This document shows, in pieces, positions 1-64,000 of a stretch of 64,000 nucleotides of DNA; positions within the stretch are counted from its first letter, which is position 1, and each line of letters starts with the position of its first letter. Position numbers and translations under genes: made by a program. The stretch is from contig JAVJQW010000049.1 in the NCBI GenBank assembly GCA_040218735.1, positions 77,821 to 141,820 of the forward strand, given 5' to 3'. This stretch comes from Deltaproteobacteria bacterium. Its GTDB lineage: Bacteria; Myxococcota; Kuafuiibacteriia; Kuafuiibacteriales; Kuafuiibacteriaceae. Under the pieces are notes generated by a model. It was not told the DNA's origin and made no database searches. It was given only the letters and a program-made list of their open reading frames with translations.

Positions 1-1
1 C

Positions 2-670
2 GAGACGGACATCTACTACCTGCGCACCTACGACCTGAAGGCGGCGCTCGACCACGTCGCGGGCCTCGGCGACGGGCTGTCCGCGCTGGTCTCCGAGACG
101 CGCGTCGTCGCGGGGCACAGCTTCGGCGCGTACACCGCGTTCGCGGTCGCGGGCGCCGAGTATCCGGTCGACGATCTCGACGACGGCTGCGCAGCGGGCA
201 CCGTCTCCTCGGGGTACTGCTCCACGCTCGACGACGAAAAACGCGAGCTGTTCGCGGCCGGATTCGAAGACGATCGGTTCTCGGCGGTGCTCTCCTACGA
301 CCCAGGTGACTTCGGTCTGTTCGGGGAGGCGGGGGTCGCGAAGGTCGACGTCCCGACGCTGCATGTCGTCGCCGAGATCAGCGGGCATCCGGTCGGCGAT
401 CCGGCCGCGGACGACTACTGGCGCTCGTTGAATCACCCGGACGACTTCCGCTTCCTGCTGAAGGGCGGCGACCACAACGACTTCACCGACGCGTGTGAAG
501 CCGGCCTCGACGTCCGGTGCAGCACGCTCATCCCGGAGCGCGTGTGGAGCGCGACGCGGATCTACACCCTCGCGTTCCTCGACGGCGTCGTGCTCGGCGA
601 GCCCGGCTACGAGGACATCCTCAGCGGCGCGGCCGAGGTGTCGTCGCTGGCGGAGGTCACGGACCGGTGA
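2..670 (+). CDS. Alpha/beta hydrolase, PAF-acetylhydrolase/lipase-like (5' partial; runs off the window start)
   Basis: Frame 2 is open from base 2. The translation contains a GHSFG nucleophile-elbow motif (..VVAGHSFGAYTAF..). Stop TGA at 668-670. The C-terminal 127 aa matches the listed ORF 287..670. Confidence 0.6.
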   Translation, partial: ETDIYYLRTYDLKAALDHVAGLGDGLSALVSETRVVAGHSFGAYTAFAVAGAEYPVDDLDDGCAAGTVSSGYCSTLDDEKRELFAAGFEDDRFSAVLSYDPGDFGLFGEAGVAKVDVPTLHVVAEISGHPVGDPAADDYWRSLNHPDDFRFLLKGGDHNDFTDACEAGLDVRCSTLIPERVWSATRIYTLAFLDGVVLGEPGYEDILSGAAEVSSLAEVTDR

Positions 671-2238
671 AGGTGTCGATCGGCCGGCGCGAGTTCCTCG
701 GCTGGGCGGCGGCGACCGTCGCGGCGGGCTGCGCGGAGGGCCACGACTGCGAGCCGGACGGGGATCCGATCTTCGAGGACGTCGCGTCCGCGCGCGCCGA
801 GACACGCGTCGCGGCGGCGCCGTTCACGTTGGGCGTCGCGTCGGGCGACCCGCTGCACGACCGCGTGATCCTCTGGACGCGCCTCGCACCCGAGCCGCTC
901 GAAGCGGGCGGCGGGATGATCGCGGAGGACGTCCCGGTCGGTTGGCAGGTCGCGCGCGACGAGGCGTTCACGGACATCGTCAGCCAGGGCGTCGCGACGG
1001 CGCGCGCCGAGGACGCCCACGCGGTGCACATCGACGCCGTCGGGCTCGACGCGGACAGCTGGTACTACTACCGGTTCTTCGTCGGCGAACACAAAAGCGC
1101 CGTCGGTCGCACGCGCACGTTCCCCTGCGCGGACGCGGAGCCGGCCTCGACGCGCTTCGCGTTTGCGTCGTGCCAGAAGTACCGCGACGGCTACTACACG
1201 GCGCACCGCCACCTCGCGGAGGAGGACCTCGACTTCGTCTTGTTCCTCGGCGACTACATCTACGAGAGCGGGGGCGACTCGGTCCGCGAGGAGAACTTCG
1301 AGACTGAGGAAGCCGAAGACCTGGACGGCTACCGCCACCGCTACGCGATCTACAAACGCGACCAGGACCTGCAGGCCGCGCACGCCGCCTTCCCGTGGAT
1401 CGCGGTGTGGGACGACCACGAGGTCGACAACGACTACGCCGGCGTCCTCGCGGTGGGGGACGAGGCGCCGACGGCCGAGTTCGCGGCGCGCCGCGCGGCC
1501 GCGTATCGCGCGTACTGGGAGCACATGCCGATCCGCGCCGCGGCGCCGGTGGCGGATTCGCTGCGGCTGTACCGGAGCTTTGCGTTCGGCGATCTGTTCG
1601 AGCTGTTCGTCGTCGACTCTCGTCAGCACCGCGACGACCAAGTGTGCAGCGACGACGACTTCGGGCCGGTGTGCGACGCGCGCGACGATCCGTCCCGCAC
1701 GATGCTCGGGTTCGAGCAGGAGCGTTGGCTCTTCGACGGGCTCGCCTCGTCGACGCGGCGTTGGAAGTTGATCGGCAACCAGGTCGCGCTCGCGACGCTC
1801 GACTTCGACGGCACCGTCGCGAACTTCGACATCTGGGACGGCTACACCGCCGCCCGGCAGCGCCTCCTCGACGTGCTGCGCGACGTGAACAACGCCGTGG
1901 TGCTCACCGGCGACCTGCACGTCGCGGGCGTCGCGGACCTCACTGCGTTCGGGAACCTGCCCGGGGGCTCACGAGTGATCGCGGCGGAGCTGGTCGGCAC
2001 GTCGATCACCTCGGGCGGCGACGAACCGGCGTCACCGATCGCGGAGCTCGTCACGAGCGAGCCGCACATCCACTACGTGAACGCGTCGGTGCGCGGGTAC
2101 ATGCGGTGCACGCTGGATCGTGCGGGGCTGCGGACGGACCTGCGGGTGGTGAGCACGGTCGAGGCGCCGGAGGCGGACGTTCGCACCGAGGCTTCGTTCG
2201 TCGTCGACGACGGCATCCCCGGCGTCCGGCTGGCGTAG
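667..2238 (+). CDS. phoD: Alkaline phosphatase D (PhoD-like metallophosphatase), Tat-secreted
   Basis: GTG at 667 gives MKVSIGRREFLGWAAATVAAGCAEG, a twin-arginine signal. Motifs GDYIYE, VWDDHEVDNDY and LTGDLHV are typical of PhoD calcineurin-like phosphoesterases. The listed 573-aa ORF 517..2238 has an Arg-rich N-terminal extension that I reject. Confidence 0.85.
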   Translation: MKVSIGRREFLGWAAATVAAGCAEGHDCEPDGDPIFEDVASARAETRVAAAPFTLGVASGDPLHDRVILWTRLAPEPLEAGGGMIAEDVPVGWQVARDEAFTDIVSQGVATARAEDAHAVHIDAVGLDADSWYYYRFFVGEHKSAVGRTRTFPCADAEPASTRFAFASCQKYRDGYYTAHRHLAEEDLDFVLFLGDYIYESGGDSVREENFETEEAEDLDGYRHRYAIYKRDQDLQAAHAAFPWIAVWDDHEVDNDYAGVLAVGDEAPTAEFAARRAAAYRAYWEHMPIRAAAPVADSLRLYRSFAFGDLFELFVVDSRQHRDDQVCSDDDFGPVCDARDDPSRTMLGFEQERWLFDGLASSTRRWKLIGNQVALATLDFDGTVANFDIWDGYTAARQRLLDVLRDVNNAVVLTGDLHVAGVADLTAFGNLPGGSRVIAAELVGTSITSGGDEPASPIAELVTSEPHIHYVNASVRGYMRCTLDRAGLRTDLRVVSTVEAPEADVRTEASFVVDDGIPGVRLA

Positions 2239-2240
2239 CG

Positions 2241-2666
2241 TCAGTGGCAGCCTTCGAAGATCACGTCGCCTGAGACCACCACGCGCTGCATCGCGTTGTT
2301 CTCGTCGATGTACGAATGATCGCAGTCGATCTTTGCGTCGCCGTCGAGCGCGACGACGTCGTTGATGCGGGTGTTGGAGTCGAGGATGGTCCCGGTTGCA
2401 CACGCGCCGAGGCGCGGCCCCATCTGGCGGCCGGCGGGGAAGAACGAGACCTCGGTGATCTCGGTGCCGAGGCTGTCTCGGTAGAGGCGGACGAGGCGGT
2501 CGTCGGTGGTCACGAGGTCGACGCCGTCGAAGCCCTTCGGCTCGAGCGACTCACAGCGGTCGAGCTCGGCCGTCGTGCCGTCGATGGTGAGGGTGCCTTC
2601 GACGGACGATCCGCAGGCGGTCGCGAGTGCGATGAACGAGAGGAAGGCGGGTGCGGTCCACTTCAT
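2241..2666 (-). CDS. Lipoprotein, function unknown
   Basis: ATG at 2666 (revcomp) gives MKWTAPAFLSFIALATACGSS, a signal peptide with a lipobox Cys. It lies inside ORF 2241..2720. Confidence 0.6.
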   Translation of the reverse strand: MKWTAPAFLSFIALATACGSSVEGTLTIDGTTAELDRCESLEPKGFDGVDLVTTDDRLVRLYRDSLGTEITEVSFFPAGRQMGPRLGACATGTILDSNTRINDVVALDGDAKIDCDHSYIDENNAMQRVVVSGDVIFEGCH

Positions 2667-2730
2667 GGACCTCATCGTCGGGCAACGAAGCGTCGGTCGC
2701 GAACGCGTGCGAGCGGGCACGCGACGGCGC

Positions 2731-3585
2731 TCACGACTCCAGGCGTTTGGCCTTCGCGGCTTCGAGCGTGGACTCCTCGATCTTGAACAACCGCGCCGCC
2801 GTCCGCCACGCGATGTTCTCGAGCTGCTCCTGTACGAACTCGAGCTCGTGCATGAACTTGAGATAGGGCTTCATCGCGACGAGCGGCCAGTCGCTGCCGT
2901 ACATGAGCTGTTTTCCGGGGTCGCCCATGTACGTGATCATCTCTTTGAGCCGCATCGCGACGTAGCGTTCGAACGCGTAGTCGAATTCACCGAGCGTGAG
3001 CCCCGAGATGTCGGCGAACACGTTGTCGTTCTTGTAGAGGACCTCGGCGGCGTCCTGGAACCACGGGTTGCCGAGGTGGCACATCACGAACTTCACGTCG
3101 GGGTAGTCGACCGCGACGTCGTCGACCAGGAGGGGGTGCGCCATGCGGACCTTCGCGGTCTTCGCGTAGGTGTCGCCGGTGTGGATCATGACCGGCACGT
3201 CGTACTTGGCGGCGATGCGGAAGACACTCTCCAGCGACGGGTCGTTGATCGGGTAGTGGTCGTAGCCGGGGTAGAGCTTGATGCCGCGGACGATGCCGTC
3301 GCGGATGCGCTCCTCCATCGAGAAGAGGTCGGTGCGTTCGTCACCGCGCCACCTGAGCCCCTCGACGACGGTGCTGCGCGGGTCCTCATGGAGGTGGTCG
3401 ACGAGGTCCTCGACGGCGGGACGATCCACGTCGACGCGGTAGGAGGTGATCACGACGACGTGGTCGACGCCGGTGTCCCTCATCTTTTCGTAGAGGTCCG
3501 CGACGTTCTCCTGCGTCGGGCGGCGGGTCGACTCGTGGTAATTGTTGAGGTGCACGTGCGAGTCGATCAGGAAACGCGAGCTCAT
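2731..3585 (-). CDS. Amidohydrolase-2 family metal-dependent hydrolase (TIM barrel)
   Basis: The 284-aa ORF has an N-terminal DSHVHL metal-binding motif, and later HTGD and MCHLGNPW. Its composition is diverse (K, Y, F, M), unlike the antisense frames. Confidence 0.75.
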   Translation of the reverse strand: MSSRFLIDSHVHLNNYHESTRRPTQENVADLYEKMRDTGVDHVVVITSYRVDVDRPAVEDLVDHLHEDPRSTVVEGLRWRGDERTDLFSMEERIRDGIVRGIKLYPGYDHYPINDPSLESVFRIAAKYDVPVMIHTGDTYAKTAKVRMAHPLLVDDVAVDYPDVKFVMCHLGNPWFQDAAEVLYKNDNVFADISGLTLGEFDYAFERYVAMRLKEMITYMGDPGKQLMYGSDWPLVAMKPYLKFMHELEFVQEQLENIAWRTAARLFKIEESTLEAAKAKRLES

Positions 3586-4602
3586 GCGGGGAGCCTACCG
3601 GACGCACGGTGGCCGCTCCACGTCGTGACGGGTTTCCTCGGGAGCGGGAAGACCACGCTGATCGCGCACCTCCTCGAATCCCCCGCGGCGTCGGGCACCG
3701 CGGTGATCGTGAACGAGGTCGGCGACGTGTCGATCGACGACCGCCTCGTGGCGCACGTGACCGAGGACGTGCAGGTGCTCGCGTCGGGCTGTCTGTGCTG
3801 CACGCTCCGCGACGATCTCGCGGGGGCGATCGAGCAGCTGCACACCGCGTCCGTAGAGGCGGGGCGGGCGATAAGCCGTGTGGTCTTGGAGACGAGCGGG
3901 ATCGCGGACCCCGCGCCCATCGTGCACTCCGCCGCGCGGGATCCGCGGCTCGCCGCGCGGCTGCGCGTCGCGGGGGTCGTCGCGGTCGTCGATGCCTCGC
4001 GCGCGTTGACGTTGCTCGACACGCAGCCGGAGGTCGCGCGTCAGATCGACATCGCGGACCACGTCGTCCTCACGAAGGAGGACGTCGCGCCCGAGGGGGC
4101 CGTCGAAGCGATCGAGGCGCTGCTCACCGAACGTTACCCGGGGCGGGGGATCGAGCGGGGCCCCGCGGCGCTGCTCGTCGGTGCGCCGACGTTGACCAGC
4201 CGCGCCGAGGCGGCCGGCTGGCTCGCGCCGCTGCACGACGGCGACGCGGCCGTGGACCGACGGACGATCGATCTGCCGAGCCCGGTGTGCCTCGACGCGC
4301 TCGCGCTGTGGCACCGCATGGTGACGAGCCTCGACGGCCTTTCGCTGCTCCGCATCAAGGGGATCGTAGAGGCCGACGGCGCGCGCTGGGTGATGCAGTC
4401 GGCGCAGCACGCGGTGTTCGAGCCGCGTCCGCTGGCGGGGGCGCCCGAAGCGTGGTCGGGCTCGCGCCTCGTGGTGTTGAGCCGCGGGATGCCGAAGCCC
4501 GCGCTCGATCGGCTCGAGGAGGCCGCCGTCCTCGCCGCGCGCGGTACAAGGCGTCGACCCGTTCGGCAATCGGCTGGAATTACTGGCTCCAGACCTCGGT
4601 GA
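3556..4602 (+). CDS. COG0523/CobW-family GTPase (putative zinc metallochaperone)
   Basis: P-loop VVTGFLGSGKTTLI. Motifs CLCCTLRDDL (CxCC) and ETSGIADP are typical of the CobW/YjiA/ZigA family. Candidate starts are GTG 3550, GTG 3556 and GTG 3625. The part of the 698-aa ORF upstream of 3550 is antisense to the amidohydrolase and I reject it. Confidence 0.8.
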   Translation: MRVDQETRAHAGSLPDARWPLHVVTGFLGSGKTTLIAHLLESPAASGTAVIVNEVGDVSIDDRLVAHVTEDVQVLASGCLCCTLRDDLAGAIEQLHTASVEAGRAISRVVLETSGIADPAPIVHSAARDPRLAARLRVAGVVAVVDASRALTLLDTQPEVARQIDIADHVVLTKEDVAPEGAVEAIEALLTERYPGRGIERGPAALLVGAPTLTSRAEAAGWLAPLHDGDAAVDRRTIDLPSPVCLDALALWHRMVTSLDGLSLLRIKGIVEADGARWVMQSAQHAVFEPRPLAGAPEAWSGSRLVVLSRGMPKPALDRLEEAAVLAARGTRRRPVRQSAGITGSRPR

Positions 4603-4648
4603 CACTTCGGGCGAATGACCGACCGACCGATGGCCGCACCGATCCGGT

Positions 4649-6259
4649 GTGGTATTCATGTCCCACATGGACCGTCGCCCCTGGGCCCTCGCGCTCGCCG
4701 TCCTCGCGGCGTGTTCGCAGAAGGCCGAAGACCCGCCCATCGTGCTCACCGAGCTCCCGGACGTGGCGCCGGCCGAGGCGCACCTGACGCGCCTCACGGC
4801 CACGCAGTACCGCGCCGCGATCACGGACGTGCTCGGCGAAGGCCTCGCGCTGCCGCCGCAGCTGGAGCCGGATCTGCCGTCGTCCGGGCTGCTGTCGGTC
4901 GGGGCGTCGGAGTCGACGATCTCCGCGTGGGGGGTCGAGCAGTACGAAAACGGCGCCTTCTCGATCGCCGCGCAGATCATGGACGACGAGACGCGTCGCG
5001 CCGCGCTCGTGCCGTGCACGCCGCAGGGCACCGTCGACGCCGCGTGCACGACGGCGTTCGTGGAGCAGGTCGGCCGTCGTCTGTGGCGTCGCCCGCTCGA
5101 GACCGATGAGCGCGACGCGCTGGTCGCCGTCGCGAACGAAGCGGCGATGACCCTCGACGACTTCTACGCGGGGCTGGAGTTCGCGCTCGCGGGGCTGCTC
5201 CAGTCGCCGAACTTCCTCTTCCGCGTCGAGCTCGGCGAGAGCGGGCGCTACGACGACTGGGAGATGGCGTCGCGGCTGTCGTTCTTCCTGTGGAACACGG
5301 TGCCGGACGAGGCGCTCCTCGACGCCGCCGCCGCGGGTGCGTTGAGCACCGCCGAGGGGCTCGCCGCGCAGGCGCGCCGGATGATCGACGACGAGCGCGC
5401 GCGCGACGGCGTGCGGCAGTTCTTCACGGACATGTACGAGCTGTACGAGCTCGACGCGCTCGCCAAGGACCCGACGCTGTTCGTTCACTTTTCGACGGAC
5501 GTCGGCGGGTTCGCGCGGGAGGAGACGTTGCGGCTGGTCGAGTACATCGTCTTCGAGAAGGACGCCGACTACCGCGAGCTGATCACCACGAACGAGACGT
5601 TCGTGAACCGGCACCTCGCTTCGATCTACAGCGTCCCCGCCGCTTCGCGGGAGGGCTTCGCGAAGGTGACGCTGCCGCGCTCCTCGGGCCGGCGCGGGGT
5701 GCTCGGGCACCTGTCGTTCCTCGGCTTGCAGTCGCACCCGGCGGCGTCGTCCGCGGTGCTGCGCGGGTTGTTCGTGCGGAAGGTGCTCCTGTGCCAGGAG
5801 ATTCCGCCGCCCCCCGTGGACGTGAACACGGCGCTCCCGGAGCCGACCGAGGTCGCGCCGACGCTGCGCGAGCGGAACAAGATCCACCTCGAGAACCCGA
5901 GCTGCGCGCAGTGCCACAACTTCATGGATCCGATCGGGCTGGGGTTCGAGAACTTCGACGGCCTCGGTCGGTGGCGTGAGAAGGACAACGGCGCGCTGAT
6001 CGACGCGAGCGGCGACCTCGACGGCAAGCCGTTCACGGACGCGTGGGAGATGGCCGAGGTCGTGCGTGAGCACGAAAACGTCGGCATCTGCCTGACGCGT
6101 ACGCTGTACCGCTACGCGACGTCCCACGTGGAGCAGGCGGACGAGGGGCAGCTGATCGTGGCGCTGTCCAAGCGGTTCGAGGAGCAGGGCTACCGGATCA
6201 AGGCGCTCCTGTTCGACATCGTGACGAGCCCCGGGTTCGCGAAGGTCGAGGTGCAGTGA
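4649..6259 (+). CDS. DUF1592/DUF1588/DUF1585-like (planctomycete-type PSD/PSCyt) protein with CxxCH motif; lipoprotein-type signal
   Basis: Alternative ATG starts at 4658 and 4667 give MDRRPWALALAVLAACS (lipobox). C-terminal CAQCHNFMDPIGLGFENFDGLGRWRE is the heme-like motif these families carry. It is followed directly by a DUF1552-like gene with a 4-bp overlap. Confidence 0.8.
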   Translation: MVFMSHMDRRPWALALAVLAACSQKAEDPPIVLTELPDVAPAEAHLTRLTATQYRAAITDVLGEGLALPPQLEPDLPSSGLLSVGASESTISAWGVEQYENGAFSIAAQIMDDETRRAALVPCTPQGTVDAACTTAFVEQVGRRLWRRPLETDERDALVAVANEAAMTLDDFYAGLEFALAGLLQSPNFLFRVELGESGRYDDWEMASRLSFFLWNTVPDEALLDAAAAGALSTAEGLAAQARRMIDDERARDGVRQFFTDMYELYELDALAKDPTLFVHFSTDVGGFAREETLRLVEYIVFEKDADYRELITTNETFVNRHLASIYSVPAASREGFAKVTLPRSSGRRGVLGHLSFLGLQSHPAASSAVLRGLFVRKVLLCQEIPPPPVDVNTALPEPTEVAPTLRERNKIHLENPSCAQCHNFMDPIGLGFENFDGLGRWREKDNGALIDASGDLDGKPFTDAWEMAEVVREHENVGICLTRTLYRYATSHVEQADEGQLIVALSKRFEEQGYRIKALLFDIVTSPGFAKVEVQ

Positions 6260-7575
6260 TGAAGCTGTCCAGGCGCACGTTGCTCAAAGGCGCGCTCGGC
6301 GGCGCGACGGTGACCGTGGGGTTGCCGGCGCTGGAGTGCATGTTGAACACCCACGGCACCGCGCTCGCGAACGGGACGCTGCCGAAGCGGTTCGGGATCT
6401 GGTTCTGGGGGAACGGTGTGCTCCCCACGCAGTGGGTGCCGACGGGCGAGGGCACGGAGTGGACGCTGTCGGATCAGCTCTCGCCGCTCGCGGACGTGAA
6501 GGACGACATCTCCGTCGTCAGCGGGATGTCGGTGAAGACCGGCAACGCGATCCCGCACGGCTCGGGCCCAGGCGGGATCTTCTCGGGCGCGCCGCTGATC
6601 CTGCAGGGCGGGGAGGAGTACACGTTCTCCACGCCGAGCATCGACCAGTTCATCGCGCGGGAGATCGGCGGCGAGACGCGCTTCCGTTCCCTGGAGCTCG
6701 GCGCGAAGCCGGGGCCGGGGCTGTCGTTCAACGGACCGAACAGCAAGAACCCGCCGGAGTCCTCGCCGCGCCGGTTCTTCGACCGCATCTTCGGCGGCAA
6801 CTTCACGCTGCCGGGTGACGACCCGACGCCGGACCCGCGGCTGAGGCTGCGCCGGAGCGTGCTGGACGCGGTGATGGGCGACGTCGGTCGTTTGAACGCG
6901 CGGCTGTCGATGCACGACAAGCAGCGCCTCGATCAGCACCTCACGGGCATTCGCGATCTCGAGCGGCGCCTGCAGCGCCTCGAAGAGAACCCCCCTTCGC
7001 TCGAATCGTGTGCGCTCCCGGATCGGCCGGCGGAGACGTTCCCGGACGTCGACGGGCGGCCGCCGATGCCCGAGATCGCGCGGGCGATGGCGGACGTGTT
7101 GGCGTTGGCGCTCGCGTGTGACCAGACGCGGGTCTTCTCGTTCTGGTTCACGTACCCGGTGAACAACGTGCTGTTCCCCGGGATGCCCGCGGGGCACCAC
7201 CGCCTGACCCACGACGAGCCGGGGGAGCAGCCGATGGTGAACGACATCGTCAAGCTGATCACCACGGAGCTCGCGTACTTCGTCGCGCGCCTCAAGAGCA
7301 TCCCGGAGGGCGACGCCACGCTGCTCGACAGCTGCGCGGTGCTCGCGACGTCCGACACCTCTTGGGGCCGAAACCACACGCTCGACGACTACCCGATCGT
7401 CATCGCGGGCAACGCGTGCGGCGCGCTGAAGAAGGGCGTGCACTACCGCTCGCCGTCGAACGAGAACGCCACGATGGTGTTGTTGTCGCTGGTGCGCGCG
7501 ATGGGGATTCCGGCGGCGGAGTACGGCGCGGAGGCCGGGCACGTCGACCGCAGCCTGGGGGCGATCGAAGCATGA
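6256..7575 (+). CDS. DUF1552-like Tat-signal protein, partner of the DUF1592-like gene
   Basis: MMKLSRRTLLKGALGGATVTVGLPALE is a twin-arginine signal. ATG 6256 overlaps the upstream stop (ATGA). Stop TGA at 7573-7575. Confidence 0.8.
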   Translation: MMKLSRRTLLKGALGGATVTVGLPALECMLNTHGTALANGTLPKRFGIWFWGNGVLPTQWVPTGEGTEWTLSDQLSPLADVKDDISVVSGMSVKTGNAIPHGSGPGGIFSGAPLILQGGEEYTFSTPSIDQFIAREIGGETRFRSLELGAKPGPGLSFNGPNSKNPPESSPRRFFDRIFGGNFTLPGDDPTPDPRLRLRRSVLDAVMGDVGRLNARLSMHDKQRLDQHLTGIRDLERRLQRLEENPPSLESCALPDRPAETFPDVDGRPPMPEIARAMADVLALALACDQTRVFSFWFTYPVNNVLFPGMPAGHHRLTHDEPGEQPMVNDIVKLITTELAYFVARLKSIPEGDATLLDSCAVLATSDTSWGRNHTLDDYPIVIAGNACGALKKGVHYRSPSNENATMVLLSLVRAMGIPAAEYGAEAGHVDRSLGAIEA

Positions 7576-8390
7576 GGCGCTTCACGTGGACGTTGGTGTT
7601 CGGGCTCGCCGCGTGCGGCGGGACGGCGGTCGAGCCGGGGCCGACGCGGTCTTCGGTGTTCAGCGTGGTGTCGTTCGAGCGGGAGGCGGACGGTGTGTCG
7701 GCGGGGATGAACCTCGACGGCTACGTCAGCACCACCAACGACGATCGCGCGTGTAAGAAGGAGGACTTCCTCGCGCCGGACGGCACCGAGGGGGTCGACA
7801 ACCAGCTCGCGACGCTGCTCCCGCTGATCGATCTCGTGGGCGAGAACGCGGTGGAGGAGATCCTCCAGATCGCGGTCGACGAAGGGCGCCTGCTCATCGT
7901 AGCGGACCTCGCGATAGCGGAGGACGGCACGGCGACGGTCGACATCCTGCGCGGGCAGGACGTCCCACTGCTCGGCACGGACGGACGCATCCTCGGCGGG
8001 CAGACGCTCGGGCTTTCGGACGAGCCCCCGCTGGGATCGACGGAAGGCGCGATGGTCGACGCGGATACACTCGAGACCGCGCCGTTCAACCTGCGCTTCC
8101 CGGTGCTCGTCTTCACGCAGCTGTACGAGGTCACGTTCGAGGACGCCGTGGTTCGGTTCGAGCTGGACGAAGCGGGCCACGTGAAGAGCGGCCTCATGGC
8201 CGGCGGTGTGCCGATCGTGGAGCTGATCGACCTGTTGGAGACGGCCGCGAACTTCGGTCAGGACTTCGCGGATCTCTTCGGCGACGCCGTGCGTGAGTCC
8301 GGCGACCTCGCGCGGGCGTCCGACGGCACCTGCCAGAACATGTCGGCGTCGATCTCCTTCGAGGCGGTCCCGACGTTCAAGTTCAGGTAG
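7572..8390 (+). CDS. Lipoprotein, function unknown (third gene of the operon)
   Basis: ATG 7572 overlaps the upstream [20 protein letters not shown] is a lipoprotein signal. Acidic secreted protein. Confidence 0.65.
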
Positions 8391-8400
8391 GCTGGGGCGC

Positions 8401-8784
8401 ATGAACGACGACGCGCCGGACAACGACGACAAGAGCCTGACGCGCGCCTTCTTCGAGGACCGGATCCCCCGCGCGATCTTCGACAACCGCACGATGTTCG
8501 AGCTGCTGCGGGGGAGCATCTGCATCGCCGTGAAGGACGAGGGGGCCTGGACGCTGCGGTTCGGTTCCACGAACCCGGGGTTCTTCACCGAGGAGCTCGA
8601 CGAGTCCGCGGACTGCGTCTTGGAGTTCGAGCGGGTGGCGTTCGAGAAGGTGCTCCGGAGCGAGCCGCTCGAGCCCCAGGACGAGCCTCGGATGTGGGGC
8701 GAGGACAAGATGCTCAAGGCGTTCGGGAAGCTCCTGGACCAGGGCGCCAAGGGGCAGCTCGGCATCCGCACTTCGAGGGAATGA
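8401..8784 (+). CDS. Small SCP2-like (sterol-carrier fold) protein, tentative
   Basis: 127 aa beginning MNDDAPDNDDK. Weak SCP2-like features. Coupled to the next gene by an ATGA overlap. Confidence 0.5.
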   Translation: MNDDAPDNDDKSLTRAFFEDRIPRAIFDNRTMFELLRGSICIAVKDEGAWTLRFGSTNPGFFTEELDESADCVLEFERVAFEKVLRSEPLEPQDEPRMWGEDKMLKAFGKLLDQGAKGQLGIRTSRE

Positions 8785-9110
8785 GCGGCTTCGATCTCGA
8801 GCGACACGTCACGCGGGCGCTCGCCGAAGTGCTGCGTTCGCGGCTCGGCGCGGCGCCGATGCCGGGGCGCGTGGTCGTCGCGATCGAAGCGGTCGAGGCG
8901 GGGCTGTGGTTCTTCGAGATCGAGGGGAGCGGGGCGCGGCTCGTCGGGGAGGTGACGCCGATCGACGCGACGCTCCGCGCGCATCGTCTGGACTGGGTCG
9001 ATCTGTTCGAGGGCGTGGCGTCGATGAAGGCCGCGCTGGTCGACGGGCGGCTGGAGCTCGAAGGGGACGTCGCGGTCGCGAGCCGCGTGTGCCGCGCGAT
9101 CTTCGACTGA
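8781..9110 (+). CDS. SCP2 sterol-transfer-like domain protein
   Basis: 109 aa. C-terminal MKAALVDGRLELEGDVAVASRV resembles the SCP2 signature (MQAFMSGKLKIKGNMxxAMKL). ATG 8781 overlaps the upstream TGA. Confidence 0.6.
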   Translation: MSGFDLERHVTRALAEVLRSRLGAAPMPGRVVVAIEAVEAGLWFFEIEGSGARLVGEVTPIDATLRAHRLDWVDLFEGVASMKAALVDGRLELEGDVAVASRVCRAIFD

Positions 9111-9123
9111 CGCCCAAAAGAAA

Positions 9124-9156
9124 GAGCGCCCCTCGCCGACGCGGCGAGGAGCGCTC
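9124..9156. terminator. GC-rich hairpin between convergent genes (putative bidirectional terminator)
   Basis: GAGCGCCCCTCGCCG-ACG-CGGCGAGGAGCGCTC has a 15-bp stem with one mismatch. Further short hairpins follow: CCGGTCGC-GAGA-GCGACCGG, GAGGCC..GGCCTC and CTCCGC-GTA-GCGGAG. They sit between the end of the 8781..9110 gene and the end of the 9270..10547 gene. There is no T-tract, as is usual in high-GC genomes. Confidence 0.4.
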
Positions 9157-9269
9157 GTTCAGATCAAGGCTTGCGTGGGGCTAGGCTGAGGCCGGTCGCG
9201 AGAGCGACCGGTCCGAGGCCTGTGCCTAGGGCCTCCGCGTAGCGGAGGTGGCGTGAAAGGCCTAGCGCT

Positions 9270-10547
9270 TCACGCGGGCGGGTTGAGCGCGTCGATCGAA
9301 CGCTCGGTGCGGTCGAGGTCGCCGCCGAAGGTGCGCATCAGCGCGCGGTGCACGTCCTGACGCTGGTCGGTGCAGATGAAGCCGCGCTCCGCCGTACGGC
9401 CGCGCGACAGGTAACGGCTGACCGCCGCGTACGTCGTGCGGATGGCCGTGGCCTCCGCCTGGTTGCCCTGGGCCTCCTGAGCCGACGCGCGGCGCTCGAC
9501 GTCGCGCGGGCCGTTGATGCTGCGGCGACCGCCGTCGTAGAGGAGCTCCATCGCGTAGGCGACCTTCGACGCAAACGCCGCTTCGCTGCGGAAGTTGGCG
9601 GACGTGTCGATGTCGTTGATGCGCTGCATCCGGGTGCCGGTCAGGAGCGCGTCGGCGTTCGAGCTGTCGGAGCGCGCCGAAGCGATCTCGTCACGCGTCA
9701 GGTAGCCCTTGTCGCCGGCGCGGCGCTCGTAGATGCCGTTGAGGTCCTTCTCGAGCTTCGCGAGGTTCGCCGCCGTCGGGACGAACGCGAGGACGCCGTT
9801 CGACGTGGACTGGTTGCGGTGCGCGCCGTAGCGGGCGGCCTGCAGGAGCACCTGGACGATCGAGTCGGAGATGCCGTTCGCGGACATCGTGCGCTCGAGC
9901 GAGCCGGGCTGGCCGCCCTCGGACGCGAAGGTCACGACCTCACGCATCTGACGCGTCCAGCGGGTCTCGCTGTTCGAGGCGGGCTCGAGCGTGGTCGCCT
10001 TCGCGAGGAGCGCGACGATCGCCTTGTTGGCCGAGCGGATGTCGTCCAGCGTCTTGGCGCCGGCCGGAATCGACGGGGCCACCGGAGCGGTCGGCGCGGT
10101 CGGGGCGGCGGGGGCGCTCGGCGCGGTCTGGCCGGCGTTGCTGCTGGGGCGGCTCGGCTTGCTCGAGGAGCCCGGGGCGCCGTCGGTCGCGTGGAAGCGG
10201 CCCATCTGCTGCAGGAAGTAGTCGCGCGACTTCGTGGACGTGAAGTCGACCGCGCGCTCCTTCTTGCCCGTGACCTCCATGGACACGTTCTGGCGCATGT
10301 CGTCCGCCTTCACGTAGAGCGGGCGGAGCGCGGCGGCCTCGGCCTTCGACCAGCGGCGGGCGCCGGGCGTGACGGCGCGGTCACGGAGCTGCGGGGCGCG
10401 GACGAGCTCGTCCGTGTCCTTCTCGCTCCAGCCGCCGCGGAGGTTGTTGTACGTGAGTGTCGCGACGCTCTTGTCCGCGCGAGCGCTCTCGAACTGGGGG
10501 TTCGCGGCGCCGATTTGAGTCTTGACGGTGGTCGTGCTGAAAGCCAT
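9270..10547 (-). CDS. Hypothetical cytoplasmic protein (425 aa) with a Pro/Ala-rich linker; no recognisable domain
   Basis: MAFSTTTVKTQIGAANPQFE with a GAGGAGA Shine-Dalgarno 7 nt upstream. Diverse composition (K, N, Q, S, T, Y). Internal APSAPAAPTAPTAPVAPSIPAG linker. The overlapping + strand ORF 9348..10595 is Arg/Ala-rich antisense junk. Divergent from the 10846 gene. Confidence 0.7.
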   Translation of the reverse strand: MAFSTTTVKTQIGAANPQFESARADKSVATLTYNNLRGGWSEKDTDELVRAPQLRDRAVTPGARRWSKAEAAALRPLYVKADDMRQNVSMEVTGKKERAVDFTSTKSRDYFLQQMGRFHATDGAPGSSSKPSRPSSNAGQTAPSAPAAPTAPTAPVAPSIPAGAKTLDDIRSANKAIVALLAKATTLEPASNSETRWTRQMREVVTFASEGGQPGSLERTMSANGISDSIVQVLLQAARYGAHRNQSTSNGVLAFVPTAANLAKLEKDLNGIYERRAGDKGYLTRDEIASARSDSSNADALLTGTRMQRINDIDTSANFRSEAAFASKVAYAMELLYDGGRRSINGPRDVERRASAQEAQGNQAEATAIRTTYAAVSRYLSRGRTAERGFICTDQRQDVHRALMRTFGGDLDRTERSIDALNPPA

Positions 10548-10716
10548 TTCTTCGTCTCCTCAGGGCGATTGAGCCCTGTTCCTCCTGGCACTTGAGCAGA
10601 CGGTGCGTCCTCGGCGTGCCTGATAGCGTTCGGTGCAATGTTCGGTGCAACTGTCGGTAGGAGACTTACTTGCTCCCACCTTGCAGGGATATGTATCGCG
10701 GGGTGAGACAATTTGT

Positions 10717-10739
10717 TGTGTGACAGAACACGTCACACA
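10717..10739. promoter_or_regulatory. Perfect inverted repeat TGTGTGAC-N7-GTCACACA in the divergent promoter region (candidate operator)
   Basis: Read directly from the sequence: 10717-10724 TGTGTGAC, spacer AGAACAC, 10732-10739 GTCACACA. It lies 107 bp upstream of ATG 10846 and 170 bp upstream of the 10547 start. Confidence 0.5.
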
Positions 10740-10845
10740 GGGTCCGTGTTCAGGAAGTCACAGGAAACGCTCGGGTTTCCTCCACCAAAAAAATTTGGGC
10801 GCCCTACGGACGAACCCCGCAGCGGTTCCGCGCGATAATGTAGGC

Positions 10846-13800
10846 ATGCCGCGCCCGGGCCCCAACGCGCCGCTCTCGTGGCAGCGGCCGACCGTCCCGA
10901 CGCGGTCGGAGGCCGAGGCGGTCACGTCCGGGGTCGAGACCGAGCTCCTCGAGCGCGTCGACGAGCTCAAGGAGCGCATCGGGACGGGGCAGGAGATGGG
11001 CGGGGAGGCGGGTGGCCCCGACGTCAACCTGCGCCGTGACGCGCTGTCGGCGCTCCGCGCGAAGTACGACGCGCAGGCGCTCGAAGCGCGGCTCCCCAAG
11101 CGGGGCCGCCGGGTGTTCACGAACCTCGTCAAGGACCTCGCGTGGATCGACGCCGCGGAGCGCCAGTCTTTGACCGACGGCAAGCCGTTCGACTTCTCGT
11201 GGTCGAAGAACCCGATGAGCACCGCCTCCGTGCTCACCCAACTCGCGGCCAAGCGCGCGACGTTCGCGGCCGAGCAGACGGCGGCCATCCAAGCCAACCC
11301 CGCGCTCCCCTACGATGCGAGCAACGACTCGCTCCTCGGGCCGCTCCAGGTCGACGACAAAAATCTCGCGGGGCAGATCCTCGCCGACACCCTCATTCAG
11401 TTCCGAGCCAAGCGCCGCAGCGAAGCGCTGATGGACCAGTCCCTCACGCCCGACCCGGAGCGCCGCTCGCAGGGGCGCATCGGATCGTCGGGCACGGTCA
11501 GCGCGTTCGAGCAGCGCCTCGCCGCCCAGTCGATCGACTCGGGGCGCGGCCTCGCCCCGCAGCGGCTGTACGCGCTGGGGCGGCTGACGATCGGCGGGGC
11601 GGTCGCCGGCTCCGTCAACGGGATCTACAAGGGGCGCAACTCGGTCGGATCGTTGCCGGGGTTCATGGGGCGCGGCGTAGCGTACGACCCCGTCGCCGAG
11701 GGGGCGGGCTTTTCGGCCAACTTCCACGACGCCATCCACAAGAGCTACTCCGCGAACACCCCGGCGGCGGTCGAGCACTACGTCAAACACCGCGCGTTCA
11801 CGGGCGGCGACGTCGAGGACCGCCCGTTCATCATGCGCGACCTCGTCGATGCGGCGCTCGAGCGCGACGTCGACAAGGCGCGTTTGATCCTGGACGGCGT
11901 CGAGCGCCGCTTCGGCTACACGGTGCCGGGCCTCGACGGCATCACGAAACACGAGGACCTGAAGAAGGCGATCGCGAAGCACTTCAAGAAGAACACGGAT
12001 CTCCCCGGCCTCAAGACCGCGAAGCTCGTCGGCGTCCTCAAGGCGCTCTCGCTGATCTCGACGACGTACCAGGCCATCGTGCTCGACCGGCCCACGGTGC
12101 GTGAGCTGCGTGGGTCGATGTTCTTCGCGAAGAGCGCCGAGCTCGACGTCGCGCGGCTCGTCGCCGCGATGGAGAAGGGCGACACCACGGCGCAGATCGA
12201 AGCGGTCGGGCGCGCGCGCAAAGCGCTGAAGAAGGCGTTCTTCGAGCTCGACGACGGCTACGAACGGCAGATGCTGTGGCGCCTCGATCGTCGCATCGAG
12301 CTGCTCGCGACGGAGCTGATCGGCACCTCCGTCGACCGCGTGCTCTCGGGGGAGGCGGACGTCGGCGAGGCCCTCGTCGCGCTCCGCTCCGCGCTCCGCA
12401 ACGTCAACGCGAGCGGCTACGACGCGCTCCGCGGACGCAAGAAGACGGCGCCGGTCGAGGACCTGTCGAAGCTCGAGAAGGAGGTCGACCGCCTGATCGG
12501 CTCCGGCGAGACAACCGTCGAGGACCTCCGGGCGCTGATGACGAAGGTCTTTGCGTCGGCGACCGAAGTGACGGACGCGATGTCGATCTACTTCGCGCGC
12601 CGGGAGTCGGCGATTCGGTTCTCGCCCATCGACGTCGAGCTCGACCCGGACTTCACGGGCAACCTCGTGAAGGAGTCGCCGCTGCAGCACCTCCTCAGCC
12701 TGTCGAACCACCTGCGCACGCTCGACATGAAGACGGACATCAGCGCCGAGCAGATCCGCTTCGTCGGCGGGATGCGGGTGCTGAACTCCACGGGGCCGCG
12801 CGTCTACAAACGCATCCTCGTCGCGAAGACCCCTGAGGCGCTCAAGCGCTACGCGCCGACCGTCGACGACCTGTGCGTCGTGCGCTCCGCCGACGAGAAG
12901 AACCTCGTGTACGACGGCGGCCTCGTGCTCGACACCAAGGACGCCGGACCGGGCCTCGCGCACGCCGCGGTGTTCGCGAAGGGGCACGGCATCAACGCGA
13001 TCGCGCTGCCGAACCTCGACGAGGCGATCGAGACGTTCTTCGACAAGGCGAAGGGCGACGGACCGCACCTCGGCTTCTACGTCGACCCGCGCGCCGAGAG
13101 CTTCGTGATCAAGCCGCTCTCCGCTGCGGTGAACGAGGGTCTGGTGAAGCCGGCGCAGATCGACACACTTCGCCCGGGGTTCAACCTGGAGATCGACGTG
13201 TTCGACGTGAACGACGCCGCCGAGCGCGTGCGGATCGCGGAGCACACGCTGCACCGCTCCGACCAGCACGAGACCCGGAGCATCGAGCTCATCGCGCCGG
13301 ACCTCGACGACGCGCTCGACCTCGGCGGACCCGCGTCGTTTTCGAAGCTCGGCGCTTTCTCGATCGATCAGGTGCGGCAGGTGAGCGGGGAGAAGGGCGC
13401 GGTGCTCGTGGACCTCGCGAAGTCGGAGCGTCTGAAGGCGCTCGGCGTGAAGGTCCCGGACGGCGGCTCGGTCCCGCCGTTCTCCGTGGCTTCGTTGCTG
13501 CTCGAGGCGAAGGTCGGATCGAAGTCGCTCCTCGAGCTGTGGGACGCGGCGCCGGCGCGCGCTGGGTTCGACGATCCGAAGAAACGCCCGACGCAGCTGA
13601 AGAACCTGAAGAAGACCACCGCGACCGCGCTGAAGGGCGCGTTGCTCGACGGCAACAACCCCACCGCGCTGGGGCAACGCATGCTCGCCCAGCTCTCGGA
13701 CGCCCTGGATCTGAAGGACACCGACGACTGGATCTTCCGTTCGAGCTTCACCGCGGAGGACCGCCCCAACAAGAGCGGCGCCGGTCAGTACGACTCCGTG

Positions 13801-14310
13801 CTCGTCGCCGCGAAGCCGAAGCGCACCCTCGCCAAGCGCCGCCTGGAGGCGATCGCCGACGTGATCGCTTCGGCCTGGAACCCCTCCGCGGTCGAGAGCA
13901 ACCTCGCCGCGAACGTTCCGTTGGATCTCGTGTGGCCGAGCATCGTCGTGCAGCACGCGATCGACGACCCAACGGTGAGCGGCGTCGGTGTGTCGCGCGG
14001 CGCGACGGGGGGCTTCGGGGAGGTGAGCTACCAGGCCACCCCCGAGTTCGGCGGCGGCGTGGCCGGCGGTGACTGTGAAGAGGGCACCCTCGGAGCGCGG
14101 GACCAACGTGTCCTGACCGGCTTCGGCGGGCAGGACACGTCACTCCTCACGCCGAAGCAGCAGGGGCTGCTGCGCGACGCGATCCTCGCCATCGAGGAGG
14201 ACTTCCACGAACGCATCGAGCCGGGGCAGGGACACGCGGTCGACGTGGAGTGGGCGTTCGTGAAGGACCAGCTCTACATCCTACAGGCGCGCGTCATCAC
14301 CGGCGTGTAA
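10846..14310 (+). CDS. Large (1154 aa) dikinase-like protein: unknown N-terminal ~690 aa, then a PEP-utilizing phosphohistidine (swivel) domain, then a C-terminal PPDK_N-type ATP-binding domain
   Basis: ATG 10846, in frame with ORF 10633..14310 and downstream of the AT-rich spacer. The His-domain motif ILVAKTPEALKRY...GGLVLDTKDAGPGLAHAAVFAKGHGINAIAL parallels ILVAEDLTPSD...G(I/V)[25 protein letters not shown]. The C-terminus parallels PPDK_N: GEKGAVLVDLAKSERLKALGVKVPDGGSVP matches GGKGANLGEL..GxPVPxGFxI, FRSSFTAEDRPNKSGAGQYDSVL matches RSSATAEDLPDASFAGQ, VQHAIDDPTVSGVGVS, and VDVEWAFVKDQLYILQARVITGV matches DIEWAxxdGkLyILQxRPIT. Confidence 0.75.
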   Translation: MPRPGPNAPLSWQRPTVPTRSEAEAVTSGVETELLERVDELKERIGTGQEMGGEAGGPDVNLRRDALSALRAKYDAQALEARLPKRGRRVFTNLVKDLAWIDAAERQSLTDGKPFDFSWSKNPMSTASVLTQLAAKRATFAAEQTAAIQANPALPYDASNDSLLGPLQVDDKNLAGQILADTLIQFRAKRRSEALMDQSLTPDPERRSQGRIGSSGTVSAFEQRLAAQSIDSGRGLAPQRLYALGRLTIGGAVAGSVNGIYKGRNSVGSLPGFMGRGVAYDPVAEGAGFSANFHDAIHKSYSANTPAAVEHYVKHRAFTGGDVEDRPFIMRDLVDAALERDVDKARLILDGVERRFGYTVPGLDGITKHEDLKKAIAKHFKKNTDLPGLKTAKLVGVLKALSLISTTYQAIVLDRPTVRELRGSMFFAKSAELDVARLVAAMEKGDTTAQIEAVGRARKALKKAFFELDDGYERQMLWRLDRRIELLATELIGTSVDRVLSGEADVGEALVALRSALRNVNASGYDALRGRKKTAPVEDLSKLEKEVDRLIGSGETTVEDLRALMTKVFASATEVTDAMSIYFARRESAIRFSPIDVELDPDFTGNLVKESPLQHLLSLSNHLRTLDMKTDISAEQIRFVGGMRVLNSTGPRVYKRILVAKTPEALKRYAPTVDDLCVVRSADEKNLVYDGGLVLDTKDAGPGLAHAAVFAKGHGINAIALPNLDEAIETFFDKAKGDGPHLGFYVDPRAESFVIKPLSAAVNEGLVKPAQIDTLRPGFNLEIDVFDVNDAAERVRIAEHTLHRSDQHETRSIELIAPDLDDALDLGGPASFSKLGAFSIDQVRQVSGEKGAVLVDLAKSERLKALGVKVPDGGSVPPFSVASLLLEAKVGSKSLLELWDAAPARAGFDDPKKRPTQLKNLKKTTATALKGALLDGNNPTALGQRMLAQLSDALDLKDTDDWIFRSSFTAEDRPNKSGAGQYDSVLVAAKPKRTLAKRRLEAIADVIASAWNPSAVESNLAANVPLDLVWPSIVVQHAIDDPTVSGVGVSRGATGGFGEVSYQATPEFGGGVAGGDCEEGTLGARDQRVLTGFGGQDTSLLTPKQQGLLRDAILAIEEDFHERIEPGQGHAVDVEWAFVKDQLYILQARVITGV

Positions 14311-14319
14311 GCTCGGTGG

Positions 14320-15402
14320 GTGACCGAGCCGATCAACCTGCTGGAGCTGGAAGCGCTCGCGAAGAAGAAGCTCGCGCAGAACGCGTTCGACTACTACGTC
14401 AGCGGCGCGCACGACGAGATCACCCTGCGCAACAACCGCGCGGCGTTCGATCGAATCGAGCTGATGTACCGCGTGCTCGTCGACGTCTCGACGCGTTCAT
14501 TGGCGACGACCGCGTTGGGCCTGCCGATCGCGTTCCCGGTGATTGTCGCGCCGACGGCGTTCCACCGGATGGCGTGCGCCGACGGTGAGCTCGCGACCGC
14601 GCGCGCCGCGTCGAACGCGGGCACGGTCATGATCCTCAGCTCGCTGTCGAACACCCGCGTCGAGGAGGTCTGCGCCGAAGCCGATGGCCCGGTGTTCTTC
14701 CAGCAGTACATCTACAGGGACCGCGGCGCGACGAAGGCGCTGATGGAGCGCGCGGAGGCGGCGGGGGCGAAGGCGTTCGTCATCACCGTCGACGCCCCGA
14801 AGCTCGGCACCCGCGAGCGCGACGTGCGCAATCGCTTCCACCTCCCCGAGGGGCTCTCCGTCGAGAACATGGTCGCGGAGGGCTACGGCGAGGTCGCGGC
14901 CCCGCCGAACGACTCGGGGCTGTCGGCGTACTTCGCGTCGCTGATCGATCCGTCGTTTTCGTGGAAGGACCTCGACTGGCTGCGCTCGGTGACGTCGCTG
15001 CCGATCGTCCTCAAGGGGATCGTCCGCGAGGACGACGCAAAGCGCGCCGCCGAAGCGGGTGTGCAGGGCATCGTCGTCTCGAACCACGGCGGCCGACAGC
15101 TCGACACCTCCATCGCGACCATCGACGCGCTCCCCGGCGTGGTCGACGCCGTCGAGGGACGCGTGGAGGTCTTCATGGACGGTGGCGTCCGCCGCGGTAC
15201 GGACGTCCTCAAGGCGCTCGCCTTCGGCGCGCGCGCGGTGTTGATCGGGCGACCGATCCTCTGGGGCCTCGGCTACGCCGGTGAGGCGGGCGCGTCGCGC
15301 GCGCTCGAGATGCTGAAGGAGGAGCTCGACCTCGCGATGATGCTCGCCGGCGCGCCGACGGTCGCCGACGTCACCCGCGATCTCATCCGCGTTTCTTCGT
15401 GA
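14320..15402 (+). CDS. lldD: FMN-dependent alpha-hydroxy-acid dehydrogenase (L-lactate dehydrogenase/glycolate oxidase family)
   Basis: GTG start 14320. AFDYYVSGAHDEITLRNNRAAFDRIEL, the family's N-terminal signature. SNHGGRQLD is the active-site motif. The length matches the family. Confidence 0.85.
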   Translation: MTEPINLLELEALAKKKLAQNAFDYYVSGAHDEITLRNNRAAFDRIELMYRVLVDVSTRSLATTALGLPIAFPVIVAPTAFHRMACADGELATARAASNAGTVMILSSLSNTRVEEVCAEADGPVFFQQYIYRDRGATKALMERAEAAGAKAFVITVDAPKLGTRERDVRNRFHLPEGLSVENMVAEGYGEVAAPPNDSGLSAYFASLIDPSFSWKDLDWLRSVTSLPIVLKGIVREDDAKRAAEAGVQGIVVSNHGGRQLDTSIATIDALPGVVDAVEGRVEVFMDGGVRRGTDVLKALAFGARAVLIGRPILWGLGYAGEAGASRALEMLKEELDLAMMLAGAPTVADVTRDLIRVSS

Positions 15403-15856
15403 ACGCGGCGAGGCCCTTCATCGCCTGACCGCGCACCTTGTTCTGTACGATCGGGCTCCAGCCGAGGAGCACACCCATGGGGCCGAGCGCCATGCGCGTC
15501 CACGCCCACATGTCGAACGTGTCGCGGTGCACCTTGATGAGGCCGTCCTCGATCTCGAAGCGCGCGTCGATCTTGTTGTGCACGAAGCGCCCGGTCGCGG
15601 AGAACGTGTACTTCGCCTCCCAGTGCGCGGTGACGATGCGTTCGCTCGCAACGACGTCGGAGTGGGTGACGACGAGATCCTTCCCGCGCTCGACGAGCAT
15701 CCGCCACATGTTGCGAGCGCCCGCACCGTCGAGGTTCGTGAAGACCGGGTCCGAGAACTTCGCGTCGTCGCGGTAACACGACGCCATCGTCTCGGCGTCC
15801 TTGTTCGCAAACGCTTCGTAGAATTTGTGGATCAGCTGCGCGTGGTCCGACGACAT
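15383..15856 (-). CDS. SnoaL-like / NTF2-like (ketosteroid-isomerase fold) protein
   Basis: 157 aa, MSSDHAQLIHKFYEAFANKDAETMASCY... matches the typical SnoaL_2 N-terminus. Overlaps the 3' end of the lldD-like gene by 20 bp (convergent). Confidence 0.7.
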   Translation of the reverse strand: MSSDHAQLIHKFYEAFANKDAETMASCYRDDAKFSDPVFTNLDGAGARNMWRMLVERGKDLVVTHSDVVASERIVTAHWEAKYTFSATGRFVHNKIDARFEIEDGLIKVHRDTFDMWAWTRMALGPMGVLLGWSPIVQNKVRGQAMKGLAAFTKKRG

Positions 15857-15865
15857 GCCGGGCCT

Positions 15866-17362
15866 CTATAGCCAGCGTTCCGCGAAGTGTGAAGCGAGGC
15901 CCATGATCGTGTGCTGCGGGTTCACGCCGAGGTTCGTCGGAATCACCGACGCGTCCGCGACGTACAGGCCCTCGCAGTCGAAGACCTTGCCCGTCGCGTC
16001 GCACACGCCGCTCGAACGGTCGCGCCCCATCGCGCAGCCCCCGAACAAGTGGGACAGGATGGCCACGTAGGATCGCGGCTCGAGCGGCGCGTCGAGGAGT
16101 GTGTCGAGCTCGTCCGGTCCGATGTCGTACGCGAACCCGTGGATGAACGGCACCACGCGCTTCGCGCCGGCCGAGAAGTGCATCGACGCGACGAAGTGGA
16201 TCCCGCGCCGCAGCCGCTCCATGTCGGCGCGGTCGAGTGTGTACTTCACGACCGGCTTGTCGAACATCCCGTTCGACACCGTGCCCGTCGACTCCGCGCG
16301 CACCGCGTGGACCCACATCGCCATGTGCCGGTACTCGGCGAGGCGGGCCATGAGCTTCTTGCCGCCGCCGCCGACACGCGACGCCACGAGCTCCGGGGGG
16401 ATGGAGAGCGTCTCGAGCTTGAGCCCCGGTGACTCGCGAAACTTCGTGCTCGCCCAGCCCTGCGTGGCGCCGATGTTCATGTCCACGACCTCGTCGTAGA
16501 GCCCCATCACGCCCGTGCCGGGGTGCGCGCGGAAGTACTTGCCGAGCGCCGGGAGCTTCACGCCGGAGCGCTGGAGCAGGGCGGGGCTGTGCGTCGCCGA
16601 GGCCGCGATGACCACGCCGCGCTTGGCGCGCAGCTCGAAGGTCCCGCCGCGGCGTCGCGTCGAGGGGTGCTTGAAGCGGCCCGTCACGCCGACCGCGCGG
16701 CCCCCTTCGAAGCGAACACGTTTGACCGGCGCGCACGAGACGACGTGTCCGCCGCGCTCCATCACCTCCGGGATCCACGCGAGGTTCGTGCTCTGCTTGC
16801 GACCCTTCTTGCACCCCTGCAGGCACTGCCCGGTGCCTTCACAGTCCTTCGCGTAGCGGCGCATCACGTGGCCGCCGTAACCGAGCCGTTCGTCCGCGAG
16901 GATCGCGAGCTCGTTGGAGCGCCCGAGCGAGGGCGGCGGCACCTCGTTCACCGACAGCTCCGACTCGATCCGGGTCTCGTGTTCGAGGACGTTGCGCTCG
17001 AACTCGGCGTCGCCGACGCCGTAGTCGTCGCGCCACTGCGCGAAGATGTCGCCGGGCGTGGTCACGGAGATCGCCGAGTTGATCACCGTCGTCCCGCCTA
17101 CCGCGCTCGCCTGCACGACGGGCCACAGCGCACGCCCGCGCGTGATGGTGCTGCCCCAGTCGTCCATGAGGTCGCGCATCGCGCCGTACACCGAGACGGG
17201 GTAGTGGTCCGGGTCGCGCCACGCGCCGGCTTCGACGAGCACCACCGAAGCCCCGCCGCGCGCGAGGGTCAGCGCCGCGGCCGAGCCGCCGGCGCCGCTG
17301 CCGACGACGACGAAGTCCGCGTCGAGCTCGACGTCGCCGTCCGAATAGGCGGTGTGGCTCAT
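15866..17362 (-). CDS. GMC-family FAD-dependent oxidoreductase
   Basis: ATG at 17362 gives MSHTAYSDGDVELDADFVVVGSGAGGSAAALTLARGGASVVLVEAG, the FAD-binding GxGxxG motif. The 586-aa ORF's N-terminal 88 aa are Arg-rich and I reject them. Confidence 0.85.
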   Translation of the reverse strand: MSHTAYSDGDVELDADFVVVGSGAGGSAAALTLARGGASVVLVEAGAWRDPDHYPVSVYGAMRDLMDDWGSTITRGRALWPVVQASAVGGTTVINSAISVTTPGDIFAQWRDDYGVGDAEFERNVLEHETRIESELSVNEVPPPSLGRSNELAILADERLGYGGHVMRRYAKDCEGTGQCLQGCKKGRKQSTNLAWIPEVMERGGHVVSCAPVKRVRFEGGRAVGVTGRFKHPSTRRRGGTFELRAKRGVVIAASATHSPALLQRSGVKLPALGKYFRAHPGTGVMGLYDEVVDMNIGATQGWASTKFRESPGLKLETLSIPPELVASRVGGGGKKLMARLAEYRHMAMWVHAVRAESTGTVSNGMFDKPVVKYTLDRADMERLRRGIHFVASMHFSAGAKRVVPFIHGFAYDIGPDELDTLLDAPLEPRSYVAILSHLFGGCAMGRDRSSGVCDATGKVFDCEGLYVADASVIPTNLGVNPQHTIMGLASHFAERWL

Positions 17363-17790
17363 GTCGTCCGCCACCGCGGCGGGTCGGCCGGGTAGGGCTC
17401 GAGCGCGAGCCGCTCGCGCGTCGTCGCGTGCTGGCCCCAGCACAGGCCGCCGGCCATCTTCAGCAGGAACACCAGCTGCCGCACGAGGTACAGCCGATGG
17501 CCCGCGAGGCGGTCCGCGTGTCGGTCGAGGGTGTCCGCAGACAACCAGAACGACGGTACGGGTCGGTACACCGTGAACAGCGGCGTCACCGTGAACACGA
17601 CCGCGCCCGCCACGATCCCGAGCCACATCAAACCCGACGCTTCACGTCGGTAACGGTCGACGAAGCCGTCGACGTCCATGCTCGCGATCCCGGGGAGCGC
17701 GTCAGACTCCGGAAAGAATGCGAGCAGCGCTCTCTTCACCAGCCAGCGCACGCCCCGTGATTCCTGACCGACTTGCGGGTCCTTTTCCAT
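17359..17790 (-). CDS. Small membrane protein coupled to the GMC oxidoreductase (putative anchoring subunit)
   Basis: ATG 17790 gives MEKDPQVGQESRG... with one TM segment (GLMWLGIVAGAVVFTVTPLF). Its stop overlaps the GMC start (ATGA at 17359-17362). Confidence 0.55.
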   Translation of the reverse strand: MEKDPQVGQESRGVRWLVKRALLAFFPESDALPGIASMDVDGFVDRYRREASGLMWLGIVAGAVVFTVTPLFTVYRPVPSFWLSADTLDRHADRLAGHRLYLVRQLVFLLKMAGGLCWGQHATTRERLALEPYPADPPRWRTT

Positions 17791-17824
17791 CGGTCGTTCG
17801 AGAAAAAATTGACGACATCGACAG

Positions 17825-18184
17825 ATGAGTCCACACATGTCGCACATCATGCGCAAGACGATCGGCACGCTCCTCATCGCGATGTTCCTGATGGCCCTCG
17901 GTGGCCCGGCGATGGCGGCCCCGCGCCGGCAGACGACCCTGCGCCTCGACGGGTTGCACCTGCAGATGACCGCCAAGAAGCTGCGTCGCCTGCAGCGGAC
18001 CGTGCGTCGCGTGAAGGGGGTGCGTTGGGCGAAGGTGGATCTCGCGACGGGTGAGCTGTTCGTCGGTCACGCCCGCCGCGTCTCGAAGAAGCGCCTGGAG
18101 CGCGCCGTCGAGCGCATCGGTTTCGACGTCGTCACGCCCACCGTCCACGCGCAGGTCGACGCGACTACGCGTCCCCGCAGCTGA
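17825..18184 (+). CDS. Small secreted protein with an HMA-like (ferredoxin-like) fold lacking the CxxC metal site
   Basis: In-frame ATGs at 17825, 17837 and 17849. From 17849 the signal peptide is MRKTIGTLLIAMFLMALGGPAMA. The mature part LRLDGLHLQMTAKKLRRLQRTVRRVKGVRWAKVDLATGELFV...ERIGFDV resembles a heavy-metal-associated domain but has no Cys. Confidence 0.45.
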   Translation: MSPHMSHIMRKTIGTLLIAMFLMALGGPAMAAPRRQTTLRLDGLHLQMTAKKLRRLQRTVRRVKGVRWAKVDLATGELFVGHARRVSKKRLERAVERIGFDVVTPTVHAQVDATTRPRS

Positions 18185-18186
18185 CC

Positions 18187-19845
18187 CTACCCACCGATCT
18201 TGCTGTTGAGCGCGTCGGCCAGGCTCGGGTCGGCCGGCTCGTCCTTGGACTTCTCCACCCGTGACGTCGCGCGCGCGCGCGCCTCGTGTTTCGTGCCGAG
18301 CACCGCGCTGGGCACCCCCGTCGCATCCATCTGCGTCGCCGCGTCGAGGATGTTGAACCGCGCCCGCGAGGGGAGCGGTCGGGTGTGCGCGGGGGGCGGC
18401 GGCTCGGAGCCGTCGAGCGCGCCGAAGGTGGTCGCCTCGTCCGGGTCACGCGTCGCCGCGGCGAGCGCTGCGGCGTCCACGGGGGACATCGCGATCGTCT
18501 GCGCGCCGCCCTCCGCGATGTCGTCTTCGTCCTCGTCGACTTCATCGTCCTCTTCGAGGTCGTGGATCGAGGACACCGCGATCGTCTGCGCGCCCGTATC
18601 ACGCGTCACCGCCGACATCGCGATCGTCTGCGCGCCGATGTCCGACGGCTCGTCGGGCAACATCCCCGGCGGCACGGACGACATCGCGATCGTCTGGGCC
18701 TGCGGATCCATGCCGTAGTCGTCTTCGTCGTCCTCGTCCTCGTCGTCGCTCGACAGGCCGGGGAGCGGGTTGATCGCGAGCGTCTGTCCGCCCGCGGCCT
18801 GGATGGCGTCGATCGCGCTGTAGCTGCGGGTCGGCGCAGAGGCGTCGCGGATGAGGTCGAGCGACTCGTAGGCCATCGTCTGCGCGCCGAGGTCACCGTC
18901 GCTGTCGGTGGTGGCGTCGTCGATCGCGAGCGCGTTGGGCTCGCCGGACGGGTTCGTCGGCTGCAGTGGATAACCTTGGAGGTTCACCGGCGGTCGCGAC
19001 GGCGCATCGGTCGACGCGTCGTCGAAGTGTCCGCCGGGTCGCGGCGGTTCGGCGATCGAGTCGAAGCCTTCTTCGTCGTCGATCTCCAGTGGGGCGTCGA
19101 GCGCGTCGAGGCTGCCGAGCGACAGCTCGATCGCACCCGAGGCGTCGATCTGTTGGGGCGTGAGCAGCTGCTGCTCCTGCGGCGGTTGCGCCAGCTCGCT
19201 CGGCACCGGCACCGGTCCGCCCGGCGTGGGCGCGCCGAGGTCGACGGGGACGACCGGCGGGAGGTGCACGTCGATCTTCGCGATCGGCGCGCTGCCGTTC
19301 GCCATCACGGCGTCGCCCGGCATCTCGTTTTCGCTCTCTTCGGCGGGCGGTGAATGTGTGCGCGCCATGGAGACGGCGCGGCCGAGGCTCCGCGGCGCAA
19401 CCTGTCTTTCGAGCTGGACGGCGTCGGCCTCTTGTCCGAGCTCGCGGTAGATCGCGGCCGCCGTCGTGCGCGCGAGATCGGCGTCGCGTTTGCGGTCGAT
19501 CGTCTCGTACACCTCGATGAGCTCGAGGTAGGGCGACGGGTCGCGACGGTTTACCTTCGCGAGCTGCTGCAGGACGGCGATGCGTTTGAGGTGTTTGCCT
19601 TCGTCGGCGAAGCGCTTGGCGGCCTTGCGATAGGCGAGGGCGGCTTGCTCCGGGAAGCCGCGGCGCAGGCTCTCCTCGGCGAGGCGGATCATCTTGCGTT
19701 CGTCGCTCTCGGCGACGGTGCTGATGCGCGCGACGAGTGTCTGCGGCGCCGGCACGTTGAAGGCGGGGGCCTGCGGCGACACGGGATCCGGTTCGGCCTT
19801 CTTGCCGAACAGGCGCGCGAAGAATCGCTTGAAGAACCCGGCCAA
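18187..19845 (-). CDS. Acidic, low-complexity repeat protein (552 aa) with five 'GAQTIAMS' motifs; basic amphipathic N-terminus
   Basis: MAGFFKRFFARLFGKK N-terminus and a helical ~130-aa N-domain. A long disordered acidic region follows (DDEDEDDEDD, EEDDEVDEDEDD). It contains LGAQTMAYESLD, AQTIAMSSVPPG, GAQTIAMSAVTRD, GAQTIAVSSIHD and GAQTIAMSPVD. Confidence 0.7.
   Translation of the reverse strand: MAGFFKRFFARLFGKKAEPDPVSPQAPAFNVPAPQTLVARISTVAESDERKMIRLAEESLRRGFPEQAALAYRKAAKRFADEGKHLKRIAVLQQLAKVNRRDPSPYLELIEVYETIDRKRDADLARTTAAAIYRELGQEADAVQLERQVAPRSLGRAVSMARTHSPPAEESENEMPGDAVMANGSAPIAKIDVHLPPVVPVDLGAPTPGGPVPVPSELAQPPQEQQLLTPQQIDASGAIELSLGSLDALDAPLEIDDEEGFDSIAEPPRPGGHFDDASTDAPSRPPVNLQGYPLQPTNPSGEPNALAIDDATTDSDGDLGAQTMAYESLDLIRDASAPTRSYSAIDAIQAAGGQTLAINPLPGLSSDDEDEDDEDDYGMDPQAQTIAMSSVPPGMLPDEPSDIGAQTIAMSAVTRDTGAQTIAVSSIHDLEEDDEVDEDEDDIAEGGAQTIAMSPVDAAALAAATRDPDEATTFGALDGSEPPPPAHTRPLPSRARFNILDAATQMDATGVPSAVLGTKHEARARATSRVEKSKDEPADPSLADALNSKIGG
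18487..18890. repeat. Dispersed 21-bp direct repeat CATCGCGATCGTCTGCGCGCC (five copies), encoding the GAQTIAMS peptide repeats
   Basis: Copies at 18487-18507, 18575-18595 (CACCGCGATCGTCTGCGCGCC), 18616-18636, 18682-18702 (variant ..GTCTGGGCC) and 18873-18890 (partial). Confidence 0.7.
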
Positions 19846-19940
19846 AACTCACGCCATAGTATACGTGCGGGGCGGCTCACGGGTCCGCCGACCGTCCGAC
19901 ACGGTGCGTCGAGCTGCGGCTTTCGAGTACTCTGCCCCCG

Positions 19941-21695
19941 ATGGACCGGCGGCGCCTGGGTGAGAGCCTCTACACCGCGGGCACCCTCGCGCTCCCCTTG
20001 GGGATCGGCGCGGCGGGGGGGTACTGGATCGCGGACGCCGGTGCGCGGTGGGTCCCGACGACGCTCGGCGCGCTCCTCGTCGTCGGTGTCCTCGGGTTGG
20101 CGTTGCTCGCGGCCGGGAGCTCCCTGACCGCCACACAGCGCTCGCCGAAGACCAAGCGGTTCGTCTTCTTCACGCTCCTCGCGTTCCTGGCGGCGGTGCT
20201 GCGACTCGGCGTCTGGTGGGCGTCGACCCCGACGCCCCTCGCGACGCGCGACCACGCCGACTTCCTGCGGGTCTTCCGGGACGACGTGAAGCAGGTCGCG
20301 GCGCTCGCGCACACGCTCGACGACGCCGGCGGGACGATCGCTGCGAGTGTCCCCGTGGAGGGGGTGCTGTCGGCGGACGCGGAGAAGGTCGTCGCCGACG
20401 CTTGGGCGGGCTACGTGCACGCGTCGTTCGCGCTCGACCAGGTGCGGCGCTACTACGAGGACTACTACAAGCTCGACCTGTCGAGGTTGGAGCGGACGCG
20501 GCACACGCTCTCGTTCCTGCTGACGTTCGCGGCGGAGCTCGCGCTGTTCGAGCGGACGTTGTTGTTGGAGTCGGCGGTGTCGAAGAACGCGAGCGTCGAG
20601 AAGTTCCTCGACCTCCCGCGTCCGCAACACGACTTGCCGGGCGACAGCTACTCGACGGCGAAGGAGGAGCTGCTCGGCGTGAGCGACTACTCGCGCATCG
20701 TCGCGGGCAAGAAGTACATGGCGTACCTCGCGACGCTACACGAGGTAGATCGCGAGGTGCGCGCGGCGGGGTTCGACGCGCTGTGGACGGACGTCACGGC
20801 CCGGCTCGAACGCCTCGCGGAGCACCCGAAGGTCGCGGTGGCCTTCGACTCGGTGACGAGTGACTTCGCGCCGATTCAGCGGAAGGTGAAACACTTCGCG
20901 TTCCCCGTGCAGAAGGAGGTCGCGGAGTGGATGGGCGACACGCGGGTGCGCCGGGCCGGGCACTACCTCGTGGACGACGCGCTGCAAGCCAAGTTGCAGA
21001 CGAAGCTCCGCCCGGGCGACGTGATGCTCGCGCGGAAGAACTGGTACCTGTCGAACATCGGCCTCCCGGGCTTTTGGCCGCACGCCATGGTGTACGCGGG
21101 GACGCGCGCGCAGATCGCCGAGGCGTTCGACGAGGACCCGGAGGTGAGGGCGTACGTCGCTTCGTTGGGGCACGCCGGGACCTTCTCGAGCTTCCTGGAG
21201 ACGCGTTTCGTCCGGGTGTGGCGCTTGCTCGACGACCAGCCGATCGTCGAGGCGGTCTCGGAGGGCGTCGTGGTCAGCGACATGCACCACGCGGCCGGGG
21301 ACTACGTCGCGGCGCTGCGCCCGCGGCTGCGCCCGGTCGACAAGGCGAAGGCGATCGTTAGGGCGCTGTCGCTACTCGGGCGCCCGTACGACTTCGACTT
21401 CGACTTCGCGACCGACCACGCCGTGGTCTGCACGGAGCTGGTCTGGCGAAGCTACCGCGCCCACGACGGCGAGCCGGGACTGGAGCTTCCGCTGTCGCGG
21501 ATCGCGGGGCGCTTGACGCTGCCGGCGAACGAGATCGCGCGGGTGTTCCGGGACGAGGGGGACGGGGCCGCGCGGCAGTTCGACTTCGTGGCGTTCGTGG
21601 AGGGGCGGGAGCACCAGCAGGACGCGGTGGAGGCCGATGCGGAGGCGCTGGCGGCGACGGTGGATCGGTCGAAGTGGGACTTCGGGCAGCCTTAG
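19941..21695 (+). CDS. Membrane-anchored YiiX/DUF830-like permuted papain-fold (NlpC/P60-related) protein
   Basis: Two or three N-terminal TM helices. C-terminal LRPGDVMLARKNWYLSNIGLPGFWPHAMVYAG ... HAVVCTELVWRSY has His before Cys, as in permuted papain-like hydrolases. Confidence 0.6.
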   Translation: MDRRRLGESLYTAGTLALPLGIGAAGGYWIADAGARWVPTTLGALLVVGVLGLALLAAGSSLTATQRSPKTKRFVFFTLLAFLAAVLRLGVWWASTPTPLATRDHADFLRVFRDDVKQVAALAHTLDDAGGTIAASVPVEGVLSADAEKVVADAWAGYVHASFALDQVRRYYEDYYKLDLSRLERTRHTLSFLLTFAAELALFERTLLLESAVSKNASVEKFLDLPRPQHDLPGDSYSTAKEELLGVSDYSRIVAGKKYMAYLATLHEVDREVRAAGFDALWTDVTARLERLAEHPKVAVAFDSVTSDFAPIQRKVKHFAFPVQKEVAEWMGDTRVRRAGHYLVDDALQAKLQTKLRPGDVMLARKNWYLSNIGLPGFWPHAMVYAGTRAQIAEAFDEDPEVRAYVASLGHAGTFSSFLETRFVRVWRLLDDQPIVEAVSEGVVVSDMHHAAGDYVAALRPRLRPVDKAKAIVRALSLLGRPYDFDFDFATDHAVVCTELVWRSYRAHDGEPGLELPLSRIAGRLTLPANEIARVFRDEGDGAARQFDFVAFVEGREHQQDAVEADAEALAATVDRSKWDFGQP

Positions 21696-21700
21696 GGTTG

Positions 21701-21777
21701 CCTAAGCGCGAACGGAAGGATGGTGCGCCGGCGAGCATCGGGCGCCTTAGCGCGGACCGAAGAACGGTGCGCCGGCG
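21701..21777. repeat. Two copies of a 33-bp direct repeat (period 44 bp) with adjacent palindrome CTTAGG-GTTG-CCTAAG
   Basis: CCTAAGCGCGAACGGAAGGATGGTGCGCCGGCG at 21701-21733 versus CCTTAGCGCGGACCGAAGAACGGTGCGCCGGCG at 21745-21777. Confidence 0.6.
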
Positions 21778-21808
21778 GTGGCGGGTGCTCGTTCGAATTG
21801 AATTCGAT

Positions 21809-22250
21809 CGCGGGCTGGTGAGCGGGAGAGGCTTGGGGTGAGGCCGTGCGCCGAAACGGTGGGGCGTGCCGCGTTGGGGGGCGAGGTGCGCCGACTCGCG
21901 TGTACGCCTTGCCGGTCGCGGTTGGGGTGTTGGGGTCCGGGCGAGCGTTGGCGCGCGTGCTTTGCGGGGCAGAGCTCGCTCGAAAGTGTCGCATGTAGTT
22001 GGCGCTTCTTGGGGCGCATTCCGTTCGATCCGAATCTGAACGCGGGCTGGTGAGTGGGTAGGGCTTGGGATGAGGCCGTGCGCCGGTGGGGCGCGCCGCG
22101 TTGTGGGGGCGAGGTGCGCCGACTCGCGTGTGCGCCTCGCCGATCGCGGTTGGTGCGTGGGGGGCCGGGCGAGCGTTGGCGCGCGTGCTTTGCGGGGCAG
22201 AGCTCGCTCGAAAGTGTCGCAGGTAGTTGGCGCTTCTGGGGGCGCGTTCG
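21809..22250. repeat. Tandem duplication of a ~232-bp unit (two copies, ~88-90% identical) directly upstream of the RAYT gene
   Basis: Unit 1 starts at 21809 (CGCGGGCTGGTGAGCGGGAGAGGCTTGGGGTGAGGCCGTGCGCCG...). Unit 2 starts at 22041 (CGCGGGCTGGTGAGTGGGTAGGGCTTGGGATGAGGCCGTGCGCCG...). Both contain GGCGAGGTGCGCCGACTCGCGTG and GGGCGAGCGTTGGCGCGCGTGCTTTGCGGGGCAGAGCTCGCTCGAAAGTGTCGCA. An AT-rich palindrome TCGAATTGAATTCGA (21793-21807) precedes unit 1, and the imperfect CGTTCGATCCGAATCTGAACG precedes unit 2. Confidence 0.8.
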
Positions 22251-22617
22251 CTGAATAGCCGGCCCCTGGACTCGATGCGCTGGCGAGGTGGCCTCGCGGT
22301 TGTGTGCGCTCGCGGCGACTTTCGGTTCTTGGCGGCCCCGATGGCTGCTTTTGTGTCTGGCCATCGTTCGCTCCAACGACGCGGTCGGCGCTCGTTGCGC
22401 TGAGCGTGAGAGCGCGTTTCTGGCGCGAGAGCCTTCCGTCGCTTTCACCCGAGGTCGCCCCCGCTCGGTGTCGAGCTCGAGTCGGTTCTCATTCGATCGG
22501 ACTTCCCGCCAAGTCTTTGCCGAGGGGGGCAACGTCCATCGGGTCCGTCCTCCTACTGTCGAGTTCGAAAAGTCGTGGGTTGTTCCCTTGAAGATAAGAT
22601 GTTAGCCTTATTCAAGA

Positions 22618-23301
22618 GTGCAGGGCGTACTGAGATTCCCGTTCGGGCACGGTGGTGCTCGGAAGAACGCGGGTCGGAAGAAGGGCCGAGGTCGACGGAA
22701 CGTCGAGCATCGTCGGCGCGAGTCGATCCCCAAGGGAGCGCCCGTTCACGTGACGCTCCGGGTCTCTCGGGCCGTGGGGAACCTGCGGAGCAAGCGGCGC
22801 TTTCAGCCGATCAAGCAGGCGCTGCGGGACGGTAGCGAGCGCTTCGCGTGCCGCCTCGTGCACTTTTCCGTGCAGAAGAATCACCTGCACCTGCTGGTGG
22901 AACCTCGGGACCGGCGCTCACTGATGCGCGCGATGAAGGGGATGCAGGTTCGCCTGGCGCGTCGTCTCAACACCGCGCTGAAGCGGCGGGGGCAGGTGTT
23001 CTCGGACCGGTACCACACACACGTGCTTCGGTCGCCGCGGGAGGCGCGGCACGCGATCGCCTACGTCCTGCTGAACGCCCGCAAACACGCGGCGCGGGGT
23101 GGCCATACGTTGCCTAGGCGCTGGATCGATCCCTACTCGTCGGCGCGCTGGTTCGACGGATTCGAGAATGGAGGGTGGGTCACGACGGATGAGGTTCGCA
23201 TCGGTGGGCCGCCTGGCGTTTGGCTCCTGCGAAAGGGGTGGCGCGACGCCGGGCCGATCTTCGTGGAGGAGGTCCCCGGCCGTCGGTTGCGCGGTCGGTG
23301 A
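22618..23301 (+). mobile_element. REP-associated tyrosine transposase (RAYT; IS200/IS605-like HUH Y1 transposase TnpA_REP)
   Basis: 227 aa. The HUH motif sits in LVHFSVQKNHLHLLVEP (HxH), and the catalytic Tyr region is YHTHVLRSPREARHAIAYVLLNARKH. The stop TGA at 23299-23301 lies inside the first downstream repeat copy. It is flanked by repeats on both sides. Confidence 0.75.
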
Positions 23302-23422
23302 GCGCTACCTCGCCACCGCGCACGTCCACGTGAACGCGGCCACCGGGTTTCCGGGAGGCGTCTGCGCGTTCGGTGAGCGCTACCTCGCCACCGCGCACGT
23401 CGACGTGAACGCGGCCACCGGG
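23296..23422. repeat. Two 52-bp direct repeats (period 75 bp, one mismatch) with a REP-like imperfect palindromic core, immediately 3' of the RAYT
   Basis: CGGTGAGCGCTACCTCGCCACCGCGCACGTC[C/G]ACGTGAACGCGGCCACCGGG at 23296-23347 and 23371-23422. Core CCGCG-CACGT-cc-ACGTG-aa-CGCGG. Copy 1 spans the RAYT stop. Copy 2 spans the stop and last ~13 codons of the minus-strand lipoprotein gene. Confidence 0.8.
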
Positions 23423-24426
23423 CCCTCCAGGCAGTAGCCGATCGGATCCGGACACGGCCACCACGTGGGCGCCGACGTCGCCGTGGTTGCGAAGGCACGC
23501 GCCGTCTCGTCGACGTAGCAGCCGCAGCCGTCGCAGCGGACGCGCTGGGAGTGGAACGTCAGCATCTCGAGCTGCGCGTTGCGGCGGCACGTGATCCCCC
23601 CGAGGGGCTCTTCGTCCTCGTCGACGACGACGGGCGGAGGGAGGCTCATCAGGGGGGCGCCCGCGCACTCCGTCGCGGTGGTCCCGCAGACGACCAGCGG
23701 ATCCAGGGGCGGGTTCACCGTCACCGAGACGTCGATCGGCGACGCCTGTGTTCCGAAGATTTGATGGCGGCACCGCACACTCGCGGAAGGGACGTCCGAG
23801 TCGCTCACAACGATCGATGCCTCGCGCGCCGCCGCGATCGCGAGGTCGTCCAACGTGCCGACGACGCCGACGAACGCGGTGAAGCGCCCGTTGGTCGCGG
23901 TCTCGTACAGCGCGAACTGCTCCGACGACATCTGGGAGAGGATCGACTCGATGTCGAAGACGTAGGCGACGAACGCGTTGAAGGACGAGTCTGCGCCGAT
24001 CACTCGGTCCGGGCCGCCGTCCTCGAGGCTGCGGGCGTCGAAGCTGCCGCTGTCGTCGAGGTCCTCGTAGACCACGAAGCGCGGGCGGTAGGCGTTACCG
24101 CGCGTCGGGAAGTTACCGTTGAAGCCGAAGCCGATCGCCTCCTTCGGGGACAGCAGATCGATCTGGTCGGCGGGCGGCGCGACGACGTCGAGCGTGATCG
24201 TGGTGCTCGTGACGACCTGGTCGAGCGTCACGACGTACCCCGTCGACGGCTCCCCGGCGTCGCTCACCTCGCTCGTGACCCACACGACCGCGAGCCGCAC
24301 CGGGTGCGTGACGACGAGGTTCGGCGCCGGCTCCAACACGAGCTTCACCCGCCCCGGGAGCGGCGCGCGTGTCGCCTCCGGACGACACGCCGCGAGCAAC
24401 GCGAGCAGCAGGACGGCGCGCTTCAC
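23380..24426 (-). CDS. Lipoprotein, function unknown (Cys-rich C-terminal region)
   Basis: MKRAVLLLALLAAC lipoprotein signal. Its start overlaps the upstream gene's stop by 4 bp. Its 3' end is embedded in the REP-like repeat. Confidence 0.65.
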   Translation of the reverse strand: MKRAVLLLALLAACRPEATRAPLPGRVKLVLEPAPNLVVTHPVRLAVVWVTSEVSDAGEPSTGYVVTLDQVVTSTTITLDVVAPPADQIDLLSPKEAIGFGFNGNFPTRGNAYRPRFVVYEDLDDSGSFDARSLEDGGPDRVIGADSSFNAFVAYVFDIESILSQMSSEQFALYETATNGRFTAFVGVVGTLDDLAIAAAREASIVVSDSDVPSASVRCRHQIFGTQASPIDVSVTVNPPLDPLVVCGTTATECAGAPLMSLPPPVVVDEDEEPLGGITCRRNAQLEMLTFHSQRVRCDGCGCYVDETARAFATTATSAPTWWPCPDPIGYCLEGPVAAFTSTCAVAR

Positions 24427-25727
24427 AAGAACACCTCCGCTTCCACCACCACATAATCACCCGGCTCGAACCGCCGACGCACGGGGTCGGTCAGGAACTG
24501 ATCACTCGCGACCTGTTTGTTGGTGATGAACGCGTTGATCCGGTGCGGCAGCTCCGGCCACGGCCGGACCTCCACCCCGAAGCGGTAGTAGACCTCGACC
24601 CACTGCCCGGGCGCGCGGTGCCCCTGCACGTAAGTGACGCGGTCCTCGCCGCGCGGGTTGTCGAGCGAGCGGAGCAGGATCTCCGTCGTCCCCGTCACGT
24701 AGAGGTAGTCGACGACCGGGATGCGCACCTCACCCATCAACGTGTGCGCCCACTGGTCGAACAGCGGACCGAAGTCGAAGAACTCATAGCTGTTCGTGAC
24801 GTACGTGTTCTCACGCTCGGGCGTGCTGAACACCAACGTGGGGACCTCGGCGGTCGTGCGCGGGCTGAACCCACGACCGTAGTAACGCGCTTGGTAACCG
24901 ACGTGGAAACCGGCGCCCCAGATGTCGCCGAACGCGGCGTCGAAGCGGATCATCCCCGCCGTCTCGAGTGAGTTGCGCAGCCGCGCACCGTACTCCGCCG
25001 AGACCCCCGCCCACTCCGTGAGGGGCCAGTTGAACGAAGCCGTGAGGTAGTGCGCCGCGGGGTTCACGTCGGTCGTCGTGAACTGCCAGCGCGCGAAGTT
25101 GAGCTCCAGCCGCCCGTCGAGCGCGCCGAGCGCGAAGGTGATGAGGTCGTCGTCGCTCCAGAACACCCGCCCGCCGAAGAGGTGGCGGAAATAGAAACCG
25201 TCGTACCCGATGCTGAGGATCTGCCCCTCCAACGGGATGCGCTCCAGCAGCAAACCCTGGCCGAGGGTCACCGGGCCGAGGTCGACGCCGATACCGTCGA
25301 TGTCGAGCGGGACACCGTCGATGACCCACTCGTCGTAGTGCAGGTGCACGCTGACACCCGCGGAGATCTGCGAAGACAACCGAAAGCCGTCGCTCGCGGA
25401 GGGGTTCGCGACGAGGACCTCGACGTTCACGTCGACGAAGTCGAGCGGCTGCACCGCGAGGAACCCGTCGAAGAGGAAGTACCCGTGGTAGCGACTCTGC
25501 GGGTTGATGCCGCCGGTCTGCTGTGTACCGACGCTCGCGTCCGCCGCGAGCGCGAGCCAGTCGAGGTCGTTGCCGAAGCGAAAGTGCTGCCCCGGCGCGC
25601 GGATCTGCGTGAAGAGCTCGCGGTTGATCAGCCGACGATCGAGGAGCGTCCACGGATCACGTGGGTCGTCGAAGATCGGAGGTGGCGCCGACGAGACGAG
25701 CAGCGCAGCGAGGACGGTGAGGCTCAT
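24423..25727 (-). CDS. Secreted protein, possibly an outer-membrane beta-barrel (aromatic-rich; ends ..VVVEAEVFL)
   Basis: Signal MSLTVLAALLVSSAPPP. Many alternating aromatic residues and a beta-barrel-like C-terminal Phe motif. Translationally coupled to the downstream lipoprotein. Confidence 0.6.
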   Translation of the reverse strand: MSLTVLAALLVSSAPPPIFDDPRDPWTLLDRRLINRELFTQIRAPGQHFRFGNDLDWLALAADASVGTQQTGGINPQSRYHGYFLFDGFLAVQPLDFVDVNVEVLVANPSASDGFRLSSQISAGVSVHLHYDEWVIDGVPLDIDGIGVDLGPVTLGQGLLLERIPLEGQILSIGYDGFYFRHLFGGRVFWSDDDLITFALGALDGRLELNFARWQFTTTDVNPAAHYLTASFNWPLTEWAGVSAEYGARLRNSLETAGMIRFDAAFGDIWGAGFHVGYQARYYGRGFSPRTTAEVPTLVFSTPERENTYVTNSYEFFDFGPLFDQWAHTLMGEVRIPVVDYLYVTGTTEILLRSLDNPRGEDRVTYVQGHRAPGQWVEVYYRFGVEVRPWPELPHRINAFITNKQVASDQFLTDPVRRRFEPGDYVVVEAEVFL

Positions 25728-25751
25728 CGACGTGAGGGGCGGACGGTATCA

Positions 25752-27782
25752 CTACTCGGGCGGGTGCGTCGTCGGCGTATCTTCGAGCAGTTTCTTGGCC
25801 GCCGCGAACGCGTCGTCGTCGCCCGCGATGCCCAGGACGTCGCCAGCGCGCAGGACCTCGTGGCCCGTGGGCAACACACGCTCGTCGTCGGCGCGGAGGA
25901 TCGATATCACCGTGGCGCCGGTGCGCCGCCGCAGGTCGAGGTCCGCGAGCGTGCGGCCGACAGCGCCGTCGGACGCCGCGACGGTCAACGAAGTGATGCG
26001 CTCGAGCGCCGGGAGCTTGGGGGCAGGGGGTTGGCCCGTCCGGTCCACGAACGCCGCGGCGATCCGCTCCGTCCCGGACGCGAGCTCGTGCTCGGCCACC
26101 GACGACGCACGCCAGAGGTAGGCCATGAACGCCAACACCGCCGCGGCGAGGAGCGGGGCGGCGAGCGGCGCACCGAGCACCGGACGAAGCACCGCGACCG
26201 CCGGGACGCCGACGCCGAGGAGCACCAGGAGGTGGACGATACCCCGCAGGAGTCGCACGACGACCTTGGCCGTCTCGGAGGTTCGCTGGTCCGCCGGCAG
26301 GAGCTCCTGCGCGAGGTGACGTGACAGGCGCGTCGACGTGCTGATCAACGCGAGGAGGATCGGGAGCGCGACGCCGAGGACCCCCGCGGTGACCAACCAC
26401 GGTCCCCGCGAAGGCCCGACGAGTGAGCTCGCCCAGGCCAGCAGGTCCGGTCGCCACGCGAGCACGAACGTCAGGAAGACGATCAGCGCGATGGCGTCGA
26501 GCGCGATCGCCCGGAGCGTGCGCACGAGGAAGGCGCGCCCCGCGGCGGAGCGTCGTCGCCCGAGCCACTCGCGCCACGTCTCGTAGAGCTGAAGGAGCAC
26601 GAAGAGGCGCCGCGGGAGGTGGGCCTCCAGGCGATCCGCGATGCGCTCGGCGTTGTTCACGACCATCGGCGTCGTGAACGCCGTCAACACCGCGACGGTG
26701 ACGAGCACCGGCTGGAGCATGTCGGGGACGACGCCAGCGGCGCGCCCGATGCCGGCGATGATGAAGGCAAACTCACCGATCTGTCCGAGGGAGAGCGCGG
26801 CGACGATCGAACGTCTGAATCCGCTCCCCGACGCGAGTCCGACGAACATGATGATGAACAGCTGCCCGCCGATGACGAGCGCGAAGACGATGAGTGAGAC
26901 GTCGATGTATTGGAGCGCTTGGCGCGGATCGACGGTCATCCCGATCGAGACGAAGAACAACGCGGCGAAGACGTCGCGCATCGGTTCGATGACGTGCTCC
27001 ACGTCGTGGCCGTGACCCGACTCGGCGACGAGGATGCCGCCGATGAACGCGCCGAGCGCGACCGAGTAACCGGCGTGCTCCGCGATGATCGCGAGCGCGA
27101 AGCAGAGGCCGAGCGCGACGACGACCAGGATCTCCTTGCTCGCGAAGCTCGCGACGCGCCGGACGATCGGAGGCACGACGAACAGCCCCGCGACGACGAG
27201 CACGAAGAGCAGCCCCCCGAGGCGGCCGAGCGTGAGGAGGAGGTCCTTCGGGCCGAGGCCGCCGCCCGCGGCGACGCCGGTCGTCACGGCGATCAGAACG
27301 ATCGCGAGGACGTCCTGCACGACGAGCACCCCCAACACGTGGGACTTCACCGCCCCTGGCACTTTGGATTGGGCGAAGACCTTGCTCACCACCATCGTGC
27401 TGGAGATCGCGATGCTCGCGCCGAGGAACACCGACGCGACGATCGTCCAGCCGAGGAGCTGCCCGAGTGTGAAGCCGCACCAGACCATGAAGCCGACCTC
27501 CACCACGCCGGTCAGGCCGGAGGTCGGGAGCACGCGCAGCAGCGTCTCGATGCGGAACTCGAGGCCGACGGCGAACATGACGAGCACGACGCCGAGCTCG
27601 GCGAGGGTCTCGATGCGGTGCGGGTCGGCGAAGATCGGGATCGGGATGTACGGGCCGACGATCAGTCCGGCGAAGAGATAGCCGAGGATCGTCGGCTGCC
27701 GTAGCCAACGGGTGACGACACTCATCAGCGCCGCGACGGCGAGGACGAGGCCGAGATCGACGACGAGTGAAGCGCCGTGCAC
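25752..27782 (-). CDS. Cation:proton antiporter (CPA2/Kef-type) with C-terminal RCK_C/TrkA-C domain
   Basis: 676 aa, ~12 TM helices, with VLGVLVVQDVLAIVLIAV-type Na_H_exchanger motifs. The C-terminus GRTLADLDLRRRTGATVISILRADDERVLPTGHEVLRAGDVLGIAGDDDA is a TrkA-C motif. Confidence 0.85.
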   Translation of the reverse strand: MHGASLVVDLGLVLAVAALMSVVTRWLRQPTILGYLFAGLIVGPYIPIPIFADPHRIETLAELGVVLVMFAVGLEFRIETLLRVLPTSGLTGVVEVGFMVWCGFTLGQLLGWTIVASVFLGASIAISSTMVVSKVFAQSKVPGAVKSHVLGVLVVQDVLAIVLIAVTTGVAAGGGLGPKDLLLTLGRLGGLLFVLVVAGLFVVPPIVRRVASFASKEILVVVALGLCFALAIIAEHAGYSVALGAFIGGILVAESGHGHDVEHVIEPMRDVFAALFFVSIGMTVDPRQALQYIDVSLIVFALVIGGQLFIIMFVGLASGSGFRRSIVAALSLGQIGEFAFIIAGIGRAAGVVPDMLQPVLVTVAVLTAFTTPMVVNNAERIADRLEAHLPRRLFVLLQLYETWREWLGRRRSAAGRAFLVRTLRAIALDAIALIVFLTFVLAWRPDLLAWASSLVGPSRGPWLVTAGVLGVALPILLALISTSTRLSRHLAQELLPADQRTSETAKVVVRLLRGIVHLLVLLGVGVPAVAVLRPVLGAPLAAPLLAAAVLAFMAYLWRASSVAEHELASGTERIAAAFVDRTGQPPAPKLPALERITSLTVAASDGAVGRTLADLDLRRRTGATVISILRADDERVLPTGHEVLRAGDVLGIAGDDDAFAAAKKLLEDTPTTHPPE

Positions 27783-27820
27783 GACTCAATCTTTCTTGCG
27801 CGACGACGGCGCGCAACGGT

Positions 27821-29002
27821 TCAGGGCCACGAAGGGAAGCTCTTTGGCGGCGTGCCGAAGCGGACCGCCGGGATGCGGCGGTTGCGCGCCGTCGCGCGCA
27901 CGGGTTCCTGGTCGGCGGGGCTCCACTCCACCTCGGGCCACCAGCGCGCCGGCGGTTTGTCGACGCCCGGCTCGAAGGATTGCCCGGGGCGGGGCGTGAG
28001 GACCACGACCTTCGCCTTCTTCGCGGCCGCGAGCACGCGCTCGATCGGCTCGGTCCATCCGTGCAGCGCGAGATCGAATGTCCCCCAGTGCACGGGGATG
28101 AGGACCTTCCCGCGGAGGAGCTGGTGCGCCTCGACGGCTTGCTCGGGACCGACGTGTACGTCGGACCAGAGTTGGTTGTAGGCGCCGGACTCGATCATCG
28201 TCGCGTCGAACGGACCGTAGCGCCGACCTATTTCGGCCATCGCCGGAAAGAACGAGGTGTCGCCGGAGAAGTACACGCGGCGGCGCGGGCCGGTGATGAC
28301 CCAGCCGGTCCAGAGCGTCTGGTCGCGGTCGGCGAGGGAGCGCCCGGAGAAGTGGCGCGATGGGACGGAGACGATGCGGTGTCGGCCGAGCTCGGCGACG
28401 TCCCACCAGTCGTGTTCGTGGATGCGGTCCGGCGGGATGCCCCACAGCTCGAGGTGCGCGCCGACGCCGAGCGGCACGTAGAACGGGACGTCGGTTTCGA
28501 CGAAGCGGAGGATCGTCGGGTAGTCGAGGTGGTCGTAGTGGTCGTGGGAAATCACGACGGCGTCGATCTTCGGGAGCTCCTCGAAGGGGAGGGGCGGTGG
28601 GTGGAAGCGCTGGGGTCCCGCCCACGTCGCGGGGGACGCGCGCTCGCCCCAGACGGGGTCGGTGAGGATCGTCTTGCCGTCGATCTCGATCAGGAGCGTG
28701 GAGTGCCCGAGCCAGGTGATGCGCAAGCCACGTTGCGGAGCCTTCGCGAACGAAGCGCGGGTACGGGGGACGATCGGGATCTCGGCGGTGGGTGAAGCGA
28801 ACTTGCTCCCGCCGCCTCCGAGGAACCGCGAGAGGAGCGCGCCGATGCTGGGGTCGCGGCGCGGGAGGAGGTCCATGAACCCGTCGCCGTTCCAGCGCAG
28901 GCCTTCTTGCATCTTCGCGAGGCGCGCCCCCCGCGGGTTGGCGCCCATCGCCGTGCACGCGGAGGCGGCGAGGAGGCTCGCGAAGAGGAGGGCGCGTCGC
29001 AC
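27821..29002 (-). CDS. MBL-fold metallo-hydrolase lipoprotein (NAPE-PLD/beta-lactamase-like family)
   Basis: GTG at 29002 gives MRRALLFASLLAASACTAMG (lipobox). VISHDHYDHLD is the metallo-beta-lactamase HxHxDH motif. The listed ORF's N-terminal 127 aa are Arg/Pro-rich and I reject them. Confidence 0.8.
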   Translation of the reverse strand: MRRALLFASLLAASACTAMGANPRGARLAKMQEGLRWNGDGFMDLLPRRDPSIGALLSRFLGGGGSKFASPTAEIPIVPRTRASFAKAPQRGLRITWLGHSTLLIEIDGKTILTDPVWGERASPATWAGPQRFHPPPLPFEELPKIDAVVISHDHYDHLDYPTILRFVETDVPFYVPLGVGAHLELWGIPPDRIHEHDWWDVAELGRHRIVSVPSRHFSGRSLADRDQTLWTGWVITGPRRRVYFSGDTSFFPAMAEIGRRYGPFDATMIESGAYNQLWSDVHVGPEQAVEAHQLLRGKVLIPVHWGTFDLALHGWTEPIERVLAAAKKAKVVVLTPRPGQSFEPGVDKPPARWWPEVEWSPADQEPVRATARNRRIPAVRFGTPPKSFPSWP

Positions 29003-29089
29003 GGCGCAGAGCGTACGTGGCCCAGGAGCACGGCGCACCTCGAAAATTCGAGGGGGCCGATCGCGGGTTGGAGGAGGTAGGAAGGAACC

Positions 29090-30121
29090 ATGAGGCGATG
29101 GTGGATGGGCGCGGCCCTGCTGTTGGTCGCGTGCGCCGGCACCGAGCCGGACGTGACGCCCGGGCGCGACGCGGGGACGGTCCGCGACGGAGGCACTGAC
29201 GGCGGAGTGAATCGCGACGCCGGACCGGCGCGCGACGCCGGGCCCGCGCGGGACGGCGGCCCGCGGCGCGACGCGGGCCCGTCGACGTGTCCGCCCGCCG
29301 AGGACTACGTCGGCGACGGCGCGTGGACCGGAGCGTTGGTGGTGCCGTCCGGGCTGACGTTGTGCAGGTTCGCCGCGCAGCACGAGCCCATCGAGGACGT
29401 CTACGCGCGCCGCGGGGAGGCGACGCTCCCGGCCGGGACGTTCCCGCTCCCGACGGAAGCGACGGACGAAGCGATCTTCCTGCCGATGTGTCTACCGTCG
29501 GGGCCGGACCTTTCGGCCGGCACCGTGTCCGCCGAGCGTGGGACGCGACTGGACGACGCGACGGAGCGGTACCACGTCACGGTGACGCAGCCGGCGGCCG
29601 ACGGCACGTCGGTGCAACTAACGACGTCGCTGCCGACCGACGATCCGACGATGACGATCGACGGGCCGGTTTCGACGTACGGCGCGCTGGCGCTCACGCA
29701 CTGCCGCGAAAAGAACTGCTTCCAGGATCAGGACCTGTATCTGCCGTGCGCGCTCACGCCGAACATGTGTGATCGGCTGACCTTCACGGACGGTGACATC
29801 GCGATCGATCAGTTCCACTGGGCCGGTTCGGTCGGCGCGGGGTTCGCGGCGGCGATGCGCGCGCAAGGCACCTTCCGCGGCACGGGCTTCGACGTCTCCG
29901 CGTACCCGCAGCTCACGATGGCCTACGGCCACCACGCCTTCACGCGATCGCTGTGGCTCACGTTCGACGCGCCGATCGATGGCGTGTGCGCGCTGCGATT
30001 CGCGGAGGTCGGTGAGTACGGTCAGCTCGACCCGGTGGAGCTGCTCGACTGCGACGGGAACTCACGCGGTACCTCCGCGATCACGGCGGACAGTCATGAG
30101 TTTCGGATGAGTTGTAACTGA
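29090..30121 (+). CDS. Lipoprotein, function unknown
   Basis: MRRWWMGAALLLVACAGTEP is a lipoprotein signal, followed by a RDAGP-repeat linker (DAGPARDAGPARDGGPRRDAGP) and then a Cys-containing globular part. Confidence 0.65.
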   Translation: MRRWWMGAALLLVACAGTEPDVTPGRDAGTVRDGGTDGGVNRDAGPARDAGPARDGGPRRDAGPSTCPPAEDYVGDGAWTGALVVPSGLTLCRFAAQHEPIEDVYARRGEATLPAGTFPLPTEATDEAIFLPMCLPSGPDLSAGTVSAERGTRLDDATERYHVTVTQPAADGTSVQLTTSLPTDDPTMTIDGPVSTYGALALTHCREKNCFQDQDLYLPCALTPNMCDRLTFTDGDIAIDQFHWAGSVGAGFAAAMRAQGTFRGTGFDVSAYPQLTMAYGHHAFTRSLWLTFDAPIDGVCALRFAEVGEYGQLDPVELLDCDGNSRGTSAITADSHEFRMSCN

Positions 30122-30965
30122 GTAGGAATTGACTCGGTGGCTCGCCCACGATCGCCTTGAAGTCACGCGCGAGGTGCGCCTGGTCGGTGTAGCCGAGGGC
30201 CGCCGCGAGGTCGGCGAGGGTGCGGTCGTCCCCGCGCTCGAGCCGCAGCGCGACCTCCTGCAGGCGGTTCACCCGGATGACCCACTTGGGCGTGGCGCCG
30301 ACGTGGGTCCGGAACAGCCGCTGGAGCTGGCGTACGCTGTTGCCGGTCTGCTGCGCGAGCTGGTCGACGGAGGTCAGCTCCGGGTCTTCGCAGATCGCCC
30401 GCACCAGGGCGATGGCGTCGCCGGCCTCGTCGTCCGCTCGGCGATGGGACAGCAGCCACGATTCGATGCGCGCGAAGGCGGCCTCGTCGTCGTCGACGTC
30501 CGAGAGCTCGGCGTGGAGCGCTTCGGCGTCGTCGAACAGCTCCGTGAGCGGGACGATAAGACCCGTGAGCGTGTGCGCCGGGCGCTCGGTGAACGCCCGG
30601 ACCGCGCCCGGGTGGAGCTTGATGCCGCGGACCCGTCCGACGCCCGCGAGCTCGCGCTCCCACAGGCGCGTCCACACCCCGACGACCCGTGCGCCGACCT
30701 GGGGCCCGGTGCCGTCCTCGAAGACGAAGTGCACGCTCGGGTCCGCGAGGAGCCTGGAGGTGTGGGGTGCCTCGGCTTCGAGCGACCAACGGCCGGCCCA
30801 GAACGCCTCGACCGCGTCTTCGACCGAAGCCGGTGCTCGGTAGCGCGCCGCTTGGATGCGTCGACCGCTGTCGACGTTCGACACCAGACCTCGCGCCCGT
30901 CGGTTCCCGGTCGGTCGCGTTTGTACAAGCCGGCCCCCCGACACGTCGGTTACCCATAGAGCCAT
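30081..30965 (-). CDS. AraC/XylS-family transcriptional regulator
   Basis: The C-terminal HTH signature VDQLAQQTGNSVRQLQRLFRTHVGATPKWVIRVNRLQEVALRL...GYTDQAHLARDFKAIVGEPPSQF matches the HTH_AraC domain. The start is uncertain: ATG 30965, or GTG 30944. Divergent from a cupin gene. The 3' end overlaps the 29090..30121 gene by 40 bp. Confidence 0.7.
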   Translation of the reverse strand: MALWVTDVSGGRLVQTRPTGNRRARGLVSNVDSGRRIQAARYRAPASVEDAVEAFWAGRWSLEAEAPHTSRLLADPSVHFVFEDGTGPQVGARVVGVWTRLWERELAGVGRVRGIKLHPGAVRAFTERPAHTLTGLIVPLTELFDDAEALHAELSDVDDDEAAFARIESWLLSHRRADDEAGDAIALVRAICEDPELTSVDQLAQQTGNSVRQLQRLFRTHVGATPKWVIRVNRLQEVALRLERGDDRTLADLAAALGYTDQAHLARDFKAIVGEPPSQFLLSYNSSETHDCPP

Positions 30966-31338
30966 GGAAGACATCACGGTCAAGTCCCTCGAATCCTGCG
31001 CGCCCTACGAAGGGCCCCACGCGATCGAGGGCATCCGATTTCGCCACGTGCGGGAGGCGCTCGGCGTCACCGCATGGGGCATGAACGTCCTCGAGCTGGA
31101 CCCCGGCAACACCGGCTACCCCGAGCACGACCACGTCGAGGACGGCCAAGAAGAGGTCTACGTGATCCTCACCGGTTCGGTGGTCCTCGAAGCCGACGGC
31201 GAGTCACGAACCCTGAACGCCGGCGACTTCGCGCGCGTCGCGCCGCACGTGAAGCGCAAGCTCGTCACGACCGGCTCCAGCGTTCGTGTCCTCGCGATCG
31301 GAGGCACACCCGGTCGCCCTTACACGTCCAACCTGTGA
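30964..31338 (+). CDS. Cupin-domain protein (small, ~125 aa)
   Basis: MEDITVKSLESCAPYEGPHAIEGIRFRHV...GYPEHDHVEDGQEEVYVILTGSVVLEADGESRTLNAGDFARVAPHVKRKL has the cupin two-His motif pattern (HxH...E...H). Divergent from the AraC gene. Confidence 0.65.
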   Translation: MEDITVKSLESCAPYEGPHAIEGIRFRHVREALGVTAWGMNVLELDPGNTGYPEHDHVEDGQEEVYVILTGSVVLEADGESRTLNAGDFARVAPHVKRKLVTTGSSVRVLAIGGTPGRPYTSNL

Positions 31339-31509
31339 GTGCATGGGCGGCGCTGCGGGGTGCGCGGGGCGTCGCGCACCTTGTAGCGGGGGTCGAGCGC
31401 CCCCCAACCGCGCGAGGGCGTCGCCTGGCGCCCCCTGGGTTCCACATCGAGAGGGCGCAAGTCAGCTTGCGTGAGCGTCGGCACACGATCTGCTTTCGGA
31501 GTCCGCCTG

Positions 31510-33759
31510 ATGACGATCAGGGTCCCAGACTCCATGCGACAATCTCTGTGGTTCGGTATCGGTGTCGTCCTTGCGACGGGGTGTGTCGCCAAGGGTGATC
31601 CGGCCGCGCCCGACGAAGGGTGTGTCTCCGACGAGAAGTTCTTCGCCGCCGAGGTGTGGGGGCCGACGCTGTCGAGCAACTGCTTCCAGTGCCACAACGC
31701 CCAGGGCGCGGCGAACCAGACGAAGTTCGTCCTGCGCAGTGAAGCCGAGACCGGCTTCATGGAGGCGAACCTGAAGATCGTCCAGGACGTGGCGGCGTTC
31801 GAGGTCGACGGCACGTCGATCCTCCTCCTGAAGCCGACCCTCCAGATCCCGCACGAAGGCGGCATGCGCATCGCGGCCGACGGCCCCGAGTACGCAGCCA
31901 TCGCGGAGCTGGTGCGCCGCATGGACGAGCCGGTCGCGTGTGAGGACGCGCCGGACGAGACGTACTTCGAAGGCGTCGTCATGGCGGACGACGTCTCGCT
32001 CCTGCGCAAGGTCGCGCTGAACCTCGTGGGGCGGCTCCCCACGGCGGACGAGACCGCGCGCGTCCAAGACGGGGGCGAGGCGGCGCTCGGCGCGGTGCTC
32101 GACGGGATGATGACCGAGCCGGCGTTCTACGAGCGGCTCAAGGAGATCTACAACGACCAGTTCCTCACGGACCGGTACCTTCGGAACAACGACGCCGTCG
32201 ACCTGTTGGACGCGACGGACTACCCGACGCGACGCTTCTACGAGAGCGACGAGGACGAGAGTCGGCGCAACACGCTGCGTTCGCTGGCCAACTACGGCGT
32301 CGCGCGGGAGCCGCTCGAGCTCATCGCCCACGTCGTACGGAACAACCGGCCGTTCACCGAGATCGTCACCGCCGACTACATCATGATGAATTCGTTCTCG
32401 GCGCGAACGTACGGCGCGAGTGACTACGCGTACGTCGACCGCACCGAGATCGATCTCTACAACCCGGATGAGTTCTTCGAGGCGCGCGTGCCCGGCGTCC
32501 CGCACGCGGGCGTGCTGACTTCACACATGTTCCTCAACCGGTTCCCGACCACGGACACCAACGTGAACCGCCACCGCGCGCGGATGACTTATCAGTTCTT
32601 CCTCGCGACCGACGTGCTGAAGCTCGCGGAGCGGCCCGTGGACCCCACCCAGATCCAGGACCACAACCCGACGCTCTACAACCCCGGCTGCAACGTCTGC
32701 CACGCGACGATCGATCCGGTCGCCGGCGCGTTCCAGAACTGGGACGACCGCGGTCGCTACCGCGTCCTCGAGAACGGTTGGCACTCCGACATGCGACCCC
32801 CGGGCTTCGGCGAGACGACGGTGCCCGCGGGTGATTCGACGCAGAGCCTCCGCTGGCTCGGTCAGCAAATCGCGACGGACGATCGGTTCGCGACGTCCGC
32901 GATTCACACGATGTACCGCGCGCTGACCGGTGAGGAGCCGCTCTCCTCGCAGACCGCGACGCTGCGGGCATTCGAGGCGCAGGAGGATCTCTTCAAGGCG
33001 ATCCGTCGGCAGTTCATCGACAGCGGTCACGACTTCAAGGTCATGGTGAAGGCGCTCGTGATGTCGCCGTACGTTCGGGCGAAGGACTACCGCGGCGCGG
33101 ACCGCGCCGGTGAGCTCGACAGCGTGGGCTCCGCGCACCTGCTGACGCCGGAGCAGCTCGACCGGAAGATCGAAGCCGTCCTCGGGTTCGCGTGGGAGCG
33201 CAATGGGCGACGGCAGCTGCTGTCGACGAACGAGATGATGATCTTCTACGGGGGCATCGACTCGAACCAGATCACCAAGCGCATCACCGAGCCGAACGGC
33301 GTCATGGCGAGCATCGCCACGCGCATGGCGAACGAGATGTCGTGCCTCGCGGTGCCGCAGGACTTCACACACGACGCGGCCGACCGCCGCCTCTTCCCGC
33401 ACGTGGAGATGAGCTTCGTGCCCGAGGACGACAATGGGTTCGAGGTGCCGGGCGCCGTCGAACGCATCAAGGACAACATTCGGCACCTGCACCAGCACAT
33501 CCTCGGCGAGGAGGTCTCTTCGGTGGAGCTCGAGCGGACCTACGCGTTGTTCGTCGACACCTGGCGCGAAGGTCGCGCGGGCGTCATCGACGAGACGATC
33601 GACCGCGACAGCTGGAACTGCCGTGCGGAGCGCGACCCGATCACCGGCGAAGACCTGCCGGAGGAGCGACGCGTGCGACGCGACGAGGACTACACGATGC
33701 GCGCCTGGATGGCCGTCGTGACCTACCTGCTGTCCGACTACGACTTCCTCTACGAGTGA
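31510..33759 (+). CDS. DUF1592/DUF1588/DUF1585-like CxxCH protein (second, larger paralogue)
   Basis: MTIRVPDSMRQSLWFGIGVVLATGC signal. CFQCHNAQGAANQTKF and CNVCHATIDPVAGAFQNWDDRGR motifs. Followed 20 bp downstream by a DUF1552-like gene with a strong RBS. Confidence 0.8.
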   Translation: MTIRVPDSMRQSLWFGIGVVLATGCVAKGDPAAPDEGCVSDEKFFAAEVWGPTLSSNCFQCHNAQGAANQTKFVLRSEAETGFMEANLKIVQDVAAFEVDGTSILLLKPTLQIPHEGGMRIAADGPEYAAIAELVRRMDEPVACEDAPDETYFEGVVMADDVSLLRKVALNLVGRLPTADETARVQDGGEAALGAVLDGMMTEPAFYERLKEIYNDQFLTDRYLRNNDAVDLLDATDYPTRRFYESDEDESRRNTLRSLANYGVAREPLELIAHVVRNNRPFTEIVTADYIMMNSFSARTYGASDYAYVDRTEIDLYNPDEFFEARVPGVPHAGVLTSHMFLNRFPTTDTNVNRHRARMTYQFFLATDVLKLAERPVDPTQIQDHNPTLYNPGCNVCHATIDPVAGAFQNWDDRGRYRVLENGWHSDMRPPGFGETTVPAGDSTQSLRWLGQQIATDDRFATSAIHTMYRALTGEEPLSSQTATLRAFEAQEDLFKAIRRQFIDSGHDFKVMVKALVMSPYVRAKDYRGADRAGELDSVGSAHLLTPEQLDRKIEAVLGFAWERNGRRQLLSTNEMMIFYGGIDSNQITKRITEPNGVMASIATRMANEMSCLAVPQDFTHDAADRRLFPHVEMSFVPEDDNGFEVPGAVERIKDNIRHLHQHILGEEVSSVELERTYALFVDTWREGRAGVIDETIDRDSWNCRAERDPITGEDLPEERRVRRDEDYTMRAWMAVVTYLLSDYDFLYE

Positions 33760-33779
33760 GCACTAGGAGCCCATCGAAA

Positions 33780-35030
33780 ATGCAACGCCGAGACTTCTTG
33801 AAAGCAGCTGGATTCGCGGGACTGTCGCTCGTGTCGCCGTTGGCGGCGCGCACGGCCCGGGCGGAGCCCTACGAGGGACGCTTCTGGATCTTCGTGAACG
33901 CCGGGGGAGGCTGGGATCCGACGAGCCTCTGTGACCCGAAGGGTGCGACGAGTGAAGACGATCCGGATCCGATGAACCACTACCTGCGCGATCAGATCGG
34001 GCAGGCCGGGAACATCAGCTACGCGCCGGCGCCGGGGAACCAAGAGTTCTTCGACAAGTATTACCAGCGACTGACCATCATCAACGGACTCGACACCGCG
34101 ACCAACGGGCACGACTCGGGCTCGCGCCACATCTGGAGCGGCCGCCTCGCGGAAGGTTATCCGTCGCTCGCCGCGCTGCTTGCAGGCTCGCTTGCGCCGA
34201 CGAAGCCGCTCGCGTTCATCAGCAACGGTGGGTACGACCTGACGCAGGGGCTCGTCGCGCCCACGCGCACCGGTTCGACGGGTGCGCTCGGGCGCATCGC
34301 GTACCCGAACCGCCCGGACCCGGGTGACGGCGAACGGAGCTACCACCTGGACTCGACGATGGAGCGCATCCAGCTCGCGCAGCAGGAGCGGCTTGCGGCG
34401 AAGCGCGAGCGCATGGGGCTCCCGAACCGACGCGCTTCGATGAACCAGCTGTTCCTCGCGACACAGGGCAAGAACGAGATCCGACGACTCACCGAGTTCC
34501 TCCCGGACCTCGACGGCTCGAACAACCCGCTGCTGCGTCAGGCGCAGCTCGCGATCGCCGCTTATCGCGCGGGGGTCTCGGTGAGCGCGAACCTGAACAT
34601 CGGCGGCTTCGACACGCACGGTGACCACGACAACCGTTCGGTCCCGCGGATGCAGATGCTCCTTCAGGGCGTGGACTTCATCATGGAAGAGGCGGCGCGC
34701 CAGGGCGTCGGGGACAAGGTCATCGTCGCGGTCGGGTCCGACTTCGGCCGCACGCCGGGGTACAACGGCGACAACGGCAAGGACCACTGGTCGATCACGA
34801 GCATGATGTTCATCGGTGCCGGCATCCCCGGGAACCGGGTCATCGGCTCGACGGACGACGGGCACGTCCCGATCCCGGTGAATCCGACGACGCTCGCGAG
34901 CGACCCGAACGGCATCCGCATCGAGCCGAAGCACGTGCACGGCGCGCTGCGTCGGCTGGCGGGCGTCGACGGCAGCGATGCGGCGCAGCTGTACCCGATC
35001 GGCGAGGAGCCTATCGCGCTGTTCGGATAG
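33780..35030 (+). CDS. DUF1552-like Tat-signal protein (second paralogue)
   Basis: AGGAG RBS at 33765-33769. MQRRDFLKAAGFAGLSLVSPLAARTARA is a Tat signal. Shares the HGDHDNRS / DHW core motifs with the 6256..7575 protein. Confidence 0.8.
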   Translation: MQRRDFLKAAGFAGLSLVSPLAARTARAEPYEGRFWIFVNAGGGWDPTSLCDPKGATSEDDPDPMNHYLRDQIGQAGNISYAPAPGNQEFFDKYYQRLTIINGLDTATNGHDSGSRHIWSGRLAEGYPSLAALLAGSLAPTKPLAFISNGGYDLTQGLVAPTRTGSTGALGRIAYPNRPDPGDGERSYHLDSTMERIQLAQQERLAAKRERMGLPNRRASMNQLFLATQGKNEIRRLTEFLPDLDGSNNPLLRQAQLAIAAYRAGVSVSANLNIGGFDTHGDHDNRSVPRMQMLLQGVDFIMEEAARQGVGDKVIVAVGSDFGRTPGYNGDNGKDHWSITSMMFIGAGIPGNRVIGSTDDGHVPIPVNPTTLASDPNGIRIEPKHVHGALRRLAGVDGSDAAQLYPIGEEPIALFG

Positions 35031-35046
35031 CTGCAGGTAGTCGCGG

Positions 35047-35652
35047 TTAGTCGGCGACGAAGGTGCCGCTGATCTCGGTGACGTGGTTCTCCGTCTGGAA
35101 CACGAAGTCGTAGTACGGGAGGCCTCCCTCCGCGGTCATCTCGATCTCACCCTCGATCTGGCCGCCGCTGACGGCGGTGACGCTGAGGGTCGCGGTGATC
35201 GTCTGCGCCCACCACGGGTCGGGACCACAGTAGCAGCCGACCTGGACGTACGCGCTGCGCACGTCGGCGTCGTGGGCGCTGCGCCCGGTCGACGTCACGC
35301 TCTTGGGCCCCCCGCGCATGAGATCTTCGGGGGCCTCGAAGGTCGTGACGGCGTCGACGACGATCGTGTCGCCGGCCTGTCGCGAGAAGAGGTCGTCGAT
35401 GATGAATGTCGCGTAGATCCCCATCTCGTCGTCGGCGATGTCGGGGTCATGGGGACGCATCCCACCCATCGAGAGGCGCCAGGTCGAGGCCGTGGTGGAG
35501 GAGACGGACGCCGAGAAGTCGACCGCGCCGAAGTCCTCGCCATCGACCTCGATCGTGAGCACGGTGCCGTCGGCGCTCGGGCTCGACGAGGAGGAGGAGG
35601 GGCCGCACGCGAGGGCCGTGAGCGCGAGGAGCGGGAGGGACAGGCGGATCAT
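35047..35652 (-). CDS. Lipoprotein, function unknown
   Basis: MIRLSLPLLALTALACGPSSSSSSP is a lipoprotein signal. Convergent to the DUF1552-like gene. Confidence 0.6.
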   Translation of the reverse strand: MIRLSLPLLALTALACGPSSSSSSPSADGTVLTIEVDGEDFGAVDFSASVSSTTASTWRLSMGGMRPHDPDIADDEMGIYATFIIDDLFSRQAGDTIVVDAVTTFEAPEDLMRGGPKSVTSTGRSAHDADVRSAYVQVGCYCGPDPWWAQTITATLSVTAVSGGQIEGEIEMTAEGGLPYYDFVFQTENHVTEISGTFVAD

Positions 35653-35736
35653 GCTTTCGTGGCCAAGTGCAGGAGTGATGCCGGTGGCGCAGCCTCGAGC
35701 GACTGCGGCGCGCGGACGTGGAGCGCGACATCCTTG

Positions 35737-36489
35737 TCAGTCGAAGCGGAGGCGCCGCACCGCGAGCATGAGCAGCCCTGCGTGCAGGACGAACGCGACG
35801 AGCGCCGCGATCCACCACCTCGGATCGTCCGCGCGCGCGAGCCAGAACGCCTTGCAGGTGAGGAACGGCGGGAACGCGGCGAGGAGCCACTGCCAAGGGC
35901 CGGGGATGAACCACCCCACGAGGATGGTGAGGCCGGCGACGCCGCCGAACTTCGTGAACGCGAGGCCCTGCACGCGATCGTTCGCGAAGGATCCGAGGAG
36001 CAGCATCGTCAGCGGCGCGACGAGCGCGGTGCTCGCCGCGAGCGGGACGAGCTTCACGAACGGCAGCGGCGCGTGGCCGGCGAGCGGGACGAGGACCAGC
36101 GCGAGGACGAACGCGATCGTCGCCGGCACGGCGACGCGGTACCACAGGAAGGTCGAGAACGGCGCGGGGCTGACGCGGAGGACGGTGAGGGTGTCGTCCT
36201 CCTTCTCTTCGATGAGCACGAACCCGAACGCGGTGCCCGGGAGCAAGCCAGCTTGCCACAGCGCGATGAACGCGACGAAGACCTCGTAGGTGTCCGAAAA
36301 CCTGAGCGCGTTCGTTGCGCTCGGGAGGACGCCGTTGGCGGCGAGGGATTCGTCGAGGACGGGGAGGAGGTACCGCGCGCCGACGCCCATCCCGAGCGAG
36401 ACGATCAGGAGGAGGAAGACCATGCGCTCGCGGAGCACGAGGCGGACGTCGTTCCTCGCGAACGCGCGAAAGTAGGTGGCGGCGCTCAT
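35737..36489 (-). CDS. ABC exporter permease (ABC-2-like, ~6 TM)
   Basis: ATG 36489 gives MSAATYFRAFARNDVRLVLRERMVFLLLIVSLGMG... Its start overlaps the upstream gene's stop (ATGA). The remainder of listed ORF 35737..37110 is antisense-type Arg-rich sequence. Confidence 0.7.
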   Translation of the reverse strand: MSAATYFRAFARNDVRLVLRERMVFLLLIVSLGMGVGARYLLPVLDESLAANGVLPSATNALRFSDTYEVFVAFIALWQAGLLPGTAFGFVLIEEKEDDTLTVLRVSPAPFSTFLWYRVAVPATIAFVLALVLVPLAGHAPLPFVKLVPLAASTALVAPLTMLLLGSFANDRVQGLAFTKFGGVAGLTILVGWFIPGPWQWLLAAFPPFLTCKAFWLARADDPRWWIAALVAFVLHAGLLMLAVRRLRFD

Positions 36490-37196
36490 CCGGCCCTCCC
36501 GGCGACGTGGGTGCGGAACGCGGCGAGGCTCCACCACGCGAGCACCGCGAGGGTCAGCGTGGTGCCGCCCAAGGCGTAGGCCCACTGCCACGGTTCGAGA
36601 TCGACGTAGGCGGCGCGGAGGAACATCGTCGGTGCGCCGGTGGGAATCGCGAGGATCGCGACGTGATCGATCGCGCCGACGAACCACAGCGCGGGGAGTT
36701 GCATCAACGTGGCGATGACACCCATCGGGATGAGCGCTTCGACGATGCGTTCGTAGCGCACGACGATCACGATGCCCGCGAGCACGTGGACGACGCCGAG
36801 CGTGAGGACCCCGACGGCGAGGAAGGCGTTGGGGGTGGGCGCGTCGTCGACGAGGAGGTGCGTGCCGAGCGCGATCAGCGCGGCCTCGAGGGTGGCGAGC
36901 GCGGTGAGGGTGATGGCCTTCGACGCGAGGTACTCCGCGTCGCGTAAAGGGGAGACGAGGACGGCGGTGAGGGTGCCGTCGGCGCGCTCGAGGATGACCA
37001 TCGCGACCACGTACAGGAGCGTCGAGCCGCCGACGAACATCAGCAGCGCCATCGGGACGCTGCGCTGGAGGGTGTCGGGGGAGGAGAGCCACGCGACGGC
37101 GCCGCTGCAAAGGGCGGCGACGCCGATCGAAATCGCGTAGAGCTGGTTTCTCGCCTGCAGGCGGACGTCGGTGCGGACGGCGGTCAGGAGCCTCAC
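36486..37196 (-). CDS. ABC exporter permease (second membrane subunit)
   Basis: GTG 37196 overlaps the ATPase stop (GTGA). MRLLTAVRTDVRLQARNQLYAISIGVAALCSG... with multiple TM helices. Confidence 0.65.
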   Translation of the reverse strand: MRLLTAVRTDVRLQARNQLYAISIGVAALCSGAVAWLSSPDTLQRSVPMALLMFVGGSTLLYVVAMVILERADGTLTAVLVSPLRDAEYLASKAITLTALATLEAALIALGTHLLVDDAPTPNAFLAVGVLTLGVVHVLAGIVIVVRYERIVEALIPMGVIATLMQLPALWFVGAIDHVAILAIPTGAPTMFLRAAYVDLEPWQWAYALGGTTLTLAVLAWWSLAAFRTHVAGRAG

Positions 37197-38050
37197 GGCG
37201 CGAGCCTCTCGCCGGTCACCTCGATGAAGACCTCGTCGAGCGACGTCTCTTGCGAGTGGATGGCGCGGATGGGGCGGGCGAGGAGGGCGCGGAAGGCGTC
37301 GTCTTCGCCGAGCCCGTCGAGCGGGAAGTCGGCGGTGGTTTCTTCTTTGTCGTCGCCTTCGTAGGTGACGCGCACGATGCGCTGGCCGTGTTGGCGCTTC
37401 AGGGCTTCGGGGGCGTCGATGACGGCGATTCGTCCGGCGGTGATGAACGCGACGCGGTCGCAGATCTGTTCGGCGACGGCCATGTCGTGGGTGGTGAGGA
37501 AGACGGTCGTGCCTTCGTCGCGGAGCCGGCGGACGAGCGCTTTGACGTGTTTGGCGTTGATCGGATCGAGGCCGCCGGTGGGTTCGTCGAGGAAGAGCAG
37601 CTTGGGTTTGTGCAGGAGGCTCCGCGCGAGGTTGAGGCGGATCTTCATGCCCTTGCTGAACTCGGCGACGCGTTGGTCGGCGGCGTCTTCGAGGCCGACC
37701 CAACCGAGGACTTCGCGCGGGGGGACGATCGGGCCGCGGTAGAGGCCGCCGAAGTGCTCGAGGTTCTCGAGCGCGGTGAGGCGTTGGTGGTGGTTGGGCA
37801 GCTCGAACTGCACGCCGATGTTCTCGTAGTAGTCGGCGCCCCACGTGGCGGTCTCGCGGCCGAGCACCTGCACGCGGCCGCGGTAGCCGGTGAGGAGGCC
37901 GATGAGGATCTTCTGCGTGGTCGACTTGCCGGCGCCGGAGGGGCCGAGGAAGCCGAAGATCTCCTGGTCGGCGACGTTGAAGGAGACGCCGCGGACCGCG
38001 GGGGCGGAGGCGCCGCGGTAGGTGAACTCGAGGTCTTCGACTTCGATCAT
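37193..38050 (-). CDS. ABC transporter ATP-binding protein
   Basis: Walker A GPSGAGKST, signature FSKGMKIRLNLARSL, Walker B LLFLDEPTGGLD, H-loop TTHDM. Confidence 0.9.
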   Translation of the reverse strand: MIEVEDLEFTYRGASAPAVRGVSFNVADQEIFGFLGPSGAGKSTTQKILIGLLTGYRGRVQVLGRETATWGADYYENIGVQFELPNHHQRLTALENLEHFGGLYRGPIVPPREVLGWVGLEDAADQRVAEFSKGMKIRLNLARSLLHKPKLLFLDEPTGGLDPINAKHVKALVRRLRDEGTTVFLTTHDMAVAEQICDRVAFITAGRIAVIDAPEALKRQHGQRIVRVTYEGDDKEETTADFPLDGLGEDDAFRALLARPIRAIHSQETSLDEVFIEVTGERLAP

Positions 38051-38514
38051 CGGCGGGACTTCTTTCGGCTCTTGCGCCAGCTCGCGAGGAGGCGCGGCAT
38101 CTCGTCGTGGAAGAACGCGTGGAGCGCGCGCAGCTCACGGAGCGGGCGTTGGCGTTCGGCGGGCTCGCCTTTCAGGAGCGCGAGGCCGCGGTCGGCGATG
38201 GGGAGGAAGGCGCCGAGCGTCGAGGTCATGGCTTCGAAGCGGCGTTCGAAGCCGGTCGAGTCGACTTGGTAGTACGTCGCGCGCTCACCCGGGAGCGGGA
38301 CGCGCTCGATCAGCGCGCCGGTTTGGAGGAGACGGAGGCTGGTGCTGATGCTGCCCTTGCTCGCGCCCAGCGCTTCGGCGAGCTCGGCGGCGGAGCGGTA
38401 CGGCGGGTCGCAGACCAGGAGGAAGCCAAGGATGCGGCCGGCGATGCGCGGGAGGCCCCCGGCTTCGAAGAACAGCGCGACGTCCTCGACGTAGGCGGCG
38501 AGCTCGTCGTCCAC
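38047..38514 (-). CDS. Winged-helix transcriptional regulator (GbsR/MarR-like) at the head of the ABC operon
   Basis: 155 aa with an HTH region AAELAEALGASKGSISTSLRLLQTGALIERV. Its 3' end overlaps the ATPase start by 4 bp. Confidence 0.6.
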   Translation of the reverse strand: MDDELAAYVEDVALFFEAGGLPRIAGRILGFLLVCDPPYRSAAELAEALGASKGSISTSLRLLQTGALIERVPLPGERATYYQVDSTGFERRFEAMTSTLGAFLPIADRGLALLKGEPAERQRPLRELRALHAFFHDEMPRLLASWRKSRKKSRR

Positions 38515-38606
38515 GGGTCTGAGGTTCGTCGAAGATAGTTAGTTCAGTCAAGACTGAACAAATCGAGCAGTCGATTCGACGGGGGCGCGGACGTAGACTC
38601 CCGCGG

Positions 38607-39518
38607 ATGACGGCGATCGAGCGCTTTCACCCGATTGGCACACCCGGCGTGCCCTGGACGCAGGTGGAGAAGGACCGCTGGCGATCCGAGCGAAGTGTGC
38701 AGCGGAGCTACCGCGACGAGGTGCTCGTGAAGATCGATGCGTTGAAGGGGCCGTTCGAGGTGCAGCGATACGGTGCGTTGAGCGTCGACGCCGATCGGTA
38801 TCCGCAGCTCGCGGTGCGGATGGCGCACGCGTCGGGGCGGCCTTGGGCGCTCGTGACCGGGGGCGTGCACGGGTACGAGACCAGCGGGGTGCAGGGGGCG
38901 CTCGCGTTCCTCGCGGAGGCGGCGGAGGCGTACGTCGACCGGGTGAACCTCGTCGTCGCGCCGTGTGTGAGCCCGTGGGGTTATGAGGTCATCCACCGCT
39001 GGAACCCGTTCGCCGTGGATCCGAACCGCTCGTTCGTCGAGGACAGCCCGGCCGAGGAGTGTCGCGCGATCATGGCGTACCTCGCGGGGATCGACTTCGC
39101 GATGCACATCGATCTGCACGAGACGACGGACACCGACGAGACCGAGTTCCGTCCCGCGCTCGCTGCGCGCGACGGCAAGGCGTTCGAGCCGGGCACGATC
39201 CCCGACGGCTTCTACCTGGTCGACGATGCCGCGGCGCCCGAGCCCGCGTTCCAGACCGCGATCATCGAGGCGGTGGAGAAGGTCACGCACATCGCGCCGG
39301 CGGACGAGGCCGGGCAGATCATCGGGAGCGACGTGAAGCAGCGCGGCGTGATCGAGTACGCGTTTGGCGACCTCGGCCTGTGCGCCGGCATGACGGACGC
39401 GCGGTACACGACGACGACCGAGGTCTACCCGGACAGCCCGAGCGCGACGCCCGAGATCTGCAACGCCGCGCAGGTCGCCGCGGTGCGCGCGGCGTTGGAC
39501 TTCGTGCTGTCCGTCTGA
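38607..39518 (+). CDS. Succinylglutamate desuccinylase/aspartoacylase (AstE/AspA) family zinc hydrolase
   Basis: VTGGVHGYETSG and HIDLHET are the zinc-ligand motifs of the AstE_AspA family. Confidence 0.8.
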   Translation: MTAIERFHPIGTPGVPWTQVEKDRWRSERSVQRSYRDEVLVKIDALKGPFEVQRYGALSVDADRYPQLAVRMAHASGRPWALVTGGVHGYETSGVQGALAFLAEAAEAYVDRVNLVVAPCVSPWGYEVIHRWNPFAVDPNRSFVEDSPAEECRAIMAYLAGIDFAMHIDLHETTDTDETEFRPALAARDGKAFEPGTIPDGFYLVDDAAAPEPAFQTAIIEAVEKVTHIAPADEAGQIIGSDVKQRGVIEYAFGDLGLCAGMTDARYTTTTEVYPDSPSATPEICNAAQVAAVRAALDFVLSV

Positions 39519-39601
39519 CTGTTCGCGTACTGTACAGAGCGTCCCGCGGCGGCGATGGACGCGCGCGTGTGGTTGGCACACCGGCTGCTCTCGGTCGGGG
39601 G

Positions 39602-42600
39602 ATGAATCGCATCCAAAGACTGCTCCCCGCGATGGCCCTGGTCGCCTGCGCCGATGTCGGCGAGGTGCCGCAGAAGGAGGCCGAGACGGAGGCGCCCGTC
39701 CAGATTGTCAGCAACGCCTGCAAGTGGTCCGGCCTCGTCTCGAAGGACACGCCCGATAGCTGTGCGCTTCAAGGTGGCAGCCCGGTCTCGACCGAGATGC
39801 GCTTCGTGCCGCGGATGGGATTCGTGGACGGGATGTCGTGCGGCGTGTGGCCGGCGTCGCTCGACTACGCGACGATCGGACAGACCATCAACGGCAACCT
39901 CCCGCACAACGCCGTCACGACCGACGCGATCTGGTTTCAGCAGAGCGCGTTCGCGGCGGGGGCGCTGGAGTGGGTCGTGTTCGGGAGCAAACGAGAGCTC
40001 CAGGTCCGTCGGATCCCGTGGACGCGGACGACCGAGCTCGCCGTCGCGGTCGACGTCGAAGCCGGCTACGGGATGGTGCTCGACTTTGCGCTGACCTGCG
40101 ACGAGGCCGACCTCCACGCCGGGCTCTGTCGGATCGTGTCCGGCACGATCGATGGCAAGGAGGTCGACATCCTCGTGCGGAGCGAACCGGCTTCGGTGGC
40201 GCGGCGCGACGTCATGCTGGTGGCGGAGACGATCCGGTTCCCCGAGTCGATCGATCTCGACGTCGGCCTCCTCGCGATCGCCGACGAGGTCTCGGGTGGC
40301 CCCCGCGTGGAGCGCGAGAAGCTCATCGCGGACCCGGTCGACGTGCAGGTGTTCTCGGGACGCAAGCCCATCGGCAACACGTGGGCGGAAGCGGTGCACG
40401 CGATGGGCGACGTTCCCGAGCGCCCGGTGCTCGCGGTCTTCGCGCACGAGGTCTCGGGGATTGGGAAGCTGCGCTCGAAGGCGCACGCGCGCGTCGCGAC
40501 GCTGAGCCTCACCCACGCGTCGACCGACATGTTCGCCGATGCGTGGCAGGCCTCGGACGTCAACCGCATCGTCGAGGCGACGTTCCCCAAGGTGCTGCCC
40601 GGAGAGATCGACGAGTCGATGCAGCTCGTGCAGCAGGGGGGTGAGTACAAGATCCTTCAGAACGTACACATCGAGTTTCGGCCGACGCTGCAAGTTCGCT
40701 TGCAGAGCGACGGTGGACTGACGCAGCTCGGCGTCGCGGCCGGGAAGGCCGAGGCGGCGCTGCAGGCGCACGGTGAGAGCAAGCTCGCGGTGGTCTGGGA
40801 TCCCACCGAGGTGCAGGCTTACGCGGCGGCGCTCGCCCAGTACGTCACGCAGTTCGACCCGGCGTGTGTTGCCGTCGCTCCGGGCGACGACATCTGTTGG
40901 AACGAAGACGACTGCATCTGGTACCCGGATGGCTCCTGGGACTGCGACGTTGTCCAGGTGTGCCAGCCCGGCCCGCCGGAAGAGGCGTGCCCCATCGTGG
41001 GGGGGCTTACCGCGGCCTTCCCGGGGGGCGCGACGGTGCAGGTGCAGGGCGACGTTCCGCAGTTTGCGCTCGAGCTCCGTGATGCGCTCCTCGCGACGTT
41101 CGCGCACCTGTACCCGCCGGCGCAGGGGCCGACGAAGTTCCCCGGCGGCGACGTTCGGTCCGAGGAGGGCTTCTCGCGTACGCACTTCGCGGCGCAGGCG
41201 CTGAGTCACGGCACGCTGTTCGACGTCCTCTACGAGGCGCACGACAACCGCAGTCGTCGTCACGGGCTGTTCGCACGGGAGTGGGAGCGCCTCGGGCTCG
41301 CGACGGATCCTCAGGTGATGCACCCGGCGTTCGATCTCGCCGACTACGGTATCGACGAAGCGCGGTGGCTCGAGGTGCAGCAGCGCCGCGCGTACATCGA
41401 AGCGTTCGACGCGAGCGACGTCTCCGTCTACCTCGACGGGTTGGGGCTTCCGTACGGTCAACGCGCGGTGGGGTGGCACCCGACGCACTTGGTCAGCAGC
41501 GGCAATGCGTACGGTTCGATGATCGAGATCAGTCAGCGCTGGGCCGACCTCCCGCAGCTCGCGCAAGAGCTCGACGCGGTGGCGGACGATCAGAACTTCG
41601 TCGCGCAGCTCGCCGGACTCATCTCACTCACGACGGCGCAAGCTACGTTGACGCGCGACTCGGCTCAGGCGCTCGGCGATTCGGCGAGCTCGAACGTGGC
41701 GTCGCAGACGGCGGCGATCGCGAAGTTGGAGACGGCGACGCAGACCGTGATCGCGTTGGCGGAGGACTTCGAGCAGGACGTCGACAACATCTGGAACTGC
41801 TCGGGGAGCCTCGCCGGGTGCGCGGCTTCGATGGAGACGATGGTCGAGCAGATCGAAGCGAGCTGTTCCCAGAGCACGCAGCTCGACAACTTCTTGGCGT
41901 TGGTCGGGTTCCTCGCGTCGGTGGTCGACGTGGTCGCGCCGGTCGTCGGCGGGCTCGATTCTCTCGTGAACAACCAAAAGCTCATCGATCTCTTCGCGCT
42001 CACCCACAACACCACGGTCGACTCGCTGATCATCCAGGACGGCCTGAAGTGGATCGGCGCGAAGAAGAAGACGGTCGGCACCGTTCAGAAGACGATGTCC
42101 AGCATCAAGAAGATCGCGGAAGACCTCGCGCCGATGCTCGGGACGGCGGTCGCTCAGTGCGAGGGGACGCCGCAGGAGGTGCAGCTGCTGCAGATGCAGT
42201 CGAACTTGGTCCTGATCGAGACGTCCGCGGGGATGCTCGCGGTGCACTCCGCGACGCTCGAGGGCGTGCTCGACGCGCTCAGTGGTCACGTGCAGCACCT
42301 GATGACTTCGGCGCAGGCGCACGGCGTGTGGGCGGAGGAGAGCGACGCGTTGATCGACGAGCTCGACTTGCTCCAGGACGGGACGCTCGAACAGCTCTCG
42401 CGGCAGCGTCGTTTCATCCGGGCGGCGTGTCAGACCACGCAGCGTGCGGCGACGCAGGCGCTCGCGGACTACAAGGCGGTGAGTGACACGCTGGTCACGT
42501 CGGCGGGTCGTTCGCGGACGTCGCACGGGCTGACGATTCCGCGGTCGCCGGGGCTGTCGACGGAGCTGTCGTCGGACCGCCACGATGGTTACGCGATCAG

Positions 42601-43477
42601 CGTCTGGGACACGGGGCTGTTCTCGGCGTTCGACGAGACGGGTGGGGTGAGCGGCACGCCGTTCCTCACGGCGGCGCGCGATCGTTTCCGCGAGCTGGTG
42701 AGTGACGAGCTCTGCCGGATCGATGGCGGCCCGCTCGACGCGCACCGGTGGTTGGTCCGCAGGACCGTCCGCGGCGCGGAGCTGCAGGCGATGCTCGCGA
42801 ACGGTCACTTGCTCGTCGACGTCTCGCTGGACGATCTGCTCGCGGGCAGCGTGGCGTCGGGTGTGAGCTTCGACGCGACGGAGACGACGACCGCCATGGG
42901 CCAGTCGCTCCCGCTCTCGGGCGCCATCGTGCTCGGCGTCGGTTACTCGGCGTGCACCGGCCCGGCGGGCGAAGAGTGCTGCAGCAGTCCGTCGTGCCGC
43001 ACCGCGTTCACGCTCGACCAACCCCACCTGGTCCCGCGGTTCTTGGAGGTGCCCACGCTCGCGTGCCCGCTCGACAGCGCCCCGGTCACGGGCACCGAGC
43101 CCACCACGGGCCTCTCGGTCGACACGTGCCTCGCCCCGGTCGCGTCGCACCCCGCGCACCGCGAGCTCACCTACGTCGCGAACCCGGAGGCCCCGGACTC
43201 GGTGCTCGTGCAGAGCCACTTCGACGCGAACATCTGCAACGTCGAACCCACGGCTCTCCCGATGCAACAGCTCCGCGGCCTCCCGGCCCTCGGCGTCTAC
43301 GAGCTCGCCCCCGACGGCGTCCTCGCCGACGCGATGACCCGGGAGCTCCACGACAGCCCCCCGGTGACCCTCCCCGAGACGTGGCTGACCGCCAACGGCA
43401 ACCTCACCGGCATCGAGTTCTTCTTCTACGTAGGCGCGGAGTCCACGAACGCGGCGGTGTACACGCCGACGCCATAA
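39602..43477 (+). CDS. Giant lipoprotein (1291 aa), function unknown; long alpha-helical Q/A/L/T-rich central region and Cys-rich C-terminal part
   Basis: ATG 39602 gives MNRIQRLLPAMALVACADVGE (lipobox). The upstream 180 codons of the listed 1472-aa ORF overlap the AstE-like gene out of frame and I reject them. No recognisable catalytic motif. Confidence 0.7.
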   Translation: MNRIQRLLPAMALVACADVGEVPQKEAETEAPVQIVSNACKWSGLVSKDTPDSCALQGGSPVSTEMRFVPRMGFVDGMSCGVWPASLDYATIGQTINGNLPHNAVTTDAIWFQQSAFAAGALEWVVFGSKRELQVRRIPWTRTTELAVAVDVEAGYGMVLDFALTCDEADLHAGLCRIVSGTIDGKEVDILVRSEPASVARRDVMLVAETIRFPESIDLDVGLLAIADEVSGGPRVEREKLIADPVDVQVFSGRKPIGNTWAEAVHAMGDVPERPVLAVFAHEVSGIGKLRSKAHARVATLSLTHASTDMFADAWQASDVNRIVEATFPKVLPGEIDESMQLVQQGGEYKILQNVHIEFRPTLQVRLQSDGGLTQLGVAAGKAEAALQAHGESKLAVVWDPTEVQAYAAALAQYVTQFDPACVAVAPGDDICWNEDDCIWYPDGSWDCDVVQVCQPGPPEEACPIVGGLTAAFPGGATVQVQGDVPQFALELRDALLATFAHLYPPAQGPTKFPGGDVRSEEGFSRTHFAAQALSHGTLFDVLYEAHDNRSRRHGLFAREWERLGLATDPQVMHPAFDLADYGIDEARWLEVQQRRAYIEAFDASDVSVYLDGLGLPYGQRAVGWHPTHLVSSGNAYGSMIEISQRWADLPQLAQELDAVADDQNFVAQLAGLISLTTAQATLTRDSAQALGDSASSNVASQTAAIAKLETATQTVIALAEDFEQDVDNIWNCSGSLAGCAASMETMVEQIEASCSQSTQLDNFLALVGFLASVVDVVAPVVGGLDSLVNNQKLIDLFALTHNTTVDSLIIQDGLKWIGAKKKTVGTVQKTMSSIKKIAEDLAPMLGTAVAQCEGTPQEVQLLQMQSNLVLIETSAGMLAVHSATLEGVLDALSGHVQHLMTSAQAHGVWAEESDALIDELDLLQDGTLEQLSRQRRFIRAACQTTQRAATQALADYKAVSDTLVTSAGRSRTSHGLTIPRSPGLSTELSSDRHDGYAISVWDTGLFSAFDETGGVSGTPFLTAARDRFRELVSDELCRIDGGPLDAHRWLVRRTVRGAELQAMLANGHLLVDVSLDDLLAGSVASGVSFDATETTTAMGQSLPLSGAIVLGVGYSACTGPAGEECCSSPSCRTAFTLDQPHLVPRFLEVPTLACPLDSAPVTGTEPTTGLSVDTCLAPVASHPAHRELTYVANPEAPDSVLVQSHFDANICNVEPTALPMQQLRGLPALGVYELAPDGVLADAMTRELHDSPPVTLPETWLTANGNLTGIEFFFYVGAESTNAAVYTPTP

Positions 43478-43626
43478 CCCTGGAGCAACCAGGGCGACGG
43501 TCGCCCGCCCCGCGGGCGCCCGGCGCACGCACGGCGCTGGCCACTCCACGAAAGCCCCGCACCACCGCCCGCAGGCCGAGAGCGACCGCCAGCAGCTCTG
43601 CGTTCACGGATTTGAGCTGATGAGGT

Positions 43627-43657
43627 GGGTTTCACCGGCCGAATGGCCGGTGAACCC
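43627..43657. other. Stem-loop GGGTTTCACCGGCC-GAAT-GGCCGGTGAACCC (13-bp stem, one bulge)
   Basis: Read directly from the sequence. Lies in the intergenic region between the lipoprotein gene's stop (43477) and the tRNA-Glu. Confidence 0.5.
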
Positions 43658-43690
43658 AGCGCTAAGCCCAATAGCGCCCTGGTGACGTTT

Positions 43691-43711
43691 CAGCCCGCCA
43701 GAGGCGGGCTG
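43691..43711. terminator. Perfect 9-bp stem / 3-nt loop hairpin CAGCCCGCC-AGA-GGCGGGCTG immediately 3' of tRNA-Glu (minus strand)
   Basis: Lies 5 nt beyond the tRNA 3' end. No T-tract. Confidence 0.45.
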
Positions 43712-43715
43712 AGAA

Positions 43716-43789
43716 CGTCCCCAAGGGGATTTGAACCCCTGTTGCCGGCGTGAAAAGCCGGAGTCCTGGGCCAACTAGACGATGGGGAC
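43716..43789 (-). tRNA. tRNA-Glu (anticodon UUC)
   Basis: The reverse complement is GTCCCCATCGTCTAGTTGGCCCAGGACTCCGGCTTTTCACGCCGGCAACAGGGGTTCAAATCCCCTTGGGGACG. Acceptor stem GTCCCCA/TGGGGAC, anticodon stem CCGGC/GCCGG with loop TTTTCAC (anticodon TTC), T-arm AGGGG-TTCAAAT-CCCCT. CCA is not encoded. Confidence 0.85.
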
Positions 43790-43911
43790 GTTGCGCTGGA
43801 GCCTATGCGAAGCGCCGCCGGAGTCAAGTTCTCAGTGCGTCGCCACGCATCCTTCACCGTCGTACCGGGATCGCACTGATCCGCGCTCTGTCAGGAAGAA
43901 ATGACCCAATC

Positions 43912-45135
43912 ATGACGAGTTCCTCGGCAGGCGGTCGATACCTTGGGATGCAGATGGAACTCGCGACCGCGCCCCGGGCCGAAAACGAGAAGCTGAACTG
44001 GATCGCATCGATACCGTACATTGCGATTCACATCGCGGCGGTCGCCGCGGTCTTCCTCTATCCGCCGACGCTCGAGCTCGTGCTGCTCGCCGTCGGGCTG
44101 TTCTTCCTGCGGATGTTCGGCATCACCGCCGGCTACCACCGATACTTCGCACACCGCGGCTTCAAGACCGGGCGCGTCTTCCAGTTCGTGCTCGCGTGGC
44201 TCGGCACGATGTCCTCGCAGAAGGGCGTGCTGTGGTGGAGCGGTCTGCACCGCCACCACCACAAGTACTCCGACATGGAAGAGGACATCCACTCGCCGAA
44301 GCGCGGCTTCTGGTGGTCGCACCACGGCTGGATCCTCTGCCCGAAGTACGACGAGACGCCGGCCGCCCAGCTGCGCGAGTTCGCCGACTACCCCGAGCTG
44401 ATCTTCATCAACCGCTACTGGGTCGTCGGGCCGACGGTGCTGGGCATCGCGCTCTACCTGATCGGCGGGATGCCGTACGTCTTCTGGGGCGCGTTCCTGT
44501 CGACCGTGCTGCTCTACCACGGCACGTTCACGATCAACTCCCTCGCGCACGTCTGGGGCAGCCGCCGCTACGAGACCACCGACACCTCGCGCAACAACTT
44601 CTGGCTCGCGCTCCTCACCATGGGCGAGGGCTGGCACAACAACCACCACCACTACCAGTCGACCGCCCGCAACGGCTTCTTCTGGTGGGAGATCGACTTC
44701 AGCTACTACATCCTCGTCGCGCTCTCGTGGGTCGGCATCGTCTGGGACCTCCGCCAGCCCCCGAAGTGGGTGCTCGAAGGCAAGGCCCGCCGCCACGCGC
44801 CCGCCGCGCCGGCGCCCGCCGAGCTCCCGCCGCGCCTCGAGGAAGCGCTCACGCGCCTCGCCGCGCGCAAGGCCGAGCTGGAAGGCGCCGCCGCCGAACG
44901 CATCGCCGAGCTGCGCCTGCACATCGGCGAGGCCGCCGCGCACGCCGCAGAGGTCGCCGCCGAAGCCGCGCACGAAGCGAAGGGCTCTGCGCTCGCCGTC
45001 CGCGCCGCCGAGATCGCCGCCGAAGCCGAGGCCGTCGCCAACCAGATGGCGCGCGCGCTCGAAGCCAAGCTCCCGCCCGCGTGGGCCGCCGCCGCCGCGG
45101 ACGCGAAGCTCCGCGCCGAAGCCGCCGTCGCCTGA
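43912..45135 (+). CDS. Acyl-CoA (stearoyl-CoA-type) delta-9 fatty-acid desaturase with an Ala-rich C-terminal extension
   Basis: Three histidine boxes, HRYFAH, HRHHHKYSD and HNNHHHY, and four TM helices. The C-terminal ~100 aa is an A/E-rich helical tail (AAEAAHEAKGSALAVRAAEIAAEAEAVANQMARALEAKL...). Confidence 0.85.
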   Translation: MTSSSAGGRYLGMQMELATAPRAENEKLNWIASIPYIAIHIAAVAAVFLYPPTLELVLLAVGLFFLRMFGITAGYHRYFAHRGFKTGRVFQFVLAWLGTMSSQKGVLWWSGLHRHHHKYSDMEEDIHSPKRGFWWSHHGWILCPKYDETPAAQLREFADYPELIFINRYWVVGPTVLGIALYLIGGMPYVFWGAFLSTVLLYHGTFTINSLAHVWGSRRYETTDTSRNNFWLALLTMGEGWHNNHHHYQSTARNGFFWWEIDFSYYILVALSWVGIVWDLRQPPKWVLEGKARRHAPAAPAPAELPPRLEEALTRLAARKAELEGAAAERIAELRLHIGEAAAHAAEVAAEAAHEAKGSALAVRAAEIAAEAEAVANQMARALEAKLPPAWAAAAADAKLRAEAAVA

Positions 45136-45178
45136 GCGCGTACGGCCCGCGTTACCGGCGCCGTTCACGCGAGCGCGG

Positions 45179-45808
45179 TCAGCGCTGGTCGATCGACCGC
45201 AGCTCGATCACCTGCACCCGCTCGCCGGTGCGCTGGGTGATCCGACGCGCACAACGAATCCCGCCGAAGTCCTGATAGTCCGCGAACCGCGACGACGTGG
45301 TCTGTTTGCCCTCCGGCGTCTCGACCTCACCGCGCAGCGCGAGCAACACACCCGCGCTCTTGTCGAAGGACAACGTCACCGGACCCGTCGGGCCCTTCGC
45401 CTCGACCTCCCACACCGCGATCCCGTCGACCTGCGCGTCGCCGATCGTCTTCGCCGCGGCGTAGTGCTGCGCGAGGTGCACGTCGAAGTGCAGATCGGAC
45501 GCCCACGCGTCGTCGTAGGTCTTCTCGATCTTCCCGATGCCCGCGAGGTCCAGCTCGAGCTTCGCCGGGCCGTCCGACAGCGTGAGCCGACCCGTGCCCT
45601 CCACACCGCGATCCGGGTAGGCGATCGCAAACGCGAGCGTCGCGCCCATGAGCTTCTCGATCGCGCGCGACCCACCGACCGCCCTCAGGTGCCGCTCGAA
45701 CAGCACCTCCGCGCGCACCGGCTCGTTGTTCGGCGAAGCCTTCGGCGGAGGGGTGCTCGCCGGACAGCCCGCCGTCAGCAGCAACGCGAGGACCGCCGCG
45801 CGCCTCAC
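45179..45808 (-). CDS. Lipoprotein, function unknown (third gene of a coupled three-gene operon)
   Basis: GTG 45808 gives MRRAAVLALLLTAGCPAS (lipobox). It overlaps the upstream gene's stop (GTGA). The listed ORF's upstream 155 aa are Arg/Ala-rich and I reject them. Confidence 0.55.
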   Translation of the reverse strand: MRRAAVLALLLTAGCPASTPPPKASPNNEPVRAEVLFERHLRAVGGSRAIEKLMGATLAFAIAYPDRGVEGTGRLTLSDGPAKLELDLAGIGKIEKTYDDAWASDLHFDVHLAQHYAAAKTIGDAQVDGIAVWEVEAKGPTGPVTLSFDKSAGVLLALRGEVETPEGKQTTSSRFADYQDFGGIRCARRITQRTGERVQVIELRSIDQR

Positions 45809-46287
45809 GATCCGCAGCTCGTCATCGGCGGGGGCGGGCACAACCGCGCGTCGGGGTTCACGGGCGCGAGCGTGAGCGGGATGAGCGCGTCCTCGGTGGA
45901 CTGCGCCCACATCGAGCACGCCTCGTAGCGGAAGATCTGATTCAACGGCGTCTGCCCGTCCTCGATGCAGACACACGCCTGCTGGTTCATCGCGTCGGCG
46001 CTGTCCGGGACACACGGTCCCGTGCACTCTTCCCAGCCCTGCAGCCACACGTAGAACAGCTCGCCCGGCGTCACCCCCGCTTCGATAGGCGCGCCGGAGC
46101 CGTCGAGCGGGAGGTTCTGCGCGGCCGCGAGCTCGTTCTGACCGCACACCCGCACGATCATGCGAAGGCGCGCGAGCCCGGCGAGCGGCGGCACGTCGTT
46201 CGAACGGCGGAGATCGATCGCGACCGTCGGCGGCCCGCCGCAGCCCGCGAGCACGCCCAACACCACGAACCATCTGAGCACCTTCAT
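45805..46287 (-). CDS. Cys-rich lipoprotein, function unknown
   Basis: ATG 46287 gives MKVLRWFVVLGVLAGCGGPP. It overlaps the upstream stop (ATGA). The rest of listed ORF 45805..47754 is Arg-rich antisense-type sequence. Confidence 0.6.
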   Translation of the reverse strand: MKVLRWFVVLGVLAGCGGPPTVAIDLRRSNDVPPLAGLARLRMIVRVCGQNELAAAQNLPLDGSGAPIEAGVTPGELFYVWLQGWEECTGPCVPDSADAMNQQACVCIEDGQTPLNQIFRYEACSMWAQSTEDALIPLTLAPVNPDARLCPPPPMTSCGS

Positions 46288-47660
46288 GGCAGCCGCACCT
46301 CGAACTTCGTCGTCGCCGGGTCCGGCGACAGGAGCACCACCCCCGCGACGACGCCTCCGACCGCCGCCGCTCCGACGATCGCCCAGAACCACCACTGACC
46401 GATGAGTGCGTCGTCGTCGTCGGGCGGCTCGGTGACAGCGCCGGTCACGAGCGAGCCGCCGGGCGGAGGGGGAGGGGGCGGCGACACGTCGAGGTCGACG
46501 GCGTCCGCGCTCCGGGACGCGTACATCGCTTCCGTCACCGCGGGGGTGGCGGTGAACGCGCCGTCGTCGTCGATCGAGAAGATGTCCGCGCGCTGATCCA
46601 CGAACAGCCCCGCGCACAATCGCTTCACGTTGCGTGCGACACGCTCGCTGTCGATCACCGGGTCGAGCGGTACCCGGCCCACCGACTTCAGCGGCCCGCC
46701 GCTCCCGTGGCGCGCGATGAACAGCCACAGGCGATCGTCGGTGCCCTTCTTCACCGCGCCCACGAGCGTCGTCCACCCGCGGGCGAGCGAAGCGACCCGC
46801 GATGCAAACGGTTCCGCCGCCTCGGCGCCGCGGCGTCGCTGTACGACCTCGAGCATCGCGCGCCGCGCTTCTTCCGCGGGCCCGGTGCGTTCGAGGCGGA
46901 CCTGCGTCGCGCGCCCGGCGGCGACACGCACGGTCGTCTTCAGCACGCCGTGCGGCCACGTCGCGACGACGTAGTGCTGGCCGGGGAGGATGCGCGTCGC
47001 GACGAGCGGTGCTTCGCCGAGGCGCTGCCCGTCGACCTGGATCAGGCACCCCGGATCCGCGCACTCGATCTCGATGCGCCCGACCGCGCCGGTCTCGCGC
47101 TTCGCGGCGTCCCACAGGCGCACGAACTTCGCGGGGTGCGTCCGCGACGTCGGCGCGAGCTTGGGGCCGAGGGCGATCAGGTTCTTCAGCGTGGCCTTCG
47201 CGGCGCCGTGCTCGCCGCTTTGGTACTGCGCCTCGGCCTTCGCGAGCATCGCGTCGTGGAGGAGCTCGTAGTCCTCGAGCGTGACGAGGCGCGACTCGAA
47301 GATCGAGATGGCCTTGTCGAGCTTCTTCAGCGCGGACTTGTGTTTGAACCGCAGGAACAGATCGACGCCCTGGTTCTTGAGCTTCGAGACCAGCGCGGCG
47401 TCGTCCGCGAGGAGGCGTTTGTCGAGCGCGTGTCCGGACGCGTCGACGAGGCGGAACCGGTCGTAGCCGTCCAGCTCGTCCACCAGGAGGGTCTCGAGCT
47501 GACGCGCGGCCTTCGGTGCGAGGGGGCCGCGCTCCAGGCCCACCCAGGCGTACCGGCGCGGCTTGTTCTTGCCGTACACGGCCGCCGGCACCGTCAGCAC
47601 GACGGCGAGCACCCCCCACGCGATGGCACCTGCGCGCACCGCAGCGGAGGCTATCGTCAT
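46284..47660 (-). CDS. Secreted PEGA-like-domain protein with C-terminal TM helix, function unknown
   Basis: ATG 47660 gives MTIASAAVRAGAIAWGVLAVVLTVPAAVYG. The PEGA-like segment is GCLIQVDGQRLGEAPLVATRILPGQHYVVATWPHGVLKTTVRVAAGRATQVRL. A PPPPPPP linker is followed by a C-terminal TM (WWFWAIVGAAAVGGVVAGVVLL). Confidence 0.6.
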   Translation of the reverse strand: MTIASAAVRAGAIAWGVLAVVLTVPAAVYGKNKPRRYAWVGLERGPLAPKAARQLETLLVDELDGYDRFRLVDASGHALDKRLLADDAALVSKLKNQGVDLFLRFKHKSALKKLDKAISIFESRLVTLEDYELLHDAMLAKAEAQYQSGEHGAAKATLKNLIALGPKLAPTSRTHPAKFVRLWDAAKRETGAVGRIEIECADPGCLIQVDGQRLGEAPLVATRILPGQHYVVATWPHGVLKTTVRVAAGRATQVRLERTGPAEEARRAMLEVVQRRRGAEAAEPFASRVASLARGWTTLVGAVKKGTDDRLWLFIARHGSGGPLKSVGRVPLDPVIDSERVARNVKRLCAGLFVDQRADIFSIDDDGAFTATPAVTEAMYASRSADAVDLDVSPPPPPPPGGSLVTGAVTEPPDDDDALIGQWWFWAIVGAAAVGGVVAGVVLLSPDPATTKFEVRLP

Positions 47661-47798
47661 TCGTCCCCCGGATCGAAGTCGGCGTTCGCGCGATAGTTTG
47701 GCGTGCTCCGGACTGCGTACTAGGATGGCGTCGGCCAAACACGTCGCGGCGCACCCGTGCGCCCAGACTTGGCCGAGGTGCGGGTTAGTCCGATTCGA

Positions 47799-50237
<2,439 letters not shown>

Positions 50238-50311
50238 GCCATAACGGTCCCTCGCTTCACGAGTGACCTTGGCACAGTCCTCGGACCCGCCGCATTCGCG
50301 GCCTCGACCCG

Positions 50312-50728
50312 CTACTCGGGGCGGGGGTTCATGACGATCTCGACGGTCTGACTCGTCGAGGCGTCGATCGGGCTGTCGGCGCAGCCCGCCGCGATGCCCT
50401 CCTCGGGGAGGGTGTCGAGGGTCGGCAGCGCGTACACGCGGAACGTGAGGTCCGGGTACGAGTCGAGGTTCACCGGCGCCGCGACGACGTCGTTGCGGTT
50501 CGGGTACTCGACCTTCGCTTCGGTCTGCAGGAGCATCGTCTGCGTCGTCGTGAACAGGTCGTCGCAGCCGCTGCCGTTTGGCGGGACCTGACGCACGAAG
50601 ATGTGCAGCCCGCGCGTCCGCAGCTCGATGTCGGCGTCCGCGAAGGAGACGTCGAGCTCGACCTGGCCGATGTTGCCGCAAGCGAAGGAGGAGGAGAGCA
50701 GGAACAGTCCGAGGGTTCGCTTCAACAT
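50312..50728 (-). CDS. Small lipoprotein, function unknown
   Basis: ATG 50728 gives MLKRTLGLFLLSSSFACGN (lipobox). The N-terminal 114 aa of the listed ORF are Gly/Arg-rich and I reject them. Confidence 0.55.
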   Translation of the reverse strand: MLKRTLGLFLLSSSFACGNIGQVELDVSFADADIELRTRGLHIFVRQVPPNGSGCDDLFTTTQTMLLQTEAKVEYPNRNDVVAAPVNLDSYPDLTFRVYALPTLDTLPEEGIAAGCADSPIDASTSQTVEIVMNPRPE

Positions 50729-50763
50729 GCCCGCATCCGGCGTATCCCGAAGGCCCATGAGGG

Positions 50764-52389
50764 TCAACTTCGCTTGAACAGCCGGGACAGGGCGCTGCCG
50801 CTCCCCGGGTCGTCGTCGTTGTTCTGGCGCCGCTTCAGCAGGCGATATTCGCGCTCCGCGTCCGTGTGTTTGCGGTCCGCCCGCAGGGCCTCCCTGAAGT
50901 GGTGCAGCGCCTCGGCCGGTTTGTCCTGCTCCTTGAGGATCCGCCCCAAGTAGTAGTGGATGTTCGCGTCCTTGGGGCTCGCCTTGAGCGCCTCGAGCAT
51001 CAGCGGGTAGGCCTTCTTCATCGCCTCGTCCCGGTCGAACTTCGGATCGGCGAACATCGCCCACCCGAAGAAGGCCTTGTACGCACCGTTGCTATCGTCG
51101 GCCTCCATCGCGAAGCGGAAGAACTCGCGCGCCTTCTGATACTCGCGCTTCTTCAGCATCACGACGCCCATCTGCGACTTCACCTCGGCCTCCCGGATCA
51201 GCTCGGCCTTGCGGGCGTCGCCCTTGATGCGGTCGTCGGCGAGGAGCGCGACGTACTCGGCGCGTTTTTCGTCGTTGGTGAGGGTCTGGTACGCGTCGTT
51301 GAGCGCGGCGGTGATCTCGCGCGCCTTCTCCTTCGACGCGTCCGGCACGTCCATCGGGAACGCGTCGGGGTGGTACTTCTTTGCGAGGTTGGTGAACAGG
51401 CCGCGCAGGTCCGACGGGCTCGTTTTGTCCGTCGCGCCGAGCAACTCGAAGTGGTTCTTCTCCTTCAACGCTTTGTGCAGCGCGTCCACCTCCTTCACGA
51501 TCGGGTGGTTCGGGTTCACGCGCGGCTTCGACGGCGAGCGCGGCGGCCGTGACGGCGAGCGGGGCAACGGCGTCGACGCGCGCTGCATCGGCTCGGCGTT
51601 CGTGACGCCCATCTGGCCCTTGAGGAGGGTCGCCTTCGGGATCGGGATGCCCTTCTTGGCGGGGAACAGATCCAGCGCGTTGAGCAGCTCGAGCCCACGC
51701 AGGAACCCACGCACGAACCGGCGGTTCTTCAACGCGCGCTCCAGCTGGTCCGGCTTGCGCGGCTTCGTGAGGTACGCGAGCACGCGCTTTTCGTCGCGGC
51801 TCGGCTCGTAGTCGGTGGGCAGGCGCTTCTGGTTCACCTGCACCGCCTGGCCGAGCAGATCGTTCGACAGCTTCCGAAGCTCGGCGTCCGCTGCGCTCGA
51901 CTCGAGGGCGCCGAAGAACGCACCCCAGGGGTCGAGCTTCACACCGAGCTCGCGGATCCGCTGGTCCTCGCCGGGCGCCGCCTGGAATTTTGTGCCCTCC
52001 AGCCCCATGAGCCTTCGCATCCGCAGCTCGGTCTGCTTCTTCACGAGGCGACGCACGTCCTCGGTCGAGACCCCCGCGTTTGCGACGAGCAGCGTCCCGA
52101 GCAGCGCCGCGCCGGGGCCGAGGCGCTCTTGCTCGGCGAGCGCCGCGTCGATCGCCGACTGCGAGCAGCGACTCTCGGCCATCAGGAGCTGACCGAGGAA
52201 CTCTTCGCGAAACCCCGCGCCGCCCGCGTGCACGGGCGCGCCGTTCTTGAAGAAGAGCGTGCACAGGCCGGTCTCGGCGTGCACGAGGACGCCGCCCGAG
52301 AAGCGCGTGCGCACCGCGGAGAAGAACAGGTCCGAGAACCAGCTGCCTTCGCCGAACGTACCCTCCGTTGCGCTGCTCAGGTCGATCAC
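50764..52389 (-). CDS. J-domain (DnaJ-like, HPD motif) protein with an N-terminal DUF4388-like module and C-terminal TPR repeats
   Basis: J-domain NHFELLGATDKTSPSDLRGLFTNLAKKYHPD. TPR-like helices (AYKAFFGWAMFADPKFDRDEAMKKAYPLMLEAL..YYLGRILKEQDKPAEALHHFREAL). The N-terminal GTFGEGSWFSDLFFSAVRTRFSGGVLVHAETGLCTLFF resembles DUF4388, which I recall from memory. Confidence 0.75.
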   Translation of the reverse strand: MIDLSSATEGTFGEGSWFSDLFFSAVRTRFSGGVLVHAETGLCTLFFKNGAPVHAGGAGFREEFLGQLLMAESRCSQSAIDAALAEQERLGPGAALLGTLLVANAGVSTEDVRRLVKKQTELRMRRLMGLEGTKFQAAPGEDQRIRELGVKLDPWGAFFGALESSAADAELRKLSNDLLGQAVQVNQKRLPTDYEPSRDEKRVLAYLTKPRKPDQLERALKNRRFVRGFLRGLELLNALDLFPAKKGIPIPKATLLKGQMGVTNAEPMQRASTPLPRSPSRPPRSPSKPRVNPNHPIVKEVDALHKALKEKNHFELLGATDKTSPSDLRGLFTNLAKKYHPDAFPMDVPDASKEKAREITAALNDAYQTLTNDEKRAEYVALLADDRIKGDARKAELIREAEVKSQMGVVMLKKREYQKAREFFRFAMEADDSNGAYKAFFGWAMFADPKFDRDEAMKKAYPLMLEALKASPKDANIHYYLGRILKEQDKPAEALHHFREALRADRKHTDAEREYRLLKRRQNNDDDPGSGSALSRLFKRS

Positions 52390-52405
52390 GGTGTTGCGGT
52401 CGCTC

Positions 52406-53200
52406 CTAGTTACTCGGCTCGTTTTTGCAGATGTGGACCTGCGCGCCCGACACCGAGTCTATCCCGGCGAAGGCCGGTTCGCAGATACCCCCCGCCAGAC
52501 AATCACCGCCGCCCGGTCGACAGATCGCGTAGCAGGCCTCGGCGCCCGCCGGTTCCTGGGTGCCGCGCGAGCAGATCATCGCGCGCCCGAAGCCGTCCTC
52601 GGCAGAACAGAGATCCTCCACACCGCACTGCTCGTTGCGCGCACGCGCGCCGGGGACGATGCAGGCCGTGGTGCGTGACTGCCCGATGGGGTGGCAGACC
52701 TGGCCCCCCGCACAGGGCTCGTCGAGGGTTTTGTAGATCTCGCAGATCGTGAAGCAGATGCCCGCGCCGTTGAAGAACTCACACTGCCGGCCCGGTCCGC
52801 AGGAGCCGGGCGTCGAGTCACACACCCCCTCCGAGCACACGCCGCCGCGCGGCGTCGACCAGCAGGTGTTGCCGTCCTGCGGGCACTGCTCGCTGATCCG
52901 CAGGCTCGACTCCGGGATGCCGTAGCTCTGCACGGTGCAGCGCGGTAGGCACCGAAATCCGAGCTCGTTGACGTTCTCGCAGATCGCCGCGCCCTGACAG
53001 AGCAGGTCCCCGCCGGGCGGATCCGTGTCCGTCGCGCAGGCCTTGAAGTCGTCGACGGACGCACGCGGGATGCACGAGCCGCTGCTGGTGCGGCACACGT
53101 GGTCCTCGTCGCACGGGCACGGGAGGTCACCGACGTCGTCGAAGTCGAGCGCGAGCGAGCACGACGTCGTCGCGAAGAGCAGGGCGATCCAGCGCTTCAA
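52406..53200 (-). CDS. Secreted cysteine-rich protein (~30 Cys), function unknown
   Basis: TTG 53200 gives MKRWIALLFATTSCSLA, with GGGAGGTG 5 nt upstream. It overlaps the upstream stop (TTGA). Many CxxC and C-x-C spacings suggest a disulfide-rich, EGF/laminin-like fold. Confidence 0.55.
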   Translation of the reverse strand: MKRWIALLFATTSCSLALDFDDVGDLPCPCDEDHVCRTSSGSCIPRASVDDFKACATDTDPPGGDLLCQGAAICENVNELGFRCLPRCTVQSYGIPESSLRISEQCPQDGNTCWSTPRGGVCSEGVCDSTPGSCGPGRQCEFFNGAGICFTICEIYKTLDEPCAGGQVCHPIGQSRTTACIVPGARARNEQCGVEDLCSAEDGFGRAMICSRGTQEPAGAEACYAICRPGGGDCLAGGICEPAFAGIDSVSGAQVHICKNEPSN

Positions 53201-54810
53201 AACACACCTCCCACGGCCATCAGCGCGCCGCCGTCCACGGGCACGACGCCGACCCGCGGGCCCCCCGTCACCTCCGCCGGGCTCGGCGCGCGGTTGGCGT
53301 CGATCAATAGGATGGCGATTCCGCCCGCGGCGATCGCGCTGCCGGCGATCCAGGTGATGTCGGAGATCAGCGCGTTGGTCTTGCCGCGGCTCTGCAGGTC
53401 CTCGAGGTCCGGGCTGAGCTGCGACGTGTCGCGGAAGTCGCCGTGCACCGTGGTGGCGAGGATACCGAACACGACGCCGGTGATGATCGCCGCCGTCCCG
53501 ACGCCGACCATCGTCCACCCCAGGTAGACCTCGCTCGAGGTGGGCCGCTCCGTCGCGAGCGCGTTCGGCGCTCCGTAGCCCGGCGCCTGACCGCCGCCGC
53601 CGCCGCCGCCGCTCGGGGACTGACCGCCGCCGCCGAGCCCGAACGCGCCGCCGCTCTTTTCGCCGCCGCCGCCCGACGTGGCCGTCGGGTCCGTGCCGGC
53701 CGGCGCGCCGGTGCGCACGGCGACGAGGAGGCGGTCGAGGAACGCGTCGAGGTCGGCGTCGAACGTCGAGCCCTCCACGGCGAGCACGGTGCGCTCCGTC
53801 GCGATGCGGGTCCCGGTCGCGCCGTCGAAGACACCGCCGGTGAAGGTGGCGTCGCGCCCCGACTGGGTGACGGTGACGAAGAGGAGGACGTCCGCGACCA
53901 GAGTGCGGGTGATCTGGCGGAGCGCGCCGCCCATGCCCTCGTTACGGACTTCCTCGGCCGCGCGCGCCGCGAGGTCGCGCAGCTCGGGGCCGCGCTTGAT
54001 GCTGCGCAGGCGCGTCTGGCTCGTGATGCGCTGGTTCGGCGAGACGTCGAGCGGCGCGCCGTGCACCGTGTACCCGAGCTTCTCGATCCGCAGGTAGTGC
54101 GTGCCCGCGAGGAGACCGTCGAGCTCGAAGGGGGTCGTGCCCTCGAAGCGCCCGTCGATGAAGACGGCGGCGTAGGGGGGCGTCGAGTAGATCTCCACCG
54201 TGCCGGTCGGGTTGCCGTCGACCCGCGCGAGCGCGCGCTCGAAGACCTGCGACACCGTGGGCGGGAAGCCGTCCATCGCAAACGTCGGGTTCACGGTGAG
54301 CAGCTCGACGAACGTGCTCTCGCCTTCGTCCGCCGACCCGCGCAGGACGAGCGCCGCACCGAGGTAGAGCAGGGCGTTCTGGAGCTCTTCGAGGTCGCCG
54401 AGGAGCGGGCCGGTCTGCTGGTACAGGCTCACCGCCTGACCGAGGCGCGCGATGGCGTCGTCGAGCTTGAGCGCGTCGTACGCGCGGCGACCGTCGGCGA
54501 GGGCGGCGCGGGCGCGTTCGAGGGTCTCCTCCTCCCGGGTGCGCGGGTCACCGGAGAGGACGCGCCCCGGATCGATCAGCCGCAGGTCGCGCTCGGCGGC
54601 GACGCGGGTGCGCAGCCGGGCGTTGGCGACGGCGGCCGCCTTCTGCCCCGACGGATCGCGCGCCACGGCGAACACCGCGGTGGCGCGGAGCTCACCGGAA
54701 GCCTCGGCGATCTCGGGGGTGAGGAGCGCCAGCAGCGCGAGCGCTGCGGCGGATCGTGGGGCGCGAAGGTGCGCGTCGTGCCCGTGGGGCCATCCTGGCG
54801 TGTGTTCCAT
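53197..54810 (-). CDS. PEGA-domain protein with Gly-rich linker and C-terminal TM helix
   Basis: PEGA: GTVEIYSTPPYAAVFIDGRFEGTTPFELDGLLAGTHYLRIEKLGYTVH. GGGGEKSGGAFGLGGGGQSPSGGGGGGGQAPGYG linker. TM: VYLGWTMVGVGTAAIITGVVFGILA. Confidence 0.7.
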   Translation of the reverse strand: MEHTPGWPHGHDAHLRAPRSAAALALLALLTPEIAEASGELRATAVFAVARDPSGQKAAAVANARLRTRVAAERDLRLIDPGRVLSGDPRTREEETLERARAALADGRRAYDALKLDDAIARLGQAVSLYQQTGPLLGDLEELQNALLYLGAALVLRGSADEGESTFVELLTVNPTFAMDGFPPTVSQVFERALARVDGNPTGTVEIYSTPPYAAVFIDGRFEGTTPFELDGLLAGTHYLRIEKLGYTVHGAPLDVSPNQRITSQTRLRSIKRGPELRDLAARAAEEVRNEGMGGALRQITRTLVADVLLFVTVTQSGRDATFTGGVFDGATGTRIATERTVLAVEGSTFDADLDAFLDRLLVAVRTGAPAGTDPTATSGGGGEKSGGAFGLGGGGQSPSGGGGGGGQAPGYGAPNALATERPTSSEVYLGWTMVGVGTAAIITGVVFGILATTVHGDFRDTSQLSPDLEDLQSRGKTNALISDITWIAGSAIAAGGIAILLIDANRAPSPAEVTGGPRVGVVPVDGGALMAVGGVF

Positions 54811-54871
54811 TGCGATTCAGCGGACTTGTCGAATCTACCACCCACACCCCCACACCGGCTACCATGGGGCG

Positions 54872-55654
54872 GTGCGCGTCCGCGTCGCGTGGCTGGCCTT
54901 CGGCCTGTTCCTCACCTCGAGCGCCGAAGCGCGCCCGCTCACGATGCGGGCCGCGGATCGTGCGATCGATCTCGCGTTCCACGCGGAGATCGCGGGCGAC
55001 GTCGCGGGCGGTCGGGCCGAGCTCGAACGTCTGGTGGCGAGCGCCACGGAGCCGGAGGACACCGCCGCGCGCCAGCGCATCACGTCCTGGATCGAGCGAT
55101 CGAAGGTCCGCCAGGCAGCGTTCGCCGAACACGGGAAGACCGCGCCAGGTTACGCCGCGGCGTTCGAGACGTTGGACGGCTTCGGCGCCGAGCGCGCGGA
55201 GCTGCTGTGGAGCCGCGCGGTGCGCGACGTCGCGGGGCTGAAGGGTGCGCGGCTCGCGCTCACGCTCGTCACGGATCGGCTCGCGGGCCTGAAGACCGAG
55301 AAAGATCTCGCGGCGCGCCTCGCGAAGCTCGTCGAGCGTCACGGCGTCCACGTCGAAGAGGACCAACCGATCGTCGCGCGCCTCGACTTCGACGCGACGG
55401 AGACGAAGAAGGTCGGCCGCCGGACGCGTGTGGTGTGCAAGAGCTCGTTCGTGATCCGCGACAAACGACTCGGGACGTCCCTCGTCGGCTCCAGCTCGCA
55501 GCGCCGCACCGAGACCCGCCGCAAGGTGGCGGACGCCCGGCGCTTCGCCGTCCGGCGCGCGCTCGACGACGCTGCGGAAGACCTCGTCTTCTACGTGCGG
55601 CTCGCTGCGCTCCAGCGCAAAGCGACGGTACCCATCGGTCCCACCGAACTTTGA
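54872..55654 (+). CDS. Secreted hypothetical protein (260 aa)
   Basis: GTG 54872 gives MRVRVAWLAFGLFLTSSAEA, a signal peptide. Helical, Ala/Arg-rich but with diverse composition downstream. The upstream part of listed ORF 54452..55654 overlaps the 53197..54810 gene on the opposite strand and I reject it. Confidence 0.5.
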   Translation: MRVRVAWLAFGLFLTSSAEARPLTMRAADRAIDLAFHAEIAGDVAGGRAELERLVASATEPEDTAARQRITSWIERSKVRQAAFAEHGKTAPGYAAAFETLDGFGAERAELLWSRAVRDVAGLKGARLALTLVTDRLAGLKTEKDLAARLAKLVERHGVHVEEDQPIVARLDFDATETKKVGRRTRVVCKSSFVIRDKRLGTSLVGSSSQRRTETRRKVADARRFAVRRALDDAAEDLVFYVRLAALQRKATVPIGPTEL

Positions 55655-55687
55655 CACCGGGTCCATAGTGCGGTCCAAAGTAAGGGC

Positions 55688-57769
<2,082 letters not shown>

Positions 57770-57788
57770 AGCCGAGCCACCGTTCAGG

Positions 57789-58427
57789 TTGTCCAAGAAC
57801 GTTTCAGGGAAGCGTTACGACGCCCGGTTCGATAACCGTAACGTGAAGGCCTGGTTTCGCATCGGTGCCGCGCTCTCGATCCTCGTCGCGTTACTCTCGA
57901 CGGCGTCGTCGAAGGCCGAGGACGCCTCACGCCTCTCGTTCGTCGCATCGGTCGCGAAGCTGCGCGTCGAGATGGACGTCCCGTCGGGGTACATCGCGTC
58001 GCAGTCCAGAACCCGCGACCCTGGGACGCGACTCCCGGTGCAAGCCGACGCCTGCACGCTTCGGCCCAACAACTGTACGGTCCATCTCCGCCCGGCCGAG
58101 CTCCCGCGCGGGTGGCGGATCTCTGCGTTCGTGCAGGTTCGGAAGCGGACGAGCGCACGCTCGCAGGCACATCGTGGCGTCGAGCAGACCTGTGACGAGG
58201 GCGAGACGAGCTGCTGGACGACCCGCGTACGCGATGGCGTGGTGCTGAGCACTCCGGTGTGGAAGAAGCTGAGCTTCGTACGCCGCGTCGTTGCACCCAC
58301 GCCGGGGTACATCGTGCACGCGGAACTCAACGCTGAGGGGATGCCGCTGAACGGTCCCGAGACGGAGGAGCTCCGCAAGCGCTTCGAGGCTGCGTTCGCC
58401 TCGATCCACGTCGTTCCGGCGCCCTAG
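57789..58427 (+). CDS. Hypothetical secreted/membrane-anchored protein
   Basis: Internal hydrophobic segment WFRIGAALSILVALLSTASS. Alternative GTG start at 57846. No recognisable domain. Confidence 0.45.
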   Translation: MSKNVSGKRYDARFDNRNVKAWFRIGAALSILVALLSTASSKAEDASRLSFVASVAKLRVEMDVPSGYIASQSRTRDPGTRLPVQADACTLRPNNCTVHLRPAELPRGWRISAFVQVRKRTSARSQAHRGVEQTCDEGETSCWTTRVRDGVVLSTPVWKKLSFVRRVVAPTPGYIVHAELNAEGMPLNGPETEELRKRFEAAFASIHVVPAP

Positions 58428-59188
58428 TCTCCCATGAACTGAACCAACGCCACGGTGATGTTGTCGGTCCCGCCGGCTTCGTTCGCCGCGTTGATCATCT
58501 GCTCGCACGCCGTCTCCAGATCCGGCGCGGACAAACAGATCTCCCGGATCGTGTCGTCGGTGATCATCCCGGACAGGCCGTCCGAGCAGAGGAGGTAGTG
58601 GTCGCCTTCCTTCGGGTCGAGGCGGTTCACGTCGACCTGCACGGTGTCCTTCATCCCGAGCGCGCGGACGATGACGTTTTTGTGCGGGAAGTTCTCGATC
58701 TCCTCGGGCGTGAGTTTGTTCGCCTTGATGTAGTCGTTGAGGAGCGAGTGGTCGTCGGTGATCTGCTCGATCTTCCCGTCGCGGATTCGGTACCCGCGCG
58801 AGTCGCCGACGTGGCCGAGGTAGGCGCCGCCCTGCGTGAAGAACGCGGTGACGATCGTCGTGCCCATCCCCTTGAAGCGCGCCTCGCGCGCCGCGGCCTC
58901 GTAGATGCGCTGGTTCGAGAACTTGATGGCCGCGACGAGGCGGTTCTCGTCATAGCGGAGGTTCTTCTCCTCCTTGAACGGCCACGTCACGTCTTCGTCA
59001 CGCGTCGTCATGCGGAAGAAGCTCATGATGGTCTCGACGGCCATCTGGCTCGCGACCTCCCCCGACGCGTGCCCACCCATCCCGTCTGCCACGATGTACA
59101 GACTCTCCTCGGGGAGCAGCGCGAGGTGATCCTCGTTGTGCGTTCGCTTCATCCCCACGTGTGTGAGGCCAGCGTATCTGAGCTTCAT
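58424..59188 (-). CDS. PP2C-family Ser/Thr protein phosphatase (Stp-like)
   Basis: ATG 59188 gives MKLRYAGLTHVGMKRTHNEDH..LYIVADGMGGHASGEVAS...GTTIV..HVGDSRGYR...DGLS..GGTDNITV, the PPM metal-binding motifs. Confidence 0.85.
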   Translation of the reverse strand: MKLRYAGLTHVGMKRTHNEDHLALLPEESLYIVADGMGGHASGEVASQMAVETIMSFFRMTTRDEDVTWPFKEEKNLRYDENRLVAAIKFSNQRIYEAAAREARFKGMGTTIVTAFFTQGGAYLGHVGDSRGYRIRDGKIEQITDDHSLLNDYIKANKLTPEEIENFPHKNVIVRALGMKDTVQVDVNRLDPKEGDHYLLCSDGLSGMITDDTIREICLSAPDLETACEQMINAANEAGGTDNITVALVQFMGD

Positions 59189-59237
59189 GGCACCCAAGAC
59201 TGGACCGCGCAGATGGTTTCTTTGCCCGGACCCGTAG

Positions 59238-60185
59238 TCAAGTCGCGGCCAGCGGGACACACCAACGGGACCCCTGAGAACGCCCGCGTTCGGGGGTTGT
59301 GCTTCCGAGGATCGTCCGATCGACGAGCACCACGTCCTCGAACGTCTCCCCGCGCCGCACGGTCACGTTCTCGCCCAGCACACACCCCTCGACCCGCGCG
59401 CCGGCCTCCACGCGGGCCCCGGACCACAACACCGAGCGCGACACCCGATCCGACTCGACCGACGCCCCCGGCGAGCAAACCACGTCCGGCCCCAGGCCCT
59501 CGGCGTGCGCCTGCACGTGCAGGCCGTGGTAGCGCTCGAGCGTCGAAAACTCCCACCAGCGCCCCTCGTCGAGCCGGCAGGCGTGCACCCGACCGGCCTC
59601 CAGGAAGGGCGGGTACACGTCGCGGATCGTGTCCGAGAACTTGGGCTCCGTCGCCGCGAGGACCTCGGGGCTCACCACGTGCAGCCCCGTGAAGAGCAGG
59701 GGGCTCGGCCCTTCGGGGACACGCCCCTCGCCGTAACCCGTCACCACTCCATCACGCACGCGCACCTCCCGGAAGTGCTCCCGCTTCGGGTTCGCGCGCA
59801 GGCCCAGCGTCACGGCGGCACCGGTCGACACGTGGTGTTCGAGCAGCCGCCCGATCTCCACCTGCGTGAACAGCTTCCCGTTGGCGATCAGCGTCGGGAC
59901 GTCACGCGACAGCAGCCCCGCGTCCCGCGCGTGGGCGAGCGCCCCCGCCGTGCCGAGGATCTCCACCTCGTGCGAGAACGCCACGTCGTGCCCCTCGAGC
60001 GCGGCCCGCACCGACTCCGGACGGTGGTGGGTGTTCACGACGATCCGATCCACGTGCGGTCGAAGCCAGTCGACCAGCCCCGCCACCAAAGGCCGCCCGA
60101 GGAACGGCACCGCCGGCTTCGCGCGGTCGGCGGTCAGCGGCCACAGGCGAGTACCGAGCCCCGCCGCCAGGACGATCGCCTGCAC
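59238..60185 (-). CDS. Sugar-phosphate nucleotidyltransferase (NTP_transferase N-domain + left-handed beta-helix C-domain)
   Basis: MQAIVLAAGLGTRLWPLTADRAKPAVPF, the G-x-G-T-R nucleotide-binding signature. C-terminal hexapeptide-like repeats (VEAGARVEGCVLGENVTV). Confidence 0.75.
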   Translation of the reverse strand: MQAIVLAAGLGTRLWPLTADRAKPAVPFLGRPLVAGLVDWLRPHVDRIVVNTHHRPESVRAALEGHDVAFSHEVEILGTAGALAHARDAGLLSRDVPTLIANGKLFTQVEIGRLLEHHVSTGAAVTLGLRANPKREHFREVRVRDGVVTGYGEGRVPEGPSPLLFTGLHVVSPEVLAATEPKFSDTIRDVYPPFLEAGRVHACRLDEGRWWEFSTLERYHGLHVQAHAEGLGPDVVCSPGASVESDRVSRSVLWSGARVEAGARVEGCVLGENVTVRRGETFEDVVLVDRTILGSTTPERGRSQGSRWCVPLAAT

Positions 60186-60186
60186 G

Positions 60187-62610
60187 TCACTCCCCAGCCC
60201 GCAGGAGGACGCGCTCGCGGAACGCCTCCATCCGGCCCTCGGCGTCCAGCAGGGCGTCCGCGTTCGTCGCCTGCTTCTCCGACAGCACGTCCACGCGGCG
60301 CTGCGCCTCCGCGAGGTCGCCGACGAACACCGTGTTCGACTCCTCGACCTTCACGAGCTGTCGCCGCGCCCGCTCCAGCGCGCGATCGATCTGTCGGGTC
60401 TGGCGCTTCAGACGCGCGATCTGAGCGTCGAGCTTCTTCGCCTCCGCGCGCTCCTCCTTGGACAGCTTCATCCTGAGGATCGGCAGCGGGGTCAGCTCGG
60501 CGACGATCGGCTCCGCGCCGAGCCGGTCCGCACGGAAGCGTTTCCGCCACCGCTTGAACCCGTGTTTGTTCATCGTGAGCGTGAAGCGCCCCGCTTTGGG
60601 GAGCAGCACGTCGTACGCGGGGGTCTCGCCGATGGCCTCGCCGTCGAGCTCCAGCGTCGCCCCCGGCGGCTCCGAGCTCACGTCGAGGCGCTGCGCGGGC
60701 GGGAGCGTCACATCCACGACGGACGCCGTCTCGGTCGTCGAGGCGATCACCACCCGCGTCGGGAGGTGCTCGTCGAGCTCCAGGGTGATCGTCGCGGTCT
60801 CGCCGAGCGCGATCGGCGCGAGCGATACCGGCGTCGGCTCCGCGAGCCGTGTGCCGTTCACCGCGACCACCGCGTCCGGCGGCGACGACCGCACCTCGAA
60901 GACACGCCCCGGAGCGAGGTCGAAGACGGCCTTGGTGTGTTTCGTCCCGGCCGGGATGCGGACCTCGGCGAACTTGGGGCGAACGGCGTGGTTCGTCTTC
61001 TCCACCCGCACCCGCAGCGGGCGGTCGAGCGGCAGCCGCTCCACCGTGTACGGGGTGGGCTTCGGCATCTTGCGCTCGTCGATGTAGATCGTGGCGCCTG
61101 CCGGCTCGGACGTCACCAGGATCGATCCGTACACGACCTGCGCTGCCGGCTTCGGGGCCGACTCACCCCCGACCGTCGCGATCACGCCGACCGCGACCAA
61201 CACCACCAGGAAGGCCCCGACGCCGAGCCAGACCACGGTGGGGATCGGCTTTCGAGGTTTGGGCGGCGACACCGGCCGCCCCGGGAGCACGGGCTTCGCG
61301 CCGCTCTTCGGGGGCGACTCGGCCTCCGCGTCCGGGTCGAACAACCGCTCGATCTGCGGCACGGAGATCGGCGGGACGGCGCGCTTCTGCGCGTCCTCGG
61401 ACGTCTGCGCGCCGAAGTACTGCATCGACTCCATCGTCGCGGAGTTCGGGACCAGCGCGATGTCCTCCTCGGCCGCTTCGGGCGGCGCCGACGGCCCGCC
61501 GGGGATCTTCAGCGACGGGACGTCCGAGCTGGGGAGCCGCAGCGCCGGCGCCGAGCGCCCCGAGTCGAGGAACTCACTGGGCCAGCCCTCTTGGTAGACG
61601 ATGGCCGTCCCCGTCGCCGCCTCCTGCTGAATCCACGTCTTGTCGAAGGACTCGTCGCCGGTCGGCGGCGGTGGCGCATCGATCGTCTGCTGCCCGACGA
61701 ACGCGTTGAAGACCTTGCGGAGGAACTCGTCGATCGGCTGTTCGGGCGGGAGCTGACGGCGAATCGTGGTGAGCTGCGCGAGGGTCTCCGCGGCCGATCC
61801 GGGCCGTGCGTCCGGCTCGAGCGCCACGAGCCGCTGCGCGAGCGCCGAGATCTCGGGCGGAGCGTCCTTTCGGTAGCCGCACAGCTTGGCGACGCGGGGC
61901 TGGATCGCGAGCACGCCGCGGACGTCGCCGCCCTCCGAGAGGACGCGCCGGGCCGAGACCAGCTCGGCGAGCATCACGCCGACGGAGAAGAGGTCGGCGC
62001 GCGGATCGATCGCGCCCCCCATCGCCTGCTCCGGCGCCATGTATCCCGGCTTGCCCTTGGCGGTGTGGGCGACCGTGACCTGCAGGCGCGCCTCGTGCCG
62101 CGCGATGCCGAAGTCCGACAGCTTCACGGCGCCCGCGCGGGAAAGCAGGACGTTCTGCGGAGAGACGTCCCGGTGCACGACGTTCATCGGGCGCCCCTCG
62201 AGGTCGGTCAGCCCGTGCGCGTAGTCGAGCGCCTTCACCAGACAGATGCACAGGTCGACGGCGGCGCCGAGCGAGAACCAACGCCGCTTCTCCGCGAGGA
62301 CCCGACAGAGCTTGGCGAGGCTCACACCGTCGACCAGCTCCATCGCCATGTACGGGGTGCCGTCGACCTCGCCGTAGTCGAACGTCTGGACCACGTTCGG
62401 GTGGTTCAGGAGCGCGCTGACGCGGGCCTCCTCCAGGAACATCCGCCGCAGGTTGGGGTCGCGGCTGAGCTCGGGCGCGATGCGCTTGAGCACACACGGC
62501 TTCACGACCCCGTCGGGTCCGAGCTGCCGGGCGAGGTGTACGTGGGCCATGCCGCCCTCGCCGGCGAGGGTCAGGAGCTGATAACGCCCGAAGATTTCCG
62601 GTTCGGTCAT
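60187..62610 (-). CDS. Ser/Thr protein kinase (Hanks-type) with Pro-rich linker, TM helix, PEGA domains and C-terminal coiled coil
   Basis: ATG 62610 gives MTEPEIFGRYQLLTLAGEGGMAHVHLA..VLKRI, HRDVSPQNVLL, DFGIARHE, APEQ. TM VVWLGVGAFLVVLVAVGVIATV. PEGA: GSILVTSEPAGATIYIDERKMPKPTPYTV. Coiled coil KLDAQIARLKRQTRQIDRALERARRQL. The N-terminal 80 aa of the listed 887-aa ORF are not supported and I reject them. Confidence 0.85.
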   Translation of the reverse strand: MTEPEIFGRYQLLTLAGEGGMAHVHLARQLGPDGVVKPCVLKRIAPELSRDPNLRRMFLEEARVSALLNHPNVVQTFDYGEVDGTPYMAMELVDGVSLAKLCRVLAEKRRWFSLGAAVDLCICLVKALDYAHGLTDLEGRPMNVVHRDVSPQNVLLSRAGAVKLSDFGIARHEARLQVTVAHTAKGKPGYMAPEQAMGGAIDPRADLFSVGVMLAELVSARRVLSEGGDVRGVLAIQPRVAKLCGYRKDAPPEISALAQRLVALEPDARPGSAAETLAQLTTIRRQLPPEQPIDEFLRKVFNAFVGQQTIDAPPPPTGDESFDKTWIQQEAATGTAIVYQEGWPSEFLDSGRSAPALRLPSSDVPSLKIPGGPSAPPEAAEEDIALVPNSATMESMQYFGAQTSEDAQKRAVPPISVPQIERLFDPDAEAESPPKSGAKPVLPGRPVSPPKPRKPIPTVVWLGVGAFLVVLVAVGVIATVGGESAPKPAAQVVYGSILVTSEPAGATIYIDERKMPKPTPYTVERLPLDRPLRVRVEKTNHAVRPKFAEVRIPAGTKHTKAVFDLAPGRVFEVRSSPPDAVVAVNGTRLAEPTPVSLAPIALGETATITLELDEHLPTRVVIASTTETASVVDVTLPPAQRLDVSSEPPGATLELDGEAIGETPAYDVLLPKAGRFTLTMNKHGFKRWRKRFRADRLGAEPIVAELTPLPILRMKLSKEERAEAKKLDAQIARLKRQTRQIDRALERARRQLVKVEESNTVFVGDLAEAQRRVDVLSEKQATNADALLDAEGRMEAFRERVLLRAGE

Positions 62611-62719
62611 GAAGGAATCGTGGGAACGTCCGATGGGACGGTAACGCGGAAGTGCACGCGGAAAAAGTCCAGGCTTGGCCCGGATACCCGGCATCGGCGT
62701 AGACTCCCCGAGGATCTCG

Positions 62720-63427
62720 ATGGGACGGTTCTTCGACAAACGCCGCTTCGCGGAGCGGCGACGCGCGAGCGCGCCACCGGACGAGGTGGGGCAAGCGCTG
62801 TTGAAGCGGTGGCGGAGGGGCGATCCGAACGCATTCTCCGACATCTTCAAGACGTACCGGAGCCTCGTCTACGGTGTGCTCCATCACTTGCTGTCGAACG
62901 ACCCGGAGCTCGAGGACGTCGTGCAGACCGCCTTCGTCGAGGTGTACCGGTCGCTGTCGAGCTTCGAGGGGCGCTCCAAGCTGTCGAGCTGGATCGCGCG
63001 CGTCGCGCTGCACACCGGGTATCACCACCTGCGTCGCCGCAAGAGCCGCAAGGCCGACTACGAGTCCGAGCACTGGGTGCCTGATCTCGTGGACACTTCG
63101 CCGCACGCGGATCCCGCGCGCCACGTCGAGCGTCAGGAGGCGATGCGGCGGGTCTACGAGATCCTCGACACACTCTCGGAGAAGAAACGCACCGTCTTCA
63201 TCCTGAACGACCTGCAGGGGCTCCCGCAGGAGGAGGTCGCGGAGGTCGTGGGCGTCAGCATCGCCACCGTCCGGACGCGCCTGTTCTACGCGCGCAAGGA
63301 GTTCTGGAAGAAGGCGAACAAGGATCCGATCCTCGCCGACCTCACCGACGCAGGGGCGAACGACGCCGCCGAGTTGACGCGCGCCAAAAACCGTCCCATC
63401 GATCGCGGGGGCGGGGACTCGGGTTGA
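62720..63427 (+). CDS. ECF-type RNA polymerase sigma-70 factor
   Basis: Region 2 VQTAFVEVYRSLSSFEGRSKLSSWIARVALHTGYHHLRRR. Region 4 VFILNDLQGLPQEEVAEVVGVSIATVRTRLFYARKEF. Confidence 0.85.
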   Translation: MGRFFDKRRFAERRRASAPPDEVGQALLKRWRRGDPNAFSDIFKTYRSLVYGVLHHLLSNDPELEDVVQTAFVEVYRSLSSFEGRSKLSSWIARVALHTGYHHLRRRKSRKADYESEHWVPDLVDTSPHADPARHVERQEAMRRVYEILDTLSEKKRTVFILNDLQGLPQEEVAEVVGVSIATVRTRLFYARKEFWKKANKDPILADLTDAGANDAAELTRAKNRPIDRGGGDSG

Positions 63428-64000
63428 AGGTTGTCGCAGCGCTCCTCTCGGTTCTGTACTTCGGTGCGGTGATCACGCTCGTGGTGAAGTGGACGAGCTT
63501 CACCGACTACCTCGAACGTCCCGGTGAAACCTCCGACGCCGAAGCGATCGAGGTCGTCGTGGTCCCGGAAGGCACCACGGCCACCGACGTGCCCGGCCTG
63601 CTCGCGAAGGCCGGCCTGCTCGACGACCCGGAACCGTTTCAGCGCTACGTCGACGACTTCCACATCGCGCGTCCGATCAAACCCGGCGAGTACGCGGTCA
63701 CGCGCAGCATGACGCCGGTGCAGAAGCTCGGCCGTATCGAGAGCGGTCAGCTCGTCACGTACACGGTCGCGATTCGACCGGGGGCGACGGCGAACGACGT
63801 GCTCGGCGTGCTCGCGTCGCAGACGTTGGGTGACGAGGCCGAGCTCGCTCGACTCGTGCACGACGCGGAGTTCGCGAAGTCCCTCGGCGTGAACGGGACG
63901 TCGCTGGAAGGTTTTCTGTACCCCGACGCCTACGACCTGCCGCGCGGGCTCACGGCGAAGGCGCTCCTGTCGCAGCTCGTCGAACGACACCGGGTGGTCG
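63424..64000 (+). CDS. mltG: MltG/YceG-like endolytic transglycosylase (3' partial; runs off the window end)
   Basis: TTG 63424 overlaps the sigma-factor stop. N-terminal TM AALLSVLYFGAVITLVV. YTVAIRPGATANDV and the conserved GFLYPDAYDLP motif. The frame stays open to the window end. It is absent from the ORF track because there is no in-window stop. Confidence 0.7.
   Translation, partial: MKVVAALLSVLYFGAVITLVVKWTSFTDYLERPGETSDAEAIEVVVVPEGTTATDVPGLLAKAGLLDDPEPFQRYVDDFHIARPIKPGEYAVTRSMTPVQKLGRIESGQLVTYTVAIRPGATANDVLGVLASQTLGDEAELARLVHDAEFAKSLGVNGTSLEGFLYPDAYDLPRGLTAKALLSQLVERHRVV

Follow-up and report, generated by a model that had tools for sequence, protein, structure and literature searches.

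The window analyzed here, a 64,000-nucleotide stretch of DNA, carries a gene whose 1154-aa product we consider, with a probability of roughly 60%, to be a putative single-chain His-swivel dikinase of the PEP synthase/PPDK/RPH/GWD superfamily, with an acceptor that is perhaps hydrophobic and presented by an SCP2-family protein. As judged from its domains and conserved residues, the protein would very probably draw on ATP and phosphorylate its acceptor, perhaps a greasy one, by way of a swinging histidine. His-swivel dikinases form a small, mechanistically striking enzyme class, whose earlier members are linked to starch phosphorylation, rifampin resistance, catabolism of phenol and lignin monomers, prodiginine synthesis, and VadK regulation. 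The family described here would add a bacterial single-chain enzyme that combines a large substrate domain without detectable relatives, the domain order of plant GWD, and a conserved SCP2 neighbor.

Gene, domain anatomy, and distribution

The first-pass annotation gave the correct coordinates and sizes for both genes of the divergent pair (Table 1), and the three-part anatomy that it proposed for the larger product holds: an unfamiliar N-terminal domain is followed by a His swivel domain and then, at the C terminus, by the PPDK_N ATP-grasp domain, and a TIM barrel is lacking. Pfam did not detect the PEP-utilizers TIM barrel (PF02896) in the 1154-aa protein and returned nothing significant for residues 1-840, including no carbohydrate-binding module (CBM); across NCBIfam, PADLOC, and Pfam, PPDK_N was the sole family matched, and there was no defense-system match. 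The reading frame is open 5' of position 10846, up to a GTG at 10633, and a homologue (P0001) is likewise 1154 aa long, with the N terminus MPRPGPN. Eleven full-length homologues of 1113-1158 aa share 43-94% identity, and further full-length relatives at 28-47% identity are found in Myxococcota MAGs. A frameshift or assembly error, raised earlier as a possible source of the domain order, can be ruled out because the same architecture recurs in >25 independent assemblies. Long antisense ORFs within the gene, such as 10804-14106 (-), are regarded as a by-product of the ~69% G+C content and not as genes.

The family comprises 56 clusters among 1.84 billion representatives. All genome matches are Myxococcota or "Deltaproteobacteria" MAGs, apart from one tagged only "bacterium" and one Pseudomonadota. 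The dikinase is a rare, so far unnamed enzyme that was found in myxobacteria only.

Table 1. Coordinates of the dikinase locus, counted from the first nucleotide of the window
Feature	Position	Strand	Length or residues	Remarks
ORF adjoining the SCP2 gene	8293..8784	+	up to 163 aa	start uncertain; stop overlaps SCP2 ATG
Small SCP2-family (sterol/lipid carrier-like) gene	8781..9110	+	109 aa	Pfam PF02036
Partner gene	9270..10547	-	425 aa	ORF call; BLASTP, alignment, and HMM hits at sister loci
Partner conserved C-terminal domain	9273-10052	-	aa 166-425	
Partner N-terminal extension with Pro/Ala linker	10053-10547	-	aa 1-165	sub-clade-specific
Divergent partner/dikinase intergenic region	10548..10845	.	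298 bp	putative site of both promoters
Dikinase-like protein gene	10846..14310	+	1154 aa	stop codon in range; ORF call and full-length homologues
N-terminal all-helical domain	10846..12765	+	aa 1-640	candidate acceptor-binding domain
Predicted divergent phosphohistidine swivel domain	12775..13116	+	aa 644-757	hhalign, shuffle controls, His conservation, AlphaFold model
H706 codon	12961-12963	+		within motif GPGLAHAAVFAKGHG
Beta-rich linker subdomain	13117..13362	+	aa 758-839	conserved P777-G778-x-N780
PPDK_N ATP-grasp nucleotide-binding domain	13363..14307	+	aa 840-1154	key residues K850, R965, S984, D1133, E1135, Q1147, R1149

The C-terminal ATP-grasp domain

Residues 848-1152 match PF01326 (PPDK_N) with an E value of 4.3e-20 and 72.7 bits (cut-off, 27) over profile positions 5-310 of 328, and every dikinase homologue tested also matched this family. 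The predicted C-terminal domain adopts an ATP-grasp fold and can be superimposed on the nucleotide-binding domains of solved dikinase structures. Fold searches with the dikinase model reported an ATP-grasp match only, and the structure matches included that of the PPDK R337A mutant (2dik). In RPH-Lm, mutagenesis has shown the ATP-site residues K22, R117, T136, and E297 to be important (PMC4844700). The last three align with R965, S984, and E1135, while K22 is equated with K850 on the basis of the GxKG motif with which the Pfam match begins. All four counterparts are invariant in a 12-sequence alignment; in a 28-sequence alignment, K850, R965, and E1135 stay invariant and S984 nearly so. Near the C terminus, a D-x-E...Q-x-R pattern (D1133/E1135/Q1147/R1149) has a spacing that we take to be that of PPDK D321/E323/Q335/R337. 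Conservation of K850, R965, S984, and E1135 is consistent with the ATP-dependent, His-mediated phosphotransferase proposed in the first-pass annotation.

NCBIfam returned weak, sub-threshold matches of the ATP-grasp domain to PigC (E value of 1e-6) and RedH (E value of 4e-4). Enzymes of the PigC type contain the same two domains (PMC13534948), and an activating ligase resembling PigC, RedH, or HapC, in which transient O-phosphorylation drives a hydrophobic metabolite through a condensation or an elimination, would suit the SCP2 association described below if that metabolite were a secondary one. We nevertheless regard such a ligase as improbable, since the PigC and RedH scores fall far under their cut-offs and are no stronger than those to PEP synthase (at most 43 bits against cut-offs of at least 598) and RPH (RIF_Ptrans_rph, NF041857; 30.3 bits against a cut-off of 999, in the ATP-grasp region only), and neither clade has a conserved biosynthetic gene cluster around the gene.

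A predicted, divergent phosphohistidine swivel domain

The first-pass annotation expected PF00391 to precede PF01326 in a Pfam scan. The second family was recovered, as described above, but PF00391 had no match at an E value of ≤1 in the 1154-aa protein, nor at ≤10 in separate scans of 10 family members. Likewise, an HMM built on the His region of the family found no PEP-utilizing enzyme among PDB sequences and nothing relevant in Pfam. The swivel domain claim, which fails by Pfam and would have fallen under the refuting condition set in the first-pass annotation, is rescued by profile-profile and structural evidence. When a profile of 27 canonical swivel domains was compared by hhalign with the full-length family profile, only one hit emerged, spanning residues 653-759 (score, 43.4; E value, 3.7e-5; probability, 71%), the second-ranked match having an E value of 0.65. 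This alignment places the catalytic His on H706 (SH on (A/S)H706). As controls, 40 column shuffles scored no higher than 20.5 (E value of 0.079), and the reversed profile scored 14.8. H706 is kept in 27 of 28 diverse relatives, the exception being P0044.

AlphaFold modeling from the 28-sequence alignment (pLDDT, 86.5; pTM, 0.82) gave seven strands and three helices for residues 644-757, in agreement with the element count in the published description of StGWD1, and H706 opens a helix at 706-714 (pLDDT of 61-90 per 10-residue block). With 12 sequences, the pLDDT of the His loop was below 50, a defect that the larger alignment mended. Canonical swivel domains carry a T/S-x-x-G-G-x-x-x-H motif leading to the catalytic His (PMC12167813). 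In the window, the corresponding stretch is T697-K-D-A-G701-P-G703-L-A-H706, which has the Thr and the Gly pair one residue off the canonical register; in a more distant clade of the family, at about 30% identity (here, the ~30% clade), the motif reads D-T-x-x-A-P-G-G-N-S-H. The His domain is therefore atypical, both in escaping PF00391 and in this shift by one residue. Despite the Pfam miss, residues 644-757 are a predicted divergent phosphohistidine swivel domain.

The blindness of Pfam to this domain, together with the lack of the His in P0044, would also suit a catalytically dead relic or scaffold without phosphotransfer. That reading is very unlikely, however, as the ATP-site residues and H706 are kept in relatives down to 21-30% identity, just as purifying selection on catalysis predicts.

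The N-terminal helical domain

Profile and fold searches detected no relative of residues 1-640. A profile of the N-terminal and His domains, searched against 1.84 billion representatives, recovered family members only, with no bridge to GWD, RPH, or PEP synthase, and the same profile found no GWD-like protein among PDB sequences. Comparison by hhalign with the substrate domains of the RPH-like (E value of 0.41) and HpeH-like (E value of 0.088) types revealed no similarity. Within the domain, R586 is invariant in 28 of 28 relatives, and K609 and D481 are each present in 27 of the 28. We guess that the acceptor site may lie around R586, with K609 and D481; this is a guess from conservation because the domain has no detectable similarity to known substrate-binding domains. 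Many Arg, Asp, and Asn residues of the domain are invariant in the 12-sequence alignment, and the Arg residues could be a sign that the substrate is anionic and not a lipid. Between the His and ATP-grasp domains, both AlphaFold models place linker strands at 780-788, 794-802, and 810-816.

These polar residues could also bind a polymer, as would be expected of a bacterial glucan or polysaccharide water dikinase acting on glycogen or another polymer, with the helical domain in the role of the GWD central domain. The domain order is identical to that of the plant enzyme, and the element count of the His domain and its link to the helical domain are similar (PMC13553574). Yet the protein has no carbohydrate-binding module in Pfam, no glycogen or polysaccharide genes are conserved nearby at the loci examined, the profile search described above brought up nothing GWD-like, and the conserved neighbor is instead SCP2, a lipid-binding fold. 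We consider a glucan dikinase quite unlikely.

The SCP2 neighbor

A small gene in the window matches PF02036 with an E value of 4.1e-8 (33.9 bits; cut-off, 21.3), and its product resembles that of the SCP2 gene at locus L005 (E value of 1e-16). Precomputed PF02036 assignments mark neighbors at L001, L005, L007, L061, and L062. In all, an SCP2 gene adjoins the dikinase at 16 of the 17 family loci with enough flank, the window included, compared with none of the 34 control loci at which other PPDK_N proteins are encoded; L013 shows no SCP2 gene. In the ~30% clade, SCP2 is directly adjacent on the same strand, sharing one base with the dikinase start at L061 and lying 25 nt downstream at L062. 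In the window's clade, it lies 1.4-2.5 kb off by ORF boundaries and is convergent with the partner operon. SCP2, which the first-pass annotation did not remark on, is the only gene that accompanies the dikinase in both clades, and for this reason we guess at a hydrophobic or lipid-like acceptor. The putative link between SCP2 and the dikinase is one of gene neighborhood only. No description of a hydrophobic acceptor was found for this dikinase class, and a full-text search for SCP2 with dikinase gave nothing relevant.

The stop codon of the ORF of up to 163 aa overlaps the SCP2 start as ATGA (8781-8784), with GAGGGA upstream. This ORF matches L005:4358-4759 by BLASTP (E value of 4e-4) and is a weak relative of a 133- to 143-aa gene located after the partner at sister loci. 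One member of the 133- to 143-aa family matches SCP2 weakly (E value of 0.024).

The divergent partner gene

The divergent partner/dikinase layout of the window recurs at L001, L005, L007, L013, and L014, with estimated gaps of ~80-670 bp. By BLASTP, the partner is 37% identical to the 262-aa divergent gene of L001 (E value of 3e-52); a partner HMM matches the window and these five loci (with two copies at L014) as well as the cut locus L004, and a cut ORF in L012 falls in the same BLASTP cluster. The family amounts to just 8 clusters in 5.8 billion proteins. It belongs to no Pfam, NCBIfam, or PADLOC family, in agreement with the earlier remark that the 425-aa protein has no recognizable domain. 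Its N-terminal extension was also considered as a possible fused copy of the 133- to 143-aa neighbor gene, but the alignment was unconvincing, and the idea was dropped.

The ~260-aa C-terminal domain of the partner accompanies the dikinase only within the clade at ≥44% identity; by HMM and BLASTP clustering, the partner is absent at all loci of the ~30% clade, which carries an unrelated ~500-aa neighbor in its stead. Conservation of the divergent pair, proposed earlier as a check, thus extends through the window's clade but not to the ~30% clade. We rejected the idea that the ~500-aa protein is a distant partner homologue (hhalign E value of 0.054; probability, 1%).

This distribution bears on whether the enzyme is a protein dikinase or regulator that passes the phosphoryl group of His706 to the partner or otherwise regulates it, as in the case of Mycobacterium tuberculosis VadK, a PPDK-derived, autophosphorylating regulator that binds other proteins (PMC13400623). 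Besides that precedent, the conserved C-terminal domain of the partner, always divergently adjacent where it occurs and found essentially nowhere else, would fit such a role. The partner is missing, however, from every ~30% clade locus, where the catalytic residues and N-terminal domain are kept and the neighbor is unrelated, and a conserved 640-aa helical domain with invariant residues of its own resembles the substrate-binding domains of GWD and RPH in its likely role. A protein dikinase therefore seems unlikely to us, and the earlier suggestion that the partner is the substrate is weak; the 425-aa protein would be a clade-specific accessory, not a universal substrate.

Proposed mechanism and implications

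Returning to the preferred reading, a small-molecule dikinase, ATP would be held by the C-terminal ATP-grasp domain (K850, R965, S984, D1133/E1135, and Q1147/R1149), and His706 on the mobile domain would attack the beta-phosphate. The gamma-phosphate would then either leave as Pi or be transferred to Pi, with phosphorylated His706 and AMP remaining. The His domain would swing over to the 640-residue helical domain, where the second active site is likely to lie at R586 (together with K609 and D481), and would hand the phosphoryl group to the acceptor bound there. As for that acceptor, our best guess is a small molecule of hydrophobic or lipid-like character, presented or solubilized by SCP2.

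More speculatively, these parts may belong to a so far unrecognized, Myxococcota-restricted system in which a fused dikinase with a new-fold 640-residue domain acts on a lipid- or sterol-like acceptor delivered by SCP2, and clade-specific add-ons tune the product or make use of it. Tentatively, one clade might have the 262-aa partner, as an EF-hand-like protein, for its add-on, and the other clade a transglutaminase-like protein with Cys-His-Asp; Pfam and PDB sequence searches lent no support to a transglutaminase-like reading of the ~500-aa neighbor.

The association with SCP2 is a hint that hydrophobic acceptors may occur within the dikinase class. Beyond this, Pfam misses divergent swivel domains, as seen in the dikinase family, and proteins annotated with PPDK_N only may therefore be under-annotated dikinases. 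In practical terms the family is of moderate value, as it is rare and occurs in uncultured myxobacteria.

Comparison with known dikinases

The architecture, which the first-pass annotation did not recognize from any known protein, has counterparts in plant glucan water dikinase and in a fusion of HpeH and HpeI. Plant GWD has an all-helical central domain, a His domain, and a C-terminal ATP-binding domain, an order that is functional in StGWD1, whose His domain has seven strands and three helices (PMC13553574). The plant and algal enzymes GWD1 and PWD (EC 2.7.9.4/2.7.9.5) share with the window dikinase the order of an all-alpha domain, a His domain of these elements (as modeled for the window protein) similarly linked to it, and a C-terminal PPDK_N domain, with no TIM barrel, and presumably also the swiveling dikinase chemistry. 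In contrast to GWD, the window protein lacks CBM45 and CBM20 by Pfam, and no sequence similarity was detected beyond the ATP-grasp domain, the central domains being set side by side by description only. It is also bacterial (Myxococcota), with an SCP2 neighbor, whereas GWD is plastid.

HpeH consists of substrate and swivel domains and HpeI of an ATP-grasp domain, and the pair is functional (PMC12167813). The window dikinase has the order that would result from fusing the two components of HpeHI, CreHI, or phenylphosphate synthase PpsAB into one polypeptide. It differs from them in its shifted swivel motif (one residue off T/SxxGGxxxH) and in having no aromatic-catabolism genes nearby; profile comparison did not relate its N-terminal domain to the substrate domains of HpeH-like or RPH-like enzymes. 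Its order is circularly permuted with respect to RPH and phenolic phosphate synthetase, the RPH order being ATP-grasp, substrate domain, and swivel, and the substrate domains are unrelated by sequence. With PEP synthase and PPDK, it shares a homologous ATP-grasp domain (PF01326) and a distantly homologous swivel domain but has a different domain order and no TIM barrel. The order of substrate domain, His domain, and ATP-grasp domain therefore has precedent, while the 640-residue substrate domain is new.

Distribution and gene structure of a probable dikinase family

When 5.8 billion proteins were searched by word index, 11 clusters of the dikinase encoded in the window were recovered, none with a functional name (3 bear the JGI label "hypothetical protein," the others no label). 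Scanning 185,579 species genomes yielded 15 full-length loci, all from MAGs, whose titles name Myxococcota, Myxococcales, Myxococcaceae, or "Deltaproteobacteria" in 13 cases, "bacterium" in 1, and Pseudomonadota in 1; the window itself comes from a MAG titled "Deltaproteobacteria bacterium." These loci split into two clades, with at least 44% (the window's clade) or ~30% identity to the window protein. The family is rare, unannotated, and of Myxococcota, with a novel putative substrate domain. The dikinase open frame reaches farther 5', to a GTG at 10633, but the nearest homologue (P0001, 94% identity) is likewise 1,154 aa long and begins MPRPGPN. G+C content is ~69% throughout the window, and we read the long antisense ORFs within the dikinase gene and its divergent partner, 298 bp away, as by-products of high G+C.

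Domain organization

The large protein is very probably a His-swivel dikinase-type phosphotransferase. Its sole Pfam match is PF01326 (PPDK_N) at residues 848 to 1152 (E 4.3e-20); the scan found no PEP/pyruvate TIM barrel and no significant match in residues 1 to 840. Foldseek matched the model to 5hv1 (E 9e-10). The C-terminal domain is also all that the NCBIfam models of PEP synthase, rifampin phosphotransferase, and PigC/RedH pick up, with scores far under their cut-offs, a result to be weighed against the rival reading of a PigC-like activating ligase. Mutagenesis of RPH-Lm identified K22, R117, T136, and E297 as ATP-positioning residues (PMC4844700). The last three align with R965, S984, and E1135 of the dikinase, and K22 would correspond to K850, judging from the GxKG motif where the Pfam match begins. 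All four are invariant among 12 aligned sequences; the same holds for K850, R965, and E1135 among 28, where S984 is almost invariant. A dead enzyme, another rival, would have to be reconciled with this conservation.

The swivel domain was the weak point of the first-pass annotation: PF00391 went undetected in the dikinase and in all 10 family members scanned, and a family HMM of the region found no PEP-utilizing enzyme among PDB sequences. We therefore assembled 27 canonical swivel domains into a reference profile; the sources were E. coli PpsA and PtsI plus RPH/PEP-synthase-like ORFs of unrelated loci. Using hhalign, this profile gave a single match to the full-length family profile, at residues 653 to 759 (score 43.4, E 3.7e-5, probability 71%), placing the canonical catalytic His in register with H706; the runner-up had an E of 0.65. 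Forty column-shuffled profiles scored at most 20.5 (best E, 0.079), and a reversed profile scored 14.8. H706 is present in 27 of 28 relatives, at identities down to about 21 to 30%, and the motif of the ~30% clade (APGGNSH) is nearer to the canonical GGxTSH than the window's. The published motif ahead of the catalytic His, T/SxxGGxxxH (PMC12167813), occurs in the dikinase only when shifted by one residue. The H706 loop had a pLDDT below 50 in a 12-sequence model; in a deeper-alignment model, residues 644 to 757 form seven strands and three helices, with H706 starting a helix, and the His domain of StGWD1 has the same element count (PMC13553574). From the profile match and its controls, the conservation of H706, and the modeled fold, we conclude that residues 644 to 757 are a genuine but divergent swivel domain, as had been proposed. 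A divergent relative, P0044 (735 aa), has no His at the H706 position (SDPDLAACAAGAG), which may reflect either a misalignment or a paralogue that has lost activity.

Residues 1 to 640 are all helical in both models. Of 1.84 billion cluster representatives, only 56 matched a profile of residues 1 to 840, each of them a family member or fragment, and PDB sequences gave no match; hhalign comparisons of the N-domain with RPH-like and HpeH-like substrate-binding domains were negative. R586 is its only residue invariant in all 28 relatives, followed by K609 and D481 (27 of 28), and the three sit in the final helices preceding the His domain. The second active site of GWD and RPH has the same position (PMC13553574, PMC4844700), and by analogy that of the dikinase would lie here. 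N-terminal additions of 400 to 900 residues, matching no Pfam family, precede the same N-domain/His domain/PPDK_N core in P0021 (2,062 aa), P0019 (1,724 aa), P0050/P0051 (~1,620 aa), and P0032 (1,524 aa). All six longer variants scanned with Pfam have PPDK_N at the C-terminal end.

Genomic neighbourhood

A small SCP2-family gene is the neighbour common to both clades, present in 16 of the 17 family loci whose flanks are long enough to judge. None of 34 control loci (360 kb) carrying other PPDK_N proteins has one. In the ~30% clade it adjoins the dikinase gene on the same strand: it overlaps the dikinase start by a single base in locus L061, starts 25 nt past the dikinase stop in L062, and is similarly arranged in L015 to L017 and L020 to L025. 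In the window's clade it lies 1.4 to 2.5 kb upstream (ORF boundaries), beyond the partner. In the window, the ATGA overlap and upstream GAGGGA suggest that a 163-aa ORF is translationally coupled to it. In sister loci the partner is followed, on the opposite strand, by a 133- to 143-aa gene to which this ORF is weakly related (E 4e-4). Because one member of that gene family matches SCP2 weakly (E 0.024), each locus may have two SCP2-like genes.

Features of the window and of related loci (coordinates without a locus name refer to the window)
Feature	Location	Strand	Remarks
ORF (putative start), CobW/HypB/UreG-type GTPase	2506-4602	+	GTPase domain at residues 370-540, plus CobW_C
DUF1592/DUF1588/DUF1595/DUF1585 protein	4649-6259	+	DUF1552 gene follows
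DUF1552 (HXXSHH) protein	6256-7575	+	4-nt overlap with preceding gene
163-aa ORF	8293-8784	+	Stop overlaps SCP2 ATG (ATGA); GAGGGA just 5'
SCP2 gene	8781-9110	+	PF02036, E 4.1e-8
Partner	9270-10547	-	425 aa; divergent from dikinase gene
Dikinase	10846-14310	+	1,154 aa
FMN-dependent alpha-hydroxy-acid dehydrogenase (+), SnoaL-like (-), GMC oxidoreductase (-)	14320-17626		Directly 3' of dikinase gene
584-aa ORF, permuted papain-like amidase domain	19941-21695	+	Peptidase_C92 (YaeF/YiiX family), E 5.6e-8
Short 262-aa partners	L001:7067-7855, L005:5058-5846, L007:5064-5852	-	Canonical EF-hand-type loop
Tandem partner conserved domains	L014:3517-4590, L014:5040-6233	-	Upstream of dikinase gene
~480-560-aa neighbour	L015:4361-5803, L017:4199-5644, L022:10255-11889	+	
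~480-560-aa neighbour	L018:266-1981, L020:7844-9292, L021:3884-5575	-	

The partner matched no family searched. Over the C-terminal 260 residues it shares 37% identity (E 3e-52) with a 262-aa protein divergent from the dikinase in L001, and an HMM placed the domain at the equivalent position in L001, L005, L007, L013, and L014. L014 has two copies, and the cut locus L004 matched as well; a cut ORF of L012 falls in the partner BLASTP cluster. Residues 1 to 165, including the Pro/Ala linker, are confined to the closest relatives. The EF-hand-type loop of the short partners (in L001, DADKNGVLDTDE) is degenerate in the window partner (AGDK-GYLTRDE), and Pfam EF-hand_1 matches one member (E 0.17). 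The partner family has only 8 clusters in the large protein database, and its domain occurs in no locus of the ~30% clade; the partner would be a clade-specific accessory. Its absence from that clade counts against the less likely rival in which the acceptor is a protein, namely the partner, for which VadK, a regulatory PPDK derivative, offers a precedent (PMC13400623).

Peculiar to the ~30% clade is another conserved neighbour, a protein of ~480 to 560 aa (9 loci) that has no Pfam match and is unrelated to the partner. The spacing of its invariant C342...H388-G-W...D405-R-T-W would fit a transglutaminase/papain-like Cys-His-Asp triad. The gene adjoining SCP2 in L062 has PF18626 (Gln_deamidase_2), which we take to be of papain-like fold also. 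In the window, the pairing of DUF1592-type and DUF1552 genes is typical for Planctomycetota and Myxococcota, and the ~360 residues ahead of the GTPase domain in the CobW-type product have no Pfam match. Hydrophobic alcohols are possible substrates of the oxidoreductase cluster 3' of the dikinase gene. Related loci do not conserve this cluster, and neither the DUF1592/DUF1552 pair nor the FMN-dependent dehydrogenase, SnoaL-like, or GMC oxidoreductase genes recur in their conserved neighbour clusters and gene tables.

Proposed mechanism and comparison with known systems

The analysis establishes a conserved ATP-grasp domain whose ATP-site residues are intact, a conserved His carried by a swivel-like domain, a large conserved helical domain, and the order of these domains. 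In a classical dikinase cycle, ATP would dock at the C-terminal domain, H706 would accept the beta-phosphate as AMP and Pi leave, and the His domain would swing toward the N-domain and hand the phosphate to the acceptor. SCP2 proteins bind hydrophobic ligands; because of this and the tight SCP2 linkage, our best guess for the acceptor is a lipid-like small molecule. We put the probability of the full reading, a His-swivel dikinase acting on such a molecule, at about 0.6.

The first-pass annotation described the domain order as permuted and did not recognize the architecture. Its observation of the modules holds, and its interpretation does so only in part: the partner is clade specific, the SCP2 link was missed, and the order was already known. 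Plant glucan water dikinase (GWD) has a helical central domain, His domain, and ATP-binding domain in identical order (PMC13553574), and an H-then-I fusion of the two-component dikinases HpeHI, CreHI, and PpsAB would produce it as well (PMC12167813); relative to rifampin phosphotransferase, the dikinase is a circular permutation (PMC4844700). The dikinase lies outside all of these families: a CBM is missing, the N-domain shows no sequence similarity to theirs, and equivalog HMMs fail. A GWD-like polymer is a further rival acceptor, with the shared order on one side and the missing CBM on the other. The mechanism of the dikinase is most probably like that of GWD, the two-component dikinases, and rifampin phosphotransferase.

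Follow-up and report, generated by a model that had tools for sequence, protein, structure and literature searches.

Domesticated Y1 transposases, among them the RAYTs and their relatives, are widespread, and a conserved hairpin is the hallmark of Y1 substrates. BIMEs alternate the orientation of their REPs and belong to genome-wide families. We know of no cellular role for domesticated Y1 transposases outside the REP-associated groups. In class 2 of the TnpA_Y1 proteins, which includes the known RAYTs, the Y motif carries the signature Y---NP (Quentin et al. 2018, PMC6006769, Table 1). Genomes of Pseudomonas and Stenotrophomonas have several diverged RAYT paralogues, each accompanied by flanking non-coding DNA of its own (PMC6006769, PMC5581495). 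Subclass 2.1 has a median length of 238 aa, an 'SS' after the catalytic helix, an HTH-like domain at the C-terminus and no REPs near the gene, is present in about two or more diverged copies per genome, and is prevalent in delta-proteobacteria (Quentin et al. 2018, PMC6006769). Copies of IS200 are about 99% identical (Quentin et al., PMC6006769).

The locus described here lies in a window of 64 kb (the whole stretch of DNA that was analysed) from an 11.5-Mb, 69% GC genome labeled 'Deltaproteobacteria' by NCBI; the window sequence is identical to JGI Ga0573880_001 and GCA_040222965.1. The ORF and every repeat reported in an earlier note were found where that note had placed them, far beyond chance. 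The features are:

19941–21695, + strand: upstream neighbour, a Peptidase_C92 gene of 584 aa, outside the cassette.
21700–21733 and 21744–21777, + strand: two 34-nt direct repeats, 85% identical.
21775–22022, + strand: module copy a, about 240 nt, G/T-rich strand.
21793–21807: AT-rich palindrome TCGAATTGAATTCGA.
22016–22253, + strand: module copy b, a tandem duplicate of copy a, 88–90% identical.
22254–22579, + strand: spacer, poorly conserved, 82% identity between species.
22580–22617, + strand: proximal promoter-like motif, TTGNNN (22580–22585), 17 nt, TGT-TAGCCT (22600–22608).
22618–23301, + strand: Y1 HUH gene, 227 aa, GTG start; HUH motif H89/H91; catalytic Tyr Y149 in YVLLNARKH.
23271–23345 and 23346–23420, + strand: two 75-nt tandem blocks, with cores at 23288–23345 and 23363–23420.
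23288–23322, no strand assigned: hairpin of 14 bp with one bulge and a 6-nt loop, dG −19.2 kcal/mol, z −1.9.
23380–24426, − strand: convergent lipoprotein-like gene, 348 aa.

The ORF at 22618–23301 is a member of the Y1 HUH transposase superfamily, as had been proposed. It was assigned to Pfam Y1_Tnp (PF01797) with 32.6 bits and E = 1e-7 (gathering cut-off, 23 bits), and in 28 homologues with identities as low as 44% there is no variation at the HUH histidine pair (H89/H91), Y149 or N153, nor at N-terminal residues encoded 5′ of a shorter, 183-aa gene call. When an AF2 model (pLDDT 85.5) was searched against the PDB, the top match was 4ER8, TnpA_REP of E. coli (E = 8e-6, 152 columns), with ISDra2, IS608 and Sulfolobus TnpA next; E values for 4ER8, 2XM3, 2F4F and 2VJV ranged from 8e-6 to 1e-4. 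The Y1 HUH fold is thus common to this protein and to the RAYT/TnpA_REP systems with their REPtrons (E. coli YafM, PDB 4ER8; Pseudomonas RAYTs with REPINs), and the catalytic fold and motifs are likewise shared with the IS200/IS605 TnpA proteins of IS608 and ISDra2, than which it is about 80 aa longer. The N-terminus is basic and Gly/Arg-rich, and the C-terminal part contains the conserved DPYSS...WLL..GW.

Class assignment was less straightforward. The earlier note had placed the protein among the RAYTs, and its Y1 HUH identity and the vertical, non-IS behaviour described below agree with this, but its score and its Y motif do not. It scored 45.1 bits against the NCBIfam RAYT equivalog NF047646 (cut-off 80) and 21.1 bits against the IS200 equivalog NF033573 (cut-off 55), reaching neither, although the RAYT model outscores the IS200 model. 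The residue after N153 is A, H, G, S or Y and never P in the 28 homologues, so that Y---NP is replaced by YVLLNA; no Q occurs at Y+4, as in the Y---Q motif of IS200. At 227 aa the protein is also longer than RAYTs, extended by a basic segment at the N-terminus and rich in W in its C-terminal part. By description it is like TnpA_Y1 subclass 2.1, also called Bertels group 1 or 'TIRYT' (PMC6006769; Di Nocera et al. 2013, PMC3733652), in its similar length, SS motif (DPYSS), lack of REPs, diverged copies and taxon. Its motifs are NHLH, DRYH and YVLLNA, versus NHVH or NH[YF]H, W[EQ] or FQ, and YIELNP or Y[IV]HLNP in subclass 2.1. The long terminal inverted repeats of TIRYTs/TIRtrons, which often carry GGGGWSAS, were not found at seven loci, where inverted matches were at chance level, and a GGGGWSAS-like string, GGGGTGAG, occurs only in unit a of the window, with no consistent flanking by this motif.

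Diverged Y1 loci were read at four sites in the source genome and at five in the MAG of a sister species; the source genome contains at least four such cassettes and probably five or more. Syntenic pairs (source/sister) are formed by the window locus and L023, L019 and L001, L016 and L009, and L020 and L011, while L002, the fifth locus of the sister species, had no counterpart among the source-genome sequence fetched. The paralogues occupy unrelated gene neighbourhoods and are 83–87% identical in DNA, and their homology stops at the Y1 stop codon, with no right end conserved. For the Y1 genes, dS is 0.13–0.22 between orthologues and 0.45–0.75 between paralogues, with dN/dS of 0.05–0.17, indicating purifying selection. 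By its synteny and these values, the Y1 gene behaves as a vertically inherited, low-copy, housekeeping-like and non-IS gene, as RAYTs do: like them it is chromosomal and under purifying selection, and as in Pseudomonas and Stenotrophomonas several diverged paralogues coexist, every one flanked by non-coding DNA of its own.

An IS200/IS605-type insertion sequence that is active or was so until recently, with the module as left end and the paralogues as transposed copies, would account for multiple copies per genome in unrelated neighbourhoods, for a module that always accompanies the gene in one orientation, and for paralogue homology that ends at the stop codon. We nevertheless regard it as very unlikely: at 83–87% DNA identity and dS 0.45–0.75 the copies are not near-identical but old and fixed, the source genome has a syntenic Y1 gene at four of the five sister-species loci, and strong purifying selection acts on every copy. 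Neither tnpB nor any other ORF with a Pfam match accompanies the gene, no conserved subterminal (LE/RE) hairpins or right end could be demonstrated, helices in the module being weakly supported, and the protein lies below the IS200 equivalog cut-off. As a gene-linked, strand-specific upstream segment co-dispersed with its gene, the module is reminiscent of an IS200/IS605 left end, but unlike one it can be as far as 0.5 kb from the gene.

The tandem duplication of about 232 bp reported at 21809–22250 was recovered by TRF (21809–22249, period 228, 1.9 copies, 90% matches) and by a BLAST alignment of units a and b with each other (88% over 233 nt, E = 2e-81), and arose long ago by tandem duplication of the module; at the orthologous locus of the sister species there is one module copy, versus two in the window. 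An nhmmer profile of the module matched at all ten cassette loci read from the two species, 5′ of the Y1 gene and on the gene strand, with no convincing match away from Y1 genes in 243 kb. The earlier suggestion of a 'different RAYT-associated element' was therefore essentially right, since the unit accompanies every paralogue. Module copy a is 93% identical to its sister-species counterpart, and fully identical at 21806–21903; its conserved boxes are GGCTGGTGAGCGGGAGAGG, GGCCGTGCGCCGAAACG, TGCGCCGACTCGCGTG and GCAGAGCTCGCTCGAAAG. Over three orthologous pairs, mismatches numbered 63/744 in the module and 185/1068 in the spacer, an interspecies divergence of about 8.5% versus 17% in the adjacent spacer, and modules are about 70–75% identical among paralogues. 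Judged from these alignments, the unit is a real conserved non-coding module under purifying selection. Its strands are asymmetric (GC skew +0.3, AT skew −0.3 to −0.5).

Cassettes carry one to four full or partial direct copies of the module, and at L002 and L011 its 3′ third is missing and the 5′ two-thirds are retained. The two 34-nt repeats are partial duplications of the left junction: each ends in the module left-edge motif GGTGCGCCGGCG, and both echo the stop-codon region (GCCTTAG) of the Peptidase_C92 gene. The region that they span (21700–21777) is 93.6% identical to the sister species. Between module and gene lie spacers that vary from 27 to 495 nt across cassettes and are not alignable among paralogues, the spacer being missing in L002 and L011; that of the window contains one terminator-like hairpin (22331–22349). 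The proximal promoter-like motif, TTGNNN-17 nt-TGTTAGCCT, was aligned in nine sequences and is kept in all paralogues and in one 69%-identical homologue. It ends 9 nt 5′ of the Y1 start codon, with no Shine-Dalgarno sequence, and the Y1 mRNA is predicted to be leaderless or near-leaderless.

The earlier note had also raised the possibility of a structured ncRNA. An independent or leader RNA, G/U-rich and acting with or regulating the Y1 gene, would fit the sequence constraint and strong strand asymmetry of the module. Its predicted helices are rich in G-U pairs and would thus work only on the + strand, and both the covariation score and the percentage of cells paired exceeded all 500 shuffles, with the structure derived from the same sequences. 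Folding energy gave this reading no support, however, with MFE z-scores against shuffles of −1.0 (+ strand) and −0.4 (− strand), and covariation was mixed: the RNAalifold covariation term was positive (+1.17), and there were just six double-change pairs versus 3.8 in shuffles, 41 of 500 of which reached six. Helix pair counts were only weakly above controls. Rfam gave no module match at the gathering threshold or at E up to 1, the module borders have no promoter-like or terminator-like signal, and the promoter-like motif of the Y1 gene itself is proximal. We consider a ncRNA unlikely.

Downstream of the Y1 gene, each 75-nt block runs through 17 nt of Y1 coding sequence, the final 14 nt of that gene with its stop codon, 3 further nt and the terminal 41 nt of the lipoprotein gene, stop included. 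The 51-nt cores at 23297–23347 and 23372–23422 differ at a single base, where shuffles predict 0 matches; copy 1 holds the Y1 stop codon (23299–23301) and copy 2 the stop and last 13 codons of the lipoprotein gene, which bears out the description of two 52-bp repeats, one base apart, spanning both stop codons. The hairpin at 23288–23322, repeated at 23363–23397, has the last Y1 codons as its 5′ arm and the last lipoprotein codons as its 3′ arm, and looks like a bidirectional terminator between the abutting convergent genes. The array has two copies in the window and three in the sister species. The proposal that the repeat had remodelled the lipoprotein C-terminus did not survive comparison with orthologues 63–65% identical, because 'YCLEGPVAAFTSTCAVAR' is conserved in them; one such orthologue was looked up and has no Y1 neighbour. 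On this comparison, the C-terminus, which falls within repeat copy 2, is ancestral.

In the earlier note the Y1 gene was read as a RAYT and the 52-bp units, perhaps also the 232-bp units, as its dispersed cognate REP/BIME elements. The top fold match to E. coli TnpA_REP, the order of the two NCBIfam scores, RAYT-like vertical inheritance, repeat-rich flanks and the breaking of short-read contigs within repeats all speak for a RAYT/REP system. We judge it highly improbable. The 58-nt core consists of the coding 3′ ends of two local genes, of which the lipoprotein C-terminus is ancestral; downstream repeats are unrelated between paralogues or absent; and the units stand in direct tandem, where REPs would form inverted pairs on either side of the gene. 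BLAST found none of these repeats again in the 64-kb window, and relatives of the downstream unit occur neither beside any paralogue nor elsewhere in 126 kb of the 11.5-Mb source genome, an absence compatible with families of fewer than about 100–250 copies. A protein below the RAYT equivalog cut-off and without Y---NP weighs in the same direction. Unlike the REPs of RAYTs, the window repeats are local duplications, with no short inverted-pair palindromes and none seen dispersed in the 126 kb, and the flanks do not resemble those of a REPtron, the up- and downstream repeats being unrelated and inverted matches across the gene (14–17 nt) at chance level. As in BIME clusters or VNTRs, short intergenic hairpin units stand in tandem beside a Y1 gene and vary in copy number between relatives, but unlike BIMEs they are direct, locus-specific and include the coding 3′ ends of adjacent genes. 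The motif 'GGTGAGCG', said to be shared by both repeat families, is present at the window locus; it is not common to the 3′ ends of the other paralogues, and is thus a local coincidence. The '52-bp palindromic repeat' is a locus-specific minisatellite across the abutting Y1 and lipoprotein stops and their shared terminator-like hairpin, and the locus is no classical RAYT/REP system.

Other cassettes also carry arrays. TRF arrays of period ≥20 cluster at Y1 flanks: by our arithmetic, about 5 of 7 arrays in the source genome are no more than 1.3 kb away from a Y1 gene, and such zones account for 8% of 126 kb. The period-297 array of L019 contains the 3′ end of a Lar_N gene and the left part of the module, the downstream arrays of L001 and L019 take in the stop region of CCP_MauG, and the L016 array takes in the Y1 stop, each paralogue having unrelated downstream repeats or none. 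Both cassette junctions carry locus-specific minisatellites of local sequence, to which the 3′ ends of adjacent genes contribute. These could be neutral by-products, unconnected with the Y1 protein, of ordinary replication slippage in intergenic DNA that is long, unconstrained and hairpin-rich, with the module as a regulatory, protein-binding region of dsDNA. All arrays are indeed built from local sequence, that of the window holds a strong hairpin, tandem arrays also occur away from Y1 genes, and copy numbers differ between close relatives, as in any minisatellite. Yet Y1 flanks show an about 5- to 30-fold concentration of arrays, which occur in four of five paralogue groups and on both sides and repeatedly straddle cassette/host junctions, and a module-to-gene distance of 27–495 nt is unusual for a fixed promoter architecture. 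We regard neutral slippage as a doubtful explanation, although a possible one.

The reading that we favour, with somewhat more confidence than doubt, takes the locus as one member of a set of old paralogous cassettes, at least four and probably five or more, that have been inherited vertically and carry a divergent Y1 HUH gene of the IS200/RAYT superfamily; their descent and the mechanism we infer. The cassettes, ordered as module (one to four copies), variable spacer, promoter-like motif and Y1 gene, would derive from an IS200-like element of about 1.5 kb, of which the module would be the left part, and which would have dispersed long ago and then been domesticated. The module is our preferred candidate for a cis-acting partner of the Y1 protein, a strand-specific nucleic acid that would be functionally equivalent to a cognate REP or to one end of an IS200/IS605 element, and the junction duplications may have arisen by repeated nicking or strand transfer by the enzyme at the cassette junctions, or by hairpin-driven slippage there. 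Several points count against this reading. Replication slippage at hairpins can yield tandem duplications without any enzyme. The cassettes have no conserved right end or terminal inverted repeat, flanking inverted matches being at chance level; MFE, RNAalifold and pair counts gave no clearly supported conserved hairpin in the module; and the L020/L011 group has no downstream array and L002 none on either side. The module is missing from the 69%-identical homologue and from Planctomycete homologues; it is thus lineage-specific and not required by the whole protein family.

A stronger version, which we think quite unlikely, is an unclassified domesticated Y1 HUH family with the module, as a strand-specific ssDNA site or a G/U-rich RNA, as its dedicated partner, and an enzyme that acts in cis at both junctions of its cassette, where nicking or strand transfer would make the minisatellites with their copies of neighbouring 3′ gene ends. 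If true, a transposase would have been turned into a local generator of tandem duplications and of 3′-end and terminator variation.

The family comprises at least four to five old paralogues per genome, under purifying selection and with no visible REPs, a constrained 240-nt module and unstable junction minisatellites. Palindromic repeats beside a Y1 gene should be checked for origin and copy number before they are annotated as REPs. If the module under the favoured reading is a substrate of the Y1 protein, the two would give a REP-less subclass a defined protein-DNA (or protein-RNA) pair that is open to testing, and may link HUH nicking to local tandem duplication.

The Y1 gene and the repeats flanking it, which an earlier note had described, were all recovered at the positions it gave by TRF, BLAST and comparison with shuffled sequence. 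The following features were used (coordinates without a prefix refer to the window).

21700-21777, two 34-nt direct repeats
21809-22249, tandem array with a 228-nt period (TRF: 1.9 copies, 90% matches), containing most of module copies a (21775-22022) and b (22016-22253)
22580-22617, AT-rich island, TTGNNN-17 nt-TGTTAGCCTTATTCAAG, aligned in L001, L002, L009, L016, L019, L020, L023 and L024
22618-23301, plus strand, Y1 gene, 227 aa
23271-23420, pair of units with a 75-nt period
23380-24426, minus strand, convergent lipoprotein-like gene

Unit a of the upstream tandem matched unit b with E 2e-81 (BLAST), and nothing resembling these repeats was found by BLAST elsewhere in the 64-kb window; a stretch at 14575-14624 that resembles the 52-bp unit (75% over 57 nt) falls in a coding region and was attributed to chance. 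An exact 30-mer of that unit had no match in a genome-contig collection from which the genus is apparently absent. The 51-nt core of the 75-nt pair differs at one base between copies (0 expected in shuffles); the first copy contains the Y1 stop codon, the second the final 13 codons and the stop of the lipoprotein-like gene. Rfam and tRNA scans of the window returned a distant tRNA-Glu as their sole match. Two further small tandem arrays lie away from the Y1 gene, at 10083-10158 (36 nt x 2.1) and 29213-29281 (18 nt x 3.9). Just upstream of the Peptidase_C92 gene (19941-21695, plus strand) that precedes the cassette is a 552-aa acidic ORF (18187-19845, minus strand) containing Asp/Glu runs and iterations of the motif GAQTIAMS/GAQTIAVS; its synteny is kept in all relatives, and public gene calls assign it no Pfam domain.

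Positions 14423-35727 of the window were 100% identical to 21.3-kb stretches of JGI 3300058926 Ga0573880_001 (11,524,684 bp) and of MAG GCA_040222965.1, labeled 'Deltaproteobacteria bacterium' at NCBI. The sister species was represented by MAG GCA_040223155.1, with coding DNA ~94% identical to that of the window's species. Loci fetched for comparison carry L numbers: L016, L019 and L020 are from the source genome, L001, L002, L009, L011 and L023 from the sister species, and L024 holds a 69%-identical homologue.

The ORF scored 32.6 bits against Pfam Y1_Tnp (cut-off 23), bearing out the Y1 assignment in the earlier note, 45 bits against NCBIfam REP_Tyr_transpos (below the cut-off of 80) and 21 bits against NCBIfam transpos_IS200 (below the cut-off of 55). 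A homologue search returned 1012 relatives, mostly of 220-260 aa and 44-55% identity, and a protein-guided contig scan gave only two loci, of distant Planctomycetaceae homologues. Residues invariant or near-invariant in 28 aligned homologues were the HUH histidines (NHLHLL.E), R131 and H133 (DRYH), Y149, V150 and N153 (YVLLNARKH), DPYSS, and W202-L204/G207-W208. Invariance extends to several positions in the first 40 aa, a basic stretch (GG.R..AGR), so the long reading frame is real and the public 183-aa call truncates the protein. An AlphaFold model built on the 28-homologue alignment (pLDDT 85.5) had as its best PDB match in a fold search E. coli TnpA_REP with bound REP hairpin (4ER8; E 8e-6, 152 columns), followed by ISDra2, IS608 and Sulfolobus TnpA. 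Searched with a profile, PDB yielded ISDra2 (E 5e-4) and 4ER8 (E 0.37); with the single sequence as phmmer query it yielded repeat-protein noise only, and profile and fold searches were required. By sequence, the protein is a distant member of the superfamily.

TnpA_Y1 proteins carry Y---Q in class 1, Y---NP in class 2 (including known RAYTs) and Y----Q in class 3 (Quentin et al., 2018; PMC6006769, Table 1). The window's family has Y---N[AHGSY], which by motif places it outside classes 1, 2 and 3. Compared by description, subclass 2.1 (Bertels group 1, 'TIRYT') is the closest likeness, in length, an 'SS' motif, the lack of REPs and delta-proteobacterial prevalence.

The closest relatives of the Y1 protein (88-92% amino acid identity) lie in differing gene neighbourhoods. 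Cluster membership and look-ups showed neighbourhoods occupied in both species (window/L023, L019/L001, L016/L009 and L020/L011), with L002 as a fifth sister-species locus. By the Nei-Gojobori method, dS was 0.13-0.22 and dN/dS 0.05-0.17 for orthologue pairs, and 0.45-0.75 and 0.09-0.17, respectively, for paralogue pairs. These values and the shared synteny identify a divergent family of Y1 HUH genes whose paralogues, at least four or five in number, are old, syntenic, vertically inherited and under selection; copies of an active IS200/IS605 element were rejected on these grounds. At L009 (1392-1400), the second codon is TAA (ATG TAA GGC...), which a different start site or an error in sequencing likely explains; the remaining gene still evolves under purifying selection (dN/dS 0.15 against L016). 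A ~380-bp sister-species deletion (L011 8470-8772 against L020 9272-10030) takes the 3′ third of the upstream module, the spacer, the proximal promoter motif and ~10 codons; since the remaining L011 gene is still constrained (dN/dS 0.05) without the motif, its expression must come from elsewhere.

Relatives of the 232-bp unit, here called the module (~240 nt, G/T-rich, non-coding), were found upstream of Y1 paralogues. In a profile search it was present at every cassette locus read, in one to four full or partial copies and always on the gene strand, with no convincing match away from cassettes in 243 kb; the earlier note's alternative, a different RAYT-associated element, agrees with this distribution. 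Conserved boxes (alignment A2) were GGCTGGTGAGCGGGAGAGG; GGCCGTGCGCCGAAACG; TGCGCCGAC.CGCGTG; and GCAGAGCTCGCTCGAAAG. Identity between species was 88-93% for the module (21806-21903 being fully identical) and 79-88% for the spacer (22254-22579 in the window), and mismatches pooled over three orthologous pairs numbered 63/744 in the module versus 185/1068 in the spacer. Between paralogues, modules are ~70-75% identical and the spacer is unalignable. In L002 and L011, the module's 3′ third and the spacer are gone and the 5′ two-thirds kept; depending on the locus, 27 to 495 nt separate module and gene. The module is constrained, gene-linked and strand-specific.

The orthologous sister-species locus has one module. 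Window copies a and b differ by 10-12%, above the difference of either from the orthologue, so the duplication is old; the sister-species module looks like an a/b hybrid. The module is lineage-specific: the upstream intergenic region in L024 is only 75 nt, and the profile search gave no module match at the Planctomycete homologues. A module pattern (25 specified bases) matched metagenome contigs twice, in coding DNA and by chance, in a collection where the window's own units did not turn up. At L012, a distant (45% identical) Planctomycetaceae homologue, a 111-bp tandem duplication (2305-2526; 2.0 copies, 89%) unrelated to the module sequence lies ~0.5 kb upstream of the gene.

A second conserved element lies next to the gene. 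When nine sequences were aligned over the 70 nt leading up to the start codon, all had TTGNNN, exactly 17 nt, and TGT-TAGCCT (TAAGCC in L024). The motif ends 9 nt before the start codon, which varies among GTG, TTG and ATG, and no Shine-Dalgarno sequence precedes the Y1 start in any of the nine; a generic consensus promoter scan found nothing. This conserved promoter-like motif may be an extended -10 promoter yielding a leaderless or near-leaderless mRNA, and the arrangement suggests leaderless translation of the window's Y1 family. Because the motif is proximal, the module probably belongs neither to the core promoter nor to the mRNA. A similar ATCAAGATG context occurs in the Planctomycete homologues (L012, L013). 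The spacer contains a hairpin (CGATGGC, 14-nt loop, GCCATCG) with a T-rich tail (22338-22367; L023 5716-5745), in which the stems are the same in both species and 4 loop bases differ (p about 0.06 on its own, not significant).

Coding by the module or spacer was rejected, as copies differ by indels whose lengths are not divisible by three, and none of five ORFs matched a Pfam family. That the module acts as an RNA, possibly the structured ncRNA proposed in the earlier note, was judged unlikely: no Rfam family matches it, even at E up to 1, its folding energy was unexceptional against shuffles (z -1.0 on the plus strand, -0.4 on the minus strand), and the RNAalifold covariation term was positive. 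Double-change pairs numbered 6 versus 3.8 in shuffles (reached by 41/500 shuffles). On the other side, the covariation score exceeded all shuffles, for a structure derived from the same sequences and with the tool's warning that kinship among sequences can give such a score without any structure. We give a double-stranded regulatory site a similarly low probability. The region is strongly asymmetric between strands (GC skew about +0.3, AT skew -0.3 to -0.5). We tentatively favor the module as a cis-acting partner of its Y1 protein, while holding even this to be somewhat doubtful. A sigma-54-type promoter in box TGGCGCGCGTGCTTTGC was rejected by inspection (wrong spacing, GG-N12-GC), and the 'iteron' GTGCGCCGR (6 in 400 nt here versus 7 expected window-wide) is less repeated in other paralogues and not a general feature.

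The downstream repeats had been read as REP-like palindromes that seemed to have remodeled the lipoprotein C-terminus. That C-terminus (YCLEGPVAAFTSTCAVAR) is kept in 63-65%-identical orthologues, and the one orthologue locus looked up (L021) has no Y1 neighbour and lacks the palindrome in its DNA, so the repeat did not remodel the gene. In L021 (1284-3514; GCA_030426505.1, a more distant relative), the lipoprotein-Peptidase_C92 interval holds two unrelated genes, one of 332 aa and one for a 345-aa esterase, where the window has the Y1 cassette, and there is no clean 'empty site' to define the cassette ends. The Y1 and lipoprotein stops are 3 nt apart, and the 58-nt core joins the final 14 nt of the Y1 gene, through 3 nt, to the final 41 nt of the lipoprotein gene. 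The 17 nt between cores align with the Y1 codons before core 1 (11/17, 99th percentile of random 17-mers), and what was duplicated in tandem is accordingly a 75-nt block that straddles the junction of the abutting convergent genes. No relative of the block was found beside other paralogues or among the 126 kb read from the source genome, which speaks for a local gene-end duplication in place of REPs; the sister species has three copies (99% match). The block's 14-bp hairpin, with arms formed by the terminal codons of both genes (dG -19.2 kcal/mol, z -1.9), looks like a bidirectional terminator. Independent short-read contigs of the window's species end in the 75-nt array, at 23372 (L006) and 23393 (L007), and another (L005) ends within the 232-nt unit at 21937; the repeats thus break assemblies, and MAG-based copy numbers are unreliable.

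Tandem arrays built from their own local sequence are a theme common to several paralogues.

L019/L001, upstream, 297-nt period, ~130 nt from the 3′ end of the Lar_N gene and 100 nt from the left of the module
L001/L019, downstream, 5 and 4 units of ~60 nt each, echoing sequence around the stop of the convergent CCP_MauG gene
L016, downstream, 4-5 units, Y1 stop region included
L020/L011, upstream, 39-nt-period array (L020 9183-9273)

TRF found no downstream array at L020/L011 and none on either side at L002. In the window's 34-nt repeats, both the stop of the upstream gene (GCCTTAG) and the module's left edge are echoed. The L016-type array has 4-5 units on the long JGI contig (L016 10690-10960), 2 in the same-species NCBI MAG, 127 bp shorter (L017 10677-10826), and roughly one at the sister-species locus (L009 2080-2180), reflecting either real copy-number polymorphism or short-read assembly collapse. 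About 5/7 TRF arrays (period at least 20) in the source genome are no more than 1.3 kb away from a Y1 gene, a zone of ~8% of 126 kb (binomial p about 1e-4, less extreme with intergenic DNA alone). These junction minisatellites are locus-specific, and the two repeat families described in the earlier note are examples.

Compared with a REPtron, the cassette lacks inverted REP pairs, a visible dispersed family (126 kb read of the 11.5-Mb genome), a score above the RAYT cut-off and the NP motif. A TIRtron was rejected, as inverted matches were at chance level; those of 16-17 nt at 22277-22292/23304-23319 and L019 8832-8848/10711-10727 occur at chance frequency (about 2 per 2-kb GC-rich region estimated). 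Closest in working are the REP-less, low-copy TnpA_Y1 subclasses (Quentin et al., Bertels et al.), to which the window's family adds the conserved module and junction arrays; literature searches found no description of either. Homology between paralogues begins at the module and ends at the stop codon, suggesting as ancestor of the cassettes an IS200-like element of ~1.5 kb with the module as its left part. The arrays would have been made by enzyme action at the junctions or by simple hairpin slippage, and the ancestral element would since have become domesticated.
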